DNA of 64,000 nt from a virus. Lineage: Duplodnaviria; Caudoviricetes. The notes under the pieces are model-generated. The model was not told where the DNA came from, did not search any database, and saw only the letters and a list, made by a program, of their open reading frames with translations. The position numbers and the translations under genes were made by a program. The stretch spans positions 1 through 64,000 of the IMG/VR virus record IMGVR_UViG_3300032321_000388; one strand, given 5' to 3'. Positions within the stretch are counted from its first letter, which is position 1, and every line of letters begins with the position of its first letter. Shown here piece after piece: positions 1 through 64,000 of the stretch.

Positions 1-1
1 A

Positions 2-871
2 GATAAACTAATCGAAAAAATTAAATGGCCAGCAATGGTACAATTAAAAATGGATGGCATGAGGTTTAATGCTATTGTTCGTGATAATGTAGTTGAATTC
101 AAAACTAGGAATGGTAAAGAGATACATCTACATGGTAATCTAGAACAAGAGTTTATTCAACTTGCAAACGGAATTGATTGCGTGTTTGATGGTGAACTAG
201 TAGTATCATATTTTGATGGTATTATGGATCGTCAAACAGGTAACGGTATATTAAATAAAGCAATCAAAGGAACTATATCTGATACTGAAGCTGCTTTAGT
301 TAGAGCTATAGTATGGGATGTAATTCCATATATGTATTTTATTGATGGTTATTGCCCTACTCCATATAAAGATAGATTTGCAAGGTTTAAATGGGGAATT
401 GATTTTCCAGAAAAAATTCAATTAGTGCAAAGCACTATTGCAGAAAATATTGAAGAAGCAAGAATTAAATTTGAAGAGTATTATAATGCGGGTCAAGAAG
501 GTATTATATTAAAAGACATGGATTCTCCATGGGAAGATAAGAGAGCAAAACACCAAATTAAATTCAAGGGCGAACTTGAATGCGACCTAAAAGTCGTTGG
601 GTACGAAGAAGGTACTGGTAAATATGTAGGAAAATTGGGCGCCCTTGTTTGTGAATCAGATGATGGCATTATTAAAGTTAAAGTAGGGAGTGGATTTAAT
701 GATGAGAATAGGGAATCGATTAAAAAGCAAGATGTCATCGGCAAAGTGGTGGCTGTCAAGTACAACGCTCGTATTAGGAGCAAATCAGAAGATGAGAGTT
801 TATTCTTACCAATCTTTTTGGAGATCCGTGAAGACAAAACTCAAGCAGATTCGTCTGGGAGTATAAAGTAA
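2..871 (+). CDS. 30: ATP-dependent DNA ligase (gp30), 5'-truncated by the window edge
   Basis: Frame is open from base 2 (DKLIEKIKWPAMVQLKMDG). KxDG adenylation motif, FDGEL, EGIILK and C-terminal OB-fold motifs (VGSGF, LFLPIF) are present. Confidence 0.93.
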   Translation, partial: DKLIEKIKWPAMVQLKMDGMRFNAIVRDNVVEFKTRNGKEIHLHGNLEQEFIQLANGIDCVFDGELVVSYFDGIMDRQTGNGILNKAIKGTISDTEAALVRAIVWDVIPYMYFIDGYCPTPYKDRFARFKWGIDFPEKIQLVQSTIAENIEEARIKFEEYYNAGQEGIILKDMDSPWEDKRAKHQIKFKGELECDLKVVGYEEGTGKYVGKLGALVCESDDGIIKVKVGSGFNDENRESIKKQDVIGKVVAVKYNARIRSKSEDESLFLPIFLEIREDKTQADSSGSIK

Positions 872-1098
872 TGTGGATTGTAGATTCTAAAGGCATCTAT
901 GGAGATACTCATTGGGAGATCTCTGTTTTAAAAGAATCCAATCATCATGGTAAAGAATCTTATGGATGGTTTGGTCCACAAAAATTATATGTATCTTCTG
1001 GAAATGATATTACCCATACCGTAAATAAAGAAGTTTGGACAAAGTTAGTTAGAGTTGCCAGCGATATTGCTAATGATCTAAATAGGAATATAAAATGA
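871..1098 (+). CDS. hypothetical protein
   Basis: ORF is translationally coupled (TAATG) to the ligase. Confidence 0.6.
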   Translation: MWIVDSKGIYGDTHWEISVLKESNHHGKESYGWFGPQKLYVSSGNDITHTVNKEVWTKLVRVASDIANDLNRNIK

Positions 1099-1277
1099 GA
1101 CCATCTATTGAACAAATAGTTATTGATGAATTAGAAGATCAAAAAGAACAAATACTAAATTATCGTATTTCAGTTTTAAATGGAATTGACTCATTTGAAG
1201 ATCCAGTTCTAAATGACGCAGAGATTATTCCAGCATTAGAAAAAATTATAGCACACTATAAAGGCCTATTACTATGA
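1095..1277 (+). CDS. hypothetical protein
   Basis: ATGA overlap with the upstream ORF. Confidence 0.55.
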   Translation: MRPSIEQIVIDELEDQKEQILNYRISVLNGIDSFEDPVLNDAEIIPALEKIIAHYKGLLL

Positions 1278-1537
1278 GTAAAACAAAGGATTTATTTACA
1301 CTAGAACAATCTATTGCACAAGAGGCAGAGATTAGGTTACTAGAACGTATTGACGAATCAATTAAGGCTAGACAAAATAGCTATAGTCTATGGAGACTAT
1401 GGGCTAAAGCATTAGGTGAGAAAGCATCCGACAGCGCTGTAGAAGCTGATGATGTAGCAATATTTAGGACTGTGCTTGCAGCTATAAACTTAGTTACATG
1501 TCTATTCATTATTGCTGGGATTATCAGACACTGGTAA
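1274..1537 (+). CDS. hypothetical membrane protein
   Basis: ATGA overlap; C-terminal hydrophobic helix. Confidence 0.6.
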   Translation: MSKTKDLFTLEQSIAQEAEIRLLERIDESIKARQNSYSLWRLWAKALGEKASDSAVEADDVAIFRTVLAAINLVTCLFIIAGIIRHW

Positions 1538-1542
1538 ATAAG

Positions 1543-1571
1543 TTTACTTTAATCAAGTCTGATGATATAAT
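1543..1571 (+). promoter_or_regulatory. sigma70-type T4-like early/middle promoter
   Basis: TTTACT-N17-TATAAT, with the recurrent TTAAT just after the -35 box. Confidence 0.8.
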
Positions 1572-1577
1572 TCCTTT

Positions 1578-4055
1578 ATGAGCAAATTCTATACCTCTGT
1601 CGTAAAATACGGCAACAAACTCCTATTCCGCTATGTGAATAATGGAAAGTCTTATAATTCAAAAATTAACTATGGTCCTGCACTCTACGTTCCGGTAAAC
1701 AAACAGACTAATCATAGATCTCTTGATGGTTTTAATCTTCATGAGATGAGATTCGAAGATCTTAATCAAGCTCAAGAATTTGCTGATGGATATAAAGAAG
1801 CACAAAATACAAAGATCTTTGGTCAAACTCAATTTGCATATCAATATATCTCCGATGAATATCCAAAGACTATTAATTGGGACAAGGATCTAATTAAGTT
1901 ATTCTCATTGGATATCGAGACTGCAACTGAACATGGATTTCCTAATATTGACGAAGCTAATGAAGAGATCCTTCTTATTACTATCAAGGACAACTTTCAT
2001 AAACAGATCGTAACATTTGGTACAAAAGATTATACATCTACTCGTGAAGATGCTAGGTATATTAAATCATCAAATGAATCAATGATGCTTAGAACATTTG
2101 TTGACTTTTGGCAACGCAACTGCCCTGATGTTATTACTGGTTGGAATATTAATGGCTTTGATATACCATACATAGTTAACCGTATTAGATTACTACTTGG
2201 TGATGATCATGTAAAGAAGTTATCTCCTTGGAATGTGGTTAATGATAAGAAGATGTATATCAACGGAAGAGATGTTAAAGGTTATTCATTTTTAGGTATA
2301 TCAACTCTGGATTATCTTGAGCTATATAAGAAGTTTACATATACAAATCATGAATCATATCGATTAGATTATATTGCAAAATTTGAATTAAACTCTAAGA
2401 AACTTGAGAATCCATATGAGACATTTAAAGAATTCTATACTAATGATTGGGACAAATTTGTCAAGTATAATATACATGACGTAGAACTTGTCGATCAACT
2501 AGAAGATAAGATGAAACTTATCGAGTTGATTTACACTATGGCGTATAATGCTAAGATTAACTTTGAAGATGTATTCAGTCCAGTTAGAATGTGGGATGTA
2601 ATCATATATAATTATCTCAAAGAACGCAATATTGTTATTCCTCTTAAAGAAGATAATTCCAGGTCTGAAGCATTTGAAGGAGCTTATGTTAAAGATCCTC
2701 TTGTAGGTCAACATAAGTGGGTTGCTTCATTTGACTTAAATTCTTTATATCCACATTTGATTATGCAGTACAACATGAGTCCTGAAACTCTAACTGATAC
2801 TAGATTAGATGTTAATGTTGAAAAACTTCTTAACAAAGAAGATATTAATGTGCCAGTTGGTTTAGCTCTTACAGCAAATGGTTGGTGTTATAGTAAAGAA
2901 AATAAAGGTTTCTTACCAGCTTTAATGGAAGAAATGTATAACAATCGATCTAAGTTTAAAAAGATGATGTTAAAAGCAGAACAAGAGTATGAGAAGACAA
3001 AAGATCCTCAACTAGTTAAAGAGATATCTAAGTTAAAAAATCTTCAGATGGCTATGAAGATCGCGTTGAATTCAGCTTATGGAGCAGTTGGTAATAGATA
3101 TTTCAGATATTATGATCTACGTATTGCTGAAGGTATTACAACGTCCGGTCAACTATCGATACGATGGATGGCAAATAAACTTAATGATTTTTTAAATAAA
3201 ACGTTGAAAACAAAAGGTGAAGATTACGTGATAGCTATAGACACTGACTCGATCTATCTCACTTTAGAGAACCTTGTTGAGTCTACTTGTGAAGGTAAGA
3301 CTACTGAGCAAAAGATTGCTTATATGGATAAAATCTGTGAACAAGCATTCCAACCATTTATTGATGGCGGATACCAAGAACTTGCAGAGTATATGAATGC
3401 TTATGGTCAAAAGATGCAAATGAAACGAGAAGTACTTGCCGATAAAGGTATTTGGGTAGCTAAGAAGCGATATGTATTAAACGTACATAATTCCGAAGGA
3501 GTACAATATGCAAAACCTAAGATTAAAGTTATGGGTCTTGAAATGGTCAAATCATCGACACCTGCAGTCGTCCGTGAGAAACTCAAAGAGGCATTGGAGG
3601 TTATCCTCCATGAAGATGAAGCGGCAGTTCAGACATTTGTCAAAACCTTTAAAAAGAAATTCAGCAAGCTCAGTATCGAGGACATCTCTTTTCCTAGATC
3701 GATTTCCGATATAGAAAAATATTCAGGTACTCCAATATATAAGAAGGGTACTCCAATGCATGTTCGCGGAGCTTTATTGTTTAATCATTATGTAAAACAA
3801 AAAGGTCTAGCTAAAAAGTATCAACCAATTGGGAATGGAGATAAGATTAAATTTGTTTATGTCAGATCTAATAATCCATTTAATGAGAATGTGATAGCAT
3901 TCAATTCTGTGTTACCAAAAGAATTTGGTTTACATCAATATATAGACTATGACTTACAATTTGAAAAAGTATTCCTAGATGCTATGCAAATTGTTATTCA
4001 ACCGTTAGGATGGCATGCTGAAGAGGTTTCTTCTCTTGAGTCCTTTTTTGCTTAG
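1578..4055 (+). CDS. 43: family B DNA polymerase (gp43)
   Basis: DIET exonuclease motif, SFDLNSLYP, KxxxNSxYG, DTDS, and C-terminal clamp-binding SLESFF. Confidence 0.98.
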   Translation: MSKFYTSVVKYGNKLLFRYVNNGKSYNSKINYGPALYVPVNKQTNHRSLDGFNLHEMRFEDLNQAQEFADGYKEAQNTKIFGQTQFAYQYISDEYPKTINWDKDLIKLFSLDIETATEHGFPNIDEANEEILLITIKDNFHKQIVTFGTKDYTSTREDARYIKSSNESMMLRTFVDFWQRNCPDVITGWNINGFDIPYIVNRIRLLLGDDHVKKLSPWNVVNDKKMYINGRDVKGYSFLGISTLDYLELYKKFTYTNHESYRLDYIAKFELNSKKLENPYETFKEFYTNDWDKFVKYNIHDVELVDQLEDKMKLIELIYTMAYNAKINFEDVFSPVRMWDVIIYNYLKERNIVIPLKEDNSRSEAFEGAYVKDPLVGQHKWVASFDLNSLYPHLIMQYNMSPETLTDTRLDVNVEKLLNKEDINVPVGLALTANGWCYSKENKGFLPALMEEMYNNRSKFKKMMLKAEQEYEKTKDPQLVKEISKLKNLQMAMKIALNSAYGAVGNRYFRYYDLRIAEGITTSGQLSIRWMANKLNDFLNKTLKTKGEDYVIAIDTDSIYLTLENLVESTCEGKTTEQKIAYMDKICEQAFQPFIDGGYQELAEYMNAYGQKMQMKREVLADKGIWVAKKRYVLNVHNSEGVQYAKPKIKVMGLEMVKSSTPAVVREKLKEALEVILHEDEAAVQTFVKTFKKKFSKLSIEDISFPRSISDIEKYSGTPIYKKGTPMHVRGALLFNHYVKQKGLAKKYQPIGNGDKIKFVYVRSNNPFNENVIAFNSVLPKEFGLHQYIDYDLQFEKVFLDAMQIVIQPLGWHAEEVSSLESFFA

Positions 4056-4467
4056 TGGATGTATCCTTGTAGGTGGAGGAGCGTATCAAACTATGGATAC
4101 TATATCAACCGGTGCTACCGCAGTTTCATATGGTGCCACAGGCAAAGGTATTACTGATCATGCTATAAGTAAAATAGTAGGTAAAGATTGCCGGTTGTTT
4201 AATGTATTAAAAAAGAAACAGTTTTGCCGAGTACATAAGACATATGAAGTAAATTTTTATAGTGGTTTAAAGAATACATATTTAATAACAGAGGAGACAC
4301 CAAATGTCACAAAACTGGGTACAAGACATAAACGACATGCACACAAAGTTCGGGGTAAGAGAAGTAACCTCAAAGTTGAGTGCAAATCATCTAGCAGAGT
4401 ATTTAGAATTCAGGATCCGTTTCTTGCAAGAAGAACTGGACGAAATGAAACATGCAGCAAAAAATAA
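4015..4467 (+). CDS. putative lipoprotein; the C-terminal part overlapping the next gene may be spurious
   Basis: Signal peptide with lipobox LLSGC; fills the gap between gp43 and the next gene. Confidence 0.5.
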   Translation: MLKRFLLLSPFLLSGCILVGGGAYQTMDTISTGATAVSYGATGKGITDHAISKIVGKDCRLFNVLKKKQFCRVHKTYEVNFYSGLKNTYLITEETPNVTKLGTRHKRHAHKVRGKRSNLKVECKSSSRVFRIQDPFLARRTGRNETCSKK

Positions 4468-4714
4468 TGATTCTGAAGAGATTGTAGATGCTCTTATAGA
4501 TCTATGCGTTGTAGCAATTGGTACATTAGATGCCTATGGAGTAAATTCATATAAGGCATGGGATGAAGTTCATGCGGCTAATATGTCTAAAGAAGTTGGC
4601 ATTAAAGCTTCTCGTCCTAATCCATTAGGTCTACCAGATCTAATTAAACCTGAAGGTTGGAAAGCTCCATCTCATGAAGGTAATCATGGATTGGTAGCGA
4701 AGATCTATGAGTAA
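4304..4714 (+). CDS. MazG/PRA-PH-like all-alpha NTP pyrophosphohydrolase (possible dCTPase/dUTPase)
   Basis: EExxE...EIVDALID motif, ANMSK, LIKPEGW; GAGGAG SD upstream. Confidence 0.8.
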   Translation: MSQNWVQDINDMHTKFGVREVTSKLSANHLAEYLEFRIRFLQEELDEMKHAAKNNDSEEIVDALIDLCVVAIGTLDAYGVNSYKAWDEVHAANMSKEVGIKASRPNPLGLPDLIKPEGWKAPSHEGNHGLVAKIYE

Positions 4715-5138
4715 TCAACAGAAGCTTGGAAAACTTGGTGAATCAATAGTTATCCACCATTTCGGTGGATTCTTATCAGAAGATGTATTTGATATGGACA
4801 AAGATCTTACATTACCAAATGGAGATCAAGTTGAGGTAAAGACACAGAATAGATATAGAACTGAAGCAGCTTTTACTGTTCCTCTACCGTATCAAGGAAG
4901 ACACACAAATCAAATAACCAAATGTTTAAAGGTTAAAAGATTATTCTTTGTTGAATATGAAATACCAAAATCTGATTTGATTAGGGTATGGGAATGTACT
5001 AATAGAAATTATAGAACAATCTTTACTAGATATGGTCAAAGAGCCGCATTTGATATAAATCAAATGACTCTATTAGAAGAATTCCATAATAGTCAAGTTG
5101 CAGATGAAATGTATAGGCTATCTCAAGCTGAAAAATAA
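4707..5138 (+). CDS. PD-(D/E)xK-like nuclease
   Basis: GKLGE...DKD...VEVKTQ motif spacing. Confidence 0.5.
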   Translation: MSNQQKLGKLGESIVIHHFGGFLSEDVFDMDKDLTLPNGDQVEVKTQNRYRTEAAFTVPLPYQGRHTNQITKCLKVKRLFFVEYEIPKSDLIRVWECTNRNYRTIFTRYGQRAAFDINQMTLLEEFHNSQVADEMYRLSQAEK

Positions 5139-5139
5139 T

Positions 5140-5168
5140 TTTACTTATAATCAGTTTTGTTGTATAAT
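5140..5168 (+). promoter_or_regulatory. early/middle promoter
   Basis: TTTACT-N17-TATAAT upstream of the gp42 cluster. Confidence 0.75.
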
Positions 5169-5194
5169 TATAGAATAATCATGGGAGATTTATT

Positions 5195-5542
5195 ATGGCA
5201 GAGCAAAAAGAATCAATAAAAGTTCTACAAGAATGTGCAGAACTTCAACTTAAAAAGTCTAACGACTATCAAAATCCAAACTCAAGAATTAAACAGGCAG
5301 ACTACTATCCTCGTGGAGTAGCAACTATTCTTGATACAATCTATGGTAAGGTACTTCGTGCCTATTCCGTCATGGAAGCCATGGAAAACGATCCAGACTA
5401 TAATCCAAATTTTGAATCTATCGAAGATTCGTTTAAAGATATGATTAACTACGCATCCTTTGCAGTTGCCTATACAAGAGGTAAAATTGAAGGTCAAAAA
5501 CCAGATCGTGACTTTGTTAATAAACCTAAAAAGGTAATATAA
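5195..5542 (+). CDS. DUF1599/Nmad1-like nucleotide-modification-associated all-alpha protein
   Basis: KKxNDY...K..R...ESIEDSFKDMINYA pattern; adjacent to the dCMP hydroxymethylase. Confidence 0.65.
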   Translation: MAEQKESIKVLQECAELQLKKSNDYQNPNSRIKQADYYPRGVATILDTIYGKVLRAYSVMEAMENDPDYNPNFESIEDSFKDMINYASFAVAYTRGKIEGQKPDRDFVNKPKKVI

Positions 5543-6231
5543 TGAGTACCGTATATGGTGTAAGTAATATTAGAAACATCTTTAAAGAAAAATTAAAGAT
5601 GGAAGAATTTGTTTATGATAAGACTGGAGTTAAAACAGTCGAGATCATGAATGCTGCATTCTTTGCAAATCAACCAGCAATCTTTGGTACAGTCAATGAA
5701 GACTATGTTAAAAGAGAATTAGATTGGTATAAATCTATGTCTCTTAATGTAAATGATATTCCTGGTGGTCCTCCAGAAATCTGGAAGATGGTTGCATCTA
5801 CTTCTGGCCGCATTAATTCAAACTATGGTTGGTGTATATATTCTAAAGAGAATGGTTCACAGTTCATAAAAGTTGTAGATGAACTAGCCCGTAGTCCTGA
5901 TTCTCGTCGTGCTGCAATGATCTATACAAGACCAACCATGCATGATGATTATAATACTGATGGTATGTCTGACTTCATGTGTACTAACACAGTCCAATAT
6001 TTAATCAGAGATGGAAAGCTACATGCAATGGTCTACATGAGATCAAATGATGCAGTTTTTGGTTACAAGAATGATTATGCGTGGCAAAAACATGTATTAC
6101 TTGAAGTATGGGAATACTTAAGAAAAAACTATAAACATTTAGTAGATCTTAATATAGGTGATATCTATTGGAATGTAGCATCTCTTCACGTTTATGAAAG
6201 GCATTTTAAGTTTATCGATGGCAGCGATTAA
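5542..6231 (+). CDS. 42: dCMP hydroxymethylase (gp42)
   Basis: Near-identical blocks to T4 gp42: DKTGVKT, RELDWYKS, INSNYGW, DSRR, GMSDFMCTNTVQYLIRD, MRSND.FG.NDYAWQK (Asp at the dCMP-specificity position), SLHVY.RHF. Confidence 0.93.
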   Translation: MSTVYGVSNIRNIFKEKLKMEEFVYDKTGVKTVEIMNAAFFANQPAIFGTVNEDYVKRELDWYKSMSLNVNDIPGGPPEIWKMVASTSGRINSNYGWCIYSKENGSQFIKVVDELARSPDSRRAAMIYTRPTMHDDYNTDGMSDFMCTNTVQYLIRDGKLHAMVYMRSNDAVFGYKNDYAWQKHVLLEVWEYLRKNYKHLVDLNIGDIYWNVASLHVYERHFKFIDGSD

Positions 6232-6673
6232 TAAATGGTATAAGCGATACCTTAAACTCGCAAAAGAAATAGCCACATGGTCTAAGGATCCAAACACACA
6301 GGTTGGAGCAGTGGTAGTTGGATCTAAAGGTCAGATCTTATCTCAAGGTTATAATGGATTTCCACGTGGAATATCTGATTTAAGCAAGAGATTATCGGAT
6401 AGAGATGTAAAACTATCTTTGATAGTTCATGCAGAGATGAATGCTATATTCAATGCTTCGTATTCAGGTGTATCATTAGATGGATCAACAATATTCATTC
6501 ATGGTTTACCAGCATGTTCAGAATGTGCAAAGGGTATTATCCAAGTAGGTATTAAAAAAGTAGTGGTATCAAAAGAATGTATAGAAGCTAGACCTCATTG
6601 GAATGATTCATGGAAAAAATCAATAGCTATGTTTGCTGAAGCTGGCGTTGCGGTATTTGTTATCAATGAATAA
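6218..6673 (+). CDS. cd: dCMP deaminase
   Basis: SKDP.TQVGA, GYNG, HAEMNA and CxxC zinc motifs. Confidence 0.93.
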   Translation: MAAINKWYKRYLKLAKEIATWSKDPNTQVGAVVVGSKGQILSQGYNGFPRGISDLSKRLSDRDVKLSLIVHAEMNAIFNASYSGVSLDGSTIFIHGLPACSECAKGIIQVGIKKVVVSKECIEARPHWNDSWKKSIAMFAEAGVAVFVINE

Positions 6674-7217
6674 TATAAAAATTATTAAGACTGGTATTAA
6701 TGTCTCAAAGATATTAAAACAACTTGATCAGTATCCAGAAGATTGGAATGGTCAGAAAAAAGTAGATAATACAGGATCATTATTAAATAGAGGTTATGCT
6801 GATTTACCAGTAGGCGTACTTCAACTTGTAATGGGAGTTGTGACTAAAGTAGAAGATCACGCTGAAGATTCAGAACTTTGTGTAAAAACTCCAGCATACA
6901 ATCATCATACAGAAATGATCGGCTTCTTAAAAAGAAACTTTAAAAAGTTTGATAGATGTGGATTCCTATCTCTTGCTCCAGGTGGAGAAGTTGGACAGCA
7001 CATTGATGAAGGTAAATATTATCAAACACGAGATAGATATCATTTAGCTATTAAAGGCAAATATAGATATACTGTAGGCGGAGAATCTTATGATGTAGAA
7101 CCTGGAACTCTACTATGGTTTAATAATAAACTTATGCATGGTACAGAAGTTCTTGGTGATGAAGTTAGAGTAACTTTTGTATTTGATGTACCCCATTCAA
7201 AAAATAGGAGAATATAA
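6666..7217 (+). CDS. Asp/Asn beta-hydroxylase-like 2OG-Fe(II) oxygenase
   Basis: HID, RYHL, WFNNKLMH and R..FVFD cupin motifs. Confidence 0.75.
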   Translation: MNNIKIIKTGINVSKILKQLDQYPEDWNGQKKVDNTGSLLNRGYADLPVGVLQLVMGVVTKVEDHAEDSELCVKTPAYNHHTEMIGFLKRNFKKFDRCGFLSLAPGGEVGQHIDEGKYYQTRDRYHLAIKGKYRYTVGGESYDVEPGTLLWFNNKLMHGTEVLGDEVRVTFVFDVPHSKNRRI

Positions 7218-7408
7218 TGGCACAACCAGGTAATAAAGGCGGTAAAATCCATCCAAGTAAACGTCATAATAATCCAATGGTTTATAAATCAGGTAAACCA
7301 AGATTAAGAACTTTAAATCTTAAGCAATTACAAGAATTAAAGAATAAAACTCAAGGCAATAAAACTATTGCCAAGATTGAACGTGAAATTTTAAAAAGAT
7401 CTAAATAA
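7217..7408 (+). CDS. small basic hypothetical protein
   Basis: Coupled ORF, Lys/Arg-rich. Confidence 0.6.
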   Translation: MAQPGNKGGKIHPSKRHNNPMVYKSGKPRLRTLNLKQLQELKNKTQGNKTIAKIEREILKRSK

Positions 7409-7419
7409 AGGAGCAATAC

Positions 7420-8499
7420 ATGGGACTATTAGATAAAATCAAAGGTAATTCAACAATCAAAGATTCAGAGATTCTCTCTAAATCTAAATTCTTTACAAAG
7501 AAGGATATGATAGCAACATCTATTCCTGCTATTAATATTGCATTATCAGGCAGACTAGATGGAGGTTTAACTCCAGGCCTAACAATGTGGGCAGGTCCTT
7601 CTAAACATTTTAAAACGGCTTTCTCTCTATTGATGGCTAATGCCTATATGGAAAAGTATAAAGAAGCTGTTCTTTTATTCTATGATTCAGAGTTTGGTAC
7701 TCCTCAATCATATTTTGATTCATTTGGTATAGATACCTCAAGAGTTCTTCATACTCCTATCACAGATGTAGAACAACTTAAGTTTGATATTATGAAACAA
7801 CTTGAAGGCATAGAACGTAATGACAAAGTTATGATTAACATTGACTCTATCGGTAATCTTGCATCTAAGAAAGAAGTTGAAGATGCTTTAGATGGTAAAT
7901 CAGTTGCTGATATGTCAAGAGCAAAACAAATTAAATCATTATTCAGAATGGTAACACCTCATCTGACTCTTAAAGATATTCCAATGGTAGTTGTTAACCA
8001 CACATATATGACTATGGAGATGTATGCAAAACCTGTAGTTGGTGGTGGTACTGGTTCATACTACTCAGCGGATAATATCTTTATTCTAGGTAGACAACAA
8101 GAGAAAGATGGTACTGAGTTGTCTGGTTATAATTTCATTATCAATGTGGAGAAATCTCGTTATGTTCGTGAAAAATCAAAGATCCCTGTTACAGTTAAGT
8201 TTGATGGTGGTATATCTCGCTGGTCTGGTCTACTCGATATGGCTTTGGAAACCGGTCATGTTATTAAGCCTTCTGTTGGTTGGTTCTCTCGTGTTAATAC
8301 AGGAACTGGGGAAATAGAAGAAAGAAAATGGAGAATCAAAGAGACTGATTCAAAAGATTTCTGGTTACAACTATTGACAGATAAGACTTTCCAACAAGCT
8401 ATTCAAGATCGATATCAGATGGCTCATGGTAATATCTTATCTGATTCTGAAATTGACATTGAACTTGCTGCAATAGAAGACGATGTTATCGAAGCTTAA
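7420..8499 (+). CDS. uvsX: RecA-like recombinase UvsX
   Basis: GPSKHFKT, YDSEFG, IDSIGNLASKKE; AAGGAG SD. Confidence 0.96.
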   Translation: MGLLDKIKGNSTIKDSEILSKSKFFTKKDMIATSIPAINIALSGRLDGGLTPGLTMWAGPSKHFKTAFSLLMANAYMEKYKEAVLLFYDSEFGTPQSYFDSFGIDTSRVLHTPITDVEQLKFDIMKQLEGIERNDKVMINIDSIGNLASKKEVEDALDGKSVADMSRAKQIKSLFRMVTPHLTLKDIPMVVVNHTYMTMEMYAKPVVGGGTGSYYSADNIFILGRQQEKDGTELSGYNFIINVEKSRYVREKSKIPVTVKFDGGISRWSGLLDMALETGHVIKPSVGWFSRVNTGTGEIEERKWRIKETDSKDFWLQLLTDKTFQQAIQDRYQMAHGNILSDSEIDIELAAIEDDVIEA

Positions 8500-8767
8500 G
8501 TATATTAAGGAACCTTATGGTCAAACCCAGTTTGCATTACAACTGGAAGACCATAAGTATTCTGAAGTTCGATTTACCATAGGTAAGGTATCTTTTAATG
8601 AGGATAATTATACATTAAAGTACAACTATGATATAATAGAGAATAACTGCGCAGACTTTGATAAAGTAGAGTTTGAACATTCAGTAGGCGACCTCATTAT
8701 GCAGATGCTAGAAGAGGGAGTTCATAAAAACGATTTAATTTATACAGGCGGTGTTGATGAGAATTGA
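8483..8767 (+). CDS. gp40-like protein
   Basis: Sits between uvsX and gene 41, as T4 gene 40 does; small acidic protein. Confidence 0.45.
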   Translation: MLSKLKYIKEPYGQTQFALQLEDHKYSEVRFTIGKVSFNEDNYTLKYNYDIIENNCADFDKVEFEHSVGDLIMQMLEEGVHKNDLIYTGGVDEN

Positions 8768-10136
8768 AACCACAATTCTAAATAATCTACTATTCAATGA
8801 AGAATATAGTAGAAAAGTTATACCATTTCTAAATAAGAAATATTTCTCTAGTCGAGGTGAGGCTATTGTATTTGAAGAGATTACTAATTTCTTTGAGAAG
8901 TATAATAAACCTATTACACAAGAGATCCTTGCTATTGAAGTTGGAAATAGAAAAGATATTTCTGATACAGATCTAAAAGAACAACAAAAACTTATTGTTG
9001 ATATGAAGAAGCAAGACACTAATCAGGAATGGTTGTTACAAGAAACAGAACAATTTTGCAAAAAGAAGGCGGTGTATAATGCAATACTTGACTCGATCGC
9101 AATCATCGATGGTAGAGACAAAGAAAGACAAGATGATGCCATTCCTTCGCTTTTGTCTGATGCTCTTGGTGTTTCATTCGATAATCATGTTGGCCATTCT
9201 TATCTCACTGATTCTGATGAGCGTTATGAATTCTACCATCGTGTAGAAGAGAAAGTTAAGTTTGATCTTGACATGCTTAACAAGATTACCAAAGGAGGAT
9301 TATCTAATAAGACTCTTAATGTAATCCTTGCAGGTACAGGTGTTGGTAAATCTTTATTCATGTGTCACTGCGCTGCCGCAAATCTATTAGATAACAAGAA
9401 TGTTTTATATATTACAATGGAAATGGCGGAAGAAAGAATTGCAGAACGTATTGATGCAAATCTACTTAACCTATCCATGGATGAATTAAAGGTCGTTGAT
9501 AAAGATATCTTCGACACAAGGTTAGATAAAGTCAGGAAGAAATCTCAAGGTAAGCTGATCATCAAGGAATATCCGACAGCCGGTGCCCATGCCGGTCATT
9601 TTAGAGCATTACTTGAAGAGTTGAAGCTTAAGCAAGAGTTTTCTCCTGATATTATCTATATTGACTACTTAAATATTTGTAGTTCACAAAGACTTCGATA
9701 TGGGGCTAACGTAAATAGTTATACCTATGTCAAAACAATTGCAGAAGAACTAAGGGGTTTGGCAGTAGAGTATAATGTCCCCATCGTGAGTGCCACTCAA
9801 ACTACGAGATCCGGGTTTACAAATTCAGATCCTGGTCTTGAAGACACATCCGAATCTTTTGGTTTGCCTGCAACAGTTGATTTGATGTTGGCTTTAATCT
9901 CAACAGAAGAACTTGAAGAACTTGGTCAGATCATGGTCAAACAATTAAAGAATCGATATAATGATCCATCATATTATAAACGATTTGTTATTGGCGTTGA
10001 TAAGTCTAAGATGAAGTTATATGATGTTGAGGTGTCAGCACAAAATAATATCTCTGACTCTGGTCAAGACGATACTCCAGTATTCGATAAGAGTAACATC
10101 GGTAAGCGGCCGGTCACGGATGGATTTAAGTTTTAA
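8757..10136 (+). CDS. 41: replicative DnaB-like helicase (gp41)
   Basis: AGTGVGKS Walker A, TMEMAEE, DYLNI, SATQTTR, KQLKNRY. Confidence 0.97.
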   Translation: MRIETTILNNLLFNEEYSRKVIPFLNKKYFSSRGEAIVFEEITNFFEKYNKPITQEILAIEVGNRKDISDTDLKEQQKLIVDMKKQDTNQEWLLQETEQFCKKKAVYNAILDSIAIIDGRDKERQDDAIPSLLSDALGVSFDNHVGHSYLTDSDERYEFYHRVEEKVKFDLDMLNKITKGGLSNKTLNVILAGTGVGKSLFMCHCAAANLLDNKNVLYITMEMAEERIAERIDANLLNLSMDELKVVDKDIFDTRLDKVRKKSQGKLIIKEYPTAGAHAGHFRALLEELKLKQEFSPDIIYIDYLNICSSQRLRYGANVNSYTYVKTIAEELRGLAVEYNVPIVSATQTTRSGFTNSDPGLEDTSESFGLPATVDLMLALISTEELEELGQIMVKQLKNRYNDPSYYKRFVIGVDKSKMKLYDVEVSAQNNISDSGQDDTPVFDKSNIGKRPVTDGFKF

Positions 10137-10138
10137 CT

Positions 10139-10160
10139 AAGGGACTTCGGTCCCTTTTTT
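10139..10160 (+). terminator. rho-independent terminator with UUCG loop
   Basis: AAGGGAC-TTCG-GTCCCTT followed by a T run. Confidence 0.9.
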
Positions 10161-10164
10161 ATTG

Positions 10165-10172
10165 TATAAATA
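10165..10172 (+). promoter_or_regulatory. T4-type late promoter
   Basis: TATAAATA. Confidence 0.75.
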
Positions 10173-10203
10173 AGTTACAAACACTGTATTCATAAAGGAT
10201 GAT

Positions 10204-10554
10204 ATGAGAAAATTAACACTAATAGCAGTATTGCTCATGACTGGTTGTAGTTTTATTATGCCAGTACCTCATGACCCAGCCGAGGCATCAAAGCTTATAG
10301 ACATCAAACAGAAGGTAGAAACTCTAACCTGTGGAGCTACTAAAGACCATCCAAGATGGCAGTCTACTGTTGATGATATCAGATGGCTAAACATGTATAC
10401 AGATTTTAGAGCAGATCCACAAGCAAAAACTATTGAAGAACTATACATCGCGACTCAAAAGGCAAGGGACGGATCAGAAGCATACTGTGAAGCTACCTTA
10501 AAACTACAAAAAACTAGAATCTTAGTCATAGAAAAAGCATGGAGGGGAAGGTAA
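10204..10554 (+). CDS. lipoprotein
   Basis: Signal peptide with LMTGC lipobox. Confidence 0.7.
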   Translation: MRKLTLIAVLLMTGCSFIMPVPHDPAEASKLIDIKQKVETLTCGATKDHPRWQSTVDDIRWLNMYTDFRADPQAKTIEELYIATQKARDGSEAYCEATLKLQKTRILVIEKAWRGR

Positions 10555-10555
10555 A

Positions 10556-10792
10556 ATGTCAGTATTAAACGAATTAAGAACTGCAATGACAGACCCAGGT
10601 ATCAAAGGGTCATTAGCTACGCAATTACATGATATCACTGAACAGTACAATGATGGCATCTTAAATGGCGATGAATTCAAAGACTTGGTTACTCAAATAG
10701 GTGACGTTCAGGCTAACGATGAACTAGCCGGTGATGAGGTAACTTCACGTTGGGTTGCAAATATTACAAAAGTGATACTCTCCGCTGTATAA
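10556..10792 (+). CDS. hypothetical protein
   Basis: ORF in operon context. Confidence 0.6.
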   Translation: MSVLNELRTAMTDPGIKGSLATQLHDITEQYNDGILNGDEFKDLVTQIGDVQANDELAGDEVTSRWVANITKVILSAV

Positions 10793-10795
10793 ATA
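10788..10795 (+). promoter_or_regulatory. T4-type late promoter
   Basis: TATAAATA. Confidence 0.7.
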
Positions 10796-10827
10796 ATATA
10801 TAATACTATTTTTATAGATGGAATCCA

Positions 10828-12852
10828 ATGAAGAACTATAGACAACTCATACGAGAATTGCCTTCCAAAACTGTCATTATGGCAGTAGGAAGCTTTAATC
10901 CTCCAACGGCAGTCAATGAGATGACATTCAAGCTTGTTAAAAAGCTAGTCGAATCTCATAATGCAGAACATGTAATCTTCATCACAGAAAATAAGAACGA
11001 TCTTCCTGCGGACAGGAAGATCCATTTTCTTAACCTTATGTTTAATGGACTTAACTTTGTTCCGTTAACAGAAGGTAATCTTGCCGAAGAAATTGGTAGT
11101 TTAAAACGTAGATATAAGAATGTTGTTGTAGTAACTTCAGAAGAGAAATCTAAGCTATTTGAATCTATGTCTGTGGTTACCGCTCCAGTTGATTCAAGCG
11201 CCTCAAAGATCAAATCACATGTATCAAAAGGTGATTACACCTCATTCAAAGCAGCTATGCCTACATCTTTCAGAGATATTGATGCACGTCGTTTAATGAA
11301 TGAAATGAGACAGTCTTATGGTCTAGAACTTATTAAAGAAGATGTTAGATTCAGTATTGATTCTCTCAGAGACAAATACTTCAAAGGCGAGATCTATCAG
11401 ATCGGTGATATTGTCGAGTCAGCAGGTTCTCAATACGAAATTATGGATCGTGGTTCTAATTATCTAGTTGTTGTAGATAATACAGGTAACCTTCATCGCA
11501 AATGGGTCAAGGATGTTTCATTAGTAGAAGCAGTTAAGAAACCTACAGGTGAACTTAAGAAAGCTTGTTGGAAAGGTTATACTGCAGTTGGTCTTAAAAC
11601 AAAGAACGGTAGAAAAGTTCCTAACTGTGTTCCAGAATCTGTACTAAACCCAGCAGACCCACATAAAGATTATGCTGAAAAAAGTAAAACACTACAAAAC
11701 TTATCAGGCAACAAAGATGTAGATCAAAAAGCTGTACAACAAAGACGGTTAGATCTAGACAAAGAATATAGTAAACTTAAAGAAGAAGTATTTAGCTATA
11801 AAGGTTATATACCTAAGAACCTTAATAGTGAGTTGGTAGAAGCATTTAAGCTTGCAGCAATAGACTCTAAAGATCCTGTAGCTATGCTTAATGCTATCAA
11901 GACAACTGATACGTACTTACAATTACATGGTAAGATTGGTGACAATCCAGATATCAATCAACTTAAGACATATAAAGACGCTCACATCAAAGCTACTGAA
12001 GCTTTACAAAAGATTGGTGTATATGATACTAATGAAGAGAATGCAGATACTAAGCTAGCAAGAAACGTATTAACTTATCAGGACTTCATGAAAGCTGGTA
12101 AAGAACATATGCCTGAAAATTCAGAGAAGTATGTGGGAGAACCTCACACAACTCCTGGTCATACGCTTGCTACACGCCACCATCTACGTAGACAAAAGAT
12201 TAAGTATGTACATGAAGAAGTACAAATCAATGAAGATGCCAAGTCATTAAAAGCTCAAGCTGATAAACATACAGAACATGCTGTTGCTGCAAATAGAGCA
12301 GGTGATGATGAGAAAGTTAGATACCATCAAGCTCAAGTAGCTAAAATTAAAGCTAAGTTATCAAAGTTAACTGAAGAATCTATTGATGAGATCTCTCAAA
12401 AAACTGCTGGTAGTTATTTAGATAAAGTTACTAAACAGCAAGTATCTAAACAGGGTATTCAACCAAACATGTATGACAAACTTCCTAAGAATAGACAAAA
12501 GGGAGTTAGCAATGCACTTAATAGATTACAAGTAGATAAAGAAGGTAAACCAGTACATCATTTAGTTTCTAAAGAAGACTATATTAAAGGTGATTTGATG
12601 GATGAAGATTTTGCTTCTAAATTTTATGCAGAAGGCCATGGTGGAGAGATTGGTGACGGTATTGGCGATGAAAAGATTAAAAAGGTTAAAACACTTCCGC
12701 CAAAATTAGTTAAGAATGATGATAAGCGTTTAGGTGGTGGTACAAGAGATCATACATTCTCAGCATTTATGGAAAAACAAAAAGTTAAAACAAAAGAAAA
12801 TGCTGATTATAAGTTTACGGACTTAATGAAGCACCAACAAACTGGGGAATAG
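10828..12852 (+). CDS. putative internal head protein with a degenerate cytidylyltransferase-like N-domain
   Basis: CTS-like N-terminus MKNYRQLIRE; GSFNPPT without the HxGH histidines; CWKGY...VPNCVPE module; many L/I-x-E sites; late promoter. Confidence 0.6.
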   Translation: MKNYRQLIRELPSKTVIMAVGSFNPPTAVNEMTFKLVKKLVESHNAEHVIFITENKNDLPADRKIHFLNLMFNGLNFVPLTEGNLAEEIGSLKRRYKNVVVVTSEEKSKLFESMSVVTAPVDSSASKIKSHVSKGDYTSFKAAMPTSFRDIDARRLMNEMRQSYGLELIKEDVRFSIDSLRDKYFKGEIYQIGDIVESAGSQYEIMDRGSNYLVVVDNTGNLHRKWVKDVSLVEAVKKPTGELKKACWKGYTAVGLKTKNGRKVPNCVPESVLNPADPHKDYAEKSKTLQNLSGNKDVDQKAVQQRRLDLDKEYSKLKEEVFSYKGYIPKNLNSELVEAFKLAAIDSKDPVAMLNAIKTTDTYLQLHGKIGDNPDINQLKTYKDAHIKATEALQKIGVYDTNEENADTKLARNVLTYQDFMKAGKEHMPENSEKYVGEPHTTPGHTLATRHHLRRQKIKYVHEEVQINEDAKSLKAQADKHTEHAVAANRAGDDEKVRYHQAQVAKIKAKLSKLTEESIDEISQKTAGSYLDKVTKQQVSKQGIQPNMYDKLPKNRQKGVSNALNRLQVDKEGKPVHHLVSKEDYIKGDLMDEDFASKFYAEGHGGEIGDGIGDEKIKKVKTLPPKLVKNDDKRLGGGTRDHTFSAFMEKQKVKTKENADYKFTDLMKHQQTGE

Positions 12853-12858
12853 ATACAA

Positions 12859-13308
12859 ATGGAAAAATTAGTTGCATCTTTAAAAGTAGCATTAGGTAAT
12901 ACATTCACAATGTATTTTAAAGCTCATTCATATCATTGGAATGTTGAGGGAATGCATTTTTCTATGTTCCATGACTTCTTTCAAGAGATATATGAAGATG
13001 TTTATGGTGCAGTAGATCCACTTGCAGAAGAGTTAAGAAAGCTTGATGCATATGCTCCTATCAGTTTAATGGAGATCTACAGTTATAAGACTATTATGGA
13101 AGATAGTTCAAAACCAGATACAGCTATAGAGATGGTAATGAACGTATTAATTGCAAATAAAGAAGTGTTAGATTGTTTAACACCGCTATTTGATATAGCT
13201 ACTACAGAGAAACAACAAGGCCTTGCAAACTTTATTGCAGATAGAATGGATAAACATAAGAAGTTTGAATGGCAACTGCACGCAACACTTAAGAACATTG
13301 GAGCATAA
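12859..13308 (+). CDS. dps: Dps family ferritin-like DNA protection protein
   Basis: KAHSYHWNVEG.F...H..F, D.LAE, H.K..WQL. Confidence 0.9.
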   Translation: MEKLVASLKVALGNTFTMYFKAHSYHWNVEGMHFSMFHDFFQEIYEDVYGAVDPLAEELRKLDAYAPISLMEIYSYKTIMEDSSKPDTAIEMVMNVLIANKEVLDCLTPLFDIATTEKQQGLANFIADRMDKHKKFEWQLHATLKNIGA

Positions 13309-13315
13309 ATAACAA

Positions 13316-16300
13316 ATGAAATCATTTAAAGACGTTACTAAACAATTAGACGAAGTTCTAACTAAGTCCACACCAACAGGTGAATGGATCCATGACTTCG
13401 TGCATTCAGACAATCCTAAGTTTAAAGGCAAATCTGCGGCTAAACGTAAACAAATGGCTCTTGCTGCTTACTATGCTAAAAAGAACGAAAGCGCATCACC
13501 TTCACAAAATAGTAAAACAGAAGTTGACATGAACGAATCAAAAGATACTAGTCATGTAGTTAACCATGATTCAGAAGATGTTAAAGCATCTCATAATTAT
13601 GTACATAAACAAGCTTCAGTAGTTGCTAAACGTAATAGCGGCAAATTAACTCGCCATTCTAATACTCACAGTGAAGTTAATTATCCTAATGGTCAGACAA
13701 CACATATTAAAACATCATTTAATGGTAAACATGCAGTATCACATATTAAACATCATTATTCAGAATCAGTATCATTAGACGAAGATCAATATACTTCTGA
13801 ATACAAGATTAAGAGTTATGTAGATCCGATCACTGGTGAAAATAAGACTAGAAAGATTAGACCTCATAGAGTAAATTTTAAAAACAGTAAAATGCATGGC
13901 GAGCCAGCACAAAAAGATTCCCAAGGAGATTACGGTATGAAAGAAGATGTAAAAGAGTCAAGAGGTCATAAGATTCTGGCCAACTATTTTAAAAATAAAG
14001 ACATTATGAAAAATATTGCTTCTCAATCTCCAGAAGAAAAAGCTGAGCATGAAAAGAAACATCGTGAAGCTATGACAAAGGCTCATAATGAATATGTTAA
14101 AAAGAATCCAAATTCTATATTTAAACCTATGAAAGAAGAAGCAGAACAAATCGACGAGTTGTCTAAACATAAGTTAGTTCAATACATCGACAAAGCTTCA
14201 CAAGACGTTCATAATAAAGCTTTAGAAGCTGGTAAAGATTCTGAAAAACCAGGTAAAGCTTCTGACTTTATTAAGAAATACCAAAAATCTGGCAAACGCC
14301 AAGCAGGTATTACAAAAGCTGCTGTTAAATTGGCTAGAGAAGAAGTTGAATTAGAAGAAGATCTAGACACAGATCATATTCATCAACTACTTGCTAATAA
14401 AGATATTAATTCACAAGTAAAAGGCGGTAAGGTTCATGTGCATAGTTCTAATGTTAAAGCAGCTAAGATGCATCTTGGTGCGGCTGGTCATAAACATGAA
14501 GTTGTTGGTGGCTTAAATGAAGATCAAGAAGAAGATGATCGTCAAGCAGCTGAACATCATCAAAAAGAATTAGAACAACAAGAACTTGAAGCTAAAAAGA
14601 AAAAAGAAAAAGTTAAAGAAGAAGTAGATCTTGATGAAGGTAAAGTATACGATCCATTTACAAAGAAGATGGTTGCTACTAAACCAATTAAAGTACAAGC
14701 TGGTGGTGGTGCAACTAGAAACGGAGTTCCAGTTGAAACAGGTCCTTCAAAGTATAAACAAGGATTAAAAGAAGAACAACTAGATGAACTTAAAAAATCT
14801 ACTTTAGCTTCTTATGTTAAAAAAGCTCATAAAGATAATGCACTTACAGCAAATGATTTAGGTCATCAACTTGCTTTGTCTAAAAGGCCTGGATTAAGTG
14901 CAGGTACAGATCCTACTTATACAAAAGGTAAAAATAAGTACCTTAAGCGTTCAACTGGTATTGATAAAGCTGTATCTAAACTAGCTAAGGAAGAAGTTAT
15001 GGACGAAGCTACAACATACAAAGGTATCGGTACAGATGTAGTTGATAAAAAGAAGGTATTAAATCCTCCTATTCCTTTAACACAAAAGAAAAAAGAAGTT
15101 AAAGACTTTAAAGAGGGCGATACATATGATGAAAAATGGAAAGAGTATAAAGGCAAATCATTCAAAAAGGAAAGTGTTATGTTAAAATTTAATGACTTCT
15201 TAGAAGAAGCTAAAAAATGGACAAAAGAAGAGCTAGTTGGTAAACAACATAAGCTTGACAAGAACCATAATGGTAAGTTAGATGCTGATGACTTTAAGAA
15301 ACTTCGTAAAGAAGAATCAGAATCAATTGAAGAGTCATATCCAACTAAACAACACTTTGAACAAATGGCTGCTTTAATTAAGTCTCATGACGATGAAAAG
15401 AAAAGATCTGATTTAGCTCATCATCATGCAGGTATCTTTAAAGGTCAGAATCCAAGATTTGATCATAAGAAATTTATGCATGCTTGCGGTGTTCATGAAA
15501 GCGCAGTATGCGAAGAAGTAGAACCTATTGAAGAACTTTCAAAATCTACATTAGCTTCATACGTACCTAAGGCTGCTAGATCTGCCCGTATTCATGGTCA
15601 AATTTCATCTGAATATAAATCAGCATCTGATCGTGCTAGAAAATCTAGTATGAAAGATAGTTTAGAAAGATTATCTAAAAAATATAAAAATAGAGCTTGG
15701 AATCGCGAAGATGGCATTAAGCGTGCTGCAGATAAGTTAGCTAAAGAAGAAGTACAGATTGATGAATTAAAAGCCTCTACTCTAAAAAGTTATAGTAATA
15801 AATCATGGCAAAAGGGACTAGATGCTGCTTATGATGCTGCACACAATATTGATAAAGAAAAAAATTACCAGTTAGCATCTAAAAGATTTGCTGGTAGTTT
15901 TAAAGCTAAATCAAAACTTGACAAAATGAAAGAAGAAGTACAGATTGACGAATTATCAAAAGGTACTTTAGCTTCATATGCTAAAGCTTCAACATTTGAT
16001 GCAGCAAAACAAGGTAATGAGATTGCTAAACTTGGTAATAACTTATCAGCACTTAGCAAAGTAAATGGTCCAATGTATAAATTAAATAAACGTTTAGCTG
16101 GTCATGGTAAAGCAGTTGACAAATTAGCTAAAGAAGAAATAGAAAAAATTACTGAAAACATCCATGCAGCTTCTAAGGAACTATCAGATTATGCAGAGAA
16201 ACATAGTGGCATGGATAAAAAAGATTTTCATTCTGCAGCTAAGCACATGGCAAGTGGCGATCACGGTGCATTAAAACAACATATCAAAAGTTTAGACAGT

Positions 16301-17110
16301 GAACCAAGAGATAAGATCCTTACAGTCCTTCATAAACATGGTAACGATATCAAACGTTATGGTTATTCTATGGATGAAGAAACTTTGGATGAACTATCTA
16401 AAGCTACTTTAGGTTCATATGTTAAAGGGGCTGCTAAAGATATAATGGATCGTGATGCTCGTATTAATAATGCATTTAATAAAGATCCTGCTGGTGGTGA
16501 AAAAGGTCTTGATAAAGCATTTAATAAACAATCAAAAAGAACTGCTGGATTTAATAAAGCAGTTGACAAGCTAACTAAAGAAGAAGTAGAACAAATTGAT
16601 GAGTTAAAAGCTTCTACATTATCTTCATATGTTAAGAAAGCTGCATCAAGTTTAGATAAAAGTCATAGTGGAGCTAAAAAGGCTTATAGTAAATATGATG
16701 AAACTGGTTCAGATAAAGACTTAGATAAAGGTGAAAAAAATAGTAATACGTTTAATAAAAGATTAAGTGGAATTTCAACTGCAACTAATAAACTAAATCA
16801 AAAGAAAAAAGTTGGTGATCTTGGTGAAGAAGTAGAACAAGAATTATCACCATATCTAAAAGCTACGCTTGCAGTTATGGATGAAGGTAAAATTGATAAT
16901 TTACGCGATGCACAAGCATTAAGAAAAGCTGGTGGTAGTTCATATGAGAAAGAATTAAAACCAGATACAAAACACCCACATATTCAAGTAGTTAAAGGTA
17001 CTTCATATGGTGGAGAGAATCAAAAAGATGATGAGCATGATGAGAAATCTGATGATGGAGAAAAACGCGGACGTGGCAGACCAAGTGGCTCTAAGTCAGG
17101 TGCGAGATAA
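13316..17110 (+). CDS. large repetitive putative internal head (poly)protein
   Basis: CTS-like start MKSFKDV; 7 copies of EExxIDEL(S/K)xxTLxSY...KA..KL; EF-hand-like LDKNHNGKLDADDF; C-terminal AT-hook RGRGRP; CATAAATA upstream. Confidence 0.65.
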   Translation: MKSFKDVTKQLDEVLTKSTPTGEWIHDFVHSDNPKFKGKSAAKRKQMALAAYYAKKNESASPSQNSKTEVDMNESKDTSHVVNHDSEDVKASHNYVHKQASVVAKRNSGKLTRHSNTHSEVNYPNGQTTHIKTSFNGKHAVSHIKHHYSESVSLDEDQYTSEYKIKSYVDPITGENKTRKIRPHRVNFKNSKMHGEPAQKDSQGDYGMKEDVKESRGHKILANYFKNKDIMKNIASQSPEEKAEHEKKHREAMTKAHNEYVKKNPNSIFKPMKEEAEQIDELSKHKLVQYIDKASQDVHNKALEAGKDSEKPGKASDFIKKYQKSGKRQAGITKAAVKLAREEVELEEDLDTDHIHQLLANKDINSQVKGGKVHVHSSNVKAAKMHLGAAGHKHEVVGGLNEDQEEDDRQAAEHHQKELEQQELEAKKKKEKVKEEVDLDEGKVYDPFTKKMVATKPIKVQAGGGATRNGVPVETGPSKYKQGLKEEQLDELKKSTLASYVKKAHKDNALTANDLGHQLALSKRPGLSAGTDPTYTKGKNKYLKRSTGIDKAVSKLAKEEVMDEATTYKGIGTDVVDKKKVLNPPIPLTQKKKEVKDFKEGDTYDEKWKEYKGKSFKKESVMLKFNDFLEEAKKWTKEELVGKQHKLDKNHNGKLDADDFKKLRKEESESIEESYPTKQHFEQMAALIKSHDDEKKRSDLAHHHAGIFKGQNPRFDHKKFMHACGVHESAVCEEVEPIEELSKSTLASYVPKAARSARIHGQISSEYKSASDRARKSSMKDSLERLSKKYKNRAWNREDGIKRAADKLAKEEVQIDELKASTLKSYSNKSWQKGLDAAYDAAHNIDKEKNYQLASKRFAGSFKAKSKLDKMKEEVQIDELSKGTLASYAKASTFDAAKQGNEIAKLGNNLSALSKVNGPMYKLNKRLAGHGKAVDKLAKEEIEKITENIHAASKELSDYAEKHSGMDKKDFHSAAKHMASGDHGALKQHIKSLDSEPRDKILTVLHKHGNDIKRYGYSMDEETLDELSKATLGSYVKGAAKDIMDRDARINNAFNKDPAGGEKGLDKAFNKQSKRTAGFNKAVDKLTKEEVEQIDELKASTLSSYVKKAASSLDKSHSGAKKAYSKYDETGSDKDLDKGEKNSNTFNKRLSGISTATNKLNQKKKVGDLGEEVEQELSPYLKATLAVMDEGKIDNLRDAQALRKAGGSSYEKELKPDTKHPHIQVVKGTSYGGENQKDDEHDEKSDDGEKRGRGRPSGSKSGAR

Positions 17111-17141
17111 TAAATAATTAATCTAATTAAGGAGTAATAAA

Positions 17142-18074
17142 ATGGCTTTATGGGGAAAAACAGATACTTTAGCTTCGGCTCCAAAGTATATAGTAAGAAA
17201 GGCAGTCTTTGATGCGCAGGCTAAAGTAACATCTGCGACAGATAAGATTGACCTTACAGATGCAAATACAAACTTTGCAACAGGTGACGGCGTTGTTTAC
17301 ACTGGTGCTAGCGGCATTGGTTTAACACAAGGTACAACATACTACGCAATGAGACAAACAGATAACACTATCAAGCTTGCTACAACAGAAGCTGGTGCTA
17401 AAGCTGGTGCTACAGGTGTAAACCTAACAGCTGGCGCTACTGGTGCTATCGGTTACCTACAACGTAATGTTGAAGGCAACGAAGACTACGATCATAACTA
17501 TAATGGTCGTGACTTATACTTCATCGATGCTGATGAAGCAACTCAAGCTGAAAATATTGCACGTGGCCTTAAAGTTCCTGGCTGGACAACATATCGTTCA
17601 TACACTGATGCTAATGGTAACGTTAGAAATAAATCAGAAGTATTAGTTGCTATGGGTGCTTATTCTGGTGCTACTGGCTCTGGTACATTCCAAGCTCAAA
17701 CTGGTGATGCTTCAGATGATACAGTATTAGTAGATGGTACTATCACAATTGGTACACAACCATTAAGTCAATCTAAAGTTGCTGGTTCTCTATTAGCTAA
17801 TAAAGGTGTATTCACTGTTGTTGCTACATTAGCTGGTGCTGGTTCATTGACATACCAATGGCAAGTACAAGAGTCATCACAATCTGGTGCTACTTGGACT
17901 AACGTATCACGCGGTACTGGTGGTACAACAGCTACTTACACAACAGGTAATACTCAAGTTGCAGCTTCTGCTTCAGTTGATTCAAACGGCGACAAATATC
18001 GTGTTATCGTTTCTTCAACTGGTTCTACAAGCGTAACATCATCAACAGCAGTATTAACAGTAACAGCAAGCTAA
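17142..18074 (+). CDS. virion structural protein with C-terminal Ig-like domain (MALWG type)
   Basis: MALWG start, G/A/T-rich, LTYQWQ...KYRVIVS...VTSSTAVLTV Ig signature; AAGGAG SD. Confidence 0.7.
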   Translation: MALWGKTDTLASAPKYIVRKAVFDAQAKVTSATDKIDLTDANTNFATGDGVVYTGASGIGLTQGTTYYAMRQTDNTIKLATTEAGAKAGATGVNLTAGATGAIGYLQRNVEGNEDYDHNYNGRDLYFIDADEATQAENIARGLKVPGWTTYRSYTDANGNVRNKSEVLVAMGAYSGATGSGTFQAQTGDASDDTVLVDGTITIGTQPLSQSKVAGSLLANKGVFTVVATLAGAGSLTYQWQVQESSQSGATWTNVSRGTGGTTATYTTGNTQVAASASVDSNGDKYRVIVSSTGSTSVTSSTAVLTVTAS

Positions 18075-18081
18075 ACTAAGT

Positions 18082-18106
18082 GGGGGAGGTTAACTCCCCT
18101 TCTTTT
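18082..18106 (+). terminator. rho-independent terminator
   Basis: GGGGAG-GTTAA-CTCCCC followed by TTCTTTT. Confidence 0.7.
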
Positions 18107-18109
18107 AAT

Positions 18110-18487
18110 ATGAATCAAATGTTGACAGAAGATAATTTTTTACAGTATGCTATGCATCATTACGATAATAGCCAATGTTATTCGTTGGAAGAGTTTAATG
18201 ATGACTTAAAACGTTTTCTATATTTAAAGAAATTATTTAATAGATATAAGAACGAGTGTGATTTAAAAGAGAACTTAATATTAAATCATCTTGTTGTAAT
18301 CTATAATATTTTTGGCGATGAAGCTACAAATATGTTATTCTTTAAAATAGACAGAGAATATTGGGATACATTAGTAACCTTTTTAGTATTTCTTAACAGA
18401 ATGCCAGAAGAGTTGCCTCAATATAAATTGAAATTGTCTCATGTTAAACTAGATGAATATATAATACAAATACTTAGGAAGATATAA
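18110..18487 (+). CDS. conserved T4-like phage hypothetical protein
   Basis: LTEDNF..YAM..Y.N..C...EEF..DLKRF.Y.K.L, LILNH motif; start moved to the ATG after the terminator. Confidence 0.75.
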   Translation: MNQMLTEDNFLQYAMHHYDNSQCYSLEEFNDDLKRFLYLKKLFNRYKNECDLKENLILNHLVVIYNIFGDEATNMLFFKIDREYWDTLVTFLVFLNRMPEELPQYKLKLSHVKLDEYIIQILRKI

Positions 18488-19047
18488 TGTCAAAAGTAGT
18501 AGACAACTTAGTAGCTTACAGAGTACTCTCTATGTTGATAAAACCATTTGTAGAAACAGATGCTTACAAATTGGGTATAATCGATAGTAAAGGTAAAAAC
18601 CTCATAAAGTCTTCTGACTTCAAAACTGAAGCTCAGAAAGAAGCCTTTACGTATCTCCATCGATTGGTCTTCAATATGAAGAAAATTATCAACAAACTGC
18701 CAGGAGGCGAAAATAAGCTTAAGAGTGTTGTTAGTTCATACTTTCTAATAAAAGAGTATTATGAAACTAATAATCGTTCTACATCGTTAATGGAAGCAAG
18801 ATTCCATTCATTAATGCAATTTGATGGTATATTAGCTGAAGAAACAATCTTAGTTGAAAAGTACATGAAAGATCTTGAAGAAGACGGTGAAGGTGGCGGG
18901 GCTCCGGCTAACGTCACCGGAGCTATGGTATCTACAGATATTCCAGTTCCTAAAAAGAAAGATCTGAAGAAATATAAACAAAATCAAGAAGGTCGTGGTG
19001 GATCAGGTTTACTTAATCTAACTCGTAGACCGGAACCTAAACTATAA
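18487..19047 (+). CDS. conserved T4-like phage hypothetical protein
   Basis: DAYKLGIID.KG and HRLVFN.K motifs; coupled ORF. Confidence 0.7.
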   Translation: MSKVVDNLVAYRVLSMLIKPFVETDAYKLGIIDSKGKNLIKSSDFKTEAQKEAFTYLHRLVFNMKKIINKLPGGENKLKSVVSSYFLIKEYYETNNRSTSLMEARFHSLMQFDGILAEETILVEKYMKDLEEDGEGGGAPANVTGAMVSTDIPVPKKKDLKKYKQNQEGRGGSGLLNLTRRPEPKL

Positions 19048-19652
19048 TGTTTCTATTGAGTATTATACCCGATAGTATACTATACGGGTTCATCTTATCC
19101 ATAATGGGTATAGGTGCTGCACTATTTGTATTTGGTACATTTACTGTATTTCTTCCATTAGTTAAGTCATATGGATTACTAATGAGGACAGTTGGTATTA
19201 TCTTACTTATAGGAAGTGTCTATCTATATGGTGGATATGGTACTGAAATGAAATGGCGAAAAGTTGCTGCCGAACTTAAAGCAGATATGGATAAAAAAGT
19301 TGCTTTATCTGAAAAGAATTCAAAACAAATAGTTACTAAATATATTACAAAAACAAAGGTAGTTAAGGAGAAGGGTGATGTTATTATTAAGAAAGTTACT
19401 GAGTATATCAACAAGGACGCTGATGCTAAGTGCACTGTGCCTAAGTCTTTTGTCTTGCTCCACGATTCTGCCGCAAAAAATGAAGTTCCCGACTCCTCCC
19501 AAGGAATTGATGGATCCCCCAGTTCCGTTAAACTCTCTACCATCGGAGAAACAGTAACAATCAACTATAATAACTATCATCAGTTAAGTGAAAGATTAAA
19601 AGCACTACAAGACTGGGTAGAACAACAGGAAAAGATCTATAATGGCAAGTAA
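19047..19652 (+). CDS. Rz-like inner-membrane spanin
   Basis: N-terminal TM helices, coiled periplasmic domain, DAKCTVP..FV.LHDSAA...NY......LKALQDWV pattern; contains an embedded lipoprotein gene. Confidence 0.7.
   Translation: MFLLSIIPDSILYGFILSIMGIGAALFVFGTFTVFLPLVKSYGLLMRTVGIILLIGSVYLYGGYGTEMKWRKVAAELKADMDKKVALSEKNSKQIVTKYITKTKVVKEKGDVIIKKVTEYINKDADAKCTVPKSFVLLHDSAAKNEVPDSSQGIDGSPSSVKLSTIGETVTINYNNYHQLSERLKALQDWVEQQEKIYNGK
19378..19557 (+). CDS. Rz1-like outer-membrane spanin lipoprotein embedded in the +1 frame
   Basis: AAGGAG SD at 19365-19370, lipobox LLSC, Pro-rich mature part FPTPPKELMDPPVPL. Confidence 0.7.
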   Translation: MLLLRKLLSISTRTLMLSALCLSLLSCSTILPQKMKFPTPPKELMDPPVPLNSLPSEKQ

Positions 19653-20031
19653 TGAAGATATCAAATCATTAGAACGTATAGTTGAGAAGCTAGACTTATC
19701 TATAGACAAACTTACTGAAGTTAGTAATAACGTTAGTAAACTTCTTGCTGTACACGATACACGATTAAATGTAATCGAGAAAGATACCGTGAGAAACGAA
19801 GACGACATCAGAGATATTCATGTAAAGATGGATAATATCACCAAAGAGATATGTAGAAAAATAGATCAGTCTATGGCTAATAGTGTAGAAGGACATGCTC
19901 GCATTCAAGCTGCAATCGAAGAGAAACTTCAAGGTATTGATGCTAGAGTTAAGGTATTAGAAGTTTGGAGATGGTTAGTTATCGGTGGTGCTTTAGCTAT
20001 CGGATATCTAGTGAATAAGCTATATAAGTAA
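19642..20031 (+). CDS. coiled-coil protein with C-terminal TM helix
   Basis: Heptad pattern and LEVWRWLVIGGA TM tail. Confidence 0.65.
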   Translation: MASNEDIKSLERIVEKLDLSIDKLTEVSNNVSKLLAVHDTRLNVIEKDTVRNEDDIRDIHVKMDNITKEICRKIDQSMANSVEGHARIQAAIEEKLQGIDARVKVLEVWRWLVIGGALAIGYLVNKLYK

Positions 20032-20054
20032 TAGAAGAACTACCCCTTACAGTT

Positions 20055-20083
20055 ATTATACAACAACCCCGAATTAATGTACA
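20055..20083 (-). promoter_or_regulatory. early-type promoter on the minus strand (antisense to the spanin operon)
   Basis: Minus strand reads TGTACA-TTAATTCGGGGTTGTTG(17)-TATAAT, the same consensus as the plus-strand promoters. Confidence 0.7.
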
Positions 20084-20096
20084 ATTATTTTTTTCA

Positions 20097-20810
20097 ATGG
20101 CTAAATTAACCCTTAAAGAGATGAAGTTAAAGCTTCAGTACCATGATACTTTGAATCCAAAGTTATGGAATGACTTCGAACTTAATTCTCAAGTAAGATC
20201 TAAACTACTTCAATTTGCTGAAGTTTGGAGAGAATATGCTAAAATACCTAAAAACGCAGTTAGAGAAGTTATCCTTCTCGGTGGAAACGCTAATTACAAT
20301 TACACTGATATGTCTGACCTTGATGTACATGTGGTTGTTGATAAGTCTTTAATTGCCAAAGATAATCCATTACTAGACGACTATCTGCAAGATAAGAAAG
20401 TTATGTGGACTATGGCTCATAAGATAACCATTCTTGGATATGGACTAGAACCATATGCTCAGGATATATCAGTTGAGTATCCAAAGAATCAAGGTGTCTT
20501 TTCATTAACTAATAATGAATGGATTGCCAAGCCAGAGTTTGTTGGTGATGAGATGTTAAAGGATCCATACCTTAAGAAAAAGGTAAGTTTTTATATACAT
20601 ATGATTGATGATATGATTAAAAACCATGTTGATCTTGATTCAGTCAAACACTTCAAAGAAAAGCTTAGAGATATGCGCGGAGCTGCTATTAAAAAAGGTG
20701 GAGAATTCTCATTTGAAAACTTAGTCTTTAAAGAATTACGCAACCGCGGTTACCTAGATAAACTATCAGCCTATCAAAAAACAGAACAAGATCAATCCTT
20801 ATCTCTTTAA
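20097..20810 (+). CDS. Pol-beta-family nucleotidyltransferase-like protein
   Basis: GGNANYNY..SDLDVH motif; GEFSFENLVFKELRNRGY. Confidence 0.65.
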   Translation: MAKLTLKEMKLKLQYHDTLNPKLWNDFELNSQVRSKLLQFAEVWREYAKIPKNAVREVILLGGNANYNYTDMSDLDVHVVVDKSLIAKDNPLLDDYLQDKKVMWTMAHKITILGYGLEPYAQDISVEYPKNQGVFSLTNNEWIAKPEFVGDEMLKDPYLKKKVSFYIHMIDDMIKNHVDLDSVKHFKEKLRDMRGAAIKKGGEFSFENLVFKELRNRGYLDKLSAYQKTEQDQSLSL

Positions 20811-20814
20811 TAAT

Positions 20815-20843
20815 TGTACTTAAAGTACATTCTATAATATAAT
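20815..20843 (+). promoter_or_regulatory. early/middle promoter
   Basis: TGTACT-N17-TATAAT. Confidence 0.65.
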
Positions 20844-20848
20844 ACATT

Positions 20849-21076
20849 ATGAAAACATTTGATATCAAGTGGTTATCCACCTTTCTCTTTATAATTGGTG
20901 GAACTATCGTAGCATTAAAACTTCCTTTTATGCGATTTGGATTTCCTATGTTTGTTATAGCTCATGCTATACTAGTATATAGTTTTTACACCAGTCATAA
21001 AAACACCCCTCTTTTATTACAAAATATCTATTTTTTCTTTTTAAATATTATTGCCAGTTATATCTGGCTTTTTTAG
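20849..21076 (+). CDS. small multi-pass membrane protein
   Basis: Three hydrophobic segments. Confidence 0.6.
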   Translation: MKTFDIKWLSTFLFIIGGTIVALKLPFMRFGFPMFVIAHAILVYSFYTSHKNTPLLLQNIYFFFLNIIASYIWLF

Positions 21077-21084
21077 GAGTTAGT

Positions 21085-21348
21085 ATGTCACTTAGACCTC
21101 TAGGTAAGAAAGTATTAGTAGGAGAAAACAAGCGTGAGAACCAAACTGCTTCTGGTATCATCATTGAAGGATCAGATCGTCATGGAGAATCAAGAACAGG
21201 TACTGTAGTAGCTATTGGTCCTGAAGTCACTTTAGTGGCTATAGGTGATAAGATCTTATTAGATTGGTCAAAAGCTGCAGTAACTACCGTAGATGGAGCT
21301 CAGAGAGTTATCATATTGGAAGATAATATTGTTGCTGTAATAGAGTAA
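21085..21348 (+). CDS. groES: GroES-like co-chaperonin
   Basis: LRPLG.KVLV, TASGII, GTVVAIGP, EDNIVAV. Confidence 0.85.
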   Translation: MSLRPLGKKVLVGENKRENQTASGIIIEGSDRHGESRTGTVVAIGPEVTLVAIGDKILLDWSKAAVTTVDGAQRVIILEDNIVAVIE

Positions 21349-21353
21349 ATCAG

Positions 21354-21382
21354 TTTACTTTAATTGAAAAATGAGATATAAT
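21354..21382 (+). promoter_or_regulatory. early/middle promoter
   Basis: TTTACT-N17-TATAAT. Confidence 0.8.
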
Positions 21383-21390
21383 TATACTAT

Positions 21391-22410
21391 ATGTTATACA
21401 TCGATGCAAAATATGTAGGTCAGATTTCGTACAAGTTACGTAACTTTAAGAAAAAAAATGACTATTATTGGAACTTCAGTTGCCCTATCTGTGGTGACTC
21501 AAAGAAAAACATATTAAAAGCTCGTGGTTATGTATTTAAACATGACCAAAGACTAGTATATAAATGCCATAATTGTGGCTTTAGTTCAAACATTGGAAAT
21601 CTGATCAAGCATCTAGATCCTATACTATATAATGAATATGTTCTGGAGAGGTATAAAGAGAACTCATCCAAACATAATGATCATGTAAAACTAGAAGATA
21701 CTTCTATACATATCAATCCAGAACCTATTCTTTATGATTCTATATTGGATAATCTACAAAGGATTGACACACTCGATCTAGAACATCCAGCAAAACAATA
21801 TGTAGTTAATCGTAAGATTCCATCAGATAAATGGGATCTACTTTACTTTGTGTCTAAGTTTAAGACATGGTCTAATAGTATTAAGTATCAGTTTACAAAT
21901 ACAGAAAATGATACTCCACGCCTTGTTATACCGTTCTTTAACGAGGATGGTAAATGTTTTATGTATCAAGGTAGAGCTTTTGGTAAAGAGCAACCTAAGT
22001 ATATTACAATTAGACTAGATGAAAAAGAAGAAAAGATTTTTGGTGTAGATCGACTCGACTATTCAAAATGTATCTACGTAGTCGAAGGTCCTATTGATTC
22101 TATATTTGTACCAAATTCTATTGCAATTGGTGGAGCAGGATTTGATATCCCATTTACACAAGGTATCAAGACTAATGCAACATTAATTATGGATAACGAA
22201 CCAAGATCTAAAGAGATATGTAAGTTTATCGAGAAGCTTATTAATGAAGATTATTCTGTTTGTCTATGGCCAGATACTGTACAAGAAAAAGATGTTAATG
22301 AAATGATCATGGCTGGTAAGTCAATAAATCAAATTATGGAAACCATAAATACCAATACATTCCAAGGTATGGAAGCAAAACTTAAATTTACTCAATGGAG
22401 AAAATGCTAA
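21391..22410 (+). CDS. 61: DNA primase (gp61)
   Basis: CPICGDS...CHNC zinc finger, VEGPIDS TOPRIM, DNEPR, KDVNEM. Confidence 0.96.
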   Translation: MLYIDAKYVGQISYKLRNFKKKNDYYWNFSCPICGDSKKNILKARGYVFKHDQRLVYKCHNCGFSSNIGNLIKHLDPILYNEYVLERYKENSSKHNDHVKLEDTSIHINPEPILYDSILDNLQRIDTLDLEHPAKQYVVNRKIPSDKWDLLYFVSKFKTWSNSIKYQFTNTENDTPRLVIPFFNEDGKCFMYQGRAFGKEQPKYITIRLDEKEEKIFGVDRLDYSKCIYVVEGPIDSIFVPNSIAIGGAGFDIPFTQGIKTNATLIMDNEPRSKEICKFIEKLINEDYSVCLWPDTVQEKDVNEMIMAGKSINQIMETINTNTFQGMEAKLKFTQWRKC

Positions 22411-22901
22411 TGGATTATAAGATTATTGATAACGCATTACCTGAAGAAGAGTTTTATAAAATAAAAAGTTTAATATTTAATCAAATATTTCCTTGGTATT
22501 ATAACGACTATGTTGCTCATGAATATGATAATAGTTCAACTGGATATTTTATTCATGATTTTTATAATTTTGATAAAAATCCAATGGTTGGAAGTAATTT
22601 TACATCAATTTTACCAATTCTTGCTTTAATACAGCCTAGAAGTTTAATGAGGGTACGAGCTAACCTATATTTACGAACTTCTGAAATAGAATATCATGAC
22701 AAACATGTAGATAAAAATTATGACCATAATGGAGCAATACTTTATCTTAATACTAATAATGGATGCACCGTACTTGAAGATGGAACAAAAATTGAATCAT
22801 TAGAAAATAGAATACTGTTATTTAATCCCGGCAAACTTCATTCATCTACTTCGTGCAATGATCAATCGTATAGATCAAATATTATTATTAACTACTTTTA
22901 A
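22410..22901 (+). CDS. 2OG-Fe(II) oxygenase
   Basis: H.D, AILYLNTNNG.T, NR.LLF, H.S, R..I.INYF. Confidence 0.8.
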   Translation: MDYKIIDNALPEEEFYKIKSLIFNQIFPWYYNDYVAHEYDNSSTGYFIHDFYNFDKNPMVGSNFTSILPILALIQPRSLMRVRANLYLRTSEIEYHDKHVDKNYDHNGAILYLNTNNGCTVLEDGTKIESLENRILLFNPGKLHSSTSCNDQSYRSNIIINYF

Positions 22902-22904
22902 ATT

Positions 22905-23762
22905 ATGAAAATATTAATTACAGGAGTTACTGGATATATTGGATCTACTTTAGCAAAGATCTTATTTGAACGTGGTCATCATATCGTAGGTCTTGATATT
23001 CGATGGGATCAAAATGATGTAATAAAATATTGTCATAGGATATTAGTTAAAGACGTAACTCGTCATATTAATGATGAAGACTATGATATAATCGTCCATC
23101 TTGCTGGTTTAATCCAAGTAGAAGAAAGTGTTAGATTCCCATCTAAGTATTATGGTACTAATTTAGGTGGAACACTAAATATGTTAAGGCAACAAGGTAA
23201 TCCACACTTTATCTTTGCATCTACAGCAGGCGCTTTTGATCCAGCAAATCCATACGCAAGATCAAAGATTGCAGCTGAAGATATCATTAAAGAAAAATCA
23301 AATAACTATACTATATTTAGGTTCTTTAATGTTGCAGGATCCGATGGAGAGAATCGACAAGTTGGAAGATCCTCTCATCTAATTAGAATTGCTGCTGAAG
23401 TTGCAGCAGGTAAAAGAAAGGAAATGCAAATTTATGGAAACGATTATGATACTCCTGATGGTACTTGTGTTCGCGATTATATTCATGTGGTTGACCTTGC
23501 TACGGCTATCGCTGATACGATTGACCATGGAGCCTTTAACACGCCGTATGAATGTATTGGATCAGGAAAAGGATACTCAGTCAAAGAAGTTATTTCAGCG
23601 ATGGAAAGTATTACTGGACCGCTTAATGTAAAGATTGGCGAAAGGCGTGCTGGAGATCCTGCAAAATTATCTATTGATAATCAATTTAAGCTTTTAAAAC
23701 CTCAATATAGTTTATATGATATGTGTCAGACAGCTTATTATGCGGAGTTATCAAGAAAATGA
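22905..23762 (+). CDS. galE: GalE-like NDP-sugar epimerase (extended SDR)
   Basis: ITGVTGYIG, YARSK, RFFNVAG, GNDYDTPDGTCVRDYIHVVDLA, RRAGDPA. Confidence 0.88.
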   Translation: MKILITGVTGYIGSTLAKILFERGHHIVGLDIRWDQNDVIKYCHRILVKDVTRHINDEDYDIIVHLAGLIQVEESVRFPSKYYGTNLGGTLNMLRQQGNPHFIFASTAGAFDPANPYARSKIAAEDIIKEKSNNYTIFRFFNVAGSDGENRQVGRSSHLIRIAAEVAAGKRKEMQIYGNDYDTPDGTCVRDYIHVVDLATAIADTIDHGAFNTPYECIGSGKGYSVKEVISAMESITGPLNVKIGERRAGDPAKLSIDNQFKLLKPQYSLYDMCQTAYYAELSRK

Positions 23763-24793
23763 ACGCAATAGATCTAGTTGGTGGTAAGTTAACTAATTCA
23801 GAATATTCTCATAAAGCGGGTTGGGCTTATATGAGAGCATGTCAGTTGCAGCAAGCTACTGGAAAAGAATTTAAAGTATTACATAATGGAGAATCCTGGG
23901 ATGACTATGATACAGTATATCTATATCATGGTATGGAATTCCAAGGTTCATTGAATCTATTTGGAGGCGCAACTGAAGAATCTGCCAAGTACTTTGAAAG
24001 ACTAGCAACAACTAACGCTGGTTTAATCTCGCTTGATATACCAATGCCAGATTATGGAGAACTCTGTAAAGGTAGATTATCTGCATGTGATGACTATTGG
24101 AGAAATGTAGATTGGAATGCTGTATCAGCCAAATGTAAACAAATTCCAGATACAAGGAATCCATTAATTACAGACAAGTTAGTTATTGGAGACAGTCATG
24201 CATTCTCTGTATATCAGTCAAGATATAATGTTATTCGCAAGGATGCTAGAACTCTTCGTGGTGTATTAAAGAAAACAATTAAAAAAGAAATGATAGATCA
24301 TGGTATTGACCCGCGCGATATAAATACCATTACCACTTATTACGGTAACATTGATATTAGACATCATTTAATGAGAGAGACTAATCCTACTGGAGAAATT
24401 GATCTGTTACTTGCTGAATATGAGAAACAACTTAAAGAACTTGGTATTAGGAATGTTGAAGTAGTAAGTCCTCTTCCTATTGAAGATGAATCTCGTAGAT
24501 TGCCAAAGACTGGATATTTTAAAAATACTCCGTTCTATGGTAGTCAAATAGAAAGAGCTGAACTAGCTAATTATTTTAGTCATCAATTAGCTAGAATTTG
24601 TGAAAGAAATGGTTGGAATAATTTTACATGGCCTAATGAATGGTATACAATAGTACCTTTAGAGTACATGAAAACTTATATGGAAAGACCTAAGTCGGTT
24701 CACTTAGCTCCAAAATTTCATCGTTGGAATTATTGGAAGAACGAACCAAATGTAATAGAAGTACAATCATCATTAAACTCATTTTTTGAATAA
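23759..24793 (+). CDS. hypothetical protein: beta-glucosyltransferase-like N-domain plus SGNH-like C-domain
   Basis: DYD...SLNLFGG...LDIPMP resembles T4 BGT DYD...SINFFGG...TDIRLP; C-terminal GDSH, GNID and SVHL resemble SGNH blocks. Confidence 0.45.
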   Translation: MNAIDLVGGKLTNSEYSHKAGWAYMRACQLQQATGKEFKVLHNGESWDDYDTVYLYHGMEFQGSLNLFGGATEESAKYFERLATTNAGLISLDIPMPDYGELCKGRLSACDDYWRNVDWNAVSAKCKQIPDTRNPLITDKLVIGDSHAFSVYQSRYNVIRKDARTLRGVLKKTIKKEMIDHGIDPRDINTITTYYGNIDIRHHLMRETNPTGEIDLLLAEYEKQLKELGIRNVEVVSPLPIEDESRRLPKTGYFKNTPFYGSQIERAELANYFSHQLARICERNGWNNFTWPNEWYTIVPLEYMKTYMERPKSVHLAPKFHRWNYWKNEPNVIEVQSSLNSFFE

Positions 24794-24857
24794 GGTCCTA
24801 CTCTTGGGAAACCAGGCCAAATTTGACCTTCAAATAAACTGATATAAAGGAGACAAT

Positions 24858-26132
24858 ATGTCTAAAATTAAAGTAGCAATTATTGGCGTAGGCAACTGTG
24901 CCAAATCTCTCGTTGAAGGTATTCAGTACTATATTGAAAATCCAGACGACAAAGTAGGTCTAATGTATTCAGACATCGGTGGATATACTGTAAATGATAT
25001 TGAATTTGTTTGCGGTTTTGATGTGGATATTCGTAAAGTTAATCACCCATTAAAGGATGCTTTAAGAGCATTACCAAACTGCGCAATGGATCATGTGTTT
25101 GATATTACTGAAGCATGTGTATCTAAGGATGCAATGGTTTATTCAGGTCCGCTACTAGATGGCATAGCTCCACACATGTTGGACTACCCAGAAGAAGTAT
25201 CATTCAGGATCGGTGCTATTCCAGCTGAACCATTTGATCGTGTAGTCGATCTATTAAAATATCATAAGGTAGATGTTATCATTAATTATTTACCAGTTGG
25301 TTCAGAAGAAGCAACTAAGTTTTATGTAGATGCAGCGATCAAAGCAAAATGCCATTTCATTAACTGTATTCCTACATTAATCGATTACGAAGTTGCTCAA
25401 GAAGTAGAACAGCGATTTATTGATAATGGTTTAACAATCGTTGGTTCTGATATGAGATCAGGTTGGGGTGCTTCACGTTTATCTGAAGTATTACAGGGAG
25501 CAATGTTAGATTCTGGTTTAATGGTTACACAACATATTCAAATGAACATGGCTGCAGGTACAACTCAAGGTCAAGAAAATACCCGCACTGGTAGAACAGC
25601 AAATACTGACTTCTTGAATATGGCTAAGGAATATCGTTTAGAATCTAAACACATCTCTAAAGAGAACGTACTTAAAGGACAAAACATTGTTCGTGATGAA
25701 TCTATTGCTGGCATGACTCTTTATGCAGGTCCAAGTTTAACAGTGTTACAGAAACCAGGTGGTACATATGTTGGTTCAGATAATAAGATTGCCAATCTTG
25801 ATATAGTTGCATATGGTTTTGGTGGAGCACGTTATGAATTAACAGCACGTTTATCCGTACAAGATTCTCCAAACTCAGGTTCAGTTGTGGTATCAGCAAT
25901 TCGATTCTGTAAAGTTGCTTCTGAAATGGGTATTGTAGGTTATTTAAGAGGTGCTTCAGCATGGACTCAAAAATCTCCTCCATTACAAATGAAGACAGAA
26001 GATGCAAAATATGAATGTGATGCTTTAGCTCGTCGACGTTTTACTGAGTTGACTGAATTACAACAATCAAATAAGAATCCAAAAGCTAAAAAATTACCAT
26101 ACACATTTAATAAAGCAGTACTGGACTATTAA
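24858..26132 (+). CDS. ino1: myo-inositol-1-phosphate synthase (Ino1)
   Basis: KVAIIGVGNCAKSLVEG, INYLPVGSEEA, FINCIP, NTDFLNM, L.VQDSPNS; AAGGAG SD. Confidence 0.9.
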   Translation: MSKIKVAIIGVGNCAKSLVEGIQYYIENPDDKVGLMYSDIGGYTVNDIEFVCGFDVDIRKVNHPLKDALRALPNCAMDHVFDITEACVSKDAMVYSGPLLDGIAPHMLDYPEEVSFRIGAIPAEPFDRVVDLLKYHKVDVIINYLPVGSEEATKFYVDAAIKAKCHFINCIPTLIDYEVAQEVEQRFIDNGLTIVGSDMRSGWGASRLSEVLQGAMLDSGLMVTQHIQMNMAAGTTQGQENTRTGRTANTDFLNMAKEYRLESKHISKENVLKGQNIVRDESIAGMTLYAGPSLTVLQKPGGTYVGSDNKIANLDIVAYGFGGARYELTARLSVQDSPNSGSVVVSAIRFCKVASEMGIVGYLRGASAWTQKSPPLQMKTEDAKYECDALARRRFTELTELQQSNKNPKAKKLPYTFNKAVLDY

Positions 26133-26506
26133 TGAATAGTTTTGATATTGACGGTGTTATATACATTCGTAAGGGCCTGATCGGAGTTAGACCTGGTCCC
26201 GATGATGTTATTATTACTGGTAGATCTATTGATGAAGAACCTGAAACTAAAGAAATGCTTGAGTCTGCAGGTATTTTTAATACAGTATTTTATAATCCTA
26301 CAAACTTTGATAATAAATCTAGAGCAGGTTCAGGAGTTCATAAGGCAATGATTCTTAATGCTCTTAAAGAAACTGGAAAGGATATTCAAATTCATTTTGA
26401 AGATGATCCAATTCAGATTGCTGAAATTAAAAAACATGCTCCTTGGGTTAACATTGTACATCTAGATCATGACTTGACCTATAAGGAAAATATGAGACAT
26501 GTATGA
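26132..26506 (+). CDS. minimal HAD-family phosphatase
   Basis: FDIDGV, ITGRS, HK, HFEDD. Confidence 0.8.
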   Translation: MNSFDIDGVIYIRKGLIGVRPGPDDVIITGRSIDEEPETKEMLESAGIFNTVFYNPTNFDNKSRAGSGVHKAMILNALKETGKDIQIHFEDDPIQIAEIKKHAPWVNIVHLDHDLTYKENMRHV

Positions 26507-27566
26507 GAAGTATCTCAACATCGAGAAATTTAAAGACTTTGAGCATTTTCTAGTAAAGGTTAATGAAAGAACTGAATGGCAATTTGGTCTTCGTGACAAG
26601 TATGAAAATGATGATTCAGTAGATCCAGCATTAAATGCTGACGTTGAGTATTTTGGTTTCAATATTCTGCAAGATGATCGAATGAGATATATCATTGAGA
26701 ATATAGTAACTGTTCCTACTCTGTCTATGCCTAATAAAATAGGTAATACAATTATATCTCACTTCTATGGAGCTCGAGGTATTCATGGATTGGTCACTGG
26801 TATATCAGATGTTAAGCAAGCCCATGTTGATTTTGAAAGAATCGGCAAAGGAGATGATGATTACCTGAATGAAATAAAAAGATATATAGATATAGGTAGG
26901 CAACAAAAGCAGAAGTTCTATGGTACAACTGAGTTGCATACGTCTCTCCAGACAGCAGCTAGAAACTATTGTAGAATTAAGTATAATGATGCAAATAGAA
27001 AAGCTACTCTGGCGGATATTATTGAATGGATATCTAGCTGGACTATCGATGGTACTATAGATAATATTATAGAGAATGCAAGTTCTCTTAAAGCAATGTT
27101 TGATATTCTTACTTCCAAACCTGGAATTGGAGAATATTATGGGTATCACTGTGCTACTTCAAACTCAGTAAACCCATATTTACCTTTCCATCATGATGAA
27201 AGCTTTTGTGCTCCTGGTCCTGGTGCTAGGGAATCATTAGAAAATATATTTGATAAATGGACTGGTAAGAAGTTTCCTTATGCAGATATGGTTGTATGGT
27301 TAAGAGATAACCAAGAACGACTTTTTGAAAGAATAAATATTCATCCACACTTTCATAATTTTGAAGTTGGTAATGTTAAAGTATTTGAACATAATCAAAA
27401 CAATATGAAGGTATATGGAACAGAGGTAGGTTTATGTCAATATGGAGTTTACTGTTGGCTTAAAGCAAATCCTCATTTGATATCAAAACGCAAGATTGCC
27501 AGAGTAAACACGATTCAAGAAGGTGGTGTTTGTGCTGGTGCAACATTAAATGATTTTATAGGATAA
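26499..27566 (+). CDS. aGPT-pyrophosphorylase / amino-acid:DNA-transferase-like HhH-fold DNA base-modifying enzyme
   Basis: HhH-like PGIGEYYGY, downstream PGPGA..SL, and a C-terminal E..LCQY motif. Confidence 0.6.
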   Translation: MYEKYLNIEKFKDFEHFLVKVNERTEWQFGLRDKYENDDSVDPALNADVEYFGFNILQDDRMRYIIENIVTVPTLSMPNKIGNTIISHFYGARGIHGLVTGISDVKQAHVDFERIGKGDDDYLNEIKRYIDIGRQQKQKFYGTTELHTSLQTAARNYCRIKYNDANRKATLADIIEWISSWTIDGTIDNIIENASSLKAMFDILTSKPGIGEYYGYHCATSNSVNPYLPFHHDESFCAPGPGARESLENIFDKWTGKKFPYADMVVWLRDNQERLFERINIHPHFHNFEVGNVKVFEHNQNNMKVYGTEVGLCQYGVYCWLKANPHLISKRKIARVNTIQEGGVCAGATLNDFIG

Positions 27567-27567
27567 T

Positions 27568-27987
27568 ATGAAAATAGGTTTTACAGCTTCTACATTTGAT
27601 TTATTACATGCTGGTCATATAAGTATGTTAAGAGAAGCAAAAGAACAATGTGATTATTTAATATGCGGTTTACAAGTCGATCCATCAGTCGATCGAGCAA
27701 ATAAAAATTCACCGATTCAAAGTATAGTAGAAAGACAAGTACAATTATCAGCGGTAAAATACGTTGATGAAGTTATTGTCTATAGAACTGAGCAAGATCT
27801 GGAAGATATTCTCCAGATGTTTCACATAGATATTAGAGTACTTGGTGATGAGTATAGAGATCAAGACTTTACTGGTAAAGATATATGTAAGAAGCGCGGT
27901 ATTCAATTGCATTTTAATAAGAGAGACCATCGCTTCTCAACAACAGCATTAAGATTACAAGTAGTAGAAAAAACTAAAAACAAATGA
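27568..27987 (+). CDS. TagD-like cytidylyltransferase
   Basis: FDLLHAGH (HxGH), VKYVDEV, GDEY, RDHRFSTT. Confidence 0.9.
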   Translation: MKIGFTASTFDLLHAGHISMLREAKEQCDYLICGLQVDPSVDRANKNSPIQSIVERQVQLSAVKYVDEVIVYRTEQDLEDILQMFHIDIRVLGDEYRDQDFTGKDICKKRGIQLHFNKRDHRFSTTALRLQVVEKTKNK

Positions 27988-28511
27988 TAAAAAAACACGA
28001 AATACAAATATTTGATAATTTGCTTTCATTTAAAGAACGAGCATTTCTATATAAAGCAGGGTTAAATTCTCGGTATACACTAGGACCAGCTGGATCTCCT
28101 ATTTTAGAAAATATGGCAATATATGCTTTTTCTTCAATGTTTAATGAAGATGAATTAAAAACACATCCTATATTTAATATAATAAGAAATAATTCTAAAT
28201 TAACAGAAATTATTAATCAATATAATATAGATAAAGCATGGTATAATTTATCCGCTCAATCAGAAATCAATTTTATTCATACACACTATCAAGATAAAAT
28301 TTTATTATATTATGTTAACTTAGAATGGCATAATGATTGGTTAGGTGAAACAGTTTTTTATAAAGAGAATGGAACTGATATAGACACATTTATGCAATAT
28401 ACGCCGGGAAGATTTATATTATTTGATGGAGATCATCCACATGTAGTTAGACCTCATAAAGGGGTTCAATATCGTTTCTCATTTGCAATAGCATTAAATA
28501 AAAAGGATTAA
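27984..28511 (+). CDS. 2OG-Fe(II) oxygenase
   Basis: LYYVNLEW...W.GET.F, PGR.ILFDG..PH, RFSFA. Confidence 0.75.
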   Translation: MIKKHEIQIFDNLLSFKERAFLYKAGLNSRYTLGPAGSPILENMAIYAFSSMFNEDELKTHPIFNIIRNNSKLTEIINQYNIDKAWYNLSAQSEINFIHTHYQDKILLYYVNLEWHNDWLGETVFYKENGTDIDTFMQYTPGRFILFDGDHPHVVRPHKGVQYRFSFAIALNKKD

Positions 28512-28513
28512 TA

Positions 28514-30298
28514 ATGACCGAAGAAGTTCATGGTATTAAGGTTGACTATTCACGAGATTCATTGTTTGATGAATTAGGAATGCTTAGATTAAAAGAGTCA
28601 TATATGGCGGATGGAGAAAAATCTCCGCAAGAAAGATTTGCATTTGTATCAAGTAAATTTTCATCAGATAAATTCCATGCACAGCGATTATATGATTATT
28701 CATCAAAGCATTGGTTATCGTATGCTACTCCTATACTATCATTTGGTAGATCTAAACGGGGTTTACCTATATCATGCTTTTTAAATTTTATTGAAGATAC
28801 CGCGGAGGGTCTAGTTGAAAACTTATCTGAAACTAATTGGCTATCTATGCTTGGGGGTGGTGTTGGTATTGGCTTTGGAATCAGGTCTGCTGATGATAAG
28901 TCTACTGGCGTTATGCCTCATCTTAAAATGTATGATGCTAGCTCTCTTGCTTATCGTCAAGGGCGTACTCGTCGCGGCAGTTATGCTGCTTACTTGGATA
29001 TTTCACACCCTGACATTTTAATGTTTCTTGAGATGCGTAAACCTACAGGCGACCAAAACATGCGTTGCTTGAACTTACACCATGGAGTTAATATTCCTGA
29101 TGCATTCATGGAAATTATAGAAAAATGTATGTTAGATCCAAATGCTAATGATGATTGGGAATTAAGAGATCCTCATTCAGGCGAACTAAGAGAAACTGTT
29201 TCAGCAAAAGAATTGTGGCAAAAACTATTAGAACTTCGTATGACTACAGGAGAACCGTATCTGCATTTCATTGATGAATCTAATAGAAAGATGCCGCAAT
29301 GGTTAAAGGACAAAGGTTTAAAAATACATCAGTCAAACTTATGTTCAGAGATTATTTTACCTACTAACGAAAAGAGAACAGCAGTTTGTTGTTTATCAAG
29401 TTTAAATTTGGAGTATTATGATGATTGGAAAACTGATAGCTTATTTCTTAAGGATGTTGCAGAGATGCTGGACAATGTGCTGCAATATTTTATTGACACT
29501 GCTCCTTCTGCTATTAAGCGGGCTCGTTATTCTGCTTCTCGCGAACGGAGTATTGGTATTGGTGCTCTTGGCTGGCATGCTTTATTGCAGCGAAAAAATA
29601 CTCCCTGGGAAAGTGCAATGGCAACAGGACTTAATAAACAAATCTTCGCACACATACGAACAACTCTTAATAAAGCTAATAAGCAATTGGGTAAAGAACG
29701 TGGTGAAGCTCCTGACGCCGAAGGTACTGGAAACAGGTTTTCTCATCTTATGGCTATTGCTCCCAATGCTAGCTCTTCTATCCTTATGGGAAATACTTCC
29801 CCATCAATAGAACCTTTTAGAGCTAATGCTTATCGACAAGATACTTTATCTGGTTCTCATTTACATAAGAACCAATATTTAGATAAGATTATTAAGGAAA
29901 AAGCTAATGATAAGTATGATGAGATTTGGAGTTCAATTATTGCGAATGATGGTTCAGTTCAACATTTAGATATACTAGATGAATGGCAAAAAGATGTGTT
30001 TAAGACTTCTATGGAAATTGACCAACGATGGGTTGTCCAACACGTAGCAGACCGCCAAGAGTTTATTGATCAAGCACAGTCATTAAATGTATTTTTTAGA
30101 CCTGACAGTCATATTAAATATGTACATGCAGTTCATTTCCAAGCTTGGAAACAAAAGCTTAAGACTATGTACTACTGTCGTTCAGATAAGATCGCTAAGG
30201 CAGATAAAGTATCTAAACGAATTGAAAGAGAAGTTATTGCTGAGATCGATTTGAAGGCAATGACTGAAGGTGAAACTTGTTTGGCTTGTGAGGGATAA
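28514..30298 (+). CDS. nrdA: ribonucleotide reductase class I alpha subunit (no ATP cone)
   Basis: PISCF, SNLCSEI, VCCLSS, APNASSS, MYYCR and C-terminal CLACEG. Confidence 0.95.
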   Translation: MTEEVHGIKVDYSRDSLFDELGMLRLKESYMADGEKSPQERFAFVSSKFSSDKFHAQRLYDYSSKHWLSYATPILSFGRSKRGLPISCFLNFIEDTAEGLVENLSETNWLSMLGGGVGIGFGIRSADDKSTGVMPHLKMYDASSLAYRQGRTRRGSYAAYLDISHPDILMFLEMRKPTGDQNMRCLNLHHGVNIPDAFMEIIEKCMLDPNANDDWELRDPHSGELRETVSAKELWQKLLELRMTTGEPYLHFIDESNRKMPQWLKDKGLKIHQSNLCSEIILPTNEKRTAVCCLSSLNLEYYDDWKTDSLFLKDVAEMLDNVLQYFIDTAPSAIKRARYSASRERSIGIGALGWHALLQRKNTPWESAMATGLNKQIFAHIRTTLNKANKQLGKERGEAPDAEGTGNRFSHLMAIAPNASSSILMGNTSPSIEPFRANAYRQDTLSGSHLHKNQYLDKIIKEKANDKYDEIWSSIIANDGSVQHLDILDEWQKDVFKTSMEIDQRWVVQHVADRQEFIDQAQSLNVFFRPDSHIKYVHAVHFQAWKQKLKTMYYCRSDKIAKADKVSKRIEREVIAEIDLKAMTEGETCLACEG

Positions 30299-30921
30299 TG
30301 TTTATAAATCGTACAAAAAGATATGTATATTTAAGAGTACCAAAAACAGGATCTACATCTATACATAACTATTTGATAGATAATAAAAAAGATGATGATG
30401 TTTCTTATTCATTCATGAGAGAATATAAATTTGATAATCATAATAGTTCTTTTAAAAATGCTCATCCTAACTTGCAAGACGCTATTAACAGTAACTTATT
30501 AAAAATAGAAGATTTGTCAAATTATAAAATTTATGGAATAATAAGAAATCCAATAGATAGATTTATTAGTATGGTTTACCATTTCTATAAAGGAAATAAA
30601 AAAAAACATCAAAATGATGTAGTTAGAGATGCTATTAATGATTATAAACTAGGTATTTATCCATATCACGCACAAAAAGATTGGTTAATTTATAACAATA
30701 ACCCAATTAATAATATCTTTTTATATGAAAATATTAATAAAATGCTTACTAGTATTTTAGGAACTGATGTAAATATTAAATATAATCATCGATCTAAATA
30801 TAGAACAAATCATAATTATAATGATTTAGAATTAGAATTACAAAATACAATTAAAGAAATATATTACGAAGATTGGCAAATATATAATATGTATAAACAA
30901 AAAGAAGTTAATTTAAAATAA
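30298..30921 (+). CDS. sulfotransferase-like protein
   Basis: PAPS-binding PKTGSTS and RNPIDRFIS motifs; Y.EDW tail. Confidence 0.7.
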   Translation: MFINRTKRYVYLRVPKTGSTSIHNYLIDNKKDDDVSYSFMREYKFDNHNSSFKNAHPNLQDAINSNLLKIEDLSNYKIYGIIRNPIDRFISMVYHFYKGNKKKHQNDVVRDAINDYKLGIYPYHAQKDWLIYNNNPINNIFLYENINKMLTSILGTDVNIKYNHRSKYRTNHNYNDLELELQNTIKEIYYEDWQIYNMYKQKEVNLK

Positions 30922-30930
30922 AGGAGTAAT

Positions 30931-31689
30931 ATGAAGAAGTTATTAGCAATAGTTCTATTAAGTTTTACTAGTTTAGTATTAGCAAATACAATTGATGATA
31001 AGTGTAAACAACATGTTATTTGGGGAGCTCCTCAAGTTAAAGTTGAAGGTAATAATCAATATCTTTGTAAAACAGGTTATGCCGCAAATTACAACTATGA
31101 GACTAAAGTATCAAAATTTGTAGTTGAAAAGATTGAAGGAGCTAAATTAATAAAATCAGCTACTCGTAAAGATGATTTTAGAGAAGATCAAGAAGTTCCA
31201 GCGCAATATAGATCTACGTTGGCAGATTATACTGGGTCTGGTTATGATCGTGGTCATATGGCACCAGCAGCAGACTTTATGTTTGATGAGAAACAAATGA
31301 GTGAATCATTCTTTCTTACTAACATGATGCCACAAGTACCTGGTAATAATCGTGGCATTTGGAAATATCTTGAAGAAATGACAAGATATTGGGCTCAAAC
31401 ACACGGTACAGTTTATGTTATTACTGGAGTTATTACTTCTCCACCATATACAGCAATTGGTAATGGAGTAATTGTTCCATCGCATATCTATAAGATTGTA
31501 ATTGATCCTAAAACTGGTAAACAAACTGCTTATCTATTTCCAAATGAGAAGTTAGATCCAAAGACAATAGATAACTATGCAGTATCAGTTGCAACTATTG
31601 AACAAAAAACAGGTATAAACTTTTCACCAGCATTACCAGCAAATCTTAAAGTTAACGAAACAACAATAATTAATACGAAAGCATTTTAA
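30931..31689 (+). CDS. secreted DNA/RNA non-specific endonuclease (NucA/Serratia type)
   Basis: Signal peptide; YDRGHMAP, NMMPQ, NRGIWKYLE. Confidence 0.9.
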   Translation: MKKLLAIVLLSFTSLVLANTIDDKCKQHVIWGAPQVKVEGNNQYLCKTGYAANYNYETKVSKFVVEKIEGAKLIKSATRKDDFREDQEVPAQYRSTLADYTGSGYDRGHMAPAADFMFDEKQMSESFFLTNMMPQVPGNNRGIWKYLEEMTRYWAQTHGTVYVITGVITSPPYTAIGNGVIVPSHIYKIVIDPKTGKQTAYLFPNEKLDPKTIDNYAVSVATIEQKTGINFSPALPANLKVNETTIINTKAF

Positions 31690-32669
31690 TGTCATACAAA
31701 TTAACAGACACCCGCGATCATTTTAAACCATTCAACTACCCATGGGCATATGATGCATGGTTGAAACATGAGCAAGCACATTGGTTGCATACTGAAGTTC
31801 CAATGGCTGAGGATGTTAAAGACTGGAAAAAGAAACTAACTAAAGAAGAGAAGTTATTCCTTACTAATATCTTTAGGTTCTTTACGCAAGGCGATATTGA
31901 TGTGGCAGGCGGGTATGTTAAGAACTACCTACCGTACTTCCCTCAACCAGAAGTACGAATGATGTTGATGGGCTTTGCCGCACGCGAAGCCCTACACATT
32001 GCAGCATACTCTCATCTTATTGAGACATTAGGTATGCCCGAATCAACATATAGCGAATTTGCTGAATACCAAGAAATGAAGGATAAACATGATTATGTCA
32101 CCGAACTTAGTTCTAAGAATGGAGATCTTGCTAGTACTGCTACTCACATTGCTGTGTTTTCGGCATTTACCGAGGGGATGCAGCTATTCAGTTCTTTTAT
32201 TATGCTGCTTAATTTTCCTCGTCATGGCTTGATGAAGGGTATGGGTCAGATAGTTACATGGTCAATCGTAGATGAAACCATGCATGCTGAGAACATGATC
32301 AAGTTATTTAAGACGTTCATCAAAGAGAACAATGAGATCTGGAATGATGACTTAAAAGGTCGCATATATACTATAGCAGAAAAGATGGTGCAACTTGAAG
32401 ATAAGTTTATTGACTTATGTTATCAAGGTGCTAATATGAGAGAGTTAGAACCAGCAGATGTTAAACAGTATATTCGTTACATAGCTGATAGACGACTTAT
32501 ATCATTAGGATTAAAAGGTATATTTAAAGTTAAAAAGAACCCACTTCCATGGGTAGAAGAGATGATTAATGCTCCTGTACATGGTAACTTTTTTGAAAAC
32601 CGAGTAACTGATTACGCCAAAGGTGCTTTAAAAGGTTCTTGGTCAGATGTATGGGGAGGAGCAAGTTAA
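31689..32669 (+). CDS. nrdB: ribonucleotide reductase class I beta subunit
   Basis: FFTQGD, EALH..AY, EGMQLFSSF, DETMH, NFFE. Confidence 0.95.
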   Translation: MSYKLTDTRDHFKPFNYPWAYDAWLKHEQAHWLHTEVPMAEDVKDWKKKLTKEEKLFLTNIFRFFTQGDIDVAGGYVKNYLPYFPQPEVRMMLMGFAAREALHIAAYSHLIETLGMPESTYSEFAEYQEMKDKHDYVTELSSKNGDLASTATHIAVFSAFTEGMQLFSSFIMLLNFPRHGLMKGMGQIVTWSIVDETMHAENMIKLFKTFIKENNEIWNDDLKGRIYTIAEKMVQLEDKFIDLCYQGANMRELEPADVKQYIRYIADRRLISLGLKGIFKVKKNPLPWVEEMINAPVHGNFFENRVTDYAKGALKGSWSDVWGGAS

Positions 32670-32815
32670 TGGCAACTAAATATTTCCACTGCGAGAATTG
32701 CGAATCCACAGGTAAAGTTACAGTAAAAACAAATGACATCACAATTGAAGATATCGTATTTTGCCCTATATGCGGCGCAGATATCTTTGAAGAAGATCAA
32801 GATGATCACGAATGA
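32669..32815 (+). CDS. small zinc-ribbon protein (48 aa, missing from the ORF track)
   Basis: MATKYFHCENC...FCPICG; GGAGGAG SD; coupled on both sides. Confidence 0.7.
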   Translation: MATKYFHCENCESTGKVTVKTNDITIEDIVFCPICGADIFEEDQDDHE

Positions 32816-33237
32816 CATGGTTATACAATAATGTGCCCATTGAGGATATTGACATTAAATATGTAGGTTTTGTATATCTCATTACTAATCTTGTTACTGG
32901 TAAAAAATATATTGGTAAGAAATTATCTAAATTTTCAAAGACAAGTACTAAGACTGTTAAACTTAAAGATGGTACTAAGAAGAAAAAGAAGATAAGAAGT
33001 AAAGTAGATTCTGACTGGAAGACATATTGGTCTTCGTCTAAAGATGTTCAGGCTGATGTTAAGACATTAGGAGAAGATAAGTTTAAACGAGAAATCCTAA
33101 TATTCTGTCTCACTAAAGGAACAGCAACATATTATGAAGCCAAGTATCAGTTTCAACATGAAGTGCTAGAGAAACCTGATGAATGGTATAATGGTCAAAT
33201 ACAATGTAGAATTCATAGGAGTCATATTAAGAAGTGA
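32812..33237 (+). CDS. GIY-YIG endonuclease
   Basis: GFVYLITN...KYIGKK and DWKTYWSS. Confidence 0.85.
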   Translation: MTWLYNNVPIEDIDIKYVGFVYLITNLVTGKKYIGKKLSKFSKTSTKTVKLKDGTKKKKKIRSKVDSDWKTYWSSSKDVQADVKTLGEDKFKREILIFCLTKGTATYYEAKYQFQHEVLEKPDEWYNGQIQCRIHRSHIKK

Positions 33238-33476
33238 TAATCTATCCACTTATGCTTGTCACTAAAGACGAATATAATAATAGAATGAACATATGCAGAT
33301 CTTGTGACAAATTTAATAAAACATTAAATATGTGCAAAGTATGTAATTGTATAATGACATTCAAATGCGGTTTAAGTCGTACCAAATGTCCAATTGATAA
33401 ATGGGGTCCAAGTTCAAGCAAAGAACAAGTACACCCAAATGACGATATTAAAATACCAAAAGAGAATATTAAATAA
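33234..33476 (+). CDS. Cys-rich small protein (DUF6171-like)
   Basis: R..IC..C...CKVCNC...K.....KCPIDKW. Confidence 0.6.
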   Translation: MIIYPLMLVTKDEYNNRMNICRSCDKFNKTLNMCKVCNCIMTFKCGLSRTKCPIDKWGPSSSKEQVHPNDDIKIPKENIK

Positions 33477-34033
33477 TGAGTGAACTTATTAATATAACAC
33501 GAGCTGACATTGTAGTTGATTCTATTCCATTAGATCTAGCTGCCAGAATACTTGAAAAAGTTAAAGATATAGAAGGATCTAGGTCTTTTAATATATGGAC
33601 GCATTTTGCTGAAGATAATGATTTTAAATTATTAGGTGATGCGTTTATAAAAGCAACTACTGAATTAATAAATTTTGGTTGTAATCATCATGTAAACTTT
33701 AATTTAGGTAGAGCTTGGCCTCATATCTACAAAGATTGGGAATATACAGCTCCTCATCATCATGGTCCTGCATATCATGGTCCTTCATTTGTAGTTGGTG
33801 TTGTATATTTAGATTTTTCAGAGGGAGCAGGAGACTTATTAATACAAGATCCATTTACTCAGTGGGGTTGGATTAGAAGAGAAGATAACGGAAGAGATGC
33901 TAGAGCCAGTATGAAATTTACTCCATCAGTTGGCAAATTGGTTGTTATGCCTGGATATATACTTCATAGCACTGAACCAAAACCAGCTGGAAAAAATAGA
34001 GCAATGATCTCAACAAATATAGATTTAATATAA
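33476..34033 (+). CDS. 2OG-Fe(II) oxygenase-like protein
   Basis: PHHH, GVVYL, DP, G.LVVMP.YILH, R..ISTN. Confidence 0.7.
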   Translation: MSELINITRADIVVDSIPLDLAARILEKVKDIEGSRSFNIWTHFAEDNDFKLLGDAFIKATTELINFGCNHHVNFNLGRAWPHIYKDWEYTAPHHHGPAYHGPSFVVGVVYLDFSEGAGDLLIQDPFTQWGWIRREDNGRDARASMKFTPSVGKLVVMPGYILHSTEPKPAGKNRAMISTNIDLI

Positions 34034-34061
34034 AGTTGGATTAAAGTTATATTAAGTTCTA

Positions 34062-34526
34062 ATGAAAACAAAAACAAATTCAGCCAAAGGTGTTCATAGT
34101 TATGACGCTGATATTGATGGTAGTTTAATTCCTTTCTTTAATAGGAATGCATCTGAATACCCAACAGAAGCTGGTTCAGTTAACTTTGAATTAGTTCCTG
34201 TTACGCAACAAAAAGATATAATGATTAATCATGCTAGGATGTATGCTCAGCAAGAGTATGATCGTATCATGGAATTAGTAAGTGTATTAAAGAAACAAGC
34301 AGATGATATTAAAAGAAGATTAGAAGTAACTGATGCGGTACATGCTGCAGTATATCAGTTTAGTCCTGTTATGGGCCATAGTTATTGGTTAGCATGGGAT
34401 AAACGTAAAAAGCAGATGATACTAATTCATGAAGGACCTAATGATTGGTCTGCAAGTGCACCGGTAGATTTTGTTTATCAAGTACAAGTGAAATATATGG
34501 GAGATCACACATGGATGGAACTATGA
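34062..34526 (+). CDS. DUF2452-like hypothetical protein
   Basis: Coiled-coil followed by PVMG..Y and GDHTW. Confidence 0.55.
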   Translation: MKTKTNSAKGVHSYDADIDGSLIPFFNRNASEYPTEAGSVNFELVPVTQQKDIMINHARMYAQQEYDRIMELVSVLKKQADDIKRRLEVTDAVHAAVYQFSPVMGHSYWLAWDKRKKQMILIHEGPNDWSASAPVDFVYQVQVKYMGDHTWMEL

Positions 34527-34804
34527 GTAAATTGTGGAGTTTTATTTTAACTGTTACATCAGCATTATGCGTGTATGTAGCAACCTTATGTTATTTTCAA
34601 GTGACTGAGTATGAAGGTAAATTGAAGTCATTTGAAGTGTTGTTAAAAGAAACTAATGAAAAGAATCAAAGTCTGCATGAAGAAGACCTGATAATTCTCA
34701 GACTAATAGAAGATCAGAATAAACTCATCAAAGCTCAAGATGATAAGATCCGTATCCAAGATTCACTTATAACTGAAGCACGAGCTAAGAGAAAGAATAA
34801 ATAG
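34523..34804 (+). CDS. membrane-anchored coiled-coil protein
   Basis: ATGA-coupled start (MSKLW), N-terminal TM helix. Confidence 0.55.
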   Translation: MSKLWSFILTVTSALCVYVATLCYFQVTEYEGKLKSFEVLLKETNEKNQSLHEEDLIILRLIEDQNKLIKAQDDKIRIQDSLITEARAKRKNK

Positions 34805-34807
34805 TAT

Positions 34808-35137
34808 ATGACTCAATTAACTATAGATGAATCAGCAGCAGACAAGCTAAAATCACTTCTTGAAGAAGAAGATGATAAGAGTATCAAACTAAGGATATTT
34901 GTTCAGGGTGGAGGCTGCTCTGGATTCAGTTATGGTTTTACATTTGATGATACAACAAATGAAGACGACTTTATTATAGAAGAGCATGGAGTTACTATAC
35001 TCGTCGATGCTATGAGTATGCAGTATCTGCAAGGTTCAAATATAGCATATAAAAAATCACTTATGGGAGAGCAATTTGAGATTAAGAACCCAAATGCCAC
35101 TGCAAAATGTGGATGTGGTTCCTCATTTGCAGCATAA
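34808..35137 (+). CDS. erpA: Fe-S cluster insertion protein ErpA/IscA
   Basis: [37 protein letters not shown]. Confidence 0.92.
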
Positions 35138-35545
35138 ATGGCATATTCAGAAAAAGTACTAGATCATTATGAAAATCCTAGAAATGTTGGTAGCTTAGAT
35201 AAGTTAGCTACAAACGTAGGAACAGGTATGGTTGGTGCTCCAGCTTGCGGTGATGTCATGAAACTGCAAATTCAAGTAGGAGAAGATGGTGTTATCGAAG
35301 ATGCAAAGTTTAAAACTTATGGTTGCGGTTCTGCTATTGCCAGTTCTAGTCTTGTTACAGAATGGCTCAAGGGCAAAACACTTGAACAGGCAACTGCAAT
35401 CAAGAACTCAGATATCGCGGAAGAATTAGCTCTACCTCCTGTAAAAATTCACTGTTCAGTTCTAGCTGAAGACGCTATTAAAGCCGCTATTGCTGATCTT
35501 CAAAATAAACAAATAGAAGCAGCCAAGTGCGCGTGTAAAGTATGA
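35138..35545 (+). CDS. iscU: Fe-S cluster scaffold IscU
   Basis: YSEKVLDHYENPRNVG, GAPACGDVM, GCGSAIASSS, LPPVKIHC. Confidence 0.97.
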   Translation: MAYSEKVLDHYENPRNVGSLDKLATNVGTGMVGAPACGDVMKLQIQVGEDGVIEDAKFKTYGCGSAIASSSLVTEWLKGKTLEQATAIKNSDIAEELALPPVKIHCSVLAEDAIKAAIADLQNKQIEAAKCACKV

Positions 35546-36711
35546 ATCAAATAATGTTAATTTCTGCGCTTTCATTAAGCGCAATTGCAGCATTTTACTC
35601 TATTGCGGGTTTAACAGCTATCTTTGCTGCCGCAGTAGTACCTATTATTGTCATGGGATCTATTCTTGAGATCTCAAAACTAGTTGTTGCCTCATGGCTA
35701 TATCGTAATTGGGATGAAGTTCCAACTCTTCTTAAATCATATTTCTCTATTGCCGTAATTATCCTCATGATGATTACATCAATGGGTATATTTGGATTCC
35801 TATCAAAAGCTCATCTAGATCAGGCAGTTCCAGCTGGAGATATCACAGCTCAAGTTACTATATTTGATGATAAGATTAAAACTGAAAAAGACAATATAGT
35901 GGCTGCTCGTAAAGCATTAACTCAGATGGACGCTCAGTTAGATCAGAAACTATCCAGATCTACAGATGAAAAAGGAGCTGATAAGGCTATTCAGATCAGA
36001 CGATCACAAACAAATGAACGTAAGAAACTACAGAACGAGATTGCTGAAGCTCAAAAAACTATAGTTAAACTGCAGACTGAACGTGCTCCTATTGCTTCTC
36101 AGGCGCGTAAGGTAGAAGCTGAAGTTGGTCCAGTCAAGTATATTGCGGCTTTAATCTATGGAGATACTCTAGATCAGAACATGCTTGAGAAGGCTGTTCG
36201 ATGGGTTATTATCATGATCGTTCTGGTATTCGATCCACTCGCTGTTCTTATGCTTGTAGCCTTTAATTGGTCTTTAAAAAAAAGCCAACCAACCTATCCG
36301 CCAAAGCCAATAGTAGAAAAAGAGAACGATCCTGAAGTAGTTAAAGGATATACGGATTCTTTAGCTGGAAGAGAACCTGAAGGATGGCATAAAGAATGGG
36401 TACCTGATAAAGAATCATGGCCAAAATATGAACTAGATGATGGTCCATTAACTGAAGAACAATTAGTTAAGATACAAGAAGAAGCAAACAAAACGTGGTC
36501 TGTAGGTCCTCCACCAGAATGGCCAGAAAATAATAATGAAGTTCCAACCGCGCCTCCTCCGCCACCTCATAAAGAACTATCTTTAGGTACAAACATCAAT
36601 GAGTATGATAGTCCATCAAAAACTATCGAACAAGAAGTTGATGATCTCAATCAAAAGCCGCTCAACTCACTTGATCGTCTAAATAGAAAATACGGCACTC
36701 CAGACTCATAA
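35542..36711 (+). CDS. membrane protein with coiled coil and Pro/acidic tail
   Basis: TM helices, ITSMGIFGFLSKAH, EVGPVKYIA, VFDPLAV. Confidence 0.7.
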   Translation: MNQIMLISALSLSAIAAFYSIAGLTAIFAAAVVPIIVMGSILEISKLVVASWLYRNWDEVPTLLKSYFSIAVIILMMITSMGIFGFLSKAHLDQAVPAGDITAQVTIFDDKIKTEKDNIVAARKALTQMDAQLDQKLSRSTDEKGADKAIQIRRSQTNERKKLQNEIAEAQKTIVKLQTERAPIASQARKVEAEVGPVKYIAALIYGDTLDQNMLEKAVRWVIIMIVLVFDPLAVLMLVAFNWSLKKSQPTYPPKPIVEKENDPEVVKGYTDSLAGREPEGWHKEWVPDKESWPKYELDDGPLTEEQLVKIQEEANKTWSVGPPPEWPENNNEVPTAPPPPPHKELSLGTNINEYDSPSKTIEQEVDDLNQKPLNSLDRLNRKYGTPDS

Positions 36712-36716
36712 ATTCT

Positions 36717-36724
36717 TATAAATA
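36717..36724 (+). promoter_or_regulatory. T4-type late promoter heading the curli cluster
   Basis: TATAAATA. Confidence 0.7.
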
Positions 36725-36729
36725 CCTAT

Positions 36730-37008
36730 ATGGGTGATATTTTTAAATTAGTAGCCGATGTAGGATTTCCAATAGCTGGAGCTAGTGCTGCTGGTTACTT
36801 TGTATTCCTTACAGTTAAGTTTATCCTTGAAGGCGTTACTGGATCCGTAAAAGGAATGTCTGGTATTATCAAAGCTTTGGATAAACGGGTAGCAGCTATG
36901 AATCATGACGTTATTCGTATTGACACAAAGGTATCACATGCATTAGGTATACCACCAGATTTAGACAGAATTGCAAGAGCTGAGCAATCAGACGCTAGGA
37001 GAGATTAA
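36730..37008 (+). CDS. small membrane protein (GFPI motif)
   Basis: TM helix plus coiled coil; paralog of 37109..37378. Confidence 0.7.
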   Translation: MGDIFKLVADVGFPIAGASAAGYFVFLTVKFILEGVTGSVKGMSGIIKALDKRVAAMNHDVIRIDTKVSHALGIPPDLDRIARAEQSDARRD

Positions 37009-37121
37009 TGGATTTAGGTTTGCAAAAGAATAGAGATAAGTTACTTTGTACCTATAGAGAAGTATTCATAGGATTTCTATTAGGAGTATTTGCAGGGTTT
37101 ATACTAGCATGGATGATTTAG
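37008..37121 (+). CDS. 37-aa membrane peptide (missing from the ORF track)
   Basis: MDLGLQKNRDKLLCTYREVFIGFLLGVFAGFILAWMI; coupled start with AGGAG upstream. Confidence 0.45.
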   Translation: MDLGLQKNRDKLLCTYREVFIGFLLGVFAGFILAWMI

Positions 37122-37378
37122 CGGACTTAGTAAACAAGTACGGGTTTCCCATTATTGCAGCAGGCGGATTAGGGTATTTTGTCTACTATATTTGGAAATG
37201 GGTAACTGAAGAAATTGATCCTGTTATAAGTGAATCTAATAAAGTTTTAATTGAACTAATCGATCGTATCAGAATGCTTGATAACGACTTGATTAGACTC
37301 AATCAAAAAGTGAACGTTATTTTGTCTTTAAGAGAGAGGGAACAAAATGAGGCTCACAACAAGGATACTAAGTCTTAG
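37109..37378 (+). CDS. small membrane protein (GFPI motif)
   Basis: Paralog of 36730..37008. Confidence 0.7.
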   Translation: MDDLADLVNKYGFPIIAAGGLGYFVYYIWKWVTEEIDPVISESNKVLIELIDRIRMLDNDLIRLNQKVNVILSLREREQNEAHNKDTKS

Positions 37379-37799
37379 TATTTTATTGACAGGTTTTGCT
37401 GTTCAAGCACAACCACTTCCAGATTATACATTCAAGAGTCCATCATTTAATGGTAATGGATACTCTTCGCATATCCTTACAATCGAGAACCAAGAGCATT
37501 CTCGTAAAGAGCAAGTAAAGAAAGATATTCAAGCTGCTCTTGATAAAGTAAAGAATGATAAAAATAATACTAACATATCTAAGTTCCTTAATAACTTAGA
37601 ATCTCGTATATATGCACAGATTTCTCAGAACGTGGCGACAGCTATGTTTGCAGATGGTGGCAGTACTTCAGGCACATTAAACTTTGAAGGCAACATCATC
37701 AATTGGAGTAGAAGCTCTACTGAGATTACACTTAATGTGACTGACTACGTAGGTAGTAATACATCAATATCAATACCATTAGGATCATTTCAATTCTAA
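37347..37799 (+). CDS. csgF: curli assembly protein CsgF-like
   Basis: Signal peptide, then YTFKSPSFNG...ENQ; upstream of csgG. Confidence 0.75.
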   Translation: MRLTTRILSLSILLTGFAVQAQPLPDYTFKSPSFNGNGYSSHILTIENQEHSRKEQVKKDIQAALDKVKNDKNNTNISKFLNNLESRIYAQISQNVATAMFADGGSTSGTLNFEGNIINWSRSSTEITLNVTDYVGSNTSISIPLGSFQF

Positions 37800-38620
37800 T
37801 GAAACATTTATTAATAATTATATCGCTTCTAGTCTTGACTGGTTGCGCTGGATCTACTGTAATTAGAGATGTAGATAAACCTCTTATCTCTAAAAATTTG
37901 ATGCAAAAAGAATTCGACATGCTTCCTGGCCCTCATGGCAAGAAGGTATCGGTTGCTGTATATAGTTTTGCTGATAAGACTGGACAGAGAAAGCCCAGTG
38001 CTAACATAGCACAACTATCGACAGCAGTTACTCAAGGGGCTGACGCGTTCCTCATCAAGGCATTACAAGATGTGGGTAAAGGTCAGTGGTTTGATGTTGT
38101 CGAACGAGTTGGCTTGGATAGTCTAACTAAAGAGCGTCAGCTGATTCGCCAAATGCGCGAAGCTTACGAGGGTGACAAAGCCAAGCCTTTATCTCCTATG
38201 ATGTTTGCTGGTATCATATTAGAAGGCGGTATCGTAGGTTATGATTCATCAACAAGATCTGGTGGATCTGCGATGAGGATGTTGGGTATTGGCCCACAGA
38301 CACAATATTCTGAGGATATAGTAACTATCAGCTTACGAGCTGTTAGCGTGAATACAGGAAAAGTTTTAGTATCAGTTACTGTGCAGAAGACAGTTTATTC
38401 TGCAGCTGATAGCTTAGCGATATTGAAGTTCGTTAAGAATGGAACACAGGCATTTGAATTCGAGACGGGTTTAACTATCAACGAGCCAGGTACATTAGCT
38501 GTTAAAGCTGCTGTTGAGGCTGCAGTTGTTGAATTGATTAAAGAAGGAGAGAAGAAAGGTGTATGGGATTTCTCATATCCTTATGTTGCTCCAGAAAATA
38601 AACAAGAGGAGACAAAATAG
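37799..38620 (+). CDS. csgG: curli secretion channel CsgG-like lipoprotein
   Basis: LTGC lipobox, VAVYSF.DKTGQRKP, STAVTQGA, WFDVVERVGL..LTKERQLIR. Confidence 0.9.
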   Translation: MKHLLIIISLLVLTGCAGSTVIRDVDKPLISKNLMQKEFDMLPGPHGKKVSVAVYSFADKTGQRKPSANIAQLSTAVTQGADAFLIKALQDVGKGQWFDVVERVGLDSLTKERQLIRQMREAYEGDKAKPLSPMMFAGIILEGGIVGYDSSTRSGGSAMRMLGIGPQTQYSEDIVTISLRAVSVNTGKVLVSVTVQKTVYSAADSLAILKFVKNGTQAFEFETGLTINEPGTLAVKAAVEAAVVELIKEGEKKGVWDFSYPYVAPENKQEETK

Positions 38621-39403
38621 ATGAACAACTATTTAAAACTAATGGTTGCGATGATATTTTCGGCGTCTGCATTCGCAGCAGACAATAGTATTTACATTGA
38701 CCAATCAGGTGATAATTCTACAATTGACATTACACAGACTGGTGCAGGCAACGTAGTGCGTGGTATACAAGGTGTTGGTTCAAGTAATACAACGCCAGCT
38801 AAGATCTATGGTAATAATAATGCTATAGACATTAGGCAAATTGGTTCTACTAATACATTAAGTCTTGGTGTTAATGCATCTACCGCAACTGGTAGAGCTT
38901 ATGGTATTGACTTAACATACTACGTGACTGGTAATTCTGGTACTGCTGTTATTAACAGTAATAATGCTGGAACAGGTACTTCTGGATCTAACTTTATTGA
39001 CGTAAGACAAACAGGTAACTCTGCTAATCTTAACTTAAACATCTTAGGTTCTAAGAATGACTTTACTGCTGTAACATCTGGTGGTTCTGGTAACAGTATC
39101 ATATCAACTATCAATGCTGACAGTACAGTTAATAACATATCAATGACGGGTGGCGGTAGCAATACACTTACTCAAACTATTACAAGTAATAAAGCAACAA
39201 ATAATATTACTGTTCTTGGTGCAAGTAATGGTATTGTATTAACACAGTCTGGTACAGCTGGAACTAATGGTCACGCATTTACACTTGACTTAACCGGTTC
39301 AAGCAATACATTAAACGTAACACAATCAGGTACTATCGATACCACAGTGAACTTACTTAGTATTGGTAGTGGTAATGCATGGAATATAACAACCGGAAAC
39401 TAA
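38621..39403 (+). CDS. curlin-like secreted repeat protein
   Basis: Signal peptide; G/N/S/T-rich repeats (IxQxGxxN). Confidence 0.7.
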   Translation: MNNYLKLMVAMIFSASAFAADNSIYIDQSGDNSTIDITQTGAGNVVRGIQGVGSSNTTPAKIYGNNNAIDIRQIGSTNTLSLGVNASTATGRAYGIDLTYYVTGNSGTAVINSNNAGTGTSGSNFIDVRQTGNSANLNLNILGSKNDFTAVTSGGSGNSIISTINADSTVNNISMTGGGSNTLTQTITSNKATNNITVLGASNGIVLTQSGTAGTNGHAFTLDLTGSSNTLNVTQSGTIDTTVNLLSIGSGNAWNITTGN

Positions 39404-39404
39404 A

Positions 39405-39725
39405 ATGAAAACTATATTATTTTTGTTAGTTATAGTAATTAGTTTTTTAGCAGTATCAAAAGAAGTTAAAAAGTTACATTATAATTATAATGATAAAGTT
39501 ACAATTTGGATAAGCAACGAAGAGTGTCCATTACCGCAATTTATTAAACAATTTCCATGGAAAGTAGAAGCAATTCGTTCTGATGGAGATATCATGATAG
39601 GTTGTTTTAATGGAGAAAATAATACAGTAACTATTCAATGGAATGGCGGAGATAAAAGCATGTTTCCAGCAGATTATTTTTTATATAATACATCCAGTGA
39701 AGCACTTCCTAAAAATAATCTATAA
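39405..39725 (+). CDS. secreted hypothetical protein
   Basis: Signal peptide; two Cys. Confidence 0.55.
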   Translation: MKTILFLLVIVISFLAVSKEVKKLHYNYNDKVTIWISNEECPLPQFIKQFPWKVEAIRSDGDIMIGCFNGENNTVTIQWNGGDKSMFPADYFLYNTSSEALPKNNL

Positions 39726-40818
39726 GGTATTATTACTATTAGTAGCTACAAATTCATATGCTGCAATAGGAACTATTACTGAACAAAGTAATACCGCTCC
39801 TAGCATAACGCGAAAGAGCGGTACACTTTCAGGCACAAAAGGTATAGGCGTTGAAATGTCTGATACCATCAAAACAACTCAAGGTAAAGTAGGTATTACC
39901 TTTGAAGATAAAACAAAAGTAGATATCACAGAGAACTCTAAGCTAGTCATAGATGAGTTTGTCTATGATCCAAATTCTAAGAAAGGCGGCAAGTTAGCAG
40001 TTAACATTGCGCTTGGTACTGTACGATATGCATCCGGTCAAATTGCTAAGAACAACCCACAAGCGGTTGCAATTAATACTCCTACGGCTACTGTCGCTGT
40101 CCGTGGTACAGATTTTACTGCAACTGTTGATGAGCTAGGTAGATCCACGTTCATCTTACTGCCGTCATGTCCTAAAGGATGGGTTGATGTAGAACGAGAC
40201 TGTAAGACTGGTAAGATTGAAGTCATCACAGACGAAGGTAAAGTTATACTAGATAAACCATTCCAAGCTACGAGAGTAGAATCAAAAGAAACTCGCCCAT
40301 TTAGACCAGTCATTGTTAACTTAACAGAAGACATGATTAATAATCTATTAGTATTATCTCCTCCTAAAGAACTAAGAGAGTCTGATGCTGATAAACATAA
40401 GAATAAAACTGAAGCAAAAGGTGCATTAGATGTAGACTTCCTTGCAGAGAATAAACTTGTGGATGTACTAGCTAAGCAAGACAAAGAGATGTACCAAGAT
40501 AAGTTATCTCGCAACCTATTAGATAACGACTTCCTTGCAAACGTATTAGACATCATCAATGCTCAGTTAGCAGCACAGCTAGACTTATTAGGTAAGACAA
40601 AGAGCGGTTTATTACCAGACTATGTTCCAACTTCAGGAGTTACAGTTGAGGTTGATGATCTACAAGTAACTTTATGTCGTGAAGGCAACGGTGATACACA
40701 ATGTATTACAACTCCAAAGAATCAAAACACTACTGTGACACAAACACAGGGACCAGTAGAGATTAAGAATAGGATTAATAATGGTGGGAGTACAATAATA
40801 AATGCTACGCAGAATTAG
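39697..40818 (+). CDS. FecR-domain periplasmic protein
   Basis: ITF.D.T...ITENSKLVIDEFVYDP, TPTATVAVRGTDF; signal-peptide-like start. Confidence 0.8.
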   Translation: MKHFLKIIYKVLLLLVATNSYAAIGTITEQSNTAPSITRKSGTLSGTKGIGVEMSDTIKTTQGKVGITFEDKTKVDITENSKLVIDEFVYDPNSKKGGKLAVNIALGTVRYASGQIAKNNPQAVAINTPTATVAVRGTDFTATVDELGRSTFILLPSCPKGWVDVERDCKTGKIEVITDEGKVILDKPFQATRVESKETRPFRPVIVNLTEDMINNLLVLSPPKELRESDADKHKNKTEAKGALDVDFLAENKLVDVLAKQDKEMYQDKLSRNLLDNDFLANVLDIINAQLAAQLDLLGKTKSGLLPDYVPTSGVTVEVDDLQVTLCREGNGDTQCITTPKNQNTTVTQTQGPVEIKNRINNGGSTIINATQN

Positions 40819-42082
40819 TTATTTTATTTTAGGCTTACTCCTAGGCGCAGTAATAGCAATCTTTTGGGCGTCTAACGCCAATGCAATTGAATACTCTCCA
40901 AATGGAACCTCAGGATTAAATCTTGTTTATAATGGTAATGATGATGATAATGCTTATACTGTCAATCTGCCTTGGAGCATTAATTTTTTAGGTACTAACT
41001 ACAATCGTGTTTATGTTGGTACTAATGGCTATATTACTTTTTCCTCACCAAACTCCACCTATTATGGATTCTCTGCGTCTAATCCGGCCGGCCCACACAT
41101 AAGCATATATCCAGGAGACCGTAGGTTATATAAATTGTATTATGCTCAAATAGGAGCTGGTACTGCTCAAGCACGATTTGTTATTAGAGCAGAGGGTGTT
41201 GATTATTCCAATGGTGCAATTACTCATATATGGGAAGTTCATTTTTACCCAGGTACAAGTTATTTTGATATTTACTTTGTGGATGCACCATCATCAGGTA
41301 ATGCAGGAACTGCAGGCATTAGTAATGGATCTGCTTATGTCTTAACTTATACCACAACTGAATCAACAGGTATTCGTATTAATGCTAATGGAACTCTTAG
41401 TGTTGCCGCTCCAGAATATAGTTCATCTATTACTAATTCACAAACTACCCGTAAGAATTCTGAAACTGCTCAAAGAAATGCACAGTCAGGAAACGAGATA
41501 CAAATACAACAAATAGGCGATAATAATAACTTCACTATAAGGCAAGGTGCAACTATATCAGGAAAAAATAGGATTGAGTTATATTCTAATGGTAACTATA
41601 ATACACTTAACTTAAATCAAGGTTATACAACATCAGGAACAGTATCAGCAGGAGACAGCAACGACCACTATCTTAACTTAAATTTGATGGGTAATACTAA
41701 TACAGTAACTACTCAACAGACTGGTACAAGCAACTTTAATGAGACTACTATAAGTGGTAACAATAATAATGTTACTAACCTTCAGCAAGGAACTGGACCT
41801 AAGGTATTATTTGAAAGCATATCAGGTAATAGTAATACAGTGACGACTAATCAGAAGGATTCTGGACAACATTACTTGGATCTTAAGTTAACTGGAAATG
41901 GTCATAATGTAGGTGTAACTCAGCAAGGTTCTGGTAATCATGCAGCTACAATTGACTTGACTAATTCAGGTGGAGCAGCAATCCTTAATCTTAATCAGTC
42001 AGGATCCACAAATCAGGTATACAGTATCCAGCAAAGCTGCGCTAATCCTGCTGGATGCTCAACTACAATAACTCAGCCATAA
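40802..42082 (+). CDS. secreted protein with a NIDO-like domain and C-terminal curlin-like repeats
   Basis: DDD...VNLPWSINFLG..Y..VYVGTNGYITF, followed by QxGxxN repeats. Confidence 0.65.
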   Translation: MLRRISYFILGLLLGAVIAIFWASNANAIEYSPNGTSGLNLVYNGNDDDNAYTVNLPWSINFLGTNYNRVYVGTNGYITFSSPNSTYYGFSASNPAGPHISIYPGDRRLYKLYYAQIGAGTAQARFVIRAEGVDYSNGAITHIWEVHFYPGTSYFDIYFVDAPSSGNAGTAGISNGSAYVLTYTTTESTGIRINANGTLSVAAPEYSSSITNSQTTRKNSETAQRNAQSGNEIQIQQIGDNNNFTIRQGATISGKNRIELYSNGNYNTLNLNQGYTTSGTVSAGDSNDHYLNLNLMGNTNTVTTQQTGTSNFNETTISGNNNNVTNLQQGTGPKVLFESISGNSNTVTTNQKDSGQHYLDLKLTGNGHNVGVTQQGSGNHAATIDLTNSGGAAILNLNQSGSTNQVYSIQQSCANPAGCSTTITQP

Positions 42083-42093
42083 TAAATAATCAT

Positions 42094-42444
42094 ATGATAC
42101 CGTTTAAATTTAAATCTAAGCACCGTAAAACATGGTTTATTGATCTTGACGGTACTATATTAAGATATAACTTACTAAAGTCTGCAGTATGTCAAGATAA
42201 GTTACTACCTGGTGTAAAAGAGTTTTGGGATACAATACCTAAAAAAGATCATATAGTTTTAATTACTGCCCGTCCTAAATATCTTAAGAAGCATACTATG
42301 AGATTCTTAGAAAAGCATGGGATTAGGTATGATGATATCCTCTTTGACTTACCAAATGGCGAACGAATACTTATAAATGATGATAAACCCGATGGTACAA
42401 AGATGTCTTTTGTATGGGCCGTAAAGCGTAATGAGGGATTTTAA
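42094..42444 (+). CDS. HAD-family phosphatase-like protein
   Basis: FIDLDGT, ITAR, INDDKP. Confidence 0.75.
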   Translation: MIPFKFKSKHRKTWFIDLDGTILRYNLLKSAVCQDKLLPGVKEFWDTIPKKDHIVLITARPKYLKKHTMRFLEKHGIRYDDILFDLPNGERILINDDKPDGTKMSFVWAVKRNEGF

Positions 42445-42448
42445 TAAT

Positions 42449-42477
42449 TTTACTTTAATTAACAATTAGGATATAAT
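42449..42477 (+). promoter_or_regulatory. early/middle promoter
   Basis: TTTACT-N17-TATAAT. Confidence 0.75.
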
Positions 42478-42482
42478 TAAAA

Positions 42483-42614
42483 ATGAAAATAAAACAACTA
42501 ATTAAAAAGATGTACAAGGCGTGTGTTGAACATAAGCCCAAAAAGGAAAAGAAACTTTGGTTTAAAGTAATGAAGAAAAGTTTACAACATAAGAAGACCC
42601 AGATTATTCAATGA
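42483..42614 (+). CDS. 43-aa basic peptide (missing from the ORF track)
   Basis: MKIKQLIKKMYKACVEHK...; ATGA-coupled to the cyclase. Confidence 0.5.
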   Translation: MKIKQLIKKMYKACVEHKPKKEKKLWFKVMKKSLQHKKTQIIQ

Positions 42615-44620
42615 AGAGATTATTATCTCCATGGCTAGCGCTCTTAACACTTGCTTTATTAGTAGGTATTAGAGCAGCAGATCCATCATTTGTGCAGTCA
42701 GTTAGGCTTAGATACTTTGATACATTAATCACAAGTAAGCAACAAACTATTTCAAAACAGGTTCATGTCGTTAATATAGATGATAAATCTATTGAACGTC
42801 TTGGGCAATTTCCATTTCCAAGGACTCAATATGCAAATATTATCGAAGATCTTTATGCCCGTGGTGCTGGTCTTGTCGTGTTTAATCTTTTTATGCCTGA
42901 TAATGACAGGTTTGGAAAAGATGCTGGATTGGTTGATACCTTTACTAGGCATCCTGTAGTATTACCACAAGTAGCAACTTCAGATAAACAAAAACCTGGA
43001 GCATTTAGACCAGGAGTATCAGAGATTGGTGGTAAAGCATCTGACTTTGTAGTAAATTATCCTGGTATCCAAGCCAATATAGAATCTTTTAACAGCCGTG
43101 CTGCTGGAATAGGAGTTGTAAATGTATTACCTGAAATTGATGGTGTTGTTCGTCGTATCCCTATGGTCGTTGCAAGTGAAGGCAAATTGTACCCCAGCAT
43201 ATCTTTGGAAACCCTCAGAGTTGCAGTCGGAGACCCAAGTTTCCAAGTCAAGTCAACTGCCACAGGAATTGAAGCAGTTAGAATCCCAAAGTTTTCTAAA
43301 ATACCAACAGATTCACTCGGTAGGATATGGGTTGACTGGTCGTCCATGCCAATTGAACATTCTCTTATGGAACTACCAAGCAAATTCGATGGAGCTATTG
43401 TTATCGTTGGACTTACTGCAAGAGGACTTAATAATCCAGTCGCCACTCCAATCGGGTCCGTATACCCGCATTATGTTCAATCTGCCGTTCTCGATACTCT
43501 TACTTCAGGAACCGTTATTTCAAGACCAGACTGGGCTGAAGGAGCAGAAGTTCTAGTAGTAATTGTTTTATCAATTCTAATAATCTTTTTATCGAGGTGG
43601 AAATATGCTATTGTCCCTATTATTGGGCTTATTGGCCTTTTATATTATGCTTCTCATTTTGCCTTTACTACTTACGGCTATCTGGTGGATTCTGTGTTTC
43701 CTATTCTCGCTTTGGGTATTGTATATGCTCATTCATATACTGTTAAGTTTATAAGCGAATTAAACCAAAAATTACAGATTAAGAAACAATTTGGTACGTA
43801 CTTAAGTCCTGCATTAGTTGAGAAGTTACAAAAGAATCCTGAGTTACTAAAACTTGGCGGAGAAACAAGAGAACTAAGCATTATGTTTACTGATGTTAGA
43901 GGATTCACTACCATATCAGAACACTATGGTGAGGATGTACAAGGCCTAACTAAGATCATGAATAGATACATGACAGCTATGACAGCTAGGATTATAGAAA
44001 ACGAAGGTACACTTGATAAGTACATCGGTGATGCACAGATGGCATTTTGGAATGCGCCACTAGATGATAAGGATCATGCTCTTAATGCAGTTAAAACAGG
44101 ATTGGAGATGTTAGATGACTTGGATAGATTCAACAAAGAAGTTACTAAAGAGGGAATTCCAGCGTTTGGTATGGGATTGGGTATTAATACTGGCTCTGTT
44201 GTTGTCGGCAATATGGGCTCTGATCAAAGGTTTGATTACACTTGTTTGGGCGACAGTGTTAATCTTGCTTCGCGGCTTGAAGGACAAAGTAAAAACTATG
44301 GCGTTAGGATTATTTTAGGTAATAGAACTGCAGAACTTGTTAGATACAAATATGGTGTTATTGAACTAGATAACATCGCAGTGAAAGGTAAGACTGAAGG
44401 AGTTAAAGTGTTTACTATAGGTGATACTATTAATTTTAAACACGATGAATTCATTAAAGAGTATTATCGTGGTAACTGGCAACGTGCTATAGAATGGGCT
44501 AAAGAATTAGCTGAAGATGATAAAGTTACTGTTAAAGAGTATTATCATAAGATGATAGAAAGAATGGATCAAGGCCTCCCAGCAAATTGGGATGGGGTCT
44601 ATCGCGCTACAAGCAAATAA
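42611..44620 (+). CDS. CHASE2-domain class III adenylate cyclase
   Basis: CHASE2 (VVNIDDKS...FPFPR, DGVVRR), 3 TM helices, MFTDVRGFT, DKYIGDA, DYTCLGDSVNLASRLE. Confidence 0.93.
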   Translation: MKRLLSPWLALLTLALLVGIRAADPSFVQSVRLRYFDTLITSKQQTISKQVHVVNIDDKSIERLGQFPFPRTQYANIIEDLYARGAGLVVFNLFMPDNDRFGKDAGLVDTFTRHPVVLPQVATSDKQKPGAFRPGVSEIGGKASDFVVNYPGIQANIESFNSRAAGIGVVNVLPEIDGVVRRIPMVVASEGKLYPSISLETLRVAVGDPSFQVKSTATGIEAVRIPKFSKIPTDSLGRIWVDWSSMPIEHSLMELPSKFDGAIVIVGLTARGLNNPVATPIGSVYPHYVQSAVLDTLTSGTVISRPDWAEGAEVLVVIVLSILIIFLSRWKYAIVPIIGLIGLLYYASHFAFTTYGYLVDSVFPILALGIVYAHSYTVKFISELNQKLQIKKQFGTYLSPALVEKLQKNPELLKLGGETRELSIMFTDVRGFTTISEHYGEDVQGLTKIMNRYMTAMTARIIENEGTLDKYIGDAQMAFWNAPLDDKDHALNAVKTGLEMLDDLDRFNKEVTKEGIPAFGMGLGINTGSVVVGNMGSDQRFDYTCLGDSVNLASRLEGQSKNYGVRIILGNRTAELVRYKYGVIELDNIAVKGKTEGVKVFTIGDTINFKHDEFIKEYYRGNWQRAIEWAKELAEDDKVTVKEYYHKMIERMDQGLPANWDGVYRATSK

Positions 44621-45339
44621 TGCGATTCTTAGTTTTACTTCTATTAGCATTCAATTGCTATGGCGATGATTTAACCGCAAAATCATGGCTAATAGCTGAT
44701 CAAAATGGTAAAATCATTGATGGTCAACACACAAGCGATGTTCGTCCTATTGCATCAATCACAAAACTACTCACCGCAATAGTTATACTAGAATCTGGTG
44801 TCAACATGCAAGAAGACATAAACACAGAAGCTTTTGGTTCTGTATCAAGACACGAGCTACTTAATATGGCTATAGTCAGAAGTAATAATCCAGCGGCCAT
44901 ATTACTATGTGATTCATATCCAAGTGGATATAAGTCTTGTGTTAATAGAATGAACGAAAAGCTTCAAGAACTTGGAATGATTAATAGTAAAGTATATGAT
45001 TCATCTGGTTTAGATCCAAGAAATAAAAGCACAGCGGAAGAACTTATTAAACTAGTAAAAGAATCATCAAAATATCCTGAGATCATATCGGCGTCTTCTC
45101 AATCAGGAGTAGAAGTAAAGATTAGAAAGAAATGGATATTCTTTAGAAACACTAATCCTCTAATAGGTACTAGACAGGATATCTTAGTTAGTAAAACCGG
45201 GTGGACCCGGCGAGCTGGCGGGTGTTTAGTGATGTATCTATCAACAGACCGAGGTTATCGAACCGTGGTCGTCCTAGGAAGTCTCAATACTCATACCAGA
45301 GTGCCTGAAGCTGAATTTATTGCTCAAAATTATCAATAA
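44620..45339 (+). CDS. D-Ala-D-Ala peptidase family S11 (PbpG/DacA-like)
   Basis: Signal peptide; SITK, SNN and KTG motifs. Confidence 0.88.
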   Translation: MRFLVLLLLAFNCYGDDLTAKSWLIADQNGKIIDGQHTSDVRPIASITKLLTAIVILESGVNMQEDINTEAFGSVSRHELLNMAIVRSNNPAAILLCDSYPSGYKSCVNRMNEKLQELGMINSKVYDSSGLDPRNKSTAEELIKLVKESSKYPEIISASSQSGVEVKIRKKWIFFRNTNPLIGTRQDILVSKTGWTRRAGGCLVMYLSTDRGYRTVVVLGSLNTHTRVPEAEFIAQNYQ

Positions 45340-45365
45340 AAACGTTTACAATAAAAACGTTTACA
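45334..45365 (+). repeat. 15-bp tandem duplication CAATAAAAACGTTTA x2
   Basis: Exact direct repeat overlapping a promoter -35 box. Confidence 0.85.
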
Positions 45366-45388
45366 TTAATTCTTTTATTTGATATAAT
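45360..45388 (+). promoter_or_regulatory. early promoter with A-rich UP element
   Basis: TTTACA-N17-TATAAT. Confidence 0.8.
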
Positions 45389-45422
45389 GTTCTTACAGTA
45401 ATTAATTAAATGGAGAGATTAA

Positions 45423-45836
45423 ATGACTTACTTAACTAAAAACGCAACAGTAGAAATTCTTAAAGACAAATATAATCCAAATACCAATCAAGGTCAGTTT
45501 AACCGTAGAGGCGTAGCAGTTCTAGCTGATCAGCCTCATGAATTTTACTTTGATGAAACTAACAGCGACCTTGGTCCTGTAGTTCGTTGGGTATCATCAG
45601 ACAATATCGTTCCAGGCGATATCTTAGAAATGGCTGTTGCTGATGGAGTAATTCAATTATCTGATCTACAAAACTCTTTAGAAGCTCGTGAAATTGAGGA
45701 TGCTAAATTCTTAGCTCAATATGTTGCAAATCGTCAAAAGTATGGCTACTCAGACGAAGAAAAGTTTGAGATGATGGCTACTTTCGGTGGCGAAGAGGTT
45801 GTGGATGTTTTAACTGGCCAAACTATTCAATACTAG
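45423..45836 (+). CDS. hypothetical early protein
   Basis: GGAG SD; downstream of an early promoter. Confidence 0.7.
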   Translation: MTYLTKNATVEILKDKYNPNTNQGQFNRRGVAVLADQPHEFYFDETNSDLGPVVRWVSSDNIVPGDILEMAVADGVIQLSDLQNSLEAREIEDAKFLAQYVANRQKYGYSDEEKFEMMATFGGEEVVDVLTGQTIQY

Positions 45837-45845
45837 GAGAAAATC

Positions 45846-46187
45846 ATGGGAAAATTTAAAAATTCTTTAATTGATGAAACTCCAGGAGAAAATCGAATGA
45901 CAATTACCAAAGCATCAAATGCTACAGGTACTTCTCTCCAAGGTCATATAGAAACTACCTATGAAGAACTAGTAAAAGTATTTGGTAAACCTAATATTGG
46001 TCCAGATGCTCAAGAAGATAAGACAACTTGTGAATGGTGTTTATGGATCGAAGGTACATTAGTTACCATCTATGATTGGAAGACTGACCATACGCCAATA
46101 AATACGTATTCTTGGCATATTGGTGGTAAGAACAAAGAAGCTCCAGAATTAGTTTATGATGCTTTCTTTCAATCTAAGGCTATATAA
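45846..46187 (+). CDS. hypothetical early protein
   Basis: AGGAG SD; TYEELV.VFG.P, TIYDWK, WHIGG. Confidence 0.7.
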   Translation: MGKFKNSLIDETPGENRMTITKASNATGTSLQGHIETTYEELVKVFGKPNIGPDAQEDKTTCEWCLWIEGTLVTIYDWKTDHTPINTYSWHIGGKNKEAPELVYDAFFQSKAI

Positions 46188-46194
46188 CAGGTTT

Positions 46195-46350
46195 AGACTC
46201 TCAGCCAATCAATAAAATACATGCGGACACTTCCATGGAACTGCTTCCGACGGGTCAGCTACTGTTGTAACGGTAGTTCCGAGAGTCTTTTTTAAAGTGC
46301 ATTAGAGGGGTTAAACTAAGGTACCTCTATTTTACCTAGTGCACTTTAAA
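46195..46350 (+). ncRNA. candidate structured non-coding RNA
   Basis: Nested inverted repeats AGACTCTC/GAGAGTCT, GGAACT/AGTTCC, CTACTGT/ACGGTAG and TTTAAAGTGCATTAG/CTAGTGCACTTTAAA in a GC-richer, ORF-free spacer. Confidence 0.4.
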
Positions 46351-46356
46351 AATTAT

Positions 46357-46385
46357 TGTACATTAATTAGTTTTTATGATATAAT
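46357..46385 (+). promoter_or_regulatory. early/middle promoter
   Basis: TGTACA-N17-TATAAT. Confidence 0.75.
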
Positions 46386-46415
46386 GTACCTGTAAATTGA
46401 TAAAGGAGTAAAATT

Positions 46416-46700
46416 ATGTTAGACTTTAAGTTAACCGATGTACAAGAAACTTTCAAAAAGAAACTACATGAGACTGATCTTACTGTAGTATTTACCAAAA
46501 AAGATGGCACACAACGCGAAATGCTTTGTACCTTATCTGAAGCAAAAATCCCAGAAGACAAAAGACCAAAACATGTTGAACCTGAAGAAGGTAAAAAACC
46601 ACGTGTTTTAAGTAATGATGTTGCTCGAGTATTTGATCTTGAAAAACTTGAGTGGAGATCATTCCGTTGGGATTCAATCATTAAAGTAGAAGGACTATAA
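46416..46700 (+). CDS. WYL_2/SH3-like conserved phage protein
   Basis: VVFTKKDGTQREMLCTL...VFDLEKLEWRSFR. Confidence 0.7.
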   Translation: MLDFKLTDVQETFKKKLHETDLTVVFTKKDGTQREMLCTLSEAKIPEDKRPKHVEPEEGKKPRVLSNDVARVFDLEKLEWRSFRWDSIIKVEGL

Positions 46701-46701
46701 A

Positions 46702-46965
46702 ATGCAATTATTAGAAGAAGACAAAAAACAAATTCGAGGTGCTGTTCAAGAAGCAAGCGATTCAATGCTTCGAATTGATGCTGAAAAAGATCTTATTAAA
46801 GAGATCGTTGATAATCTTTATGAGACATATCAAATCCCTAAGAGAACTATCAGCAAGATCATTAAGGTCTATCATAAACAGAACTTTGATCAAGAGGTTG
46901 CTTTAAATGAAGAGTTTGAAGATCTATACCAAACTGTAACAACTAATGAGAACTCTGCTTCTTAA
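46702..46965 (+). CDS. dsbA: T4 DsbA-like double-stranded DNA-binding protein
   Basis: EASDS..RI.AE...IKEI, K.YHKQNF, LY; lies near rnh, gene 33 and gene 59. Confidence 0.75.
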   Translation: MQLLEEDKKQIRGAVQEASDSMLRIDAEKDLIKEIVDNLYETYQIPKRTISKIIKVYHKQNFDQEVALNEEFEDLYQTVTTNENSAS

Positions 46966-46971
46966 AGTTAG

Positions 46972-47000
46972 TTTACTTTAATTTGAATATATGTTATAAT
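46972..47000 (+). promoter_or_regulatory. early/middle promoter
   Basis: TTTACT-N17-TATAAT. Confidence 0.8.
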
Positions 47001-47029
47001 GACTATGTCAAATTAAATTTGAGGAAATC

Positions 47030-48172
47030 ATGGCAACTAAAAAACCTAAAGTTACAGAATCATGGAAAGCTCAAGCTATTGCTAAAGGCAAAGGCGATGG
47101 AGCTCCAGTAGTTACAGAAGAAAATTATAAATCAACCTTAATGGCAGCTCTTGGCTACTATAATACAAATGCTGAAAATACTACTAGAGCAAATGCAGTT
47201 AGAAACTACATTAAAAAGATGTCTAAGGATCCTTTAGCACATACCTTTGAAGATGTATCTTTTGAAGATTTACTTCCAGTATTTGTTAATAATGTACCTG
47301 ATTATGAATTACTTTCAATGGGTTCATTAGTAATGATTCTTAATAATGGTGGATTCTTATCTGCTATTCATCAGTCAGAAATGATGCAAAAGATGATTAA
47401 GATCTATCATACATATAATACAGGTACTATTGAAGAAGATAAACCAAAGGCTCCAGTGATTTCAATCGAACAGCGTATTATTGAAACTGCAAGAACAAAT
47501 TCAGAAGAAATTGATTATGCTATCGACAAGTTTGTCAAGACAAAATCATCTGACTTTAATATCAAGGCTCATCTATTAAGTAATAACATTGCTGGTGCGG
47601 TTGCTAAACGAATTGGTGAATACTATAAGAATACTCTAGATGAGGTTGAAGAAGCTATCAAAGGCGAAGACGAGCAACTTGTTGAGGGTTACAGTTACTT
47701 CACAAAGACAGAGCTTAAAAAGTTCAGAGACTTTATTCAAGGTATTATTGATGGATGTGCTCAACATCAGGTTACTGCAAAAAAACCTAGAATTGTTAAG
47801 GCAAAACCACCTGCAATTATTGTTAAGAAACTTAAGTACATGAGAGAACTTATAGAAATTAATCTTAAATCTATTGATCCAGCAAATATTGTTGGAGCAG
47901 ATCAGTTATGGGTTTATAATACAAAGAATCGTAAACTGATTAACTATACATCAGCAGATGGAGAAACATTATCAGTCAAAGGTACTACAATTATTAATTA
48001 TGATATTGGTAGATCTGATTCTAAGACTCTTCGTAAACCAGAAGAATTCTTTAAGACAACTGAGATTGGCAAACGAGCATTAAACTCTGCTATTAAAGAA
48101 ATCAAGGCAAAATCTGCCCAACCTAATGGCAGAATTAATGGTGATATGATTTTAATAGGAGCATTTAAATGA
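47030..48172 (+). CDS. conserved T4-like phage hypothetical protein
   Basis: LWVYNTKNRKL, VKGTTI, KTLRKPEE, PNGRIN. Confidence 0.75.
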   Translation: MATKKPKVTESWKAQAIAKGKGDGAPVVTEENYKSTLMAALGYYNTNAENTTRANAVRNYIKKMSKDPLAHTFEDVSFEDLLPVFVNNVPDYELLSMGSLVMILNNGGFLSAIHQSEMMQKMIKIYHTYNTGTIEEDKPKAPVISIEQRIIETARTNSEEIDYAIDKFVKTKSSDFNIKAHLLSNNIAGAVAKRIGEYYKNTLDEVEEAIKGEDEQLVEGYSYFTKTELKKFRDFIQGIIDGCAQHQVTAKKPRIVKAKPPAIIVKKLKYMRELIEINLKSIDPANIVGADQLWVYNTKNRKLINYTSADGETLSVKGTTIINYDIGRSDSKTLRKPEEFFKTTEIGKRALNSAIKEIKAKSAQPNGRINGDMILIGAFK

Positions 48173-48384
48173 AAATAGTATTATTTACACTTGCAAATAC
48201 TACAACGGCATCTGATAAGATAGCTATTAATTCAGATAAGATTATATCAATATTTGAATCACTTGATCCAGATGATAAAAAGAAAAAGAAATTACAAACT
48301 GCAATTTATGCAGGACAAGATTTAACATGGATAGTTAAAGAACCTATTGAAGAGGTAATTAAAAAATTAAATGATAATTCTTGA
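48169..48384 (+). CDS. small hypothetical protein (FlbD-like pattern)
   Basis: IN.D.I.SI...VKE.IEEV. Confidence 0.5.
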   Translation: MKIVLFTLANTTTASDKIAINSDKIISIFESLDPDDKKKKKLQTAIYAGQDLTWIVKEPIEEVIKKLNDNS

Positions 48385-49267
48385 TTATAGTCAGATTGCT
48401 TTAAGTAACATTATGCCATTTCAAGATGATCTGAAGAAATCATCTGAATCTGAGGTAAAGAACTTAATTAGACATACAACATTAGCTACTATTAAATCAT
48501 ATGCTAAAAAATATGGTAAAGAATATGGTCAAGTAGTTATTGCATGTGACGGTCAAAACTACTGGCGAAGAACAGTATTCCCACATTATAAAGCCATGCG
48601 TAAAGTTAATCGTGAGAAGTCTGATCTTAATTGGACTTTAATATTTGATACTCTATCAGAATTAAGACAAGATCTGATTGAAAATTTTCCTTATAAAGTT
48701 CTTAATATTGATACCGCAGAAGCTGATGATATTATAGCATGTTTGACTAATTGGTCTCAGACTAATATGTTAGTCCAAGAAGGATTATTTCAATCACCAC
48801 AGAAGATCCTGATTGTCTCATCTGATAAAGACTTTATTCAACTACAACGAAACGATAATGTTCGTCAGTGGTCACCAATACAAAAGAAATTTGTTGAAGC
48901 TAATAAAAAAGAAGTTCATGAGTATACCATTACTCATATCGTCAAAGGAGATTCTGGAGACGGTATTCCAAATATTCTATCAAGTGATGATGTATTTGTC
49001 AGTGGAGAGCGTCAAAAACCGTTCTCATCTAAACGTCTACCTGAATTCTTTGAAAAAGGAATCGAAGCTTGTAAGAACGATAGCGAAAAAAGAAACTATC
49101 AGAGAAATCAGGAACTAGTTAATTTTGATTCTATTCCTGAAAGTTTATATAAAATGATTATATATACTTATGAGAATACTAAACCTAAGGGTGATAAAAA
49201 TTCTATTATGAACTATTTGATTAAAAACCAATGTCGATTATTACTCGACGAAATTGAGGACTTTTAA
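48371..49267 (+). CDS. rnh: T4 RNase H (5'-3' exonuclease)
   Basis: IACD..NYWR...YK..R, EADDII, SSDKDFIQL, GDSGDGIPN. Confidence 0.95.
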   Translation: MIILDYSQIALSNIMPFQDDLKKSSESEVKNLIRHTTLATIKSYAKKYGKEYGQVVIACDGQNYWRRTVFPHYKAMRKVNREKSDLNWTLIFDTLSELRQDLIENFPYKVLNIDTAEADDIIACLTNWSQTNMLVQEGLFQSPQKILIVSSDKDFIQLQRNDNVRQWSPIQKKFVEANKKEVHEYTITHIVKGDSGDGIPNILSSDDVFVSGERQKPFSSKRLPEFFEKGIEACKNDSEKRNYQRNQELVNFDSIPESLYKMIIYTYENTKPKGDKNSIMNYLIKNQCRLLLDEIEDF

Positions 49268-49268
49268 A

Positions 49269-49688
49269 ATGGCAGTCAGATTTTTACCAGAAATGCTTGA
49301 CGAGATCAATGCAGAACCAAAACTATTAGAAACTAAGTATAGAGGAAACTCTGCTCTTAAGATTGTATTTGAATATGCATTCTTACCTGAGAAGAAATTT
49401 CTTCTTCCTGAAGACGAGCCTCCATATAGACCAGATGCTGCTCCTATTGGTATGAATCCAGCTATCCTTACACAGGAACTTAGACGATTCTATGTATTTC
49501 TGCGCAAGGACTTAAAACCTATTAAGCGTGAGGCTTTATTCATATCATTATTAGAGTCAGTCCATCCTTCAGAGGCTAAACTTATTATAGCAATCAAGGA
49601 TCAAAAGCTTAATAAGATGTATAAAAAGATCACTCGTAAATTAGTAGAATCAGCCGGTTTCATTGTACCGGAAGCACAAGGTAACTAG
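49269..49688 (+). CDS. conserved phage protein (DUF6433-like)
   Basis: LPE..PPY, KREALFI.LLESVHPSEA. Confidence 0.7.
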   Translation: MAVRFLPEMLDEINAEPKLLETKYRGNSALKIVFEYAFLPEKKFLLPEDEPPYRPDAAPIGMNPAILTQELRRFYVFLRKDLKPIKREALFISLLESVHPSEAKLIIAIKDQKLNKMYKKITRKLVESAGFIVPEAQGN

Positions 49689-49769
49689 TTTAGATAAATA
49701 TAATAGGAAACTATATGTTTCTTTGATTGTGAATCCTGGTGCACTAGGTTAAATATCATTTGCTATACG

Positions 49770-49782
49770 AATCAACAACTTA
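49770..49782 (+). promoter_or_regulatory. IHF consensus site
   Basis: AATCAACAACTTA matches WATCAAN4TTR, 8 bp upstream of a -35 box. Confidence 0.5.
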
Positions 49783-49790
49783 TAAAGTCG

Positions 49791-49819
49791 TTTACTTTAA
49801 TTGGAGATTGTTGTACAAT
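49791..49819 (+). promoter_or_regulatory. early/middle promoter
   Basis: TTTACT-N17-TACAAT. Confidence 0.7.
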
Positions 49820-49825
49820 ACTAGT

Positions 49826-50353
49826 ATGATTAGGCAAATTCTACTTTACGAATCTGATACTATATCGGTATACTGCTCACCAGCAGTATCTGAATCTTCC
49901 AATAGAGCATTGAGAACCTACGTAAAAGCGGCCATAGCAGCAGAAAAGACTCTAATCAAGGATATAAAAAAGAAATATCCAAAAACAACAAAGAACATCA
50001 AATTCAACTTTCACTATAAGAACTATAAAGCTGAAGATATGTTAGGTAGCTGTGATGTTGAAACTGATGATGATATTCGTATTGACTTAAATGCCAAGAT
50101 GATAGGAAGCAGTATATGTAAGACTATAGCTCACGAGCTAGTCCATGCCAGGCAATTTATATCTGGTCAATTAAAATATAATGTTCGTACTAAGTATTTT
50201 AGTTGGGAAGGCGATAAGCATAGATACATATATAGAAAACAACCATGGGAATTAGAAGCCTATAAGCTTCAAGAACGTGGTAATTTGAAAATGAAAAGGT
50301 GGTTATTAGATCATGTACATTATCAACCGACACTCAAAACACGGGACCTATAA
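49826..50353 (+). CDS. HExxH metallopeptidase-like protein
   Basis: IAHELVHARQ and QPWELEA. Confidence 0.7.
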   Translation: MIRQILLYESDTISVYCSPAVSESSNRALRTYVKAAIAAEKTLIKDIKKKYPKTTKNIKFNFHYKNYKAEDMLGSCDVETDDDIRIDLNAKMIGSSICKTIAHELVHARQFISGQLKYNVRTKYFSWEGDKHRYIYRKQPWELEAYKLQERGNLKMKRWLLDHVHYQPTLKTRDL

Positions 50354-50400
50354 AGCAAGAGTCCTGCAAGTAACACTACTCCAAGACTGGAAGTTCTAAA

Positions 50401-50970
50401 ATGAACATATTCTATCTAGACAATAATCCAGATACGTGTGCACAAATGCATGTTGATAAACATTGCGTCAAGATGATTCTTGAAACTTGCCAATTACTTT
50501 CAACAGCTCATAGGATATTGGATGGTATTCAAATAGAAGGTAAAACAAAAACTGGTCGCAGTATTAAACGATGGCAGTTGGCGGATGATCGAGATACTGT
50601 AATATATACAGCAACTCATACTAATCATCCATCAGCTATATGGGCTAGACAGAATAAAATGAATTATTATTGGTTATCTCTATTACTAAAATCTCTTTGT
50701 AAAGAATATACATATCGATATGGCAAGGTTCACAAATGTGAACAGATTGGTTTAGTTGAGAAGTTATCATATTTTCCAAATAATATACCAAATGGAGAAT
50801 TTACTGAGCCAACTCCAGCCATGCCTGATCAATATAAAATACCAGGAAACTCAATTCAGTCATATCATAATTACTATAATGGTGAAAAGCAAAGAATGTT
50901 TAATTGGAAGCAAAGACCAGTTCCAAACTTTATAAATAAAACTATAAAGGAAAATTATGCCAACATATGA
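50401..50970 (+). CDS. pyrimidine-dimer DNA glycosylase-like protein (DenV family)
   Basis: MNIFYLD, DKHCVKMILE.CQLLSTAH, H.NHPS, EYTYRYGKVH. Confidence 0.75.
   Translation: MNIFYLDNNPDTCAQMHVDKHCVKMILETCQLLSTAHRILDGIQIEGKTKTGRSIKRWQLADDRDTVIYTATHTNHPSAIWARQNKMNYYWLSLLLKSLCKEYTYRYGKVHKCEQIGLVEKLSYFPNNIPNGEFTEPTPAMPDQYKIPGNSIQSYHNYYNGEKQRMFNWKQRPVPNFINKTIKENYANI
50931..50938 (+). promoter_or_regulatory. T4-type late promoter
   Basis: TATAAATA. Confidence 0.55.
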
Positions 50971-51205
50971 TTTTAGAAACAAAGATACTGGTGAGGTATT
51001 TGAGAGAGTTATGAGTATCGCTGCAAAAGCAGAGTTTCTTGAAGCTAACCCAAATCTTGAACCATTAATCACAGGTCTTAACCCATTAATCGATCCAGTC
51101 AGATTAGGTATCCATAAAGCTGATGGTGGATTTAAAGAAGTATTACAGCGAATCCATGAAAAAACTCCTGGAAGCACGTTAAATAAAACTAGTAAATATA
51201 TCTAA
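50957..51205 (+). CDS. FmdB-like small protein
   Basis: MPTYDF...TGEVFE, FKEVLQRI. Confidence 0.65.
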   Translation: MPTYDFRNKDTGEVFERVMSIAAKAEFLEANPNLEPLITGLNPLIDPVRLGIHKADGGFKEVLQRIHEKTPGSTLNKTSKYI

Positions 51206-51213
51206 GGATCTAT

Positions 51214-51975
51214 ATGGCCCGAAATAAACGGGATAATAGCATTGTGGAGGCTGCGCAAGTTGAACACCCACAGCAACATATTAGTAATGGTTTAAGAATT
51301 AAACAAGAACAGTTAAAAAGGTTTGATCCATTAACTGAAAATCAAAAGAAGTTCTTTGATGCCTATAAGATAGGAGACTATTTTATAGCACTACATGGAG
51401 TAGCTGGAACTGGTAAAACATTCTGTGCTCTCTATAAAGCTATTGAAGAGGTATTAGACAAATCTAATCCATTCAATAAGATCATTGTCGTCAGATCAGC
51501 AGTACAATCTCGCGACATGGGCCATCTTCCCGGTGACGTATCAGAGAAGATGGAAATATATGAACAGCCATACCGTCAGATCTGTGATACCTTATTTGGT
51601 AGAAGAGATGCATGGGATCGGCTTGAGGAACAAGGATACGTTAAGTTTATATCGACTTCGTTTATTCGAGGTATGTCTTTCGACGACGCTATTATTATTG
51701 TTGACGAAATGCAGAACATGACTTATGAGGAAATCGACACAGTTATGACTCGTGTTGGTTATCGTTCTAAGATCATTTGGTGCGGCGATTATCGCCAAAC
51801 CGACTTAAATAAAAAGAAAAATGACGTTACTGGTATATTGAAATTTTTCGATATTGCTCAGCATATGAGTTCTTTTACTCGTATTGAGTTTACAGTTGAC
51901 GACATCGTTCGATCTAGTCTTGTTAAGGATTATATTCTTGCCAAGATCAGGTATGAAGACGCTATAGAAAAATAA
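51214..51975 (+). CDS. phoH: PhoH-family ATPase
   Basis: GVAGTGKT, GHLPG, FIRGMSF, VDEMQN, GD..Q.DL, DIVRS. Confidence 0.95.
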   Translation: MARNKRDNSIVEAAQVEHPQQHISNGLRIKQEQLKRFDPLTENQKKFFDAYKIGDYFIALHGVAGTGKTFCALYKAIEEVLDKSNPFNKIIVVRSAVQSRDMGHLPGDVSEKMEIYEQPYRQICDTLFGRRDAWDRLEEQGYVKFISTSFIRGMSFDDAIIIVDEMQNMTYEEIDTVMTRVGYRSKIIWCGDYRQTDLNKKKNDVTGILKFFDIAQHMSSFTRIEFTVDDIVRSSLVKDYILAKIRYEDAIEK

Positions 51976-51991
51976 AACTAAGGAGAACTAT

Positions 51992-52135
51992 ATGTTAACA
52001 AATGTTATTGTATTTTTAGTAGGCGCACATTTAGGCGCTAAATATCCACAAAAAGCAACATTGATTGTTGATACTGCTGCAGCTTTTGCTAAGTCAGTAT
52101 GGGCTAAAGTTGCTGGATTGGTAGCTAAAAAATAA
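51992..52135 (+). CDS. 47-aa hydrophobic peptide (holin/antiholin candidate; missing from the ORF track)
   Basis: AAGGAG SD; MLTNVIVFLVGAHLGAKYP...LVAKK; TAATG-coupled to the endolysin. Confidence 0.6.
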   Translation: MLTNVIVFLVGAHLGAKYPQKATLIVDTAAAFAKSVWAKVAGLVAKK

Positions 52136-52776
52136 TGGCTTTCGATTTCGATTTCACTGAGCAAAAACTAGGCCAAATACTTACTCGTAATAAGAATGTC
52201 CATGAGTGGTATGAAGCAATGGTTGTACAGTTACCTCAATTTGAAGTAACTTCTGCAAAACGCGTTGCTGCTTTTGTGGCCCAGTGCGCTCATGAATCAG
52301 CGGACTTTACAGTCTTATCTGAAAACTTAAACTACTCAGCAGATGCATTGAACAAACTATTTAGTAAGTACTTTGCTTCAGCTGGCAGAGATGCTGCTCC
52401 ATATCATCGTAAACCTGAAATGATTGCTAATGTAATATATGCCAATCGTATGGGTAACGGAGATACTGCAAGTGGTGAAGGTTATAAATTCAGAGGACGT
52501 GGTCCAATTCAATTGACAGGTAAGAGTAATTATCAAAAATTTGCTTCTGACTTCTTTGAAGATCCAGAAACAGTTATTGATGATCCTGACCTCGTTACAG
52601 ATGACGTGCCAACATCGCTTTATTCAGCACTATGGTTTTGGAATAAAAACAACCTAAACAAATTTGCTGATGTAAGTGATATTAAAGGGATGACAAAGGT
52701 TATTAATGGAGGATATATTGGTTTAGAAGACCGTATCAAACATTATGATCATGCAATTGAAATCCTTACTGCCTAA
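52135..52776 (+). CDS. GH19 endolysin
   Basis: AQCAHES, ENLNYS, YANRMGNG, FRGRGPIQLTG, INGG..GLEDR. Confidence 0.92.
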   Translation: MAFDFDFTEQKLGQILTRNKNVHEWYEAMVVQLPQFEVTSAKRVAAFVAQCAHESADFTVLSENLNYSADALNKLFSKYFASAGRDAAPYHRKPEMIANVIYANRMGNGDTASGEGYKFRGRGPIQLTGKSNYQKFASDFFEDPETVIDDPDLVTDDVPTSLYSALWFWNKNNLNKFADVSDIKGMTKVINGGYIGLEDRIKHYDHAIEILTA

Positions 52777-52780
52777 TAAT

Positions 52781-52809
52781 TATACTTTAATTAAGTTTTA
52801 GAGTATAAT
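52781..52809 (+). promoter_or_regulatory. early/middle promoter-like site
   Basis: TATACT-N17-TATAAT; the -10 lies very close to the next ATG. Confidence 0.5.
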
Positions 52810-52811
52810 AT

Positions 52812-53315
52812 ATGAAATGCGCAGTGTTATGTAATGGTCCCAGTCGGTCAACCTATAATCCAAAAACAGAATATGCATACCGCATAGGATGTAATATTCC
52901 GTGGACTAAGGTTGACTGCACTGTGATACTAGATCCGCAGTTAGTTAAAGTATTAGTAAATAACAAAAGTCTTATAGATTGTGCCGTATACTTTAGTCAA
53001 GCCGCTTGGGATTATGTTGAAGAAGTTGAAGCAGTATTATTGTTTAATAGTTTAGGCATCATAGAAAAGACTCGAAAAGGTTTATCAAGTGGTAACCTAG
53101 CATGTATTAAAGCAGTAGAGCTTGGTTATACCGACATAGATATATATGGAGCTGATGCAATGACTACAAATGATATACGCAGTAATAATGTTAGTAAGAG
53201 TTATACAAGAAACTTTTTAGATTCAGATAGTATGAATATGTCGCCAGACTGGAGACATAATTTTAATAGGATGATTGAAAGTCATCCAGAAGTTAATTTT
53301 AATTTTATAAAATAA
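52812..53315 (+). CDS. MptE/GT-like Rossmann-fold protein
   Basis: CNGPS, IGCN, SSGNLA...LGY..I.IYGAD. Confidence 0.5.
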   Translation: MKCAVLCNGPSRSTYNPKTEYAYRIGCNIPWTKVDCTVILDPQLVKVLVNNKSLIDCAVYFSQAAWDYVEEVEAVLLFNSLGIIEKTRKGLSSGNLACIKAVELGYTDIDIYGADAMTTNDIRSNNVSKSYTRNFLDSDSMNMSPDWRHNFNRMIESHPEVNFNFIK

Positions 53316-53343
53316 AAATATGGATAAAAGGAGTCAAATAGTT

Positions 53344-53559
53344 ATGAAACAAATGAAAACTGTAATGTATATTACTGTTGCTGCTATTGCTATTGCGATG
53401 TTTGCTGGTGTACTACATGCAGATCCTAAACCAGTAAAGAAAGAACCAGTTAAAGTAACAAAGCAAGTTAAACCTGCATCTAAACCTGCAGCAGAACCAG
53501 TAAAAAAAGAACATAAAAAGAAACCAACCTTAAAGAAAAAGTACGCAGATAAAAAATAA
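53344..53559 (+). CDS. secreted Lys/Pro-rich peptide
   Basis: Signal peptide followed by PVKK repeats. Confidence 0.6.
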   Translation: MKQMKTVMYITVAAIAIAMFAGVLHADPKPVKKEPVKVTKQVKPASKPAAEPVKKEHKKKPTLKKKYADKK

Positions 53560-54210
53560 TTGAAGAACTTTATTTGTCATGATTTTCCAGTTATTGAACG
53601 ATTAGATCTACCAGAAGGAAGACGTTATAAAGTCCCTTCAGGTAAACTATATCCTTCAGTAACTACAGTAACTGGGCATCTAGATAAAGATTGGTATACT
53701 TCTTGGGTAGCCAGAGTTGGCGAAGAAGAAGCAGCCAGAATATCTAAGAAGGCTACAGATAGAGGTACCCGTATCCATGCTCTATGTGAGGATCAGTTAT
53801 TAGGTAAGAATCCTATGCCTGAATTAGTTGATATGGATATGTGGTCTGATCTCAAACCAGTTATTGATAAGATAGACAATATACATGCTCTAGAGAGCAA
53901 GTTATATTCCGATAAACTAGAAGTTGCGGGTACAGTAGACTGTATTGCTGAATTTGATGGAAGACTGTCGGTCATCGATTTTAAGACCTCCAAGAATCCA
54001 AAAGATATAAATAATATAGAACATTATTTTATACAAGCGACTGCATATTCGGTTATGTTTCAGGAGTTATACGATATAGCAATTCCTGATATAACTATAA
54101 TAATAGGAGTAGACCATGACAAACCACAAATTTTCCACCAGAAGCGTAAGGGCTTCATTCAGCAATTAATTGACCTTCGTCAATCTTTTAAAAAAATATA
54201 TTTACTTTAA
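53560..54210 (+). CDS. Cas4-like PD-(D/E)xK exonuclease
   Basis: YPSVTT, RGTRIH, AGTVDCI, IDFKTS, Q..AY. Confidence 0.88.
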   Translation: MKNFICHDFPVIERLDLPEGRRYKVPSGKLYPSVTTVTGHLDKDWYTSWVARVGEEEAARISKKATDRGTRIHALCEDQLLGKNPMPELVDMDMWSDLKPVIDKIDNIHALESKLYSDKLEVAGTVDCIAEFDGRLSVIDFKTSKNPKDINNIEHYFIQATAYSVMFQELYDIAIPDITIIIGVDHDKPQIFHQKRKGFIQQLIDLRQSFKKIYLL

Positions 54211-54229
54211 TTAAAAACTAGAGTATAAT
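54201..54229 (+). promoter_or_regulatory. early/middle promoter
   Basis: TTTACT-N17-TATAAT. Confidence 0.75.
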
Positions 54230-54279
54230 AATACTAAGCGCATAAAAAGCTAAGTACCAATCGCAAGGAGTATATCCCC

Positions 54280-54798
54280 ATGAGAAAGACTTTCGCCGCA
54301 ATATTGGCTATATGTTACCTGTGCAGTTTTAACATTGCACACACAGAAACGTTATATAACAAAATTAAAGTTCTGACTAAGTCAGAAAAAAAACAAGTAG
54401 AATGTCTAGCACAGAACGTGTACTATGAGGCAGGATATGAACCTACAAAGGGTCAGATTGCTGTAGCACTAGTAACTCTTAATAGAGTCTATTCGGGATT
54501 ATATCCTAAGTCTATATGCGGTACCATGGCTCAAAAAGTAGAAGAGACATGCCAATTTAGTTGGTATTGTGATGACTACAAAAGAACAAAAGCTGTTGCT
54601 TATAGATATACTAAGCATGAGAAAGAAGTATTTGAACATGCCCGATCTGTAGCTACGTATACATACATGAACTATAAGAACATGCAAGACGTTACAAAAG
54701 GGGCTTTATTCTTTCATACAAAAGATGTAAATCCTAGATGGCAAAATGTTCGCGTAACAACAAGAATTGGAAATCATATTTTTTACAGAAAGGCTTAA
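54280..54798 (+). CDS. SleB-like cell wall hydrolase
   Basis: CLAQNVYYEA, VTLNRV, CQFSW, GALFFH, IGNHIFY. Confidence 0.9.
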   Translation: MRKTFAAILAICYLCSFNIAHTETLYNKIKVLTKSEKKQVECLAQNVYYEAGYEPTKGQIAVALVTLNRVYSGLYPKSICGTMAQKVEETCQFSWYCDDYKRTKAVAYRYTKHEKEVFEHARSVATYTYMNYKNMQDVTKGALFFHTKDVNPRWQNVRVTTRIGNHIFYRKA

Positions 54799-54800
54799 AC

Positions 54801-55475
54801 GTGGCAAAACCTGAAAATGAAACGTCAAGTATTCTTGGCAGTTTACTAAACAATGTTTATATCAATACAATAGAATCAACAATAAGAACACACGAAGTCT
54901 TTTTAGATAGCGAAATAGAAGAACCTGGTAGATATAGAGATTTAATATCATTATTAAATAATGCCAGTGAATCTGACAAGATCCATTTATTCATTAATTG
55001 TAATGGAGGCAACTTAGATTCTTCTGGTGCAATTATATCAGGTATCCTATCATCTCGCGCTGAGGTTACAGCATTCCTTATGGGAGCTTGTCATTCAGCT
55101 GCGTCTCTAATTACTATGTATTGTCATGCTGTTCATGTGTATGACACCGCATACATGATGATCCATACAGCATCATTTGGTTCTTCAGGAAATACTCCAA
55201 CAGTTAAGGCTCATACAGACTTTACAGTAAAACAATGTGAGAAACTAATGATTGATGCGTATGAAGGTTTCCTGACAAAATCTGAGATGGATAAGGTTCT
55301 TAATGGTATTGAATTATGGTTTAATTCTGATGAGATCAAACCTAGACTTAAGAAAAGATTTGAGGCTGTAGAACTTCAAACTAGGAAAGAAGCTGAAAAG
55401 AATAATGAGATCACTGAACCAAAGCCAAAGAAAGTCAAAACAAAGCTTAAAATAGATGATGGGGCTATTGAATAA
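54801..55475 (+). CDS. ClpP-like serine protease
   Basis: IN.NGG, ACHSAAS, MIH, ELWF. Confidence 0.75.
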   Translation: MAKPENETSSILGSLLNNVYINTIESTIRTHEVFLDSEIEEPGRYRDLISLLNNASESDKIHLFINCNGGNLDSSGAIISGILSSRAEVTAFLMGACHSAASLITMYCHAVHVYDTAYMMIHTASFGSSGNTPTVKAHTDFTVKQCEKLMIDAYEGFLTKSEMDKVLNGIELWFNSDEIKPRLKKRFEAVELQTRKEAEKNNEITEPKPKKVKTKLKIDDGAIE

Positions 55476-55480
55476 AATTG

Positions 55481-55509
55481 TTTACACTTAATGATATTTG
55501 TGATATAAT
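55481..55509 (+). promoter_or_regulatory. early/middle promoter
   Basis: TTTACA-N17-TATAAT. Confidence 0.75.
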
Positions 55510-55531
55510 GTACTTTTAAAATGAGGAAACT

Positions 55532-55795
55532 GTGATGAATATAACTCAGCATATTAATTTTACCTACCAAACTAATAATAGACCTGAGCTTGAAAAGCTA
55601 AAGGAATCTTTATTAAACACTAAAAAAGAGTATGATGTATTCTTTGAAGAATATCTAGAAGTGTTTGATGACAAGATGTCTGCATCAAGTACTCAAAATA
55701 CCCCAGAATGGAAAGCATATAAGGATAAGTATCAAGCTTATACCAAAATTACTGAGAATATCAAGCTGATAGACTACTATCTAGGTAGTATTTAA
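55532..55795 (+). CDS. hypothetical protein
   Basis: GAGG SD; operon with genes 33 and 59. Confidence 0.65.
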   Translation: MMNITQHINFTYQTNNRPELEKLKESLLNTKKEYDVFFEEYLEVFDDKMSASSTQNTPEWKAYKDKYQAYTKITENIKLIDYYLGSI

Positions 55796-56022
55796 TGGAA
55801 GGCAAGATCTTTAAGAATAACAATGAGTTTGCCCTTTACATTGAGAACTTAGTTATAGAAAGAAAGATGACTCATATGGATGCAGTATTACTATATTGCC
55901 AACAGAACTTTATTGATCCAGAAGATATATCAAAACTCATTAATAAGAACCTCAAACAAAAGATCGAGATGAATATGATCGAGCAGAACTATCTTCCTAA
56001 GAAGGGTTCTCTTGATCTATGA
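55795..56022 (+). CDS. 33: late transcription coactivator gp33
   Basis: F...IE..V......MDAVL.YC....IDPE.I.KLI...LK.KI; upstream of genes 59 and 32. Confidence 0.85.
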   Translation: MEGKIFKNNNEFALYIENLVIERKMTHMDAVLLYCQQNFIDPEDISKLINKNLKQKIEMNMIEQNYLPKKGSLDL

Positions 56023-56642
56023 ATGGTTTTAAGGCGTATAGATATTACGTTGCCTTAAAGCTTCATTTTACTACCGATAAGTTTAATGTATTTGAAAATA
56101 AAGGCCATGTAAAGGGATCTTACGAGACTTTTAATGCTCGTAATGATAGGCATCTATTTGATAGATTAGCTCGTAGATTTGATACCGATCAGGAATTAAT
56201 TCAGTTCATGGTGTGCAATTTTGTTTATGGCAATCCTAATATGATATACAATCAAGAGGAAGCCGAACAGCATTATACTGAATGGAAAAGAGTTAAGGAA
56301 AGTATTACCAAGGTATTTCAAGACGACCTGAATACAATTGAACTTGAAACTCAGAAGAATAAGTATACCTTGGAGCAAATTTATAATTGTACAAATAATG
56401 ACTTTCCAGTTATAATTAAACTATATCTGGGAAAACGAATTAATCCTCAGACTATTAGTATCATATCAGATATTCATGAACCAATAGCTGAATGGAAAAA
56501 AGATCCTACCATGGGATTAATACTTGAGAACGAATTAAGGATCTTATATAAGATCAAGGGATTCTTTAAATATGATAGAAAGAAACTATCTAAAATATTT
56601 AGTGAATTTTGTACAAACTTTGATGTAGGTTTGTATAAATAA
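56019..56642 (+). CDS. 59: helicase loader gp59
   Basis: Y.ALKLHFT, F..R.D...F..LA; synteny 33-59-32. Confidence 0.85.
   Translation: MNGFKAYRYYVALKLHFTTDKFNVFENKGHVKGSYETFNARNDRHLFDRLARRFDTDQELIQFMVCNFVYGNPNMIYNQEEAEQHYTEWKRVKESITKVFQDDLNTIELETQKNKYTLEQIYNCTNNDFPVIIKLYLGKRINPQTISIISDIHEPIAEWKKDPTMGLILENELRILYKIKGFFKYDRKKLSKIFSEFCTNFDVGLYK
56634..56641 (+). promoter_or_regulatory. T4-type late promoter upstream of gene 32
   Basis: TATAAATA. Confidence 0.6.
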
Positions 56643-56708
56643 AAATGGATAGAATTTATATCCTATACATTAATACAACGCAATATATTTTATATAAAGG
56701 AAAATACG

Positions 56709-57626
56709 ATGGACTTAAATACACTTCGCGCATCGCGCACAAACGATTTTGGCAAGATTGCTTCAGCTTTTGACAAAATTGCAAACCCACAATCAGAATC
56801 AAGATCATTTGAAGATGACCGATTCTGGAAACCAGAACCAGATAAAGCAGGTAATGCTACTGCAGTTATTCGTTTTCTACCACGTGTAGAAGGTGATGAT
56901 TTACCATGGGTAAAGATCTTCTCACATGGCTTCCAAGGACCTACAGGTAAATGGTACATTGAGAATTCACTAACAACGTTTGGTGAAAATGATCCAGTCG
57001 GAGAACTTAATACAAAACTTTGGAACTCAGGTTCTGATGCAAACAAAGAGATTGCTCGTAAACAAAAACGTCGTTTACATTTTATCTCTAATGTATTAAT
57101 TGTTTCTGATCCAAAACATCCAGAAAATGAAGGTCAAGTTAAACTATTCAAGTTTGGTAAAAAGATCTTTGATAAGATCATGAATAAGGCTAAACCTACA
57201 TTTGAAGATGAAAAACCAGTTAATGTATTTGACTTATGGGAAGGTGCTAACTTTAAATTACGTATGCGTAAGGTTGAAGGTTATCCTAACTATGATGAGT
57301 CAACATTCTCTGAGCCAATTCCAGTAAAACCAAGCGATGAAGAAATTCTAGCTGTTGTTAATAATCAACATAAGTTGACAGAATTCCTTGAACGTAAAAA
57401 CTTCAAGACATATGAAGAACTTAAAGCTAAGCTTGATTCAGTTTTATCTGGTGAATCTAATTACAGTACAGCAGAGTCAATGATGAATGATCCATTGCCA
57501 GTTGCCGAGGCTAGAAGTATTCCTTCTGCTCAAGCTCCTGCTCCAGTAGCTTCTAAAGCTCCTGAGATCAATGAAGATGACGATGATGTAATGTCATTCT
57601 TCCAAAAGATTGCTGATGAAGCGTAG
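56709..57626 (+). CDS. 32: single-stranded DNA-binding protein gp32
   Basis: DDRFWKP..DKAGN..AVIRFLP, WYIENS, FGKKIFDKI, NYD.S, acidic tail. Confidence 0.97.
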   Translation: MDLNTLRASRTNDFGKIASAFDKIANPQSESRSFEDDRFWKPEPDKAGNATAVIRFLPRVEGDDLPWVKIFSHGFQGPTGKWYIENSLTTFGENDPVGELNTKLWNSGSDANKEIARKQKRRLHFISNVLIVSDPKHPENEGQVKLFKFGKKIFDKIMNKAKPTFEDEKPVNVFDLWEGANFKLRMRKVEGYPNYDESTFSEPIPVKPSDEEILAVVNNQHKLTEFLERKNFKTYEELKAKLDSVLSGESNYSTAESMMNDPLPVAEARSIPSAQAPAPVASKAPEINEDDDDVMSFFQKIADEA

Positions 57627-57641
57627 TAGTTATAAATGAAG

Positions 57642-57665
57642 AAGGGACCGAAAGGTCCCTTTTTT
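57642..57665 (+). terminator. rho-independent terminator between convergent genes
   Basis: AAGGGACC-GAAA-GGTCCCTT followed by a T run. Confidence 0.9.
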
Positions 57666-59418
57666 ATGTGGCGAATCTGGATCTATAATACGACCTAATA
57701 GAAGTCTCTTGAGATCTAATAGGAGTTTTCATTATAGTATTTTGAGTTTGCTTAGTTATTGTTGTTGGAGCATTCACGATATTATTTTGTGCTGTATCTT
57801 TACTGTTAAGTTTTGCCGCATCATTCTCAGCTGATTGGTTATAAACTGATTCTGATGTTTGTTTAACTTTTGTTTCAGCTTTTGCAAATTCATCTGCTTT
57901 AGTTAACTGTTCTTTAGTTGCATATGTTTGTCCAATACCTAAGAATCCAGTTCCTTTCTTAGCATATTGAGCTCGTCTTGGATCCCATACATAGCCTTGT
58001 TTTTCCATGAATTCAGATCGTTTACCAGCTAATGGATCGCCTTGAGCTTCTTTAATACCCATCTTGTCAAGTTTAGCTTGAGCTTCTGCTGAACCATTCT
58101 TAGCGGCTGCTTGCAGATCTCTTATTGCTTCATCTTTAGCATTTTCAGCAGCAACAGTTGGATCTTGGAATTCTGAGAAAGCTCCTTGTTGATACTGTTG
58201 GGATTGAGCTTCAGCCCTAGTAGTTCCTTCCATATCTCCCTTTTTAGCGGCTGCTGATGCTTTTTTCTGAGCAGAACCGACTGCAGCTATAGATGCTACA
58301 CCAGCTAGTAAGCTTAAACCAGCAAACAAACCAGCTCCTCCACCTAATAAACTACCACCCTTAGGAACACCTTTTGCTCCTTTAACTTTATTCATTAGTC
58401 TACCAAGAGTACCACCACCAGAACCTTTGTCTTCTGATTCTATACCCTTAATAGCAGCAAGCATATCTTTATCTGATTTTGCTTTTCGTTTATTCTCATC
58501 TTCGGTAAGGACTACTAATTTATCTAATGATTCATTATTAGCAACAAATAGATCTGATTGCTCTTGATCTTGTTCAGACACATCGTTCTTTTTACCTAGT
58601 TTTTCTTTTTCCAATAGACCAAGGCTCTCACCTTTATATCTTGGATCTGTATTAATAAGTTTAGTTGCGGCAACATCTCTTTTTTCGATCTGTCTACCAC
58701 CACCAGTAGTTCTTTGAATCTCTTCTTCTGACATGCCAGAAGCTCGTAATGCTTCTAGTCTTTCTTGTTCTGTTTGAAGTTCGCGTTTTGATTGAGATGC
58801 TTCTTTAGCTTTTTGTAGATAGAATGCATCAACTTTAGATTGACTTCCGCCAAATTGAGATAGGTTCTTCATTTGTGGATTGAGTTTACCCATTACATCG
58901 GCTGATCGTTTTTCTTCTTCACGAACTGCAAGATACTTATCAACAAATCCACCTGAACCTTTTGTAACTAAACCTGTAGTTTCAGCCAAACCTCTAAGAC
59001 TACCAAACTTATATCGATATGAATTAGCATCAAACTTATTACCGCCGCGACCCATAAATTTGTCTTTAATTCTTTGGCCAATAGATCTATAGTCTAATGG
59101 TTGTTCTCCAGCTAGCTGTTCACCACGTTGGCTTGATACGTTTGATGGACCTGATTTACCAGTTCCTAATGAAGATCTAGTTATAACATTATTGAGACGT
59201 TCTAGGTTCTTATTGAGTTTCTTTTGACTGTCTAATATGGCCTTATCAGATTTAATAAGCTTTTCAATGTTCTTAGCTCCACCACCAGCAGAAGGCGCAC
59301 CTTCTTTTGTTAGCATCTTGCTAAGTTGCTCAGCAGTTACTTTCTCAGGAGCTGATAGTTTTTGTTTCTCAGCTAATTTCTTCTGAGCTTCTACTAGTTC
59401 GTTAAATGATATTGCCAT
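57664..59418 (-). CDS. putative tape measure / baseplate hub protein (gp29-like)
   Basis: 584 aa, helical and Ala/Gly-rich, C-terminal NIVNAPT; downstream of gp26/gp51. Confidence 0.55.
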   Translation of the reverse strand: MAISFNELVEAQKKLAEKQKLSAPEKVTAEQLSKMLTKEGAPSAGGGAKNIEKLIKSDKAILDSQKKLNKNLERLNNVITRSSLGTGKSGPSNVSSQRGEQLAGEQPLDYRSIGQRIKDKFMGRGGNKFDANSYRYKFGSLRGLAETTGLVTKGSGGFVDKYLAVREEEKRSADVMGKLNPQMKNLSQFGGSQSKVDAFYLQKAKEASQSKRELQTEQERLEALRASGMSEEEIQRTTGGGRQIEKRDVAATKLINTDPRYKGESLGLLEKEKLGKKNDVSEQDQEQSDLFVANNESLDKLVVLTEDENKRKAKSDKDMLAAIKGIESEDKGSGGGTLGRLMNKVKGAKGVPKGGSLLGGGAGLFAGLSLLAGVASIAAVGSAQKKASAAAKKGDMEGTTRAEAQSQQYQQGAFSEFQDPTVAAENAKDEAIRDLQAAAKNGSAEAQAKLDKMGIKEAQGDPLAGKRSEFMEKQGYVWDPRRAQYAKKGTGFLGIGQTYATKEQLTKADEFAKAETKVKQTSESVYNQSAENDAAKLNSKDTAQNNIVNAPTTITKQTQNTIMKTPIRSQETSIRSYYRSRFAT

Positions 59419-59555
59419 TAGTTACTCTCTAATCTGTTCTTTTCTTCTTCTAGATGTTTAATTAACATTGCAGTATAAATTTCTCTCTCAAATGGTATCA
59501 TATCTTCAATCTCAGTCAACGAATACTTATGGTATTGCATGAGAGCGAAGTTCAT
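59418..59555 (-). CDS. 51: gp51-like baseplate hub assembly protein (probably the C-terminal part of a frameshift fusion with gp26)
   Basis: MNFALMQYHKYSLTEIEDMIPFEREIY; the frame is open back to the T8 run at 59596-59603. Confidence 0.8.
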   Translation of the reverse strand: MNFALMQYHKYSLTEIEDMIPFEREIYTAMLIKHLEEEKNRLESN

Positions 59556-59593
59556 TTTATAATAATTTGCCAAGCTCTCGTGACTGAGATTAA

Positions 59594-60307
59594 TTAAAAA
59601 AAACTTTGGAGTCCCTCCATTGTTTTTTCATGGTGCTTGCCACAAACTGGACAATCATATTCTATCTTTTGACTCATCTTAGGCATATTAGCAAAGAACT
59701 CTTCGATCTTACCAAATTGCTGTTGAGTCAGATTCTCAAGGAATTCTGTAACTTCTTGTTTAGTCTGATCCTTAATATAGAATAGTTCTTCATTAGTATA
59801 GATATAATCTACACAACTAGAAACTACTTCAAATATACTGTCAACATCGCCTTTACCCGCTTCTTCAAATTTCTCTAATACATCAATTGATGGGTATTTC
59901 ATAACCACACCAACATCATCAAATAATTCTATTTTATTACTATGTGTTTCTGGAATATCTACTCTAAATTGAGATATATCTAGACTGACGTTTGCTTTTG
60001 CTTTTTCGTCTTCACATGTATCACAGAGGAATAATAATTCTACTATTTCTCCAACAGACTTAGATCTAATTTGAGTAAATAGATACTCAAAGTCAAATAT
60101 AGCGAGATCATCGACTTCGATCTTTTCTACTAGGCAATCATTAATAATGGATTTTAGTGTATTCACCATTACTTTTGAATCTTCAGATTGCTGAGCTAGT
60201 AATAAAGCCTTTTCTTCTTTAACTAAGAACGGTCTAAATTTAACCTCTTTCTTAGTAGACGGTATTGTAGTTGTATACAACGGCGTCTTCATTATTGGTA
60301 AAGCCAT
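59594..60307 (-). CDS. 26: gp26-like baseplate hub assembly protein
   Basis: MALP...Y...IPST..VKFRPFLVKEEKALL, IRSKSVGE, CPVCG, GLQSFF. Confidence 0.85.
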   Translation of the reverse strand: MALPIMKTPLYTTTIPSTKKEVKFRPFLVKEEKALLLAQQSEDSKVMVNTLKSIINDCLVEKIEVDDLAIFDFEYLFTQIRSKSVGEIVELLFLCDTCEDEKAKANVSLDISQFRVDIPETHSNKIELFDDVGVVMKYPSIDVLEKFEEAGKGDVDSIFEVVSSCVDYIYTNEELFYIKDQTKQEVTEFLENLTQQQFGKIEEFFANMPKMSQKIEYDCPVCGKHHEKTMEGLQSFF

Positions 60308-60308
60308 A

Positions 60309-60740
60309 CTATTCTCCTTTATTCATCTTATTAATTAATTGACTCAATTCACTTGTACTTCCCACGAAAATCGCGTTATTATTTGTTACCTGTTTACCTG
60401 GACCCTGATCAACTTGTTTTGGGGTATCCATCTTTTGTTTCTTCTCAGATAACTTAAGTAGCTGTTCGTTAGTATCAGCTAATTGTTTCATCAGATTACC
60501 TACAACCTCAAAAGCTCTAGGATGCTCAGACTGCTTGGCTATTTCCAAAGCATGATATAAAGCATCCTGACCTTGATTCAATAGTTTATGTAGATTATTT
60601 CTACTAATGTCATAGTCATAATCTATATTTTCTTCAATCTTTTTATTTTCAGGTATAATTTCTGTACCTGAACTAACAACTTCACCTTGTTTAAGGGGCT
60701 CGACTCCGAACACCTTAGACAAGCTATTATCTGGATTCAT
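60309..60740 (-). CDS. 16: terminase small subunit gp16-like
   Basis: DYD.SR.NL, SEHPRAFEV, TNNNAIFVGSTSEL. Confidence 0.85.
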   Translation of the reverse strand: MNPDNSLSKVFGVEPLKQGEVVSSGTEIIPENKKIEENIDYDYDISRNNLHKLLNQGQDALYHALEIAKQSEHPRAFEVVGNLMKQLADTNEQLLKLSEKKQKMDTPKQVDQGPGKQVTNNNAIFVGSTSELSQLINKMNKGE

Positions 60741-60741
60741 T

Positions 60742-61260
60742 TTATGTTATTTTCCTCGTTGGAGTTGTTCTAACTGTTTGAGCAGTTTGAACTTCTGGTT
60801 CACTATATTCTTCTGCACTTGGTGGAGCTGGAGGTGTGGAAGGAGTAGAATTATTTACAACCATAGGTGCTTGTGTTGGGAACACTGGTCTAGGCGGCGG
60901 AACGGCCGCTTCAGACTTTTTTGATGATGAGTATGCATTAGCACCAAAGAAAGCTGCAACCAAAGCTGAGATAGCTACAAAGTATGTTGGAGCAATATTG
61001 CCAATAATAGTTGCTGCATCGTCTACATCTAACCATGAAGCAATAACAATAGTTACTGGATAGAGTAACATACCCCATAAAGCAAACCATGTCATCTTAC
61101 GCATAGCATCGCGTTGAGCATCTTGATCTTCGAGCTCTCTACGTTTAAACTCTAGATACATTGCTAGTTCTTGGCTACTAACGTAACCGTCTCCATTTGT
61201 ATCTGCTTCTGCTAATTGATGATAAGCATTATCACTTACACCTTGTTTTAAATCTGCCAT
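60742..61260 (-). CDS. EF-hand membrane protein
   Basis: DTNGDGYVSSQE EF-hand, two TM helices, Pro-rich tail; AAGGA SD. Confidence 0.65.
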   Translation of the reverse strand: MADLKQGVSDNAYHQLAEADTNGDGYVSSQELAMYLEFKRRELEDQDAQRDAMRKMTWFALWGMLLYPVTIVIASWLDVDDAATIIGNIAPTYFVAISALVAAFFGANAYSSSKKSEAAVPPPRPVFPTQAPMVVNNSTPSTPPAPPSAEEYSEPEVQTAQTVRTTPTRKIT

Positions 61261-61270
61261 TTTATATCCT

Positions 61271-62011
61271 TTAAATAAATGTGCTTCCACGGCCTACTGA
61301 AGCGGTTTCTGATGAGAATAATGAAGATCTTCCTTGTTCAAATGAGTTAAATCCGGTTTGGAATACGTTAAAATTTGTAAAATAAGTACTTGGTATCTTC
61401 ATAGCATCACCAAGGAATCCGCCGTTTAAGAATGAAGAACCCTGCGTAGCATTTGACAATGAACTTCCTGATGATGAAGAGCTTAAAGCTGAAGATTGCC
61501 AATACTTGTAGTTCATAGATACTGATAATTTCATAACTTCTTTATTGCCATAATCCATCTGAACAGCATTGAGCGTTTTAGGATATGCTTGGAATAAAGT
61601 CACAGCGTATTTACTTTTATTTGCTATATCATAAACAGCAATAGTAATATCTGTGGTATAATCTTTGTAGTAATTGAATGTTCTTGAAACTGGATCTTGA
61701 ATTGCATTCATCCAAGCATCAAATAAAAGCTTAACACTCATATTGTTATCAACATAGAATCCCATATTGATATTATCGTACTGCTTCTGATAAGGCATCT
61801 CACGAACCTCACCAAATGTCTTTGCCTGTGTAGTTTCAACTGTCAAACCTGGAAGATTGACATTATCACAGTATAGTAATATCTTTCTTAGATCTTGAGA
61901 ATATTTTCCAGGACCAATCACACTAGGTAATGAAAAGGATACAGCGAACCTTGAAGATCGCATTAATCCTTCGGACTTAACTGATGATATAAATTCGTTT
62001 AATGTTGACAT
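61271..62011 (-). CDS. 54: gp54/gp19-like baseplate tail-tube initiator
   Basis: C..VNLPG, MPY...YD, FDAWMN.I, AYPK..NAVQMDY, KLSV...YKYW. Confidence 0.7.
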   Translation of the reverse strand: MSTLNEFISSVKSEGLMRSSRFAVSFSLPSVIGPGKYSQDLRKILLYCDNVNLPGLTVETTQAKTFGEVREMPYQKQYDNINMGFYVDNNMSVKLLFDAWMNAIQDPVSRTFNYYKDYTTDITIAVYDIANKSKYAVTLFQAYPKTLNAVQMDYGNKEVMKLSVSMNYKYWQSSALSSSSSGSSLSNATQGSSFLNGGFLGDAMKIPSTYFTNFNVFQTGFNSFEQGRSSLFSSETASVGRGSTFI

Positions 62012-62298
62012 TAGCAATTCCACTTACGTAATGCTTTATTGATCCTTGAATCAGGATCATGTGCAGTTTTGGCTGATGTTAGTCTCTTTTTCATTCCACC
62101 CATACGAGCACAGAATGATTTACGACGGTTTGCCGCTTTGCTACCAGCTTTTAACTTTGAAGGTTTAGTAGTAACTGCAGTTTGTAAATGCCCACCAGTT
62201 TTTCTGTTATAAGCATCAACACCCTTTTGTGTCATGCCTCCAGCATCGCTAAAATGACCCTTTTTGTCTTCTTCTAAATATTCTTTGAATGTTAGCAT
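62011..62298 (-). CDS. small basic protein with CTS-like N-terminus (DUF6321-like)
   Basis: MLTFKEYLEE; RRKSFCARM...SRINKALRKWNC. Confidence 0.7.
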   Translation of the reverse strand: MLTFKEYLEEDKKGHFSDAGGMTQKGVDAYNRKTGGHLQTAVTTKPSKLKAGSKAANRRKSFCARMGGMKKRLTSAKTAHDPDSRINKALRKWNC

Positions 62299-62301
62299 AT
62301 C

Positions 62302-62889
62302 TTACCTCATTGAATCCTTCCAAACTGTTGCTTTGCTTGCTCCTACAAACTGTTCTACAGGTAAAAGCATTGCTGTTGCCCAATCTTCTGGACTTATTTT
62401 TCTTAATGTTGATTTCAAATGAGACTTGAGATACCTCTTAATACAAGGTTCTGCCCATTTAAACTTACCAACTCCGTTAATCAAAGCCCAAGAATACTTA
62501 ATCTTGGTAGTTTCATCCATTTTCTTATTATTTGCAAATTCCATTAATCTTTGTAGCAATATAACTCGCTGTTGATATGGTAGATAATGCATATTTAAAC
62601 CAATGAATCCATCCTGAGTCTTTTTGAATGGAAAAACTAAAGGAAATACGTCGTAGTACGGTAGATCTTCTTTAGTCTTTGGATCATATAGAAACATATA
62701 CAAACTTCCAGGTTGAACAGTACTAACATTTCTACTTGGATCGCCATTTAATACCTTATTTGGCGTTGGATTCTGCAGTTGAAGCATTCTAGCCTGTTGT
62801 TGAAACCAGGATTTAGAACGATTTGCCGCTATCTTCAAGTCATATTGGTTCTTTTTAAATATGTCTTTTAAATTTTGTTGATTAGCCAT
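62302..62889 (-). CDS. 2: DNA end protector gp2
   Basis: YDPKTK..LPYYDVFPL, GLNMHYLP, CIKRYL, LP.EQF. Confidence 0.9.
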   Translation of the reverse strand: MANQQNLKDIFKKNQYDLKIAANRSKSWFQQQARMLQLQNPTPNKVLNGDPSRNVSTVQPGSLYMFLYDPKTKEDLPYYDVFPLVFPFKKTQDGFIGLNMHYLPYQQRVILLQRLMEFANNKKMDETTKIKYSWALINGVGKFKWAEPCIKRYLKSHLKSTLRKISPEDWATAMLLPVEQFVGASKATVWKDSMR

Positions 62890-62894
62890 GTTAT

Positions 62895-62902
62895 TATTTA
62901 TA
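62895..62902 (-). promoter_or_regulatory. T4-type late promoter
   Basis: TATAAATA on the minus strand, upstream of gene 2. Confidence 0.7.
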
Positions 62903-62906
62903 TGAT

Positions 62907-63341
62907 CTACAGACCTAATTCATTCTCGGTTATAAGGACAAACTCATATCCGCGGTCTTTACAGTATTCATTTGCAGCTTTCCATTTAGCTTGGTTTTTA
63001 ATAAATGTTAATGATTCTGACAGGTAATGTTTAGTCTGTCTACCAGGGAATACTGGAGGTTGTGTTTGTTTAGATGGTTTAACTTCTACCAGATAGGTCT
63101 TAATCTGATTATCTCTGTTTTTAACCTTTATCTTAAAGTCAATAAAGTACCTATGAAGTCTATTGTCTGTTGGGCATCTGTAAGGCACGACAGTCTCTTC
63201 AGAACACCACTTAACTACTGATGGGTTCTTATCACACCAGGAAGCAAATCGAGTCTCCCAACTAGATCTCATTATAATATTAGTTGGGTCACCCTCATAC
63301 TTCTCAGGGAACATTGGTTTGTACATTCGTTTATGAAACAT
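62907..63341 (-). CDS. 4: head completion nuclease gp4
   Basis: KY.GDP.NII.RSSWE, WCSEE, HRYF.DF, EVKP, NQAKWKAA. Confidence 0.92.
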   Translation of the reverse strand: MFHKRMYKPMFPEKYEGDPTNIIMRSSWETRFASWCDKNPSVVKWCSEETVVPYRCPTDNRLHRYFIDFKIKVKNRDNQIKTYLVEVKPSKQTQPPVFPGRQTKHYLSESLTFIKNQAKWKAANEYCKDRGYEFVLITENELGL

Positions 63342-63356
63342 ATCTCATATTTATCA

Positions 63357-63364
63357 TATAAATA
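63357..63364 (+). promoter_or_regulatory. T4-type late promoter (divergent pair with GATAAATA at 63348-63355 on the minus strand)
   Basis: TATAAATA. Confidence 0.65.
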
Positions 63365-63388
63365 ATAAATAAATGTTTAGGAATAGAT

Positions 63389-64000
63389 ATGGCTTTTAAT
63401 TTAAATAGCAAATACGCTCAGCCAGGCAATCCATTAAATGCAGGTACAAATAAACCAGCAGGTAATAATGGTCCGTCAGTTAATTTAGGTGACTACTCTG
63501 GTAGTAAGACGTACAAATCTAGAGGTGGAGCAGGAACTTTTGATGCTAACAAATATCAAATAGAAAATTTATCATATCCAACTGATCTAATGGGATCTTT
63601 AGGAGAATATGGTAATAACTATGTGATATTCTATATTAATGTGGCTGAAGATTCTAAACTAATCAAAGATAAACAGGTAGAAGTTGTTGAAGATTCTACT
63701 CCAAGAGATTATGGTGATTTGGCAGCTATCTCACAACAAGCTAATTTAGGTACTGTTGGAGCAGTTGGAGCAGCCGCTCTTCCAGCAATTACAACATTAG
63801 CAGTTTCTGGCAATCTCAAATCAAAAGCTACAGCGGCAACATTAGGTACAGCAGTTGCTGGCGGTCTAGCTTTACAAAATCTAGGAGCAACTTTCTCAGG
63901 TCAGAAGAAAAGATTAAAAACTGCGATTGCTCTTCATACTCCTAATACGTTAAGTACAAAATACACAATGAATTATGAGGAAGAAAATCTTGATGTATTT
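63389..64000 (+). CDS. 48: gp48-like baseplate tail-tube cap, 3'-truncated by the window edge
   Basis: Frame is open to the window end; LSYPTDL...YVIFYIN...IALHTPNTL...Y..NYEE; divergent from gene 4. Confidence 0.7.
   Translation, partial: MAFNLNSKYAQPGNPLNAGTNKPAGNNGPSVNLGDYSGSKTYKSRGGAGTFDANKYQIENLSYPTDLMGSLGEYGNNYVIFYINVAEDSKLIKDKQVEVVEDSTPRDYGDLAAISQQANLGTVGAVGAAALPAITTLAVSGNLKSKATAATLGTAVAGGLALQNLGATFSGQKKRLKTAIALHTPNTLSTKYTMNYEEENLDVF

Follow-up and report, generated by a model that had tools for sequence, protein, structure and literature searches.

A conserved gene cassette of T4-like phages with a predicted role in inositol-linked hypermodification of DNA 5-hydroxymethylcytosine

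Gene content of the locus

The genome analysed here (IMG/VR record IMGVR_UViG_3300032321_000388) belongs to a marine T4-like phage, whose genes include one for a dCMP hydroxymethylase of the T4 type as well as a widely conserved gene cassette. Within the window, which is the whole stretch of 64,000 nucleotides under study, an initial annotation had described a compact six-gene operon flanked by two oxygenase-like genes, and had proposed it as a hypermodification pathway for 5-hydroxymethylcytosine (hmC) in DNA. All the open reading frames were confirmed on the + strand, with overlaps or gaps of 1–64 nt between neighbours, and the cassette has primase on one side and nrdA on the other. The features considered in this work are the following:

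4029..4052, + strand: C-terminal tail SSLESFFA of the gp43 DNA polymerase, comparator for the enzyme tails (ORF 1578–4055 matches phrog_262 DNA polymerase)
5195..5542, + strand: small all-alpha protein directly 5′ of gp42, possibly Nmad1/DUF1599-like and nucleotide-modification-associated (weak matches to PF07659 and phrog_1485)
5542..6231, + strand: gp42-type dCMP hydroxymethylase, predicted to supply hm-dCMP (T4 enzyme match, diagnostic residues)
22905..23762, + strand: GalE-like SDR epimerase or dehydratase, accessory (PF01370, TIGR01179, SDR motifs)
23759..24793, + strand: core gene 1, two-domain SGNH enzyme (AF2 model, SGNH fold, invariant motifs)
24767..24790, + strand: C-terminal tail SSLNSFFE of the SGNH enzyme, resembling the polymerase tail
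24858..26132, + strand: core gene 2, myo-inositol-phosphate synthase family enzyme (PF01658, TIGR03450, 1gr0)
26132..26506, + strand: core gene 3, minimal capless HAD phosphatase (HAD motifs, phrog_415)
26499..27566, + strand: core gene 4, HhH-GPD-like putative DNA base-modifying enzyme of the PF18723 family (PF18723, fold, Glu309-x3-Cys313)
27540..27563, + strand: C-terminal ATLNDFIG tail of the HhH enzyme, carried by a disordered linker (likeness to the gp43 and SGNH tails, co-variation)
27568..27987, + strand: cytidylyltransferase-like nucleotidyltransferase, accessory (PF01467, LHAGH motif)

Whereas the genes and coordinates of the operon held, the six-gene unit did not. The core is made of four genes, for the SGNH enzyme, the myo-inositol-phosphate synthase, the HAD phosphatase and the HhH enzyme, because the epimerase is present in just 5 of the 85 loci, as is the cytidylyltransferase, and both are lacking in relatives with ~90% identical transferases, where the four core genes are accompanied by primase and nrdA only. 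These two genes are accessory and lineage-specific, and they could provide an extra elaboration in the lineage of the source phage. The two flanking oxygenase-like genes had to be set aside as well, being absent from relatives 95–99% identical; the 5′ flanking ORF (22395–22901), initially read as a 2OG-Fe(II) oxygenase, gave a sole match, to PHROG 274.

Both accessory genes kept their initial family assignments. The GalE-like protein is, on its sequence features, an extended-SDR nucleotide-sugar enzyme (PF01370 2.5e-31, with GxxGxxG and YxxxK present), although it does not reach the GalE equivalog (TIGR01179 4.7e-63, 213 bits vs a cut-off of 262) and counts 285 aa vs ~338 for GalE. The TagD-like cytidylyltransferase, whose gene is translationally coupled to that of the HhH enzyme, matches PF01467 (4.8e-14), RfaE domain II (2.3e-24) and TagD (2.8e-19) and keeps the HxGH motif as LHAGH; its nearest solved relatives act on ethanolamine-phosphate (1.6e-21) and glycerol-3-phosphate (2.6e-15).

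A four-gene unit across phages

Co-occurrence was followed in a set of 85 viral or metagenomic loci, with HhH enzymes 43–99% identical. The HhH enzyme is accompanied by the synthase in 83 of these loci, by the phosphatase in 80 and by the SGNH enzyme in 77, usually in a conserved gene order, and several of the missing genes fall at contig ends (e.g. L077, L079). It is strongly supported that the four core genes are inherited as a single unit across diverse phages. Genes found around the cassette encode dCMP hydroxymethylase, dUTPase/DCD, ribonucleotide reductase (RNR) and DNA polymerase. Other genes are found in part of the loci: an FkbM-type methyltransferase lies between the phosphatase and HhH-enzyme genes in 40 of the 85 loci, and tailoring genes such as a GT4, an acetyltransferase or the epimerase with the cytidylyltransferase are restricted to particular lineages, this last pair co-recurring in a second one (L081, L084).

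Variants of the arrangement were also found. In the Aeromonas phages 44RR2.8t and 31, which are gp42-positive and devoid of glucosyltransferase (PMC2993671), the SGNH and HhH enzymes are fused and a sodium:solute symporter adjoins them. In Aeromonas phage 25 the HhH enzyme is missing and the SGNH enzyme neighbours a UDP-galactopyranose mutase, and in Caulobacter phage Cr30 a synthase and a phosphatase lie two genes away from a true PF18724 transferase (1.3e-52). The synthase is also present in phages with neither the SGNH nor the HhH enzyme, such as RP13 and Stenotrophomonas phages, being in the latter a member of a 7-deazaguanine cluster.

Supply of hydroxymethylcytosine

The gp42 homologue, already recognised as a dCMP hydroxymethylase at the outset, matches the T4 enzyme (PDB 1b49) at 2e-82 and is ~60% identical to it, as judged by eye over the alignment. 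Enzymes of this type are defined by the catalytic Cys, an Asp at the position of E. coli N177, an acidic residue at L143 and an Asp at D169 (PMC13326640). All the diagnostic residues are present in the phage protein, which retains the Cys (SDFMCT) and has Asp at the L143, D169 and N177 positions (MRSND...KND); since D169 is kept, it is not of the D169N 5-hydroxy-dCMP synthase type. The protein encoded directly upstream matches phrog_1485, and PF07659 at 2.2e-4, under its cut-off.

The same residues recur wherever a thymidylate-synthase homologue could be linked to the cassette. In 24 loci the homologue is adjacent, and all 24 have Asp at the three E. coli positions; dCMP-hydroxymethylase-type residues are also found in three long cassette records (two rated complete, one ~50%) and in phage 44RR2.8t. 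None of the 28 cassette-linked homologues is of the dUMP-hydroxymethylase type, all of them having Asp at the N177 position. The predicted co-occurrence of inositol synthase, transferase and gp42 was strongly positive.

As initially noted for the window, no canonical glucosyltransferase appears: the 118.6-kb record (74% complete) gave no match to alpha- or beta-glucosyltransferase or to GT4. PF09198, the profile of the T4 beta-glucosyltransferase, had no match genome-wide, but control genomes gave none either. An AAA_33-type P-loop DNA kinase was likewise not found in this record, and a kinase is also absent from the recurrent neighbours across the 85 loci. Nor was anything else seen that would obviously activate hmC, which counts against the explanation favoured below.

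Inositol synthase and phosphatase

The assignment of a myo-inositol-1-phosphate synthase stands at the family level, with PF01658 at 34.5 bits (cut-off 27) and a match to INO1 of M. tuberculosis (1gr0) at 7e-56 over residues 3–386. The TIGR03450 match (5e-66, 223 bits) is far short of the equivalog cut-off of 638, and another member of the family, Ari2 (PDB 6k96), yields a different cyclitol. The motifs SK..SK, DSPNS, K(S/T)PP and N.D are all invariant in 69 homologues, as are N249, D251, K264, K268, D336, N339 and K372.

For the phosphatase no Pfam or PDB sequence match was obtained, and phrog_415 was matched at 5.7e-8. Its identity as a HAD phosphatase was borne out by the motifs D5-x-D7-G, T29-G-R, R64 and D91-D92, which are invariant in 64 homologues. 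An invariant phosphatase of this kind, together with a symporter in place of the synthase in the Aeromonas phages, suggests that a free polyol is involved.

The SGNH and HhH enzymes

The SGNH enzyme (AF2 model, pLDDT 90) comprises an N-terminal alpha/beta domain (residues 1–130) and an SGNH/GDSL domain (136–331). The latter superposes on SGNH esterases with Z values of 12.8–11 (best 7e16, Z 12.8, rmsd 3.3, 167 residues aligned), and all 37 homologues share G144-D145-S146-H147 (GDSH), G196-N197 and H315. The SGNH half of the initial label is thereby upheld. The BGT-like half found no backing for the N-terminal domain: the protein has no Pfam match and the fold-search rows are dominated by the SGNH domain.

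The HhH enzyme, in which the motifs PGIGEYYGY and PGPGA had been pointed out, contains both of them and matches PF18723 (HMUDK_hel) with 57.4 bits (cut-off 25, E 2e-15), a profile that all 35 family members match. Comparison by hhalign with the ViI-type PF18723 protein phiMAM1 gp083 gave 97.4% over 245 columns. Its AF2 model (pLDDT 90; residues 337–355 <50) returned the fold anticipated for an HhH protein related to amino-acid:DNA transferases, the closest solved structure (VIA-align) being 8z2m, the 5-PmdU glycinyltransferase of PaMx11 (PUGT), with rmsd 4.2 over 229 residues aligned and Z 9.6, a grey-zone value that helical folds can reach by chance. Ranks 2–23 are also HhH-GPD-like, being made up of 20 DNA glycosylases and two DUF2419 proteins of queuine salvage. 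At the sequence level no similarity to the solved transferases was detectable, with a probability of 0.06% when the family was compared to PaMx11 gp46 (PUGT) by hhalign and PF18724 matched by none of the 35 members at E<=1. The segment E309-V-G-L-C313 is invariant in the 35 sequences and matches E243-T-I-L-C247 of PUGT by motif and spacing, not by superposition (98 vs 95 residues from the HhH hairpin); in amino-acid:DNA transferases this Glu and Cys are essential (PMC8989533). Long members of the family carry, in addition, a winged-helix-like C-terminal domain.

Both enzymes end in tails that resemble that of the polymerase (gp43 SSLESFFA, SGNH enzyme SSLNSFFE, HhH enzyme ATLNDFIG). In other clades the three tails shift in concert (e.g. 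...SLF or ...DFF), and ...LLEF or ...LIEF/LIVF is shared by the SGNH and HhH enzymes in loci without a polymerase tail to compare. With a predicted HhH base-flipping fold in one and polymerase-like tails on both, it is strongly supported that the two enzymes would be DNA-directed. The retention of the predicted catalytic residues in all four core enzymes is also strongly supported by the alignments.

Proposed pathway and alternatives

Altogether, the initial idea of a DNA hypermodification cassette tied to hmC has gained support, with inositol synthesis as its best-conserved companion. We think it probable that the cassette hypermodifies DNA hmC and that free inositol is coupled to it without a DNA kinase. 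In this line, glucose-6-phosphate would be cyclised by the synthase to inositol-3-phosphate, from which the HAD phosphatase would release myo-inositol or a closely related cyclitol. Tethered at the replication fork, the HhH enzyme would flip out the hmC and, in a step modelled on the amino-acid:DNA transferase mechanism, Cys313 would attack C6 with Glu309 as the acid, the C5 substituent departing to leave an exocyclic methylene; addition of an inositol hydroxyl would then yield an ether-linked 5-(inosityl-oxymethyl)cytosine. An obligatory part would fall to the SGNH partner, which would either install the leaving group on hmC, as the DNA kinase does in thymidine pathways, or tailor the product. 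The SGNH enzyme of Aeromonas phage 25, which sits beside the mutase with no HhH enzyme, indicates that this role may be tailoring rather than activation.

One chemistry initially suggested was a transfer from CDP-inositol made by the cytidylyltransferase, either of inositol or of phospho-inositol, to hmC. The coupling of the cytidylyltransferase to the HhH-enzyme gene, the small alcohol phosphates used by its nearest solved relatives and its reappearance with the epimerase in L081 and L084 fit such a route, but it cannot be the core chemistry because both genes are accessory; with a near-universal and catalytically intact phosphatase, and no CDP-alcohol phosphotransferase seen, we regard it as quite unlikely. 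A modified hmC whose final group is not plain inositol is somewhat less unlikely, be it that the nucleophile is an inositol phosphate, with the phosphatase acting later, on the DNA adduct, that the synthase makes another cyclitol, or that inositol is an intermediate to be methylated, oxidised or glycosylated. The equivalog shortfall of the synthase, in a family that also makes five-membered cyclitols, the frequent FkbM-type methyltransferase and the lineage-specific tailoring genes point in this direction, whereas the invariant hallmark residues of inositol-phosphate synthases and the Aeromonas symporter, compatible with a polyol that is free and unphosphorylated, argue for inositol itself.

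Two other explanations were considered. The cassette might be an auxiliary metabolic module delivering inositol or a derivative to host lipids, osmolytes or surface glycans, with non-DNA substrates for both enzymes, as would suit SGNH enzymes, typically lipid or glycan esterases or acyltransferases, the numerous host-like sugar genes of marine T4-like phages and the phages that keep the synthase without either enzyme. We consider it very unlikely in view of the HhH-GPD-like fold and PF18723 membership, the winged-helix-like domain of long members, tails that co-vary with gp43 and the DNA-metabolism neighbours, here primase and nrdA. Least credible, and hardly to be expected, is an HhH enzyme acting on another base such as hmU, as in known PF18723/PF18724 systems, or a glycosylase-like anti-defence protein: the characterised relatives all use 5-hmdU derivatives (PMC8989533) and the fold is common to DNA glycosylases, but no cassette-linked thymidylate-synthase homologue is of the dUMP type and the transferase-type Glu-x3-Cys is invariant.

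Coming back to free inositol on hmC, we tentatively propose a new class of DNA base, in which a carbocyclic polyol (myo-inositol) would be ether-linked to hmC by a PF18723 HhH enzyme through post-replicative, kinase-free, transferase-type Cys/Glu chemistry, the SGNH enzyme supplying the leaving group and both proteins docking on the sliding clamp via their tails. No published description of an inositol-bearing DNA base was found in the literature. If true, this would be a system of wide distribution among aquatic T4-like phages, and it would explain the Aeromonas phages with gp42 but no glucosyltransferase.

Comparison with known systems

The closest parallel is thymidine hypermodification in phages ViI, M6, PaMx11 and PhiW-14, based on a 5-hmdU DNA kinase and an amino-acid:DNA transferase (aGPT-Pplase2/AADT, PF18724) (PMC8989533, PMC11472151). 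In both cases a thymidylate-synthase homologue installs the base before replication, the C5-methylene of the hydroxymethyl-pyrimidine is (here putatively) substituted after it, and a helical, HhH-GPD-like enzyme bearing a Glu-x3-Cys dyad, putative here, would use a free small-molecule nucleophile, as ViI gp247 does in forming an ether with the serine hydroxyl. Unlike those pathways, the base here would be hmC and not hmU, no P-loop kinase was found, the partner is an SGNH enzyme, the helical enzyme belongs to PF18723 instead of PF18724 and lacks sequence similarity to PUGT, the nucleophile would come from an inositol synthase and a phosphatase instead of being an amino acid or polyamine, and both enzymes bear polymerase-like tails.

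With T4 the proposed system would share a gp42-type enzyme that makes hmC, its later decoration on DNA with a polyhydroxylated six-membered ring and an adduct expected to be isobaric with hexose; it differs in that the 118.6-kb record shows no GT-B glucosyltransferase, in a donor that would be an unactivated cyclitol vs UDP-glucose and in the linkage, an ether joining a carbocycle if the proposal is right vs a glycosidic acetal. On the other hand, the arabinosyl-5-hydroxycytosine of RB69 and DLP3 depends on a D169N 5-hydroxy-dCMP synthase, a kinase and a nucleotidyltransferase leading to UDP-arabinose, and GT-B transferases (PMC13326640). It resembles the present case as a Straboviridae cluster that combines a thymidylate-synthase homologue, a sugar-phosphate route that the phage itself encodes, with a small HAD phosphatase, and DNA-directed transferases, whereas here D169 is kept (hmC) and the core holds neither kinase nor GT-B. 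Finally, ORF233c of 44RR2.8t and ORF233c of 31, 795-aa proteins that join SGNH (2e-90) and HhH (2.7e-21) regions in one chain, are direct homologues of the two enzymes; unlike the source phage, these Aeromonas phages carry, instead of the inositol synthase and the phosphatase, the adjoining symporter.

A conserved four-gene cassette

The window is taken from the 118.6-kb record of a T4-like phage, with a rated completeness of 74%; it has a GC content of ~34% and its + strand holds nearly all of the genes. Between the primase (21391-22410, phrog_47 1.9e-81) and nrdA (28514-30298) there is a string of co-directional genes, which either overlap or lie 1-64 nt apart. No convincing internal terminator was found, and a promoter scan was not enriched (58 found against 55.6 expected). 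Conservation of the string was followed in 85 loci, 80 from IMG/VR with relatives of the HhH enzyme and five from other assemblies, in which this protein is 43% to 99% identical to the one of the window.

Genes of the string, with the number of loci carrying a homologue in the flank
22395-22901 and 27984-28511, +, oxygenase-like flanking genes: 0/85 for either one
22905-23762, +, GalE-type extended SDR (PF01370 2.5e-31; GxxGxxG and YxxxK present): 5/85
23759-24793, +, SGNH enzyme: 77/85
24858-26132, +, inositol-phosphate synthase family (PF01658 over cut-off; M. tuberculosis INO1 7e-56): 83/85
26132-26506, +, HAD phosphatase (all four HAD motifs): 80/85
26499-27566, +, HhH enzyme, whose relatives define the set
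27568-27987, +, cytidylyltransferase-fold protein (HxGH motif): 5/85

The labels given in the initial annotation to the epimerase, synthase, phosphatase and cytidylyltransferase genes held, that of the synthase at the family level and that of the epimerase as a GalE-type extended SDR, though its score against TIGR01179 (213 bits) is below the 262-bit cut-off. The phosphatase had no sequence matches in either Pfam or the PDB. Catalytic motifs are invariant in 69 distinct synthase and 64 distinct phosphatase sequences, and several of the core-gene misses, which were inspected in part, fall at contig ends (e.g., the compared loci L077 and L079).

The usual gene order is SGNH enzyme, synthase, phosphatase and HhH enzyme. 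Relatives with HhH enzymes 88-91% identical to that of the window show just these four genes between primase and nrdA, and those at 95-99% identity that have the epimerase and cytidylyltransferase pair still lack both oxygenase-like genes. Since accessory and oxygenase-like genes are missing in relatives, the genes are inherited as a block of four, and not as the operon of six genes originally proposed. The two flanking genes, initially described as oxygenases, were rejected as members of the pathway, as neither occurs in any of the loci, even where the neighbouring genes are 95-99% identical. These two ORFs have no detectable similarity to each other by BLASTP, and both match PHROG 274, annotated as 'DNA endonuclease V', a label that looks wrong because 27984-28511 also matches FlmC-family 2OG-Fe(II) oxygenases (1.3e-14).

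The cassette is abundant, being represented by 235 stretches in IMG/VR and by protein clusters in the hundreds. Its other recurrent neighbours include DNA polymerase B, RNR, dUTPase/DCD and DUF6378. In 40 of the 85 loci, the genes of phosphatase and HhH enzyme are separated by one for an FkbM-type methyltransferase (e.g., locus L050, 9308-9979, PF05050 5.5e-8), a hint of an O-methylated cyclitol in those lineages. Two more genes of the window can be mentioned here: a sulfotransferase-like ORF (30298-30921, PF03567 2.5e-10) between nrdA and a nuclease gene, and a 674-aa protein (10828-12852) without a Pfam match, whose PHROG matches are labelled 'cytidyltransferase' (phrog_395, phrog_3041).

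Supply of hydroxymethylcytosine

The gp42 homologue at 5542-6231 matches the T4 dCMP hydroxymethylase (2e-82), as initially described. Many "gp42-like" enzymes of the Straboviridae make 5-hydroxy-dCMP, a capacity diagnosed by an Asn at the position of E. coli ThyA D169 (PMC13326640, 2026). The window enzyme (MRSND...KND) has Asp at the D169, N177 (dCMP specificity) and L143 positions, and by these criteria it is a genuine hydroxymethylase, so that hmC is the base to be expected from the phage. With the D169-position Asp retained, 5-hydroxycytosine was rejected as the base. A thymidylate-synthase homologue adjoins the cassette in 24 loci, and all 24, which reach down to 28% identity with the window gp42, have Asp at the three positions, so that the expected co-occurrence of synthase and HhH enzyme with gp42 was confirmed. 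The same residues occur in three long cassette-bearing records (two rated as complete, one at ~50%) and in Aeromonas phage 44RR2.8t; canonical ThyA paralogues in these genomes show Leu and Asn, as expected.

A dCMP deaminase gene directly follows the gp42 homologue; immediately 3′ of it in this gene block there is a cupin or Asp/Asn-hydroxylase-like protein (6633-7217, PF05118 1.5e-8). The absence of a canonical glucosyltransferase, initially noticed in the window, extends to the incomplete 118.6-kb record, which had no matches to alpha- or beta-glucosyltransferases or GT4, the two T4 families being searched without a positive control. Neither a gp56-type dCTPase nor an AAA_33-type kinase was found in the phage record, the latter in agreement with the lack of a DNA kinase already pointed out.

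The HhH and SGNH enzymes

The sole Pfam match of the HhH enzyme is PF18723 ("5-hmdU DNA kinase, helical domain", 2e-15), which is shared by 35/35 aligned homologues, one of them named by NCBI as "putative DNA base hypermodification protein". The protein was modelled with AlphaFold from the homologue alignment, at a pLDDT of 90. Foldseek gave nothing against the PDB at E<=1e-3. An exhaustive VIA alignment to 48,161 chains placed first 8z2m, the 5-phosphomethyl-dU glycinyltransferase gp46 of Pseudomonas phage PaMx11 (229 residues aligned), with a Z of 9.6 that by itself can be reached by chance among helical proteins. Two queuine-salvage DUF2419 proteins (ranks 2-3) and twenty HhH-GPD DNA glycosylases (ranks 4-23) followed, all in the same superfamily. 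The uniform ranking and the PF18723 match make the HhH fold suggested in the initial annotation a credible assignment for the modelled protein. At the profile level, hhalign connected the family with the standalone PF18723 protein of ViI-type phages (97.4% probability, 245 columns) and gave no link with PaMx11 gp46, and a search with the family profile against PDB sequences returned nothing meaningful.

The characterised amino-acid:DNA transferases depend on an essential Glu and Cys four residues apart: the Cys adds to C6, and upon loss of the phosphate the exocyclic methylene is attacked by an amine or hydroxyl (PMC8989533). In PaMx11 gp46 the essential pair is E243 and C247 (PMC11472151), within E-T-I-L-C. 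The HhH family has an invariant E309-x-x-L-C313, and the distance from the hairpin glycine to this motif is 98 residues, versus 95 in gp46. From sequence comparison, we infer that E309/C313 may be equivalent to E243/C247.

The SGNH enzyme starts at the ATG at 23759, consistent with homologues of 343-346 aa. Its model (pLDDT 90) comprises an alpha/beta N-terminal domain (residues 1-130), for which an ESM Atlas search offered no lead, and an SGNH/GDSL domain (residues 136-331) similar to many esterases and O-acetyltransferases (Z 12.8-11), with the invariant residues G-D-S146-H, G196-N197 and H315. The kinship with beta-glucosyltransferases first proposed for this protein had no support from Pfam, the ESM Atlas or a genome profile search run without a positive control.

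In T4 and RB69, gp43 is established to bind the sliding clamp by its tail. The tail of the window gp43 is SSLESFFA, that of the SGNH enzyme SSLNSFFE and that of the HhH enzyme, on a disordered linker, ATLNDFIG. The three tails vary in concert across lineages: all of them end in FF plus one residue in the compared locus L026 (...DFFG, ...NFFS, ...SFFD), and in ...SLF, ...ALF, ...TLF or ...QLF in one large clade. Where there is no polymerase tail to compare, the tails of the two enzymes agree mutually (...LLEF; ...LIEF with ...LIVF; ...EDFF with ...DSFF). Long forms of the HhH enzyme (485-531 aa; e.g., 8001-9464 in loci L007/L008) lack the tail; in its place they have a linker rich in Lys and, over ~70 aa, a winged-helix-like domain. 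Judging from these termini, both enzymes would work on DNA at the replisome.

Related phages in other contexts

In Aeromonas phages 44RR2.8t and 31, the SGNH (2e-90) and HhH (2.7e-21) enzymes are fused into one chain of 795 aa. These phages also have a gp42 that is 59% identical, and were listed by Petrov et al. as having genes 42 and 56 and lacking a glucosyltransferase (PMC2993671). The synthase is absent from both, and the gene next to the fusion encodes a sodium:solute symporter from the branch of the sugar transporters. The transporter standing in for synthase and phosphatase argues for a free, unactivated polyol as the co-substrate. In Aeromonas phage 25 (locus L107, 2743-6014), the position held in 44RR2.8t by symporter and fusion enzyme has an SGNH enzyme without the HhH enzyme, with a UDP-galactopyranose mutase gene (PF03275 5e-54) and one for a 358-aa protein beside it, and for this reason the role of the SGNH enzyme may be more general, as a tailoring enzyme of hmC-DNA.

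Neither the SGNH nor the HhH enzyme was found in the synthase-bearing phages Ralstonia RP13, Caulobacter Cr30, Stenotrophomonas Moby and Vibrio Va1. In Cr30 (locus L003, KF301602.1, 2789-7314), the genes immediately upstream of the synthase and the phosphatase (HAD-like, 129 aa) encode a genuine amino-acid:DNA transferase of PF18724 (1.3e-52) and a protein weakly similar to TET-associated glycosyltransferases. The single thymidylate synthase of this phage is canonical, and the cluster may represent a second, thymine-directed inositol pathway. The Stenotrophomonas phages carry the synthase within a 7-deazaguanine DNA-modification cluster (FolE-QueC-DpdA-QueE); in Moby (locus L009, 7207-12621), the synthase and a 123-aa neighbour have FolE on one side and QueC/DpdA-like/QueE on the other.

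A candidate inositol ether of hmC

Gene content, linkage, conserved catalytic residues and DNA-directed features are the observed basis of the best-supported reading of the cassette, whose product and reactions are all inferred. The gp42 enzyme would supply hmC, and synthase and phosphatase would provide free myo-inositol or a close cyclitol. The HhH enzyme would flip out hmC, and Cys313 with Glu309 would create an exocyclic methylene at C5, to which an inositol hydroxyl would add to form an ether. The SGNH partner would either acylate hmC, the acyl serving as leaving group in place of the missing kinase, or tailor the adduct. The initial proposal of CDP-inositol as donor does not stand as a general solution: the accessory pair is rare, the cytidylyltransferase occurring in only five of the 85 loci, and so CDP-inositol cannot be the general donor. 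This pair, which recurs in two lineages, probably adds an extra decoration in the window phage.

A literature search combining inositol with the modification of phage DNA met the word only in irrelevant senses, and no inositol- or cyclitol-bearing DNA base is described in the searchable literature. If the proposal is true, the adduct would be isobaric with a hexose and could be mistaken by routine mass spectrometry for glucosyl-hmC; with an ether bond in place of an acetal, it would probably withstand both glycosidases and acid. The cassette would also be a candidate answer to the question of Petrov et al. (2010) about the fate of hmC in Aeromonas phages 44RR, 31 and 25. As it is common, it is relevant to how aquatic phages evade restriction and CRISPR, and to enzyme tools for hmC labelling.

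Known phage hypermodifications, to our knowledge, attach sugars, amino acids or polyamines, and a cyclitol would thus be a new chemical class of phage DNA modification. Cys-dependent substitution at the C5 methylene would be broadened from hmU to hmC with the DNA kinase dispensed with, and an SGNH enzyme would be placed in a nucleic-acid pathway. Altogether, the cassette resembles the thymidine hypermodification pathways, but departs from them in its base, in the family of its enzyme, in lacking a kinase and in how the nucleophile is supplied.

What the first reader, a model, noticed from the sequence alone, without database searches (positions are those of the whole stretch)
23759..24793. Apparent chimera: T4 beta-glucosyltransferase acceptor domain fused to an SGNH domain
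Seen: the N-terminal half has WDDYDTVYLY...SLNLFGG...LISLDIPMP, which from memory parallels T4 BGT DVNDYDRLIVVNSSINFFGG...YLFTDIRLP. That is the hmC/DNA-facing domain carrying the catalytic Asp100. The C-terminal half has GDSH, YYGNIDIRHH and SVHL, which resemble SGNH blocks I, III and V rather than a UDP-glucose-binding domain. Inference: an hmC-recognising domain joined to a Ser-nucleophile acyl-transfer domain, which may acylate hmC or its sugar/inositol adduct. This would be a new DNA-modifying enzyme architecture.
Basis: inference. Interest (0 to 1): 0.8.

Follow-up and report, generated by a model that had tools for sequence, protein, structure and literature searches.

The report
Half-glucosyltransferase, half-SGNH phage DNA-modification enzyme
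A T4-like phage that makes hydroxymethylcytosine DNA but has no glucosyltransferase encodes an undescribed enzyme that joins the DNA-facing half of T4 beta-glucosyltransferase to an esterase/acyltransferase-type (SGNH) domain, and this enzyme probably helps build a still unknown DNA base modification.

Summary

The protein ends in SSLNSFFE. This resembles the clamp-binding tail of T4 gp43 and of this phage's own polymerase.

The phage encodes a gp42-type dCMP hydroxymethylase, so its DNA should carry hmC. No glucosyltransferase was found in the part of the genome held (74% complete).

The family is essentially phage-only. It always sits beside, and is repeatedly fused to, a helical HMUDK_hel/AADT-like protein. 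The accessory genes are either an inositol-phosphate-synthase homologue plus a small HAD protein, or a PLP enzyme. No P-loop kinase is present.

Aeromonas phages 44RR2.8t, 31 and 25 have genes 42 and 56 but no glucosyltransferase, and they carry the fused form.

The chemistry is inferred: most likely acyl-type transfer onto the 5-hydroxymethyl group. First readers of this scan noted the same chimera earlier in other genomes.

The parts
23759..24793 (+). Target gene, 344 aa (P0001): BGT-like N lobe plus SGNH-like C lobe plus C-terminal tail
   Evidence: ORF and translation. No Pfam or NCBIfam hit. PHROG phrog_13881, E 3.5e-80, function unknown. AlphaFold model pLDDT 91.5.
23759..24154 (+). N-terminal domain (res 1-132), homologous to the acceptor (DNA/hmC) lobe of T4 beta-glucosyltransferase
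24035..24037 (+). Asp93 in SLDIPMP, aligned with the BGT catalytic base Asp100 (TDIRLP)
   Evidence: hhalign alignment. Asp in 42/43 close relatives and 30/46 distant relatives.
24155..24763 (+). C-terminal domain (res 133-335), SGNH/GDSL fold
24188..24199 (+). GDSH (res 144-147), block I with the putative nucleophile Ser146
   Evidence: Invariant in 89/89 aligned relatives. Lies at the end of the first strand of the C domain.
24344..24367 (+). GNIDIRHH (res 196-203), a non-canonical block III followed by an invariant R-H-H
   Evidence: G196 and D199 are invariant, N197 is N or S, and I198 occupies the canonical Asn position.
24683..24703 (+). Glu309 to His315 (ERPKSVH), block V-like His with a displaced acidic residue
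   Evidence: E309 and H315 are invariant in 89/89 relatives. There is no Asp at His-3.
24767..24790 (+). C-terminal tail SSLNSFFE, sliding-clamp-binding-type peptide
   Evidence: The window's DNA polymerase ends SSLESFFA and the helical partner ends ATLNDFIG. These are the only 3 of the 39 ORFs listed in the first 36.7 kb that have such an end. T4 gp43 ends ASLDFLFG and the 44RR fusion ends SLDGLFAI. Tails of the form SL..F recur in T4-like relatives.
26499..27566 (+). Helical partner protein (355 aa), HMUDK_hel/AADT-like, without a kinase domain
   Evidence: PF18723, 57.4 bits. Fused to the target family in P0123 and P0149. Present in 39 of 81 loci held (80 IMG/VR loci plus the 44RR2.8t record) by blastp. 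Cys313 is invariant.
24858..26132 (+). Homologue of myo-inositol-1-phosphate synthase (MIPS)
   Evidence: PF01658, 34.5 bits. TIGR03450, 223 bits, below its cut-off. Next to the target in 47 of 81 loci.
26132..26506 (+). Small HAD/PNK-phosphatase-like protein (124 aa)
   Evidence: phrog_415, E 5.7e-8. Conserved in 42-43 of 81 loci.
5542..6231 (+). gp42-type dCMP hydroxymethylase, the source of hmC
   Evidence: 57% identical to T4 gp42, E 5e-94. The motif RSNDAVFGYKND keeps the Asp that specifies cytosine.
1578..4055 (+). DNA polymerase gp43 homologue whose tail matches that of the target
   Evidence: Ends SSLESFFA. Its C-terminal third matches T4 and 44RR gp43 at E about 1e-41.
22905..23762 (+). 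GalE-like NAD-dependent epimerase; accessory, not conserved with the family
   Evidence: PF01370 E 2.5e-31; TIGR01179 213 bits. Found in only 4 of 81 loci.
27568..27987 (+). Cytidylyl/adenylyltransferase (RfaE domain II / TagD-like); accessory
   Evidence: PF01467 E 4.8e-14; TIGR02199 85.8 bits. Found in only 3 of 81 loci.

Best explanation
The protein is a phage enzyme that acts on 5-hydroxymethylcytosine (hmC), or a derivative of it, in newly replicated phage DNA. It is one half of a two-protein core of an undescribed cytosine hypermodification pathway.

Shown here:
- Its N lobe descends from the acceptor lobe of T4 beta-glucosyltransferase, the lobe that holds the flipped-out hmC, and it keeps the Asp that corresponds to the catalytic base.
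- The UDP-sugar lobe has been replaced by an SGNH-fold domain with an invariant Ser146/His315/Glu309 set and a ring of invariant Arg and His residues.
- It ends in the same clamp-binding-type peptide as the phage's DNA polymerase.
- It is always encoded beside a helical HMUDK_hel/AADT-like protein and is independently fused to that protein many times.
- The phage makes hmC.

Inferred:
- The N lobe presents the 5-CH2OH group to the SGNH site.
- The SGNH site forms a Ser146 acyl-enzyme, for example from an acyl-CoA or an ester, and passes the acyl group to the hydroxymethyl oxygen.
- My favoured sub-hypothesis (about 0.3 on its own) is that this O-acylation plays the part that the P-loop 5-hmdU DNA kinase plays in thymidine hypermodification. 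It would install a leaving group, so that the helical, Cys-bearing partner can replace it with a nucleophile.
- In this phage the nucleophile would be a cyclitol made by the MIPS homologue and the small HAD protein. In sister clusters it would be an amino acid that a PLP enzyme then remodels.
For: N lobe and BGT: hhalign P 4.6e-7, D93 aligned with D100, shuffle control 49 against 14 +/- 3, and BGT as the top hit of 48,161 chains.

DNA context: gp42 homologue 57% identical to T4 gp42 with the Asp kept. Clamp-type tails are shared with the polymerase and the partner.

Partnership: the target family lies beside a helical partner in 39 (type A) plus 29 (type B) of 81 loci. Fusions exist with type A (P0123, P0149) and with type B (P0139, P0147, P0174, P0179, P0184, P0249, P0225). 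The type-B partner falls among HMUDK_hel/ADDT clusters in the ESM Atlas.

No kinase: there is no Walker A motif in any conserved neighbour cluster or in any fusion, and no AAA_33 domain in the genome. Known 5-HMUDK, as its Pfam entry PF18723 describes it (recalled, not checked here), is the same helical domain fused to a P-loop kinase. The AADT enzymes of the known pathway need the kinase to phosphorylate 5-hmdU first and use an active-site thiolate (PMC8989533). The type-A partner has an invariant Cys313.

Phages with hmC but no glucosyltransferase: no BGT-like gene was found in the 118.6-kb record. 44RR, 31 and 25 carry genes 42 and 56 but no glucosyltransferase (PMC2993671). They carry the fused form of this enzyme.

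Phage-restricted: 666 clusters at 50% identity, with only 20 hits in 185,579 species genomes, all in metagenome-assembled bins.
Against: There is no biochemical evidence and no identified acyl donor. No acyl-CoA ligase, carrier protein or acyltransferase partner is conserved nearby.

The SGNH active site is atypical. Ile198 sits where the canonical oxyanion-hole Asn lies, and the DxxH Asp is missing. The chemistry may therefore not be classical acyl transfer.

I could not superpose residues, so the assignment of catalytic residues rests on motif order and secondary structure only.

Asp93 is kept in only 30 of 46 distant relatives.

The type-A and type-B helical partners show no profile similarity to each other.

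The MIPS homologue scores far below the equivalog cut-off, so inositol is tentative.

The modified base of these phages has never been determined.
Confidence: 0.6

Rival explanations
1. Late tailoring enzyme. The helical partner, or another enzyme, first attaches the cyclitol or amino acid to hmC. This protein then O-acylates or de-acylates the appended group on DNA.
For: The SGNH fold and invariant Ser/His. SGNH O-acetyltransferases and esterases that act on sugar hydroxyls are among the structural neighbours, including OatA, Ape1 and acetyl-xylan esterases. The clamp tail and the BGT-like lobe fit any DNA-directed step.
Against: The enzyme is the constant element across clusters whose accessory genes differ: MIPS/HAD/FkbM methyltransferase in one type and a PLP enzyme in the other. 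A tailoring enzyme would be expected to vary with the appended group. It is repeatedly fused to the core helical protein. This reading also leaves the missing activation step unexplained.
Confidence: 0.17
2. Pseudo-GT-B group transferase. The SGNH-fold lobe is not a Ser-acyl enzyme. It serves as a donor-binding lobe for a phosphorylated donor such as inositol phosphate, CDP-inositol or another nucleotide-activated group. Asp93 activates the hmC hydroxyl for direct phospho- or glycosyl-type transfer, as in BGT.
For: The BGT Asp is retained. Blocks III and V are non-canonical. There is an unusually basic invariant set, comprising H147, R201, H202, H203, R246 and R266, that would suit phosphate binding. 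A MIPS homologue is the commonest neighbour. A cytidylyltransferase lies in this window.
Against: The cytidylyltransferase is present in only 3 of 81 loci. GDSH Ser146 and His315 are absolutely invariant, as expected of a catalytic dyad. Type-B clusters have no sugar or cyclitol genes at all. I know of no precedent for an SGNH fold used as a nucleotide-donor lobe (my own knowledge).
Confidence: 0.13
3. Not a DNA enzyme. It would be an esterase or lipase-like auxiliary enzyme acting on a small metabolite or on host envelope glycans or lipids, and the N lobe would be a generic Rossmann-like domain.
Against: Profile-profile homology to BGT is specific and far above the shuffled controls. The tail is of the clamp-binding type. 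The protein is fused to a domain otherwise known from DNA-base kinases. Its neighbourhood contains gp42, all-alpha NTP-pyrophosphatase-like genes, ribonucleotide reductase and DNA polymerase. No export signal is evident in the N-terminal sequence.
Confidence: 0.07

Closest known systems
T4 beta-glucosyltransferase (GT-B fold; PDB 1c3j, 1qkj)
   Same: The N-terminal roughly 100-130 residues are homologous: MK.AI start, DYD, xNxFGG, and (S/T)-x-D-I-x-x-P with the catalytic Asp aligned. Both are encoded by T4-like phages that make hmC with gp42. In related contigs L008 and L009 the gene lies about 4 kb downstream of a gene-42 homologue, whereas b-gt adjoins gene 42 in T4.
   Different: The whole UDP-glucose-binding C lobe is absent and an SGNH-fold domain takes its place. 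The target has a clamp-binding-type tail, which BGT lacks. It also has an obligate helical partner, which BGT does not.
SGNH/GDSL hydrolases and O-acyltransferases (e.g. 2hsj, 7e16, OatA 5ug1/6vjp, Ape1 4k3u)
   Different: No sequence-model match. Block III is G-(N/S)-I-D rather than GxND. Block V lacks the DxxH Asp and has an invariant Glu at His-6. There are extra invariant residues: H147, R201, H202, H203, R246 and R266. The domain is fused to a glycosyltransferase acceptor lobe. The presumed substrate is DNA.
Thymidine hypermodification core: 5-hmdU DNA kinase (HMUDK_hel + P-loop kinase) with aGPT-Pplase/AADT (Lee et al. 2021, PMC8989533)
   Same: A helical HMUDK_hel/AADT-like protein forms the core together with a second enzyme domain, as separate proteins or fused. 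Accessory genes such as PLP enzymes vary and define the final group. The pathway follows a thymidylate-synthase-type hydroxymethylase.
   Different: The precursor is hmC, not hmU, because the hydroxymethylase is gp42-type with the Asp. The P-loop kinase is absent and the BGT-N/SGNH protein stands in its position. MIPS, HAD and FkbM-methyltransferase accessory genes have not been reported for the known pathways.
RB69/DLP3 arabinosylated 5-hydroxycytosine pathway (PMC13326640; PMC6024577)
   Same: It is the precedent for a T4-like phage listed in 2010 as having genes 42 and 56 but no glucosyltransferase, which later proved to carry a new cytosine hypermodification.
   Different: That pathway uses ordinary GT-B arabinosyltransferases and UDP-arabinose. 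It has no SGNH domain and no HMUDK_hel partner.

Membership tests
T4 beta-glucosyltransferase family (GT-B) | N-terminal acceptor (hmC-DNA) lobe | tested here: met
T4 beta-glucosyltransferase family (GT-B) | Catalytic base Asp100 in the TDIRLP motif | tested here: met
   Asp93 of SLDIPMP aligns with Asp100. Asp in 42/43 close relatives but only 30/46 distant ones.
T4 beta-glucosyltransferase family (GT-B) | C-terminal Rossmann lobe that binds UDP-glucose | tested here: not met
   The profile alignment stops near residue 100. Residues 133-335 model as an SGNH fold, with the best matches nearly all SGNH-fold proteins.
SGNH/GDSL hydrolase superfamily | Three-layer alpha/beta/alpha SGNH fold | tested here: met
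SGNH/GDSL hydrolase superfamily | Block I GDS(x) with the nucleophile Ser after the first strand | tested here: met
   GDSH 144-147 follows strand 140-144 and is invariant in 89/89 relatives.
SGNH/GDSL hydrolase superfamily | Block III GxND with the oxyanion-hole Asn | tested here: inconclusive
   The motif is G196-(N/S)197-I198-D199. Ile occupies the canonical Asn position, and the neighbouring residue 197 is Asn in 74 of 89 relatives. No residue-level superposition was possible.
SGNH/GDSL hydrolase superfamily | Block V DxxH (His with Asp at -3) | tested here: inconclusive
   His315 is invariant, the residue at -3 is Lys312, and Glu309 at -6 is invariant. Whether Glu309 completes a triad could not be tested.
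SGNH/GDSL hydrolase superfamily | Match to a curated sequence model (PF00657, PF13472 and the like) | tested here: not met
   No Pfam family at E <= 0.1. No NCBIfam hit. No PDB sequence hit. Only a language-model lead points to Lipase_GDSL clusters.
5-hmdU DNA kinase / AADT thymidine hypermodification system | Helical HMUDK_hel/AADT-type protein in the cluster | tested here: met
   PF18723, 57.4 bits, for ORF 26499-27566. Fused to the target family in other phages.
5-hmdU DNA kinase / AADT thymidine hypermodification system | P-loop kinase that phosphorylates the hydroxymethyl group | tested here: not met
   No Walker A motif in any conserved neighbour cluster or fusion protein. No AAA_33 match in the 118.6-kb record. 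The record is only 74% complete, so a distant kinase gene cannot be excluded.
5-hmdU DNA kinase / AADT thymidine hypermodification system | 5-hmdU precursor (dUMP hydroxymethylase) | tested here: not met
   The thymidylate-synthase homologue is gp42-type, 57% identical to T4 dCMP hydroxymethylase, with the cytosine-specifying Asp in KND.

The most novel reading that the evidence does not exclude
This is the first nucleobase O-acyltransferase for DNA. A clamp-riding enzyme esterifies 5-hydroxymethylcytosine through an SGNH Ser-acyl intermediate. The ester acts as the leaving group, replacing the phosphate used in thymidine hypermodification. The fused or adjacent AADT-like protein can then build an ether-linked cyclitol, or in sister clusters an amino-acid adduct, on cytosine. 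The result would be an inositol-type DNA base that is widespread in aquatic T4-like phages and present in the cultured Aeromonas phages 44RR2.8t, 31 and 25.
Probability: 0.25. Interest if true: 0.92.

Novelty: new variant of a known kind. Interest (0 to 1): 0.8.

Why it matters
Enzymes known to act on the 5-hydroxymethyl group of pyrimidines in DNA are glycosyltransferases and a P-loop kinase. An SGNH-type catalytic domain grafted onto the hmC-binding half of a glucosyltransferase would be a third solution and a new architecture for a DNA-modifying enzyme.

The finding also gives a concrete candidate for a question left open in 2010: what, if anything, decorates the hmC of T4 relatives that have genes 42 and 56 but no glucosyltransferase (44RR, 31, 25; PMC2993671). 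Those phages are cultured, so the question becomes directly testable by nucleoside mass spectrometry and by reconstitution.

The family is large, with 666 clusters at 50% identity, and nearly all of it comes from uncultured aquatic phages. The modification could therefore be common in nature. It would bear on phage resistance to restriction and CRISPR systems and on enzymatic tools for hmC chemistry.

Tried and rejected
- Sequence-only searches of the whole protein and of both family profiles against PDB sequences gave only chance-level hits with E above 0.8. Pfam and NCBIfam gave nothing.
- hhalign found no similarity between the type-A (A4) and type-B (A5) helical partners, probability 0.1%. 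Their kinship rests only on an ESM Atlas lead.
- The type-B partner and several conserved neighbours have no Pfam, PHROG or NCBIfam match.
- A search for gp42 homologues in ten larger related contigs was inconclusive. Three had a distant 285-290-aa thymidylate-synthase homologue and seven had none, but all are 23-88% complete. I therefore cannot say that every carrier makes hmC.
- The idea that the cytidylyltransferase and epimerase of this window belong to the core (CDP-inositol route) was rejected. They accompany the family in only 3-4 of 81 loci.
- The reading as an ordinary GT-B was rejected.
- Literature searches for SGNH with hmC and phage, for inositol with hypermodification, and for Aeromonas phage with hmC nucleoside analysis found no description of this family. 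Iyer et al. 2013 could not be read because it is not held.
- My first literature search was too broad and gave nothing useful.
Full report
**The gene.** The ORF at 23759-24793 (+) encodes 344 residues (P0001). Its ATG overlaps the stop codon of the upstream GalE-like epimerase gene. Relatives begin at the same position. The protein has no Pfam hit at E <= 0.1 and no NCBIfam hit, and no significant match to PDB sequences. It belongs to PHROG phrog_13881, of unknown function, at E 3.5e-80. It also matches the first 335 positions of the 795-position phrog_17781. A later part of that profile (positions 437-558) matches a neighbouring gene, 26499-27566.

**Structure.** An AlphaFold2 model built on 43 relatives is confident (pLDDT 91.5, pTM 0.88).

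**Sequence test of the BGT link.** I fetched true BGT genes from five phage records: T4, Merlin, Muldoon, an Acinetobacter phage and an Enterococcus phage.
- Profile-profile comparison of the N-domain alignment with the BGT alignment gives probability 92.6%, P 4.6e-7, score 52.7, over residues 1-94 against BGT 1-99.
- With the full-length alignment the match extends to SLDIPMP against TDIRLP. This places Asp93 on the catalytic base Asp100 of BGT.
- In my own control, 200 column-shuffled BGT profiles scored 14.0 +/- 3.0 (maximum 26.7) against 49.0 for the real one. The reversed profile scored 13.8.
- I therefore take the N lobe to be a true homologue of the BGT acceptor lobe.
- The profile alignment does not extend past residue about 100, and nothing in the C-half resembles the UDP-glucose lobe. 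The protein fails the GT-B membership test on that feature.

**Conservation.** The family has 753 relatives in the 90%-identity clustered database and 666 clusters at 50% identity. Almost all cover both domains.
- Across 89 aligned relatives, down to 29% identity, the strictly invariant residues all lie in the SGNH lobe: G144-D145-S146-H147, G196, D199, R246, R266, E309 and H315.
- T165, R201, H202, H203 and R206 are nearly invariant.
- GDSH follows the first strand of the C domain and GNID follows its third strand, as in canonical blocks I and III. Two features are atypical: block III reads G-(N/S)-I-D, and block V has no Asp three residues before the His.
- The domain is clearly under catalytic-type constraint, but its chemistry may differ from a textbook esterase.
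- In the N lobe, S17, H18, N66 and G70 are nearly invariant. Asp93 is kept in 42 of 43 close relatives but only 30 of 46 distant ones.

**The phage and its DNA.** The window comes from a 118.6-kb, 74%-complete record of a T4-like phage. Its genes include GroES, primase, ribonucleotide reductase and gp43.
- ORF 5542-6231 is 57% identical to T4 gp42 dCMP hydroxymethylase (E 5e-94). It keeps the Asp in RSND..FGYKND that specifies cytosine. The phage should therefore incorporate hmC.
- No BGT-like gene was found in the record.
- The target ends SSLNSFFE, the phage's polymerase ends SSLESFFA, and the helical neighbour ends ATLNDFIG. No other ORF among the 39 listed has such an end.
- T4 gp43 ends ASLDFLFG. 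From established knowledge of T4 and RB69, that tail is the peptide that docks on the gp45 sliding clamp.
I checked it only for this window, T4 and 44RR.

- The target family co-occurs with the MIPS homologue in 47 loci, with the small HAD protein in 42-43, and with the HMUDK_hel protein in 39. These neighbours are 25-50% identical to the window's copies, so the gene order is conserved over long divergence.
- Thirty of these loci add an FkbM-family methyltransferase.
- A second cluster type, in 29 loci, pairs the target with a 405-aa protein that has no Pfam match. Its ESM Atlas neighbours carry HMUDK_hel and ADDT. This type also has a fold-II PLP enzyme in 26 loci.
- A 97-aa DUF6378 protein lies directly upstream in 57 loci. 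DNA polymerase and ribonucleotide reductase genes are frequent neighbours, and the one representative scanned from a 155-aa neighbour cluster matched dUTPase_2.
- Fusion proteins join the target family to the type-A helical protein (P0123, P0149). Others join it to the type-B helical protein (P0139, P0147, P0174, P0179, P0184, P0249, P0225). All segments match at E <= 1e-13.
- No conserved neighbour cluster and no fusion has a Walker A motif.
- Only 20 hits occur in 185,579 species genomes, all in metagenome bins. The family is therefore essentially viral.

**Cultured carriers.** tblastn finds the family in 43 phage records. 38 are Aeromonas T4-like phages, including 44RR2.8t, 31, 25 and Aes508. 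The others are 3 Tenacibaculum phages and the Stenotrophomonas phage IME13 (two records).
- In 44RR2.8t it forms the first 330 residues of the 795-aa ORF233c. The rest of that protein matches the window's helical protein.
- A Na+/solute symporter of the SGLT/YidK type lies directly upstream.
- 44RR2.8t also has a gp42 homologue, 59% identical to the window's.
- Petrov et al. 2010 list 44RR, 31 and 25 among T4 relatives that have genes 42 and 56 but no glucosyltransferase. For such phages they wrote that it was not yet known whether unglucosylated hmC suffices (PMC2993671).
- I found no later paper that describes this family or the modified base of these phages.

**Mechanism.** The following points are shown:
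- an hmC-making phage;
- a BGT-type acceptor lobe that keeps the Asp;
- an SGNH-fold lobe under strict constraint;
- a clamp-type tail;
- an obligate, often fused, HMUDK_hel/AADT-like partner;
- no kinase.

In thymidine hypermodification, a P-loop kinase phosphorylates 5-hmdU in DNA. AADT enzymes then use an active-site thiolate to exchange the phosphate for an amino acid (PMC8989533). The Pfam name of PF18723 says this kinase carries the same helical domain.

By analogy, I infer that the BGT-N/SGNH protein stands where the kinase stands. It would hold the flipped hmC and esterify its hydroxymethyl group through a Ser146 acyl-enzyme. The helical partner, with its invariant Cys313, would then substitute the ester with a nucleophile.

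The variable accessory genes would supply or remodel that nucleophile:
- In this window, a cyclitol from the MIPS homologue and the HAD protein.
- In 30 related loci, possibly a methylated cyclitol, through the FkbM-family methyltransferase.
- In Aeromonas phages, a cyclitol or sugar imported by the symporter.
- In type-B clusters, an amino acid processed by the PLP enzyme.

I give 0.6 to the general statement that this is a DNA-directed, catalytically active partner of the helical protein in hmC hypermodification. I give about 0.3 to the specific activation-by-acylation step.

The rivals are a late tailoring acylase or esterase (0.17), a donor-binding pseudo-GT-B lobe for a phosphorylated donor (0.13) and a non-DNA esterase (0.07).

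The main weaknesses are the unidentified acyl donor, the atypical blocks III and V, the weak score of the MIPS homologue against the equivalog model (223 against 638 bits), and the lack of any chemical analysis of the DNA.

**Verdict.** I could not find the architecture in Pfam, NCBIfam, the PDB or the searched literature. First readers noted the same chimera earlier in this scan in other phage genomes (e1-5321816, e1-5837612).

Noticed in passing
window 30298-30921: A 207-aa sulfotransferase-family protein (PF03567, E 2.5e-10) is encoded between the large and small subunit genes of ribonucleotide reductase. It is followed by a non-specific DNA/RNA endonuclease (30931-31689, PF01223). A sulfotransferase in the nucleotide-metabolism block could be another tailoring enzyme.
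   Followed up: no
window 22395-22901 and 27984-28511: Two paralogous 2OG-Fe(II)-oxygenase-like proteins bracket the modification cluster. Both hit phrog_274, and the second also hits PF13640. Neither is conserved next to the target family in other loci.
   Followed up: partly
related loci, e.g. L068:3333-3626: A 97-aa DUF6378 protein lies directly upstream of the target family in 57 of 81 loci but not in this window. It may be a small all-alpha NTP pyrophosphatase that serves the modified-nucleotide pool.
   Followed up: partly
related loci, e.g. L035:10704-11405; P0123 residues 1-250: An FkbM-family methyltransferase sits between the HAD and helical genes in 30 loci, and in P0123 it is fused to the helical protein and the target family. 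From my own knowledge, FkbM enzymes O-methylate a cyclohexyl hydroxyl, which would fit a cyclitol substrate.
   Followed up: partly
L001 (Aeromonas phage 44RR2.8t) 6375-7898: A phage-encoded Na+/solute symporter of the SGLT/YidK type (TIGR00813, 272 bits) lies directly upstream of the target-helical fusion gene, where aquatic phages have MIPS plus HAD. It may import the group that is attached to DNA.
   Followed up: partly
window 37799-40818: A CsgG homologue (PF03783, E 2.5e-48), a curlin-repeat protein and a FecR-domain protein are encoded in the phage. Other first-reader notes cover this cluster.
   Followed up: no
window 32812-33237: A SegE-type GIY-YIG homing endonuclease gene lies just after the small subunit gene of ribonucleotide reductase.
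   Followed up: no
ESM Atlas neighbours of residues 133-344: Large clusters of stand-alone viral proteins of about 200-220 aa (one with 1557 members, no Pfam) resemble the SGNH-like lobe (score 0.94-0.95). The lobe may also exist as a separate phage protein.
   Followed up: no
L094 (44RR2.8t 18559-22278): In 44RR2.8t the gp42 gene lies directly beside the 432-aa open frame that matches the C-terminal part of gp43. That frame ends NNLFDMFDI, while the fusion enzyme ends SLDGLFAI.
   Followed up: partly
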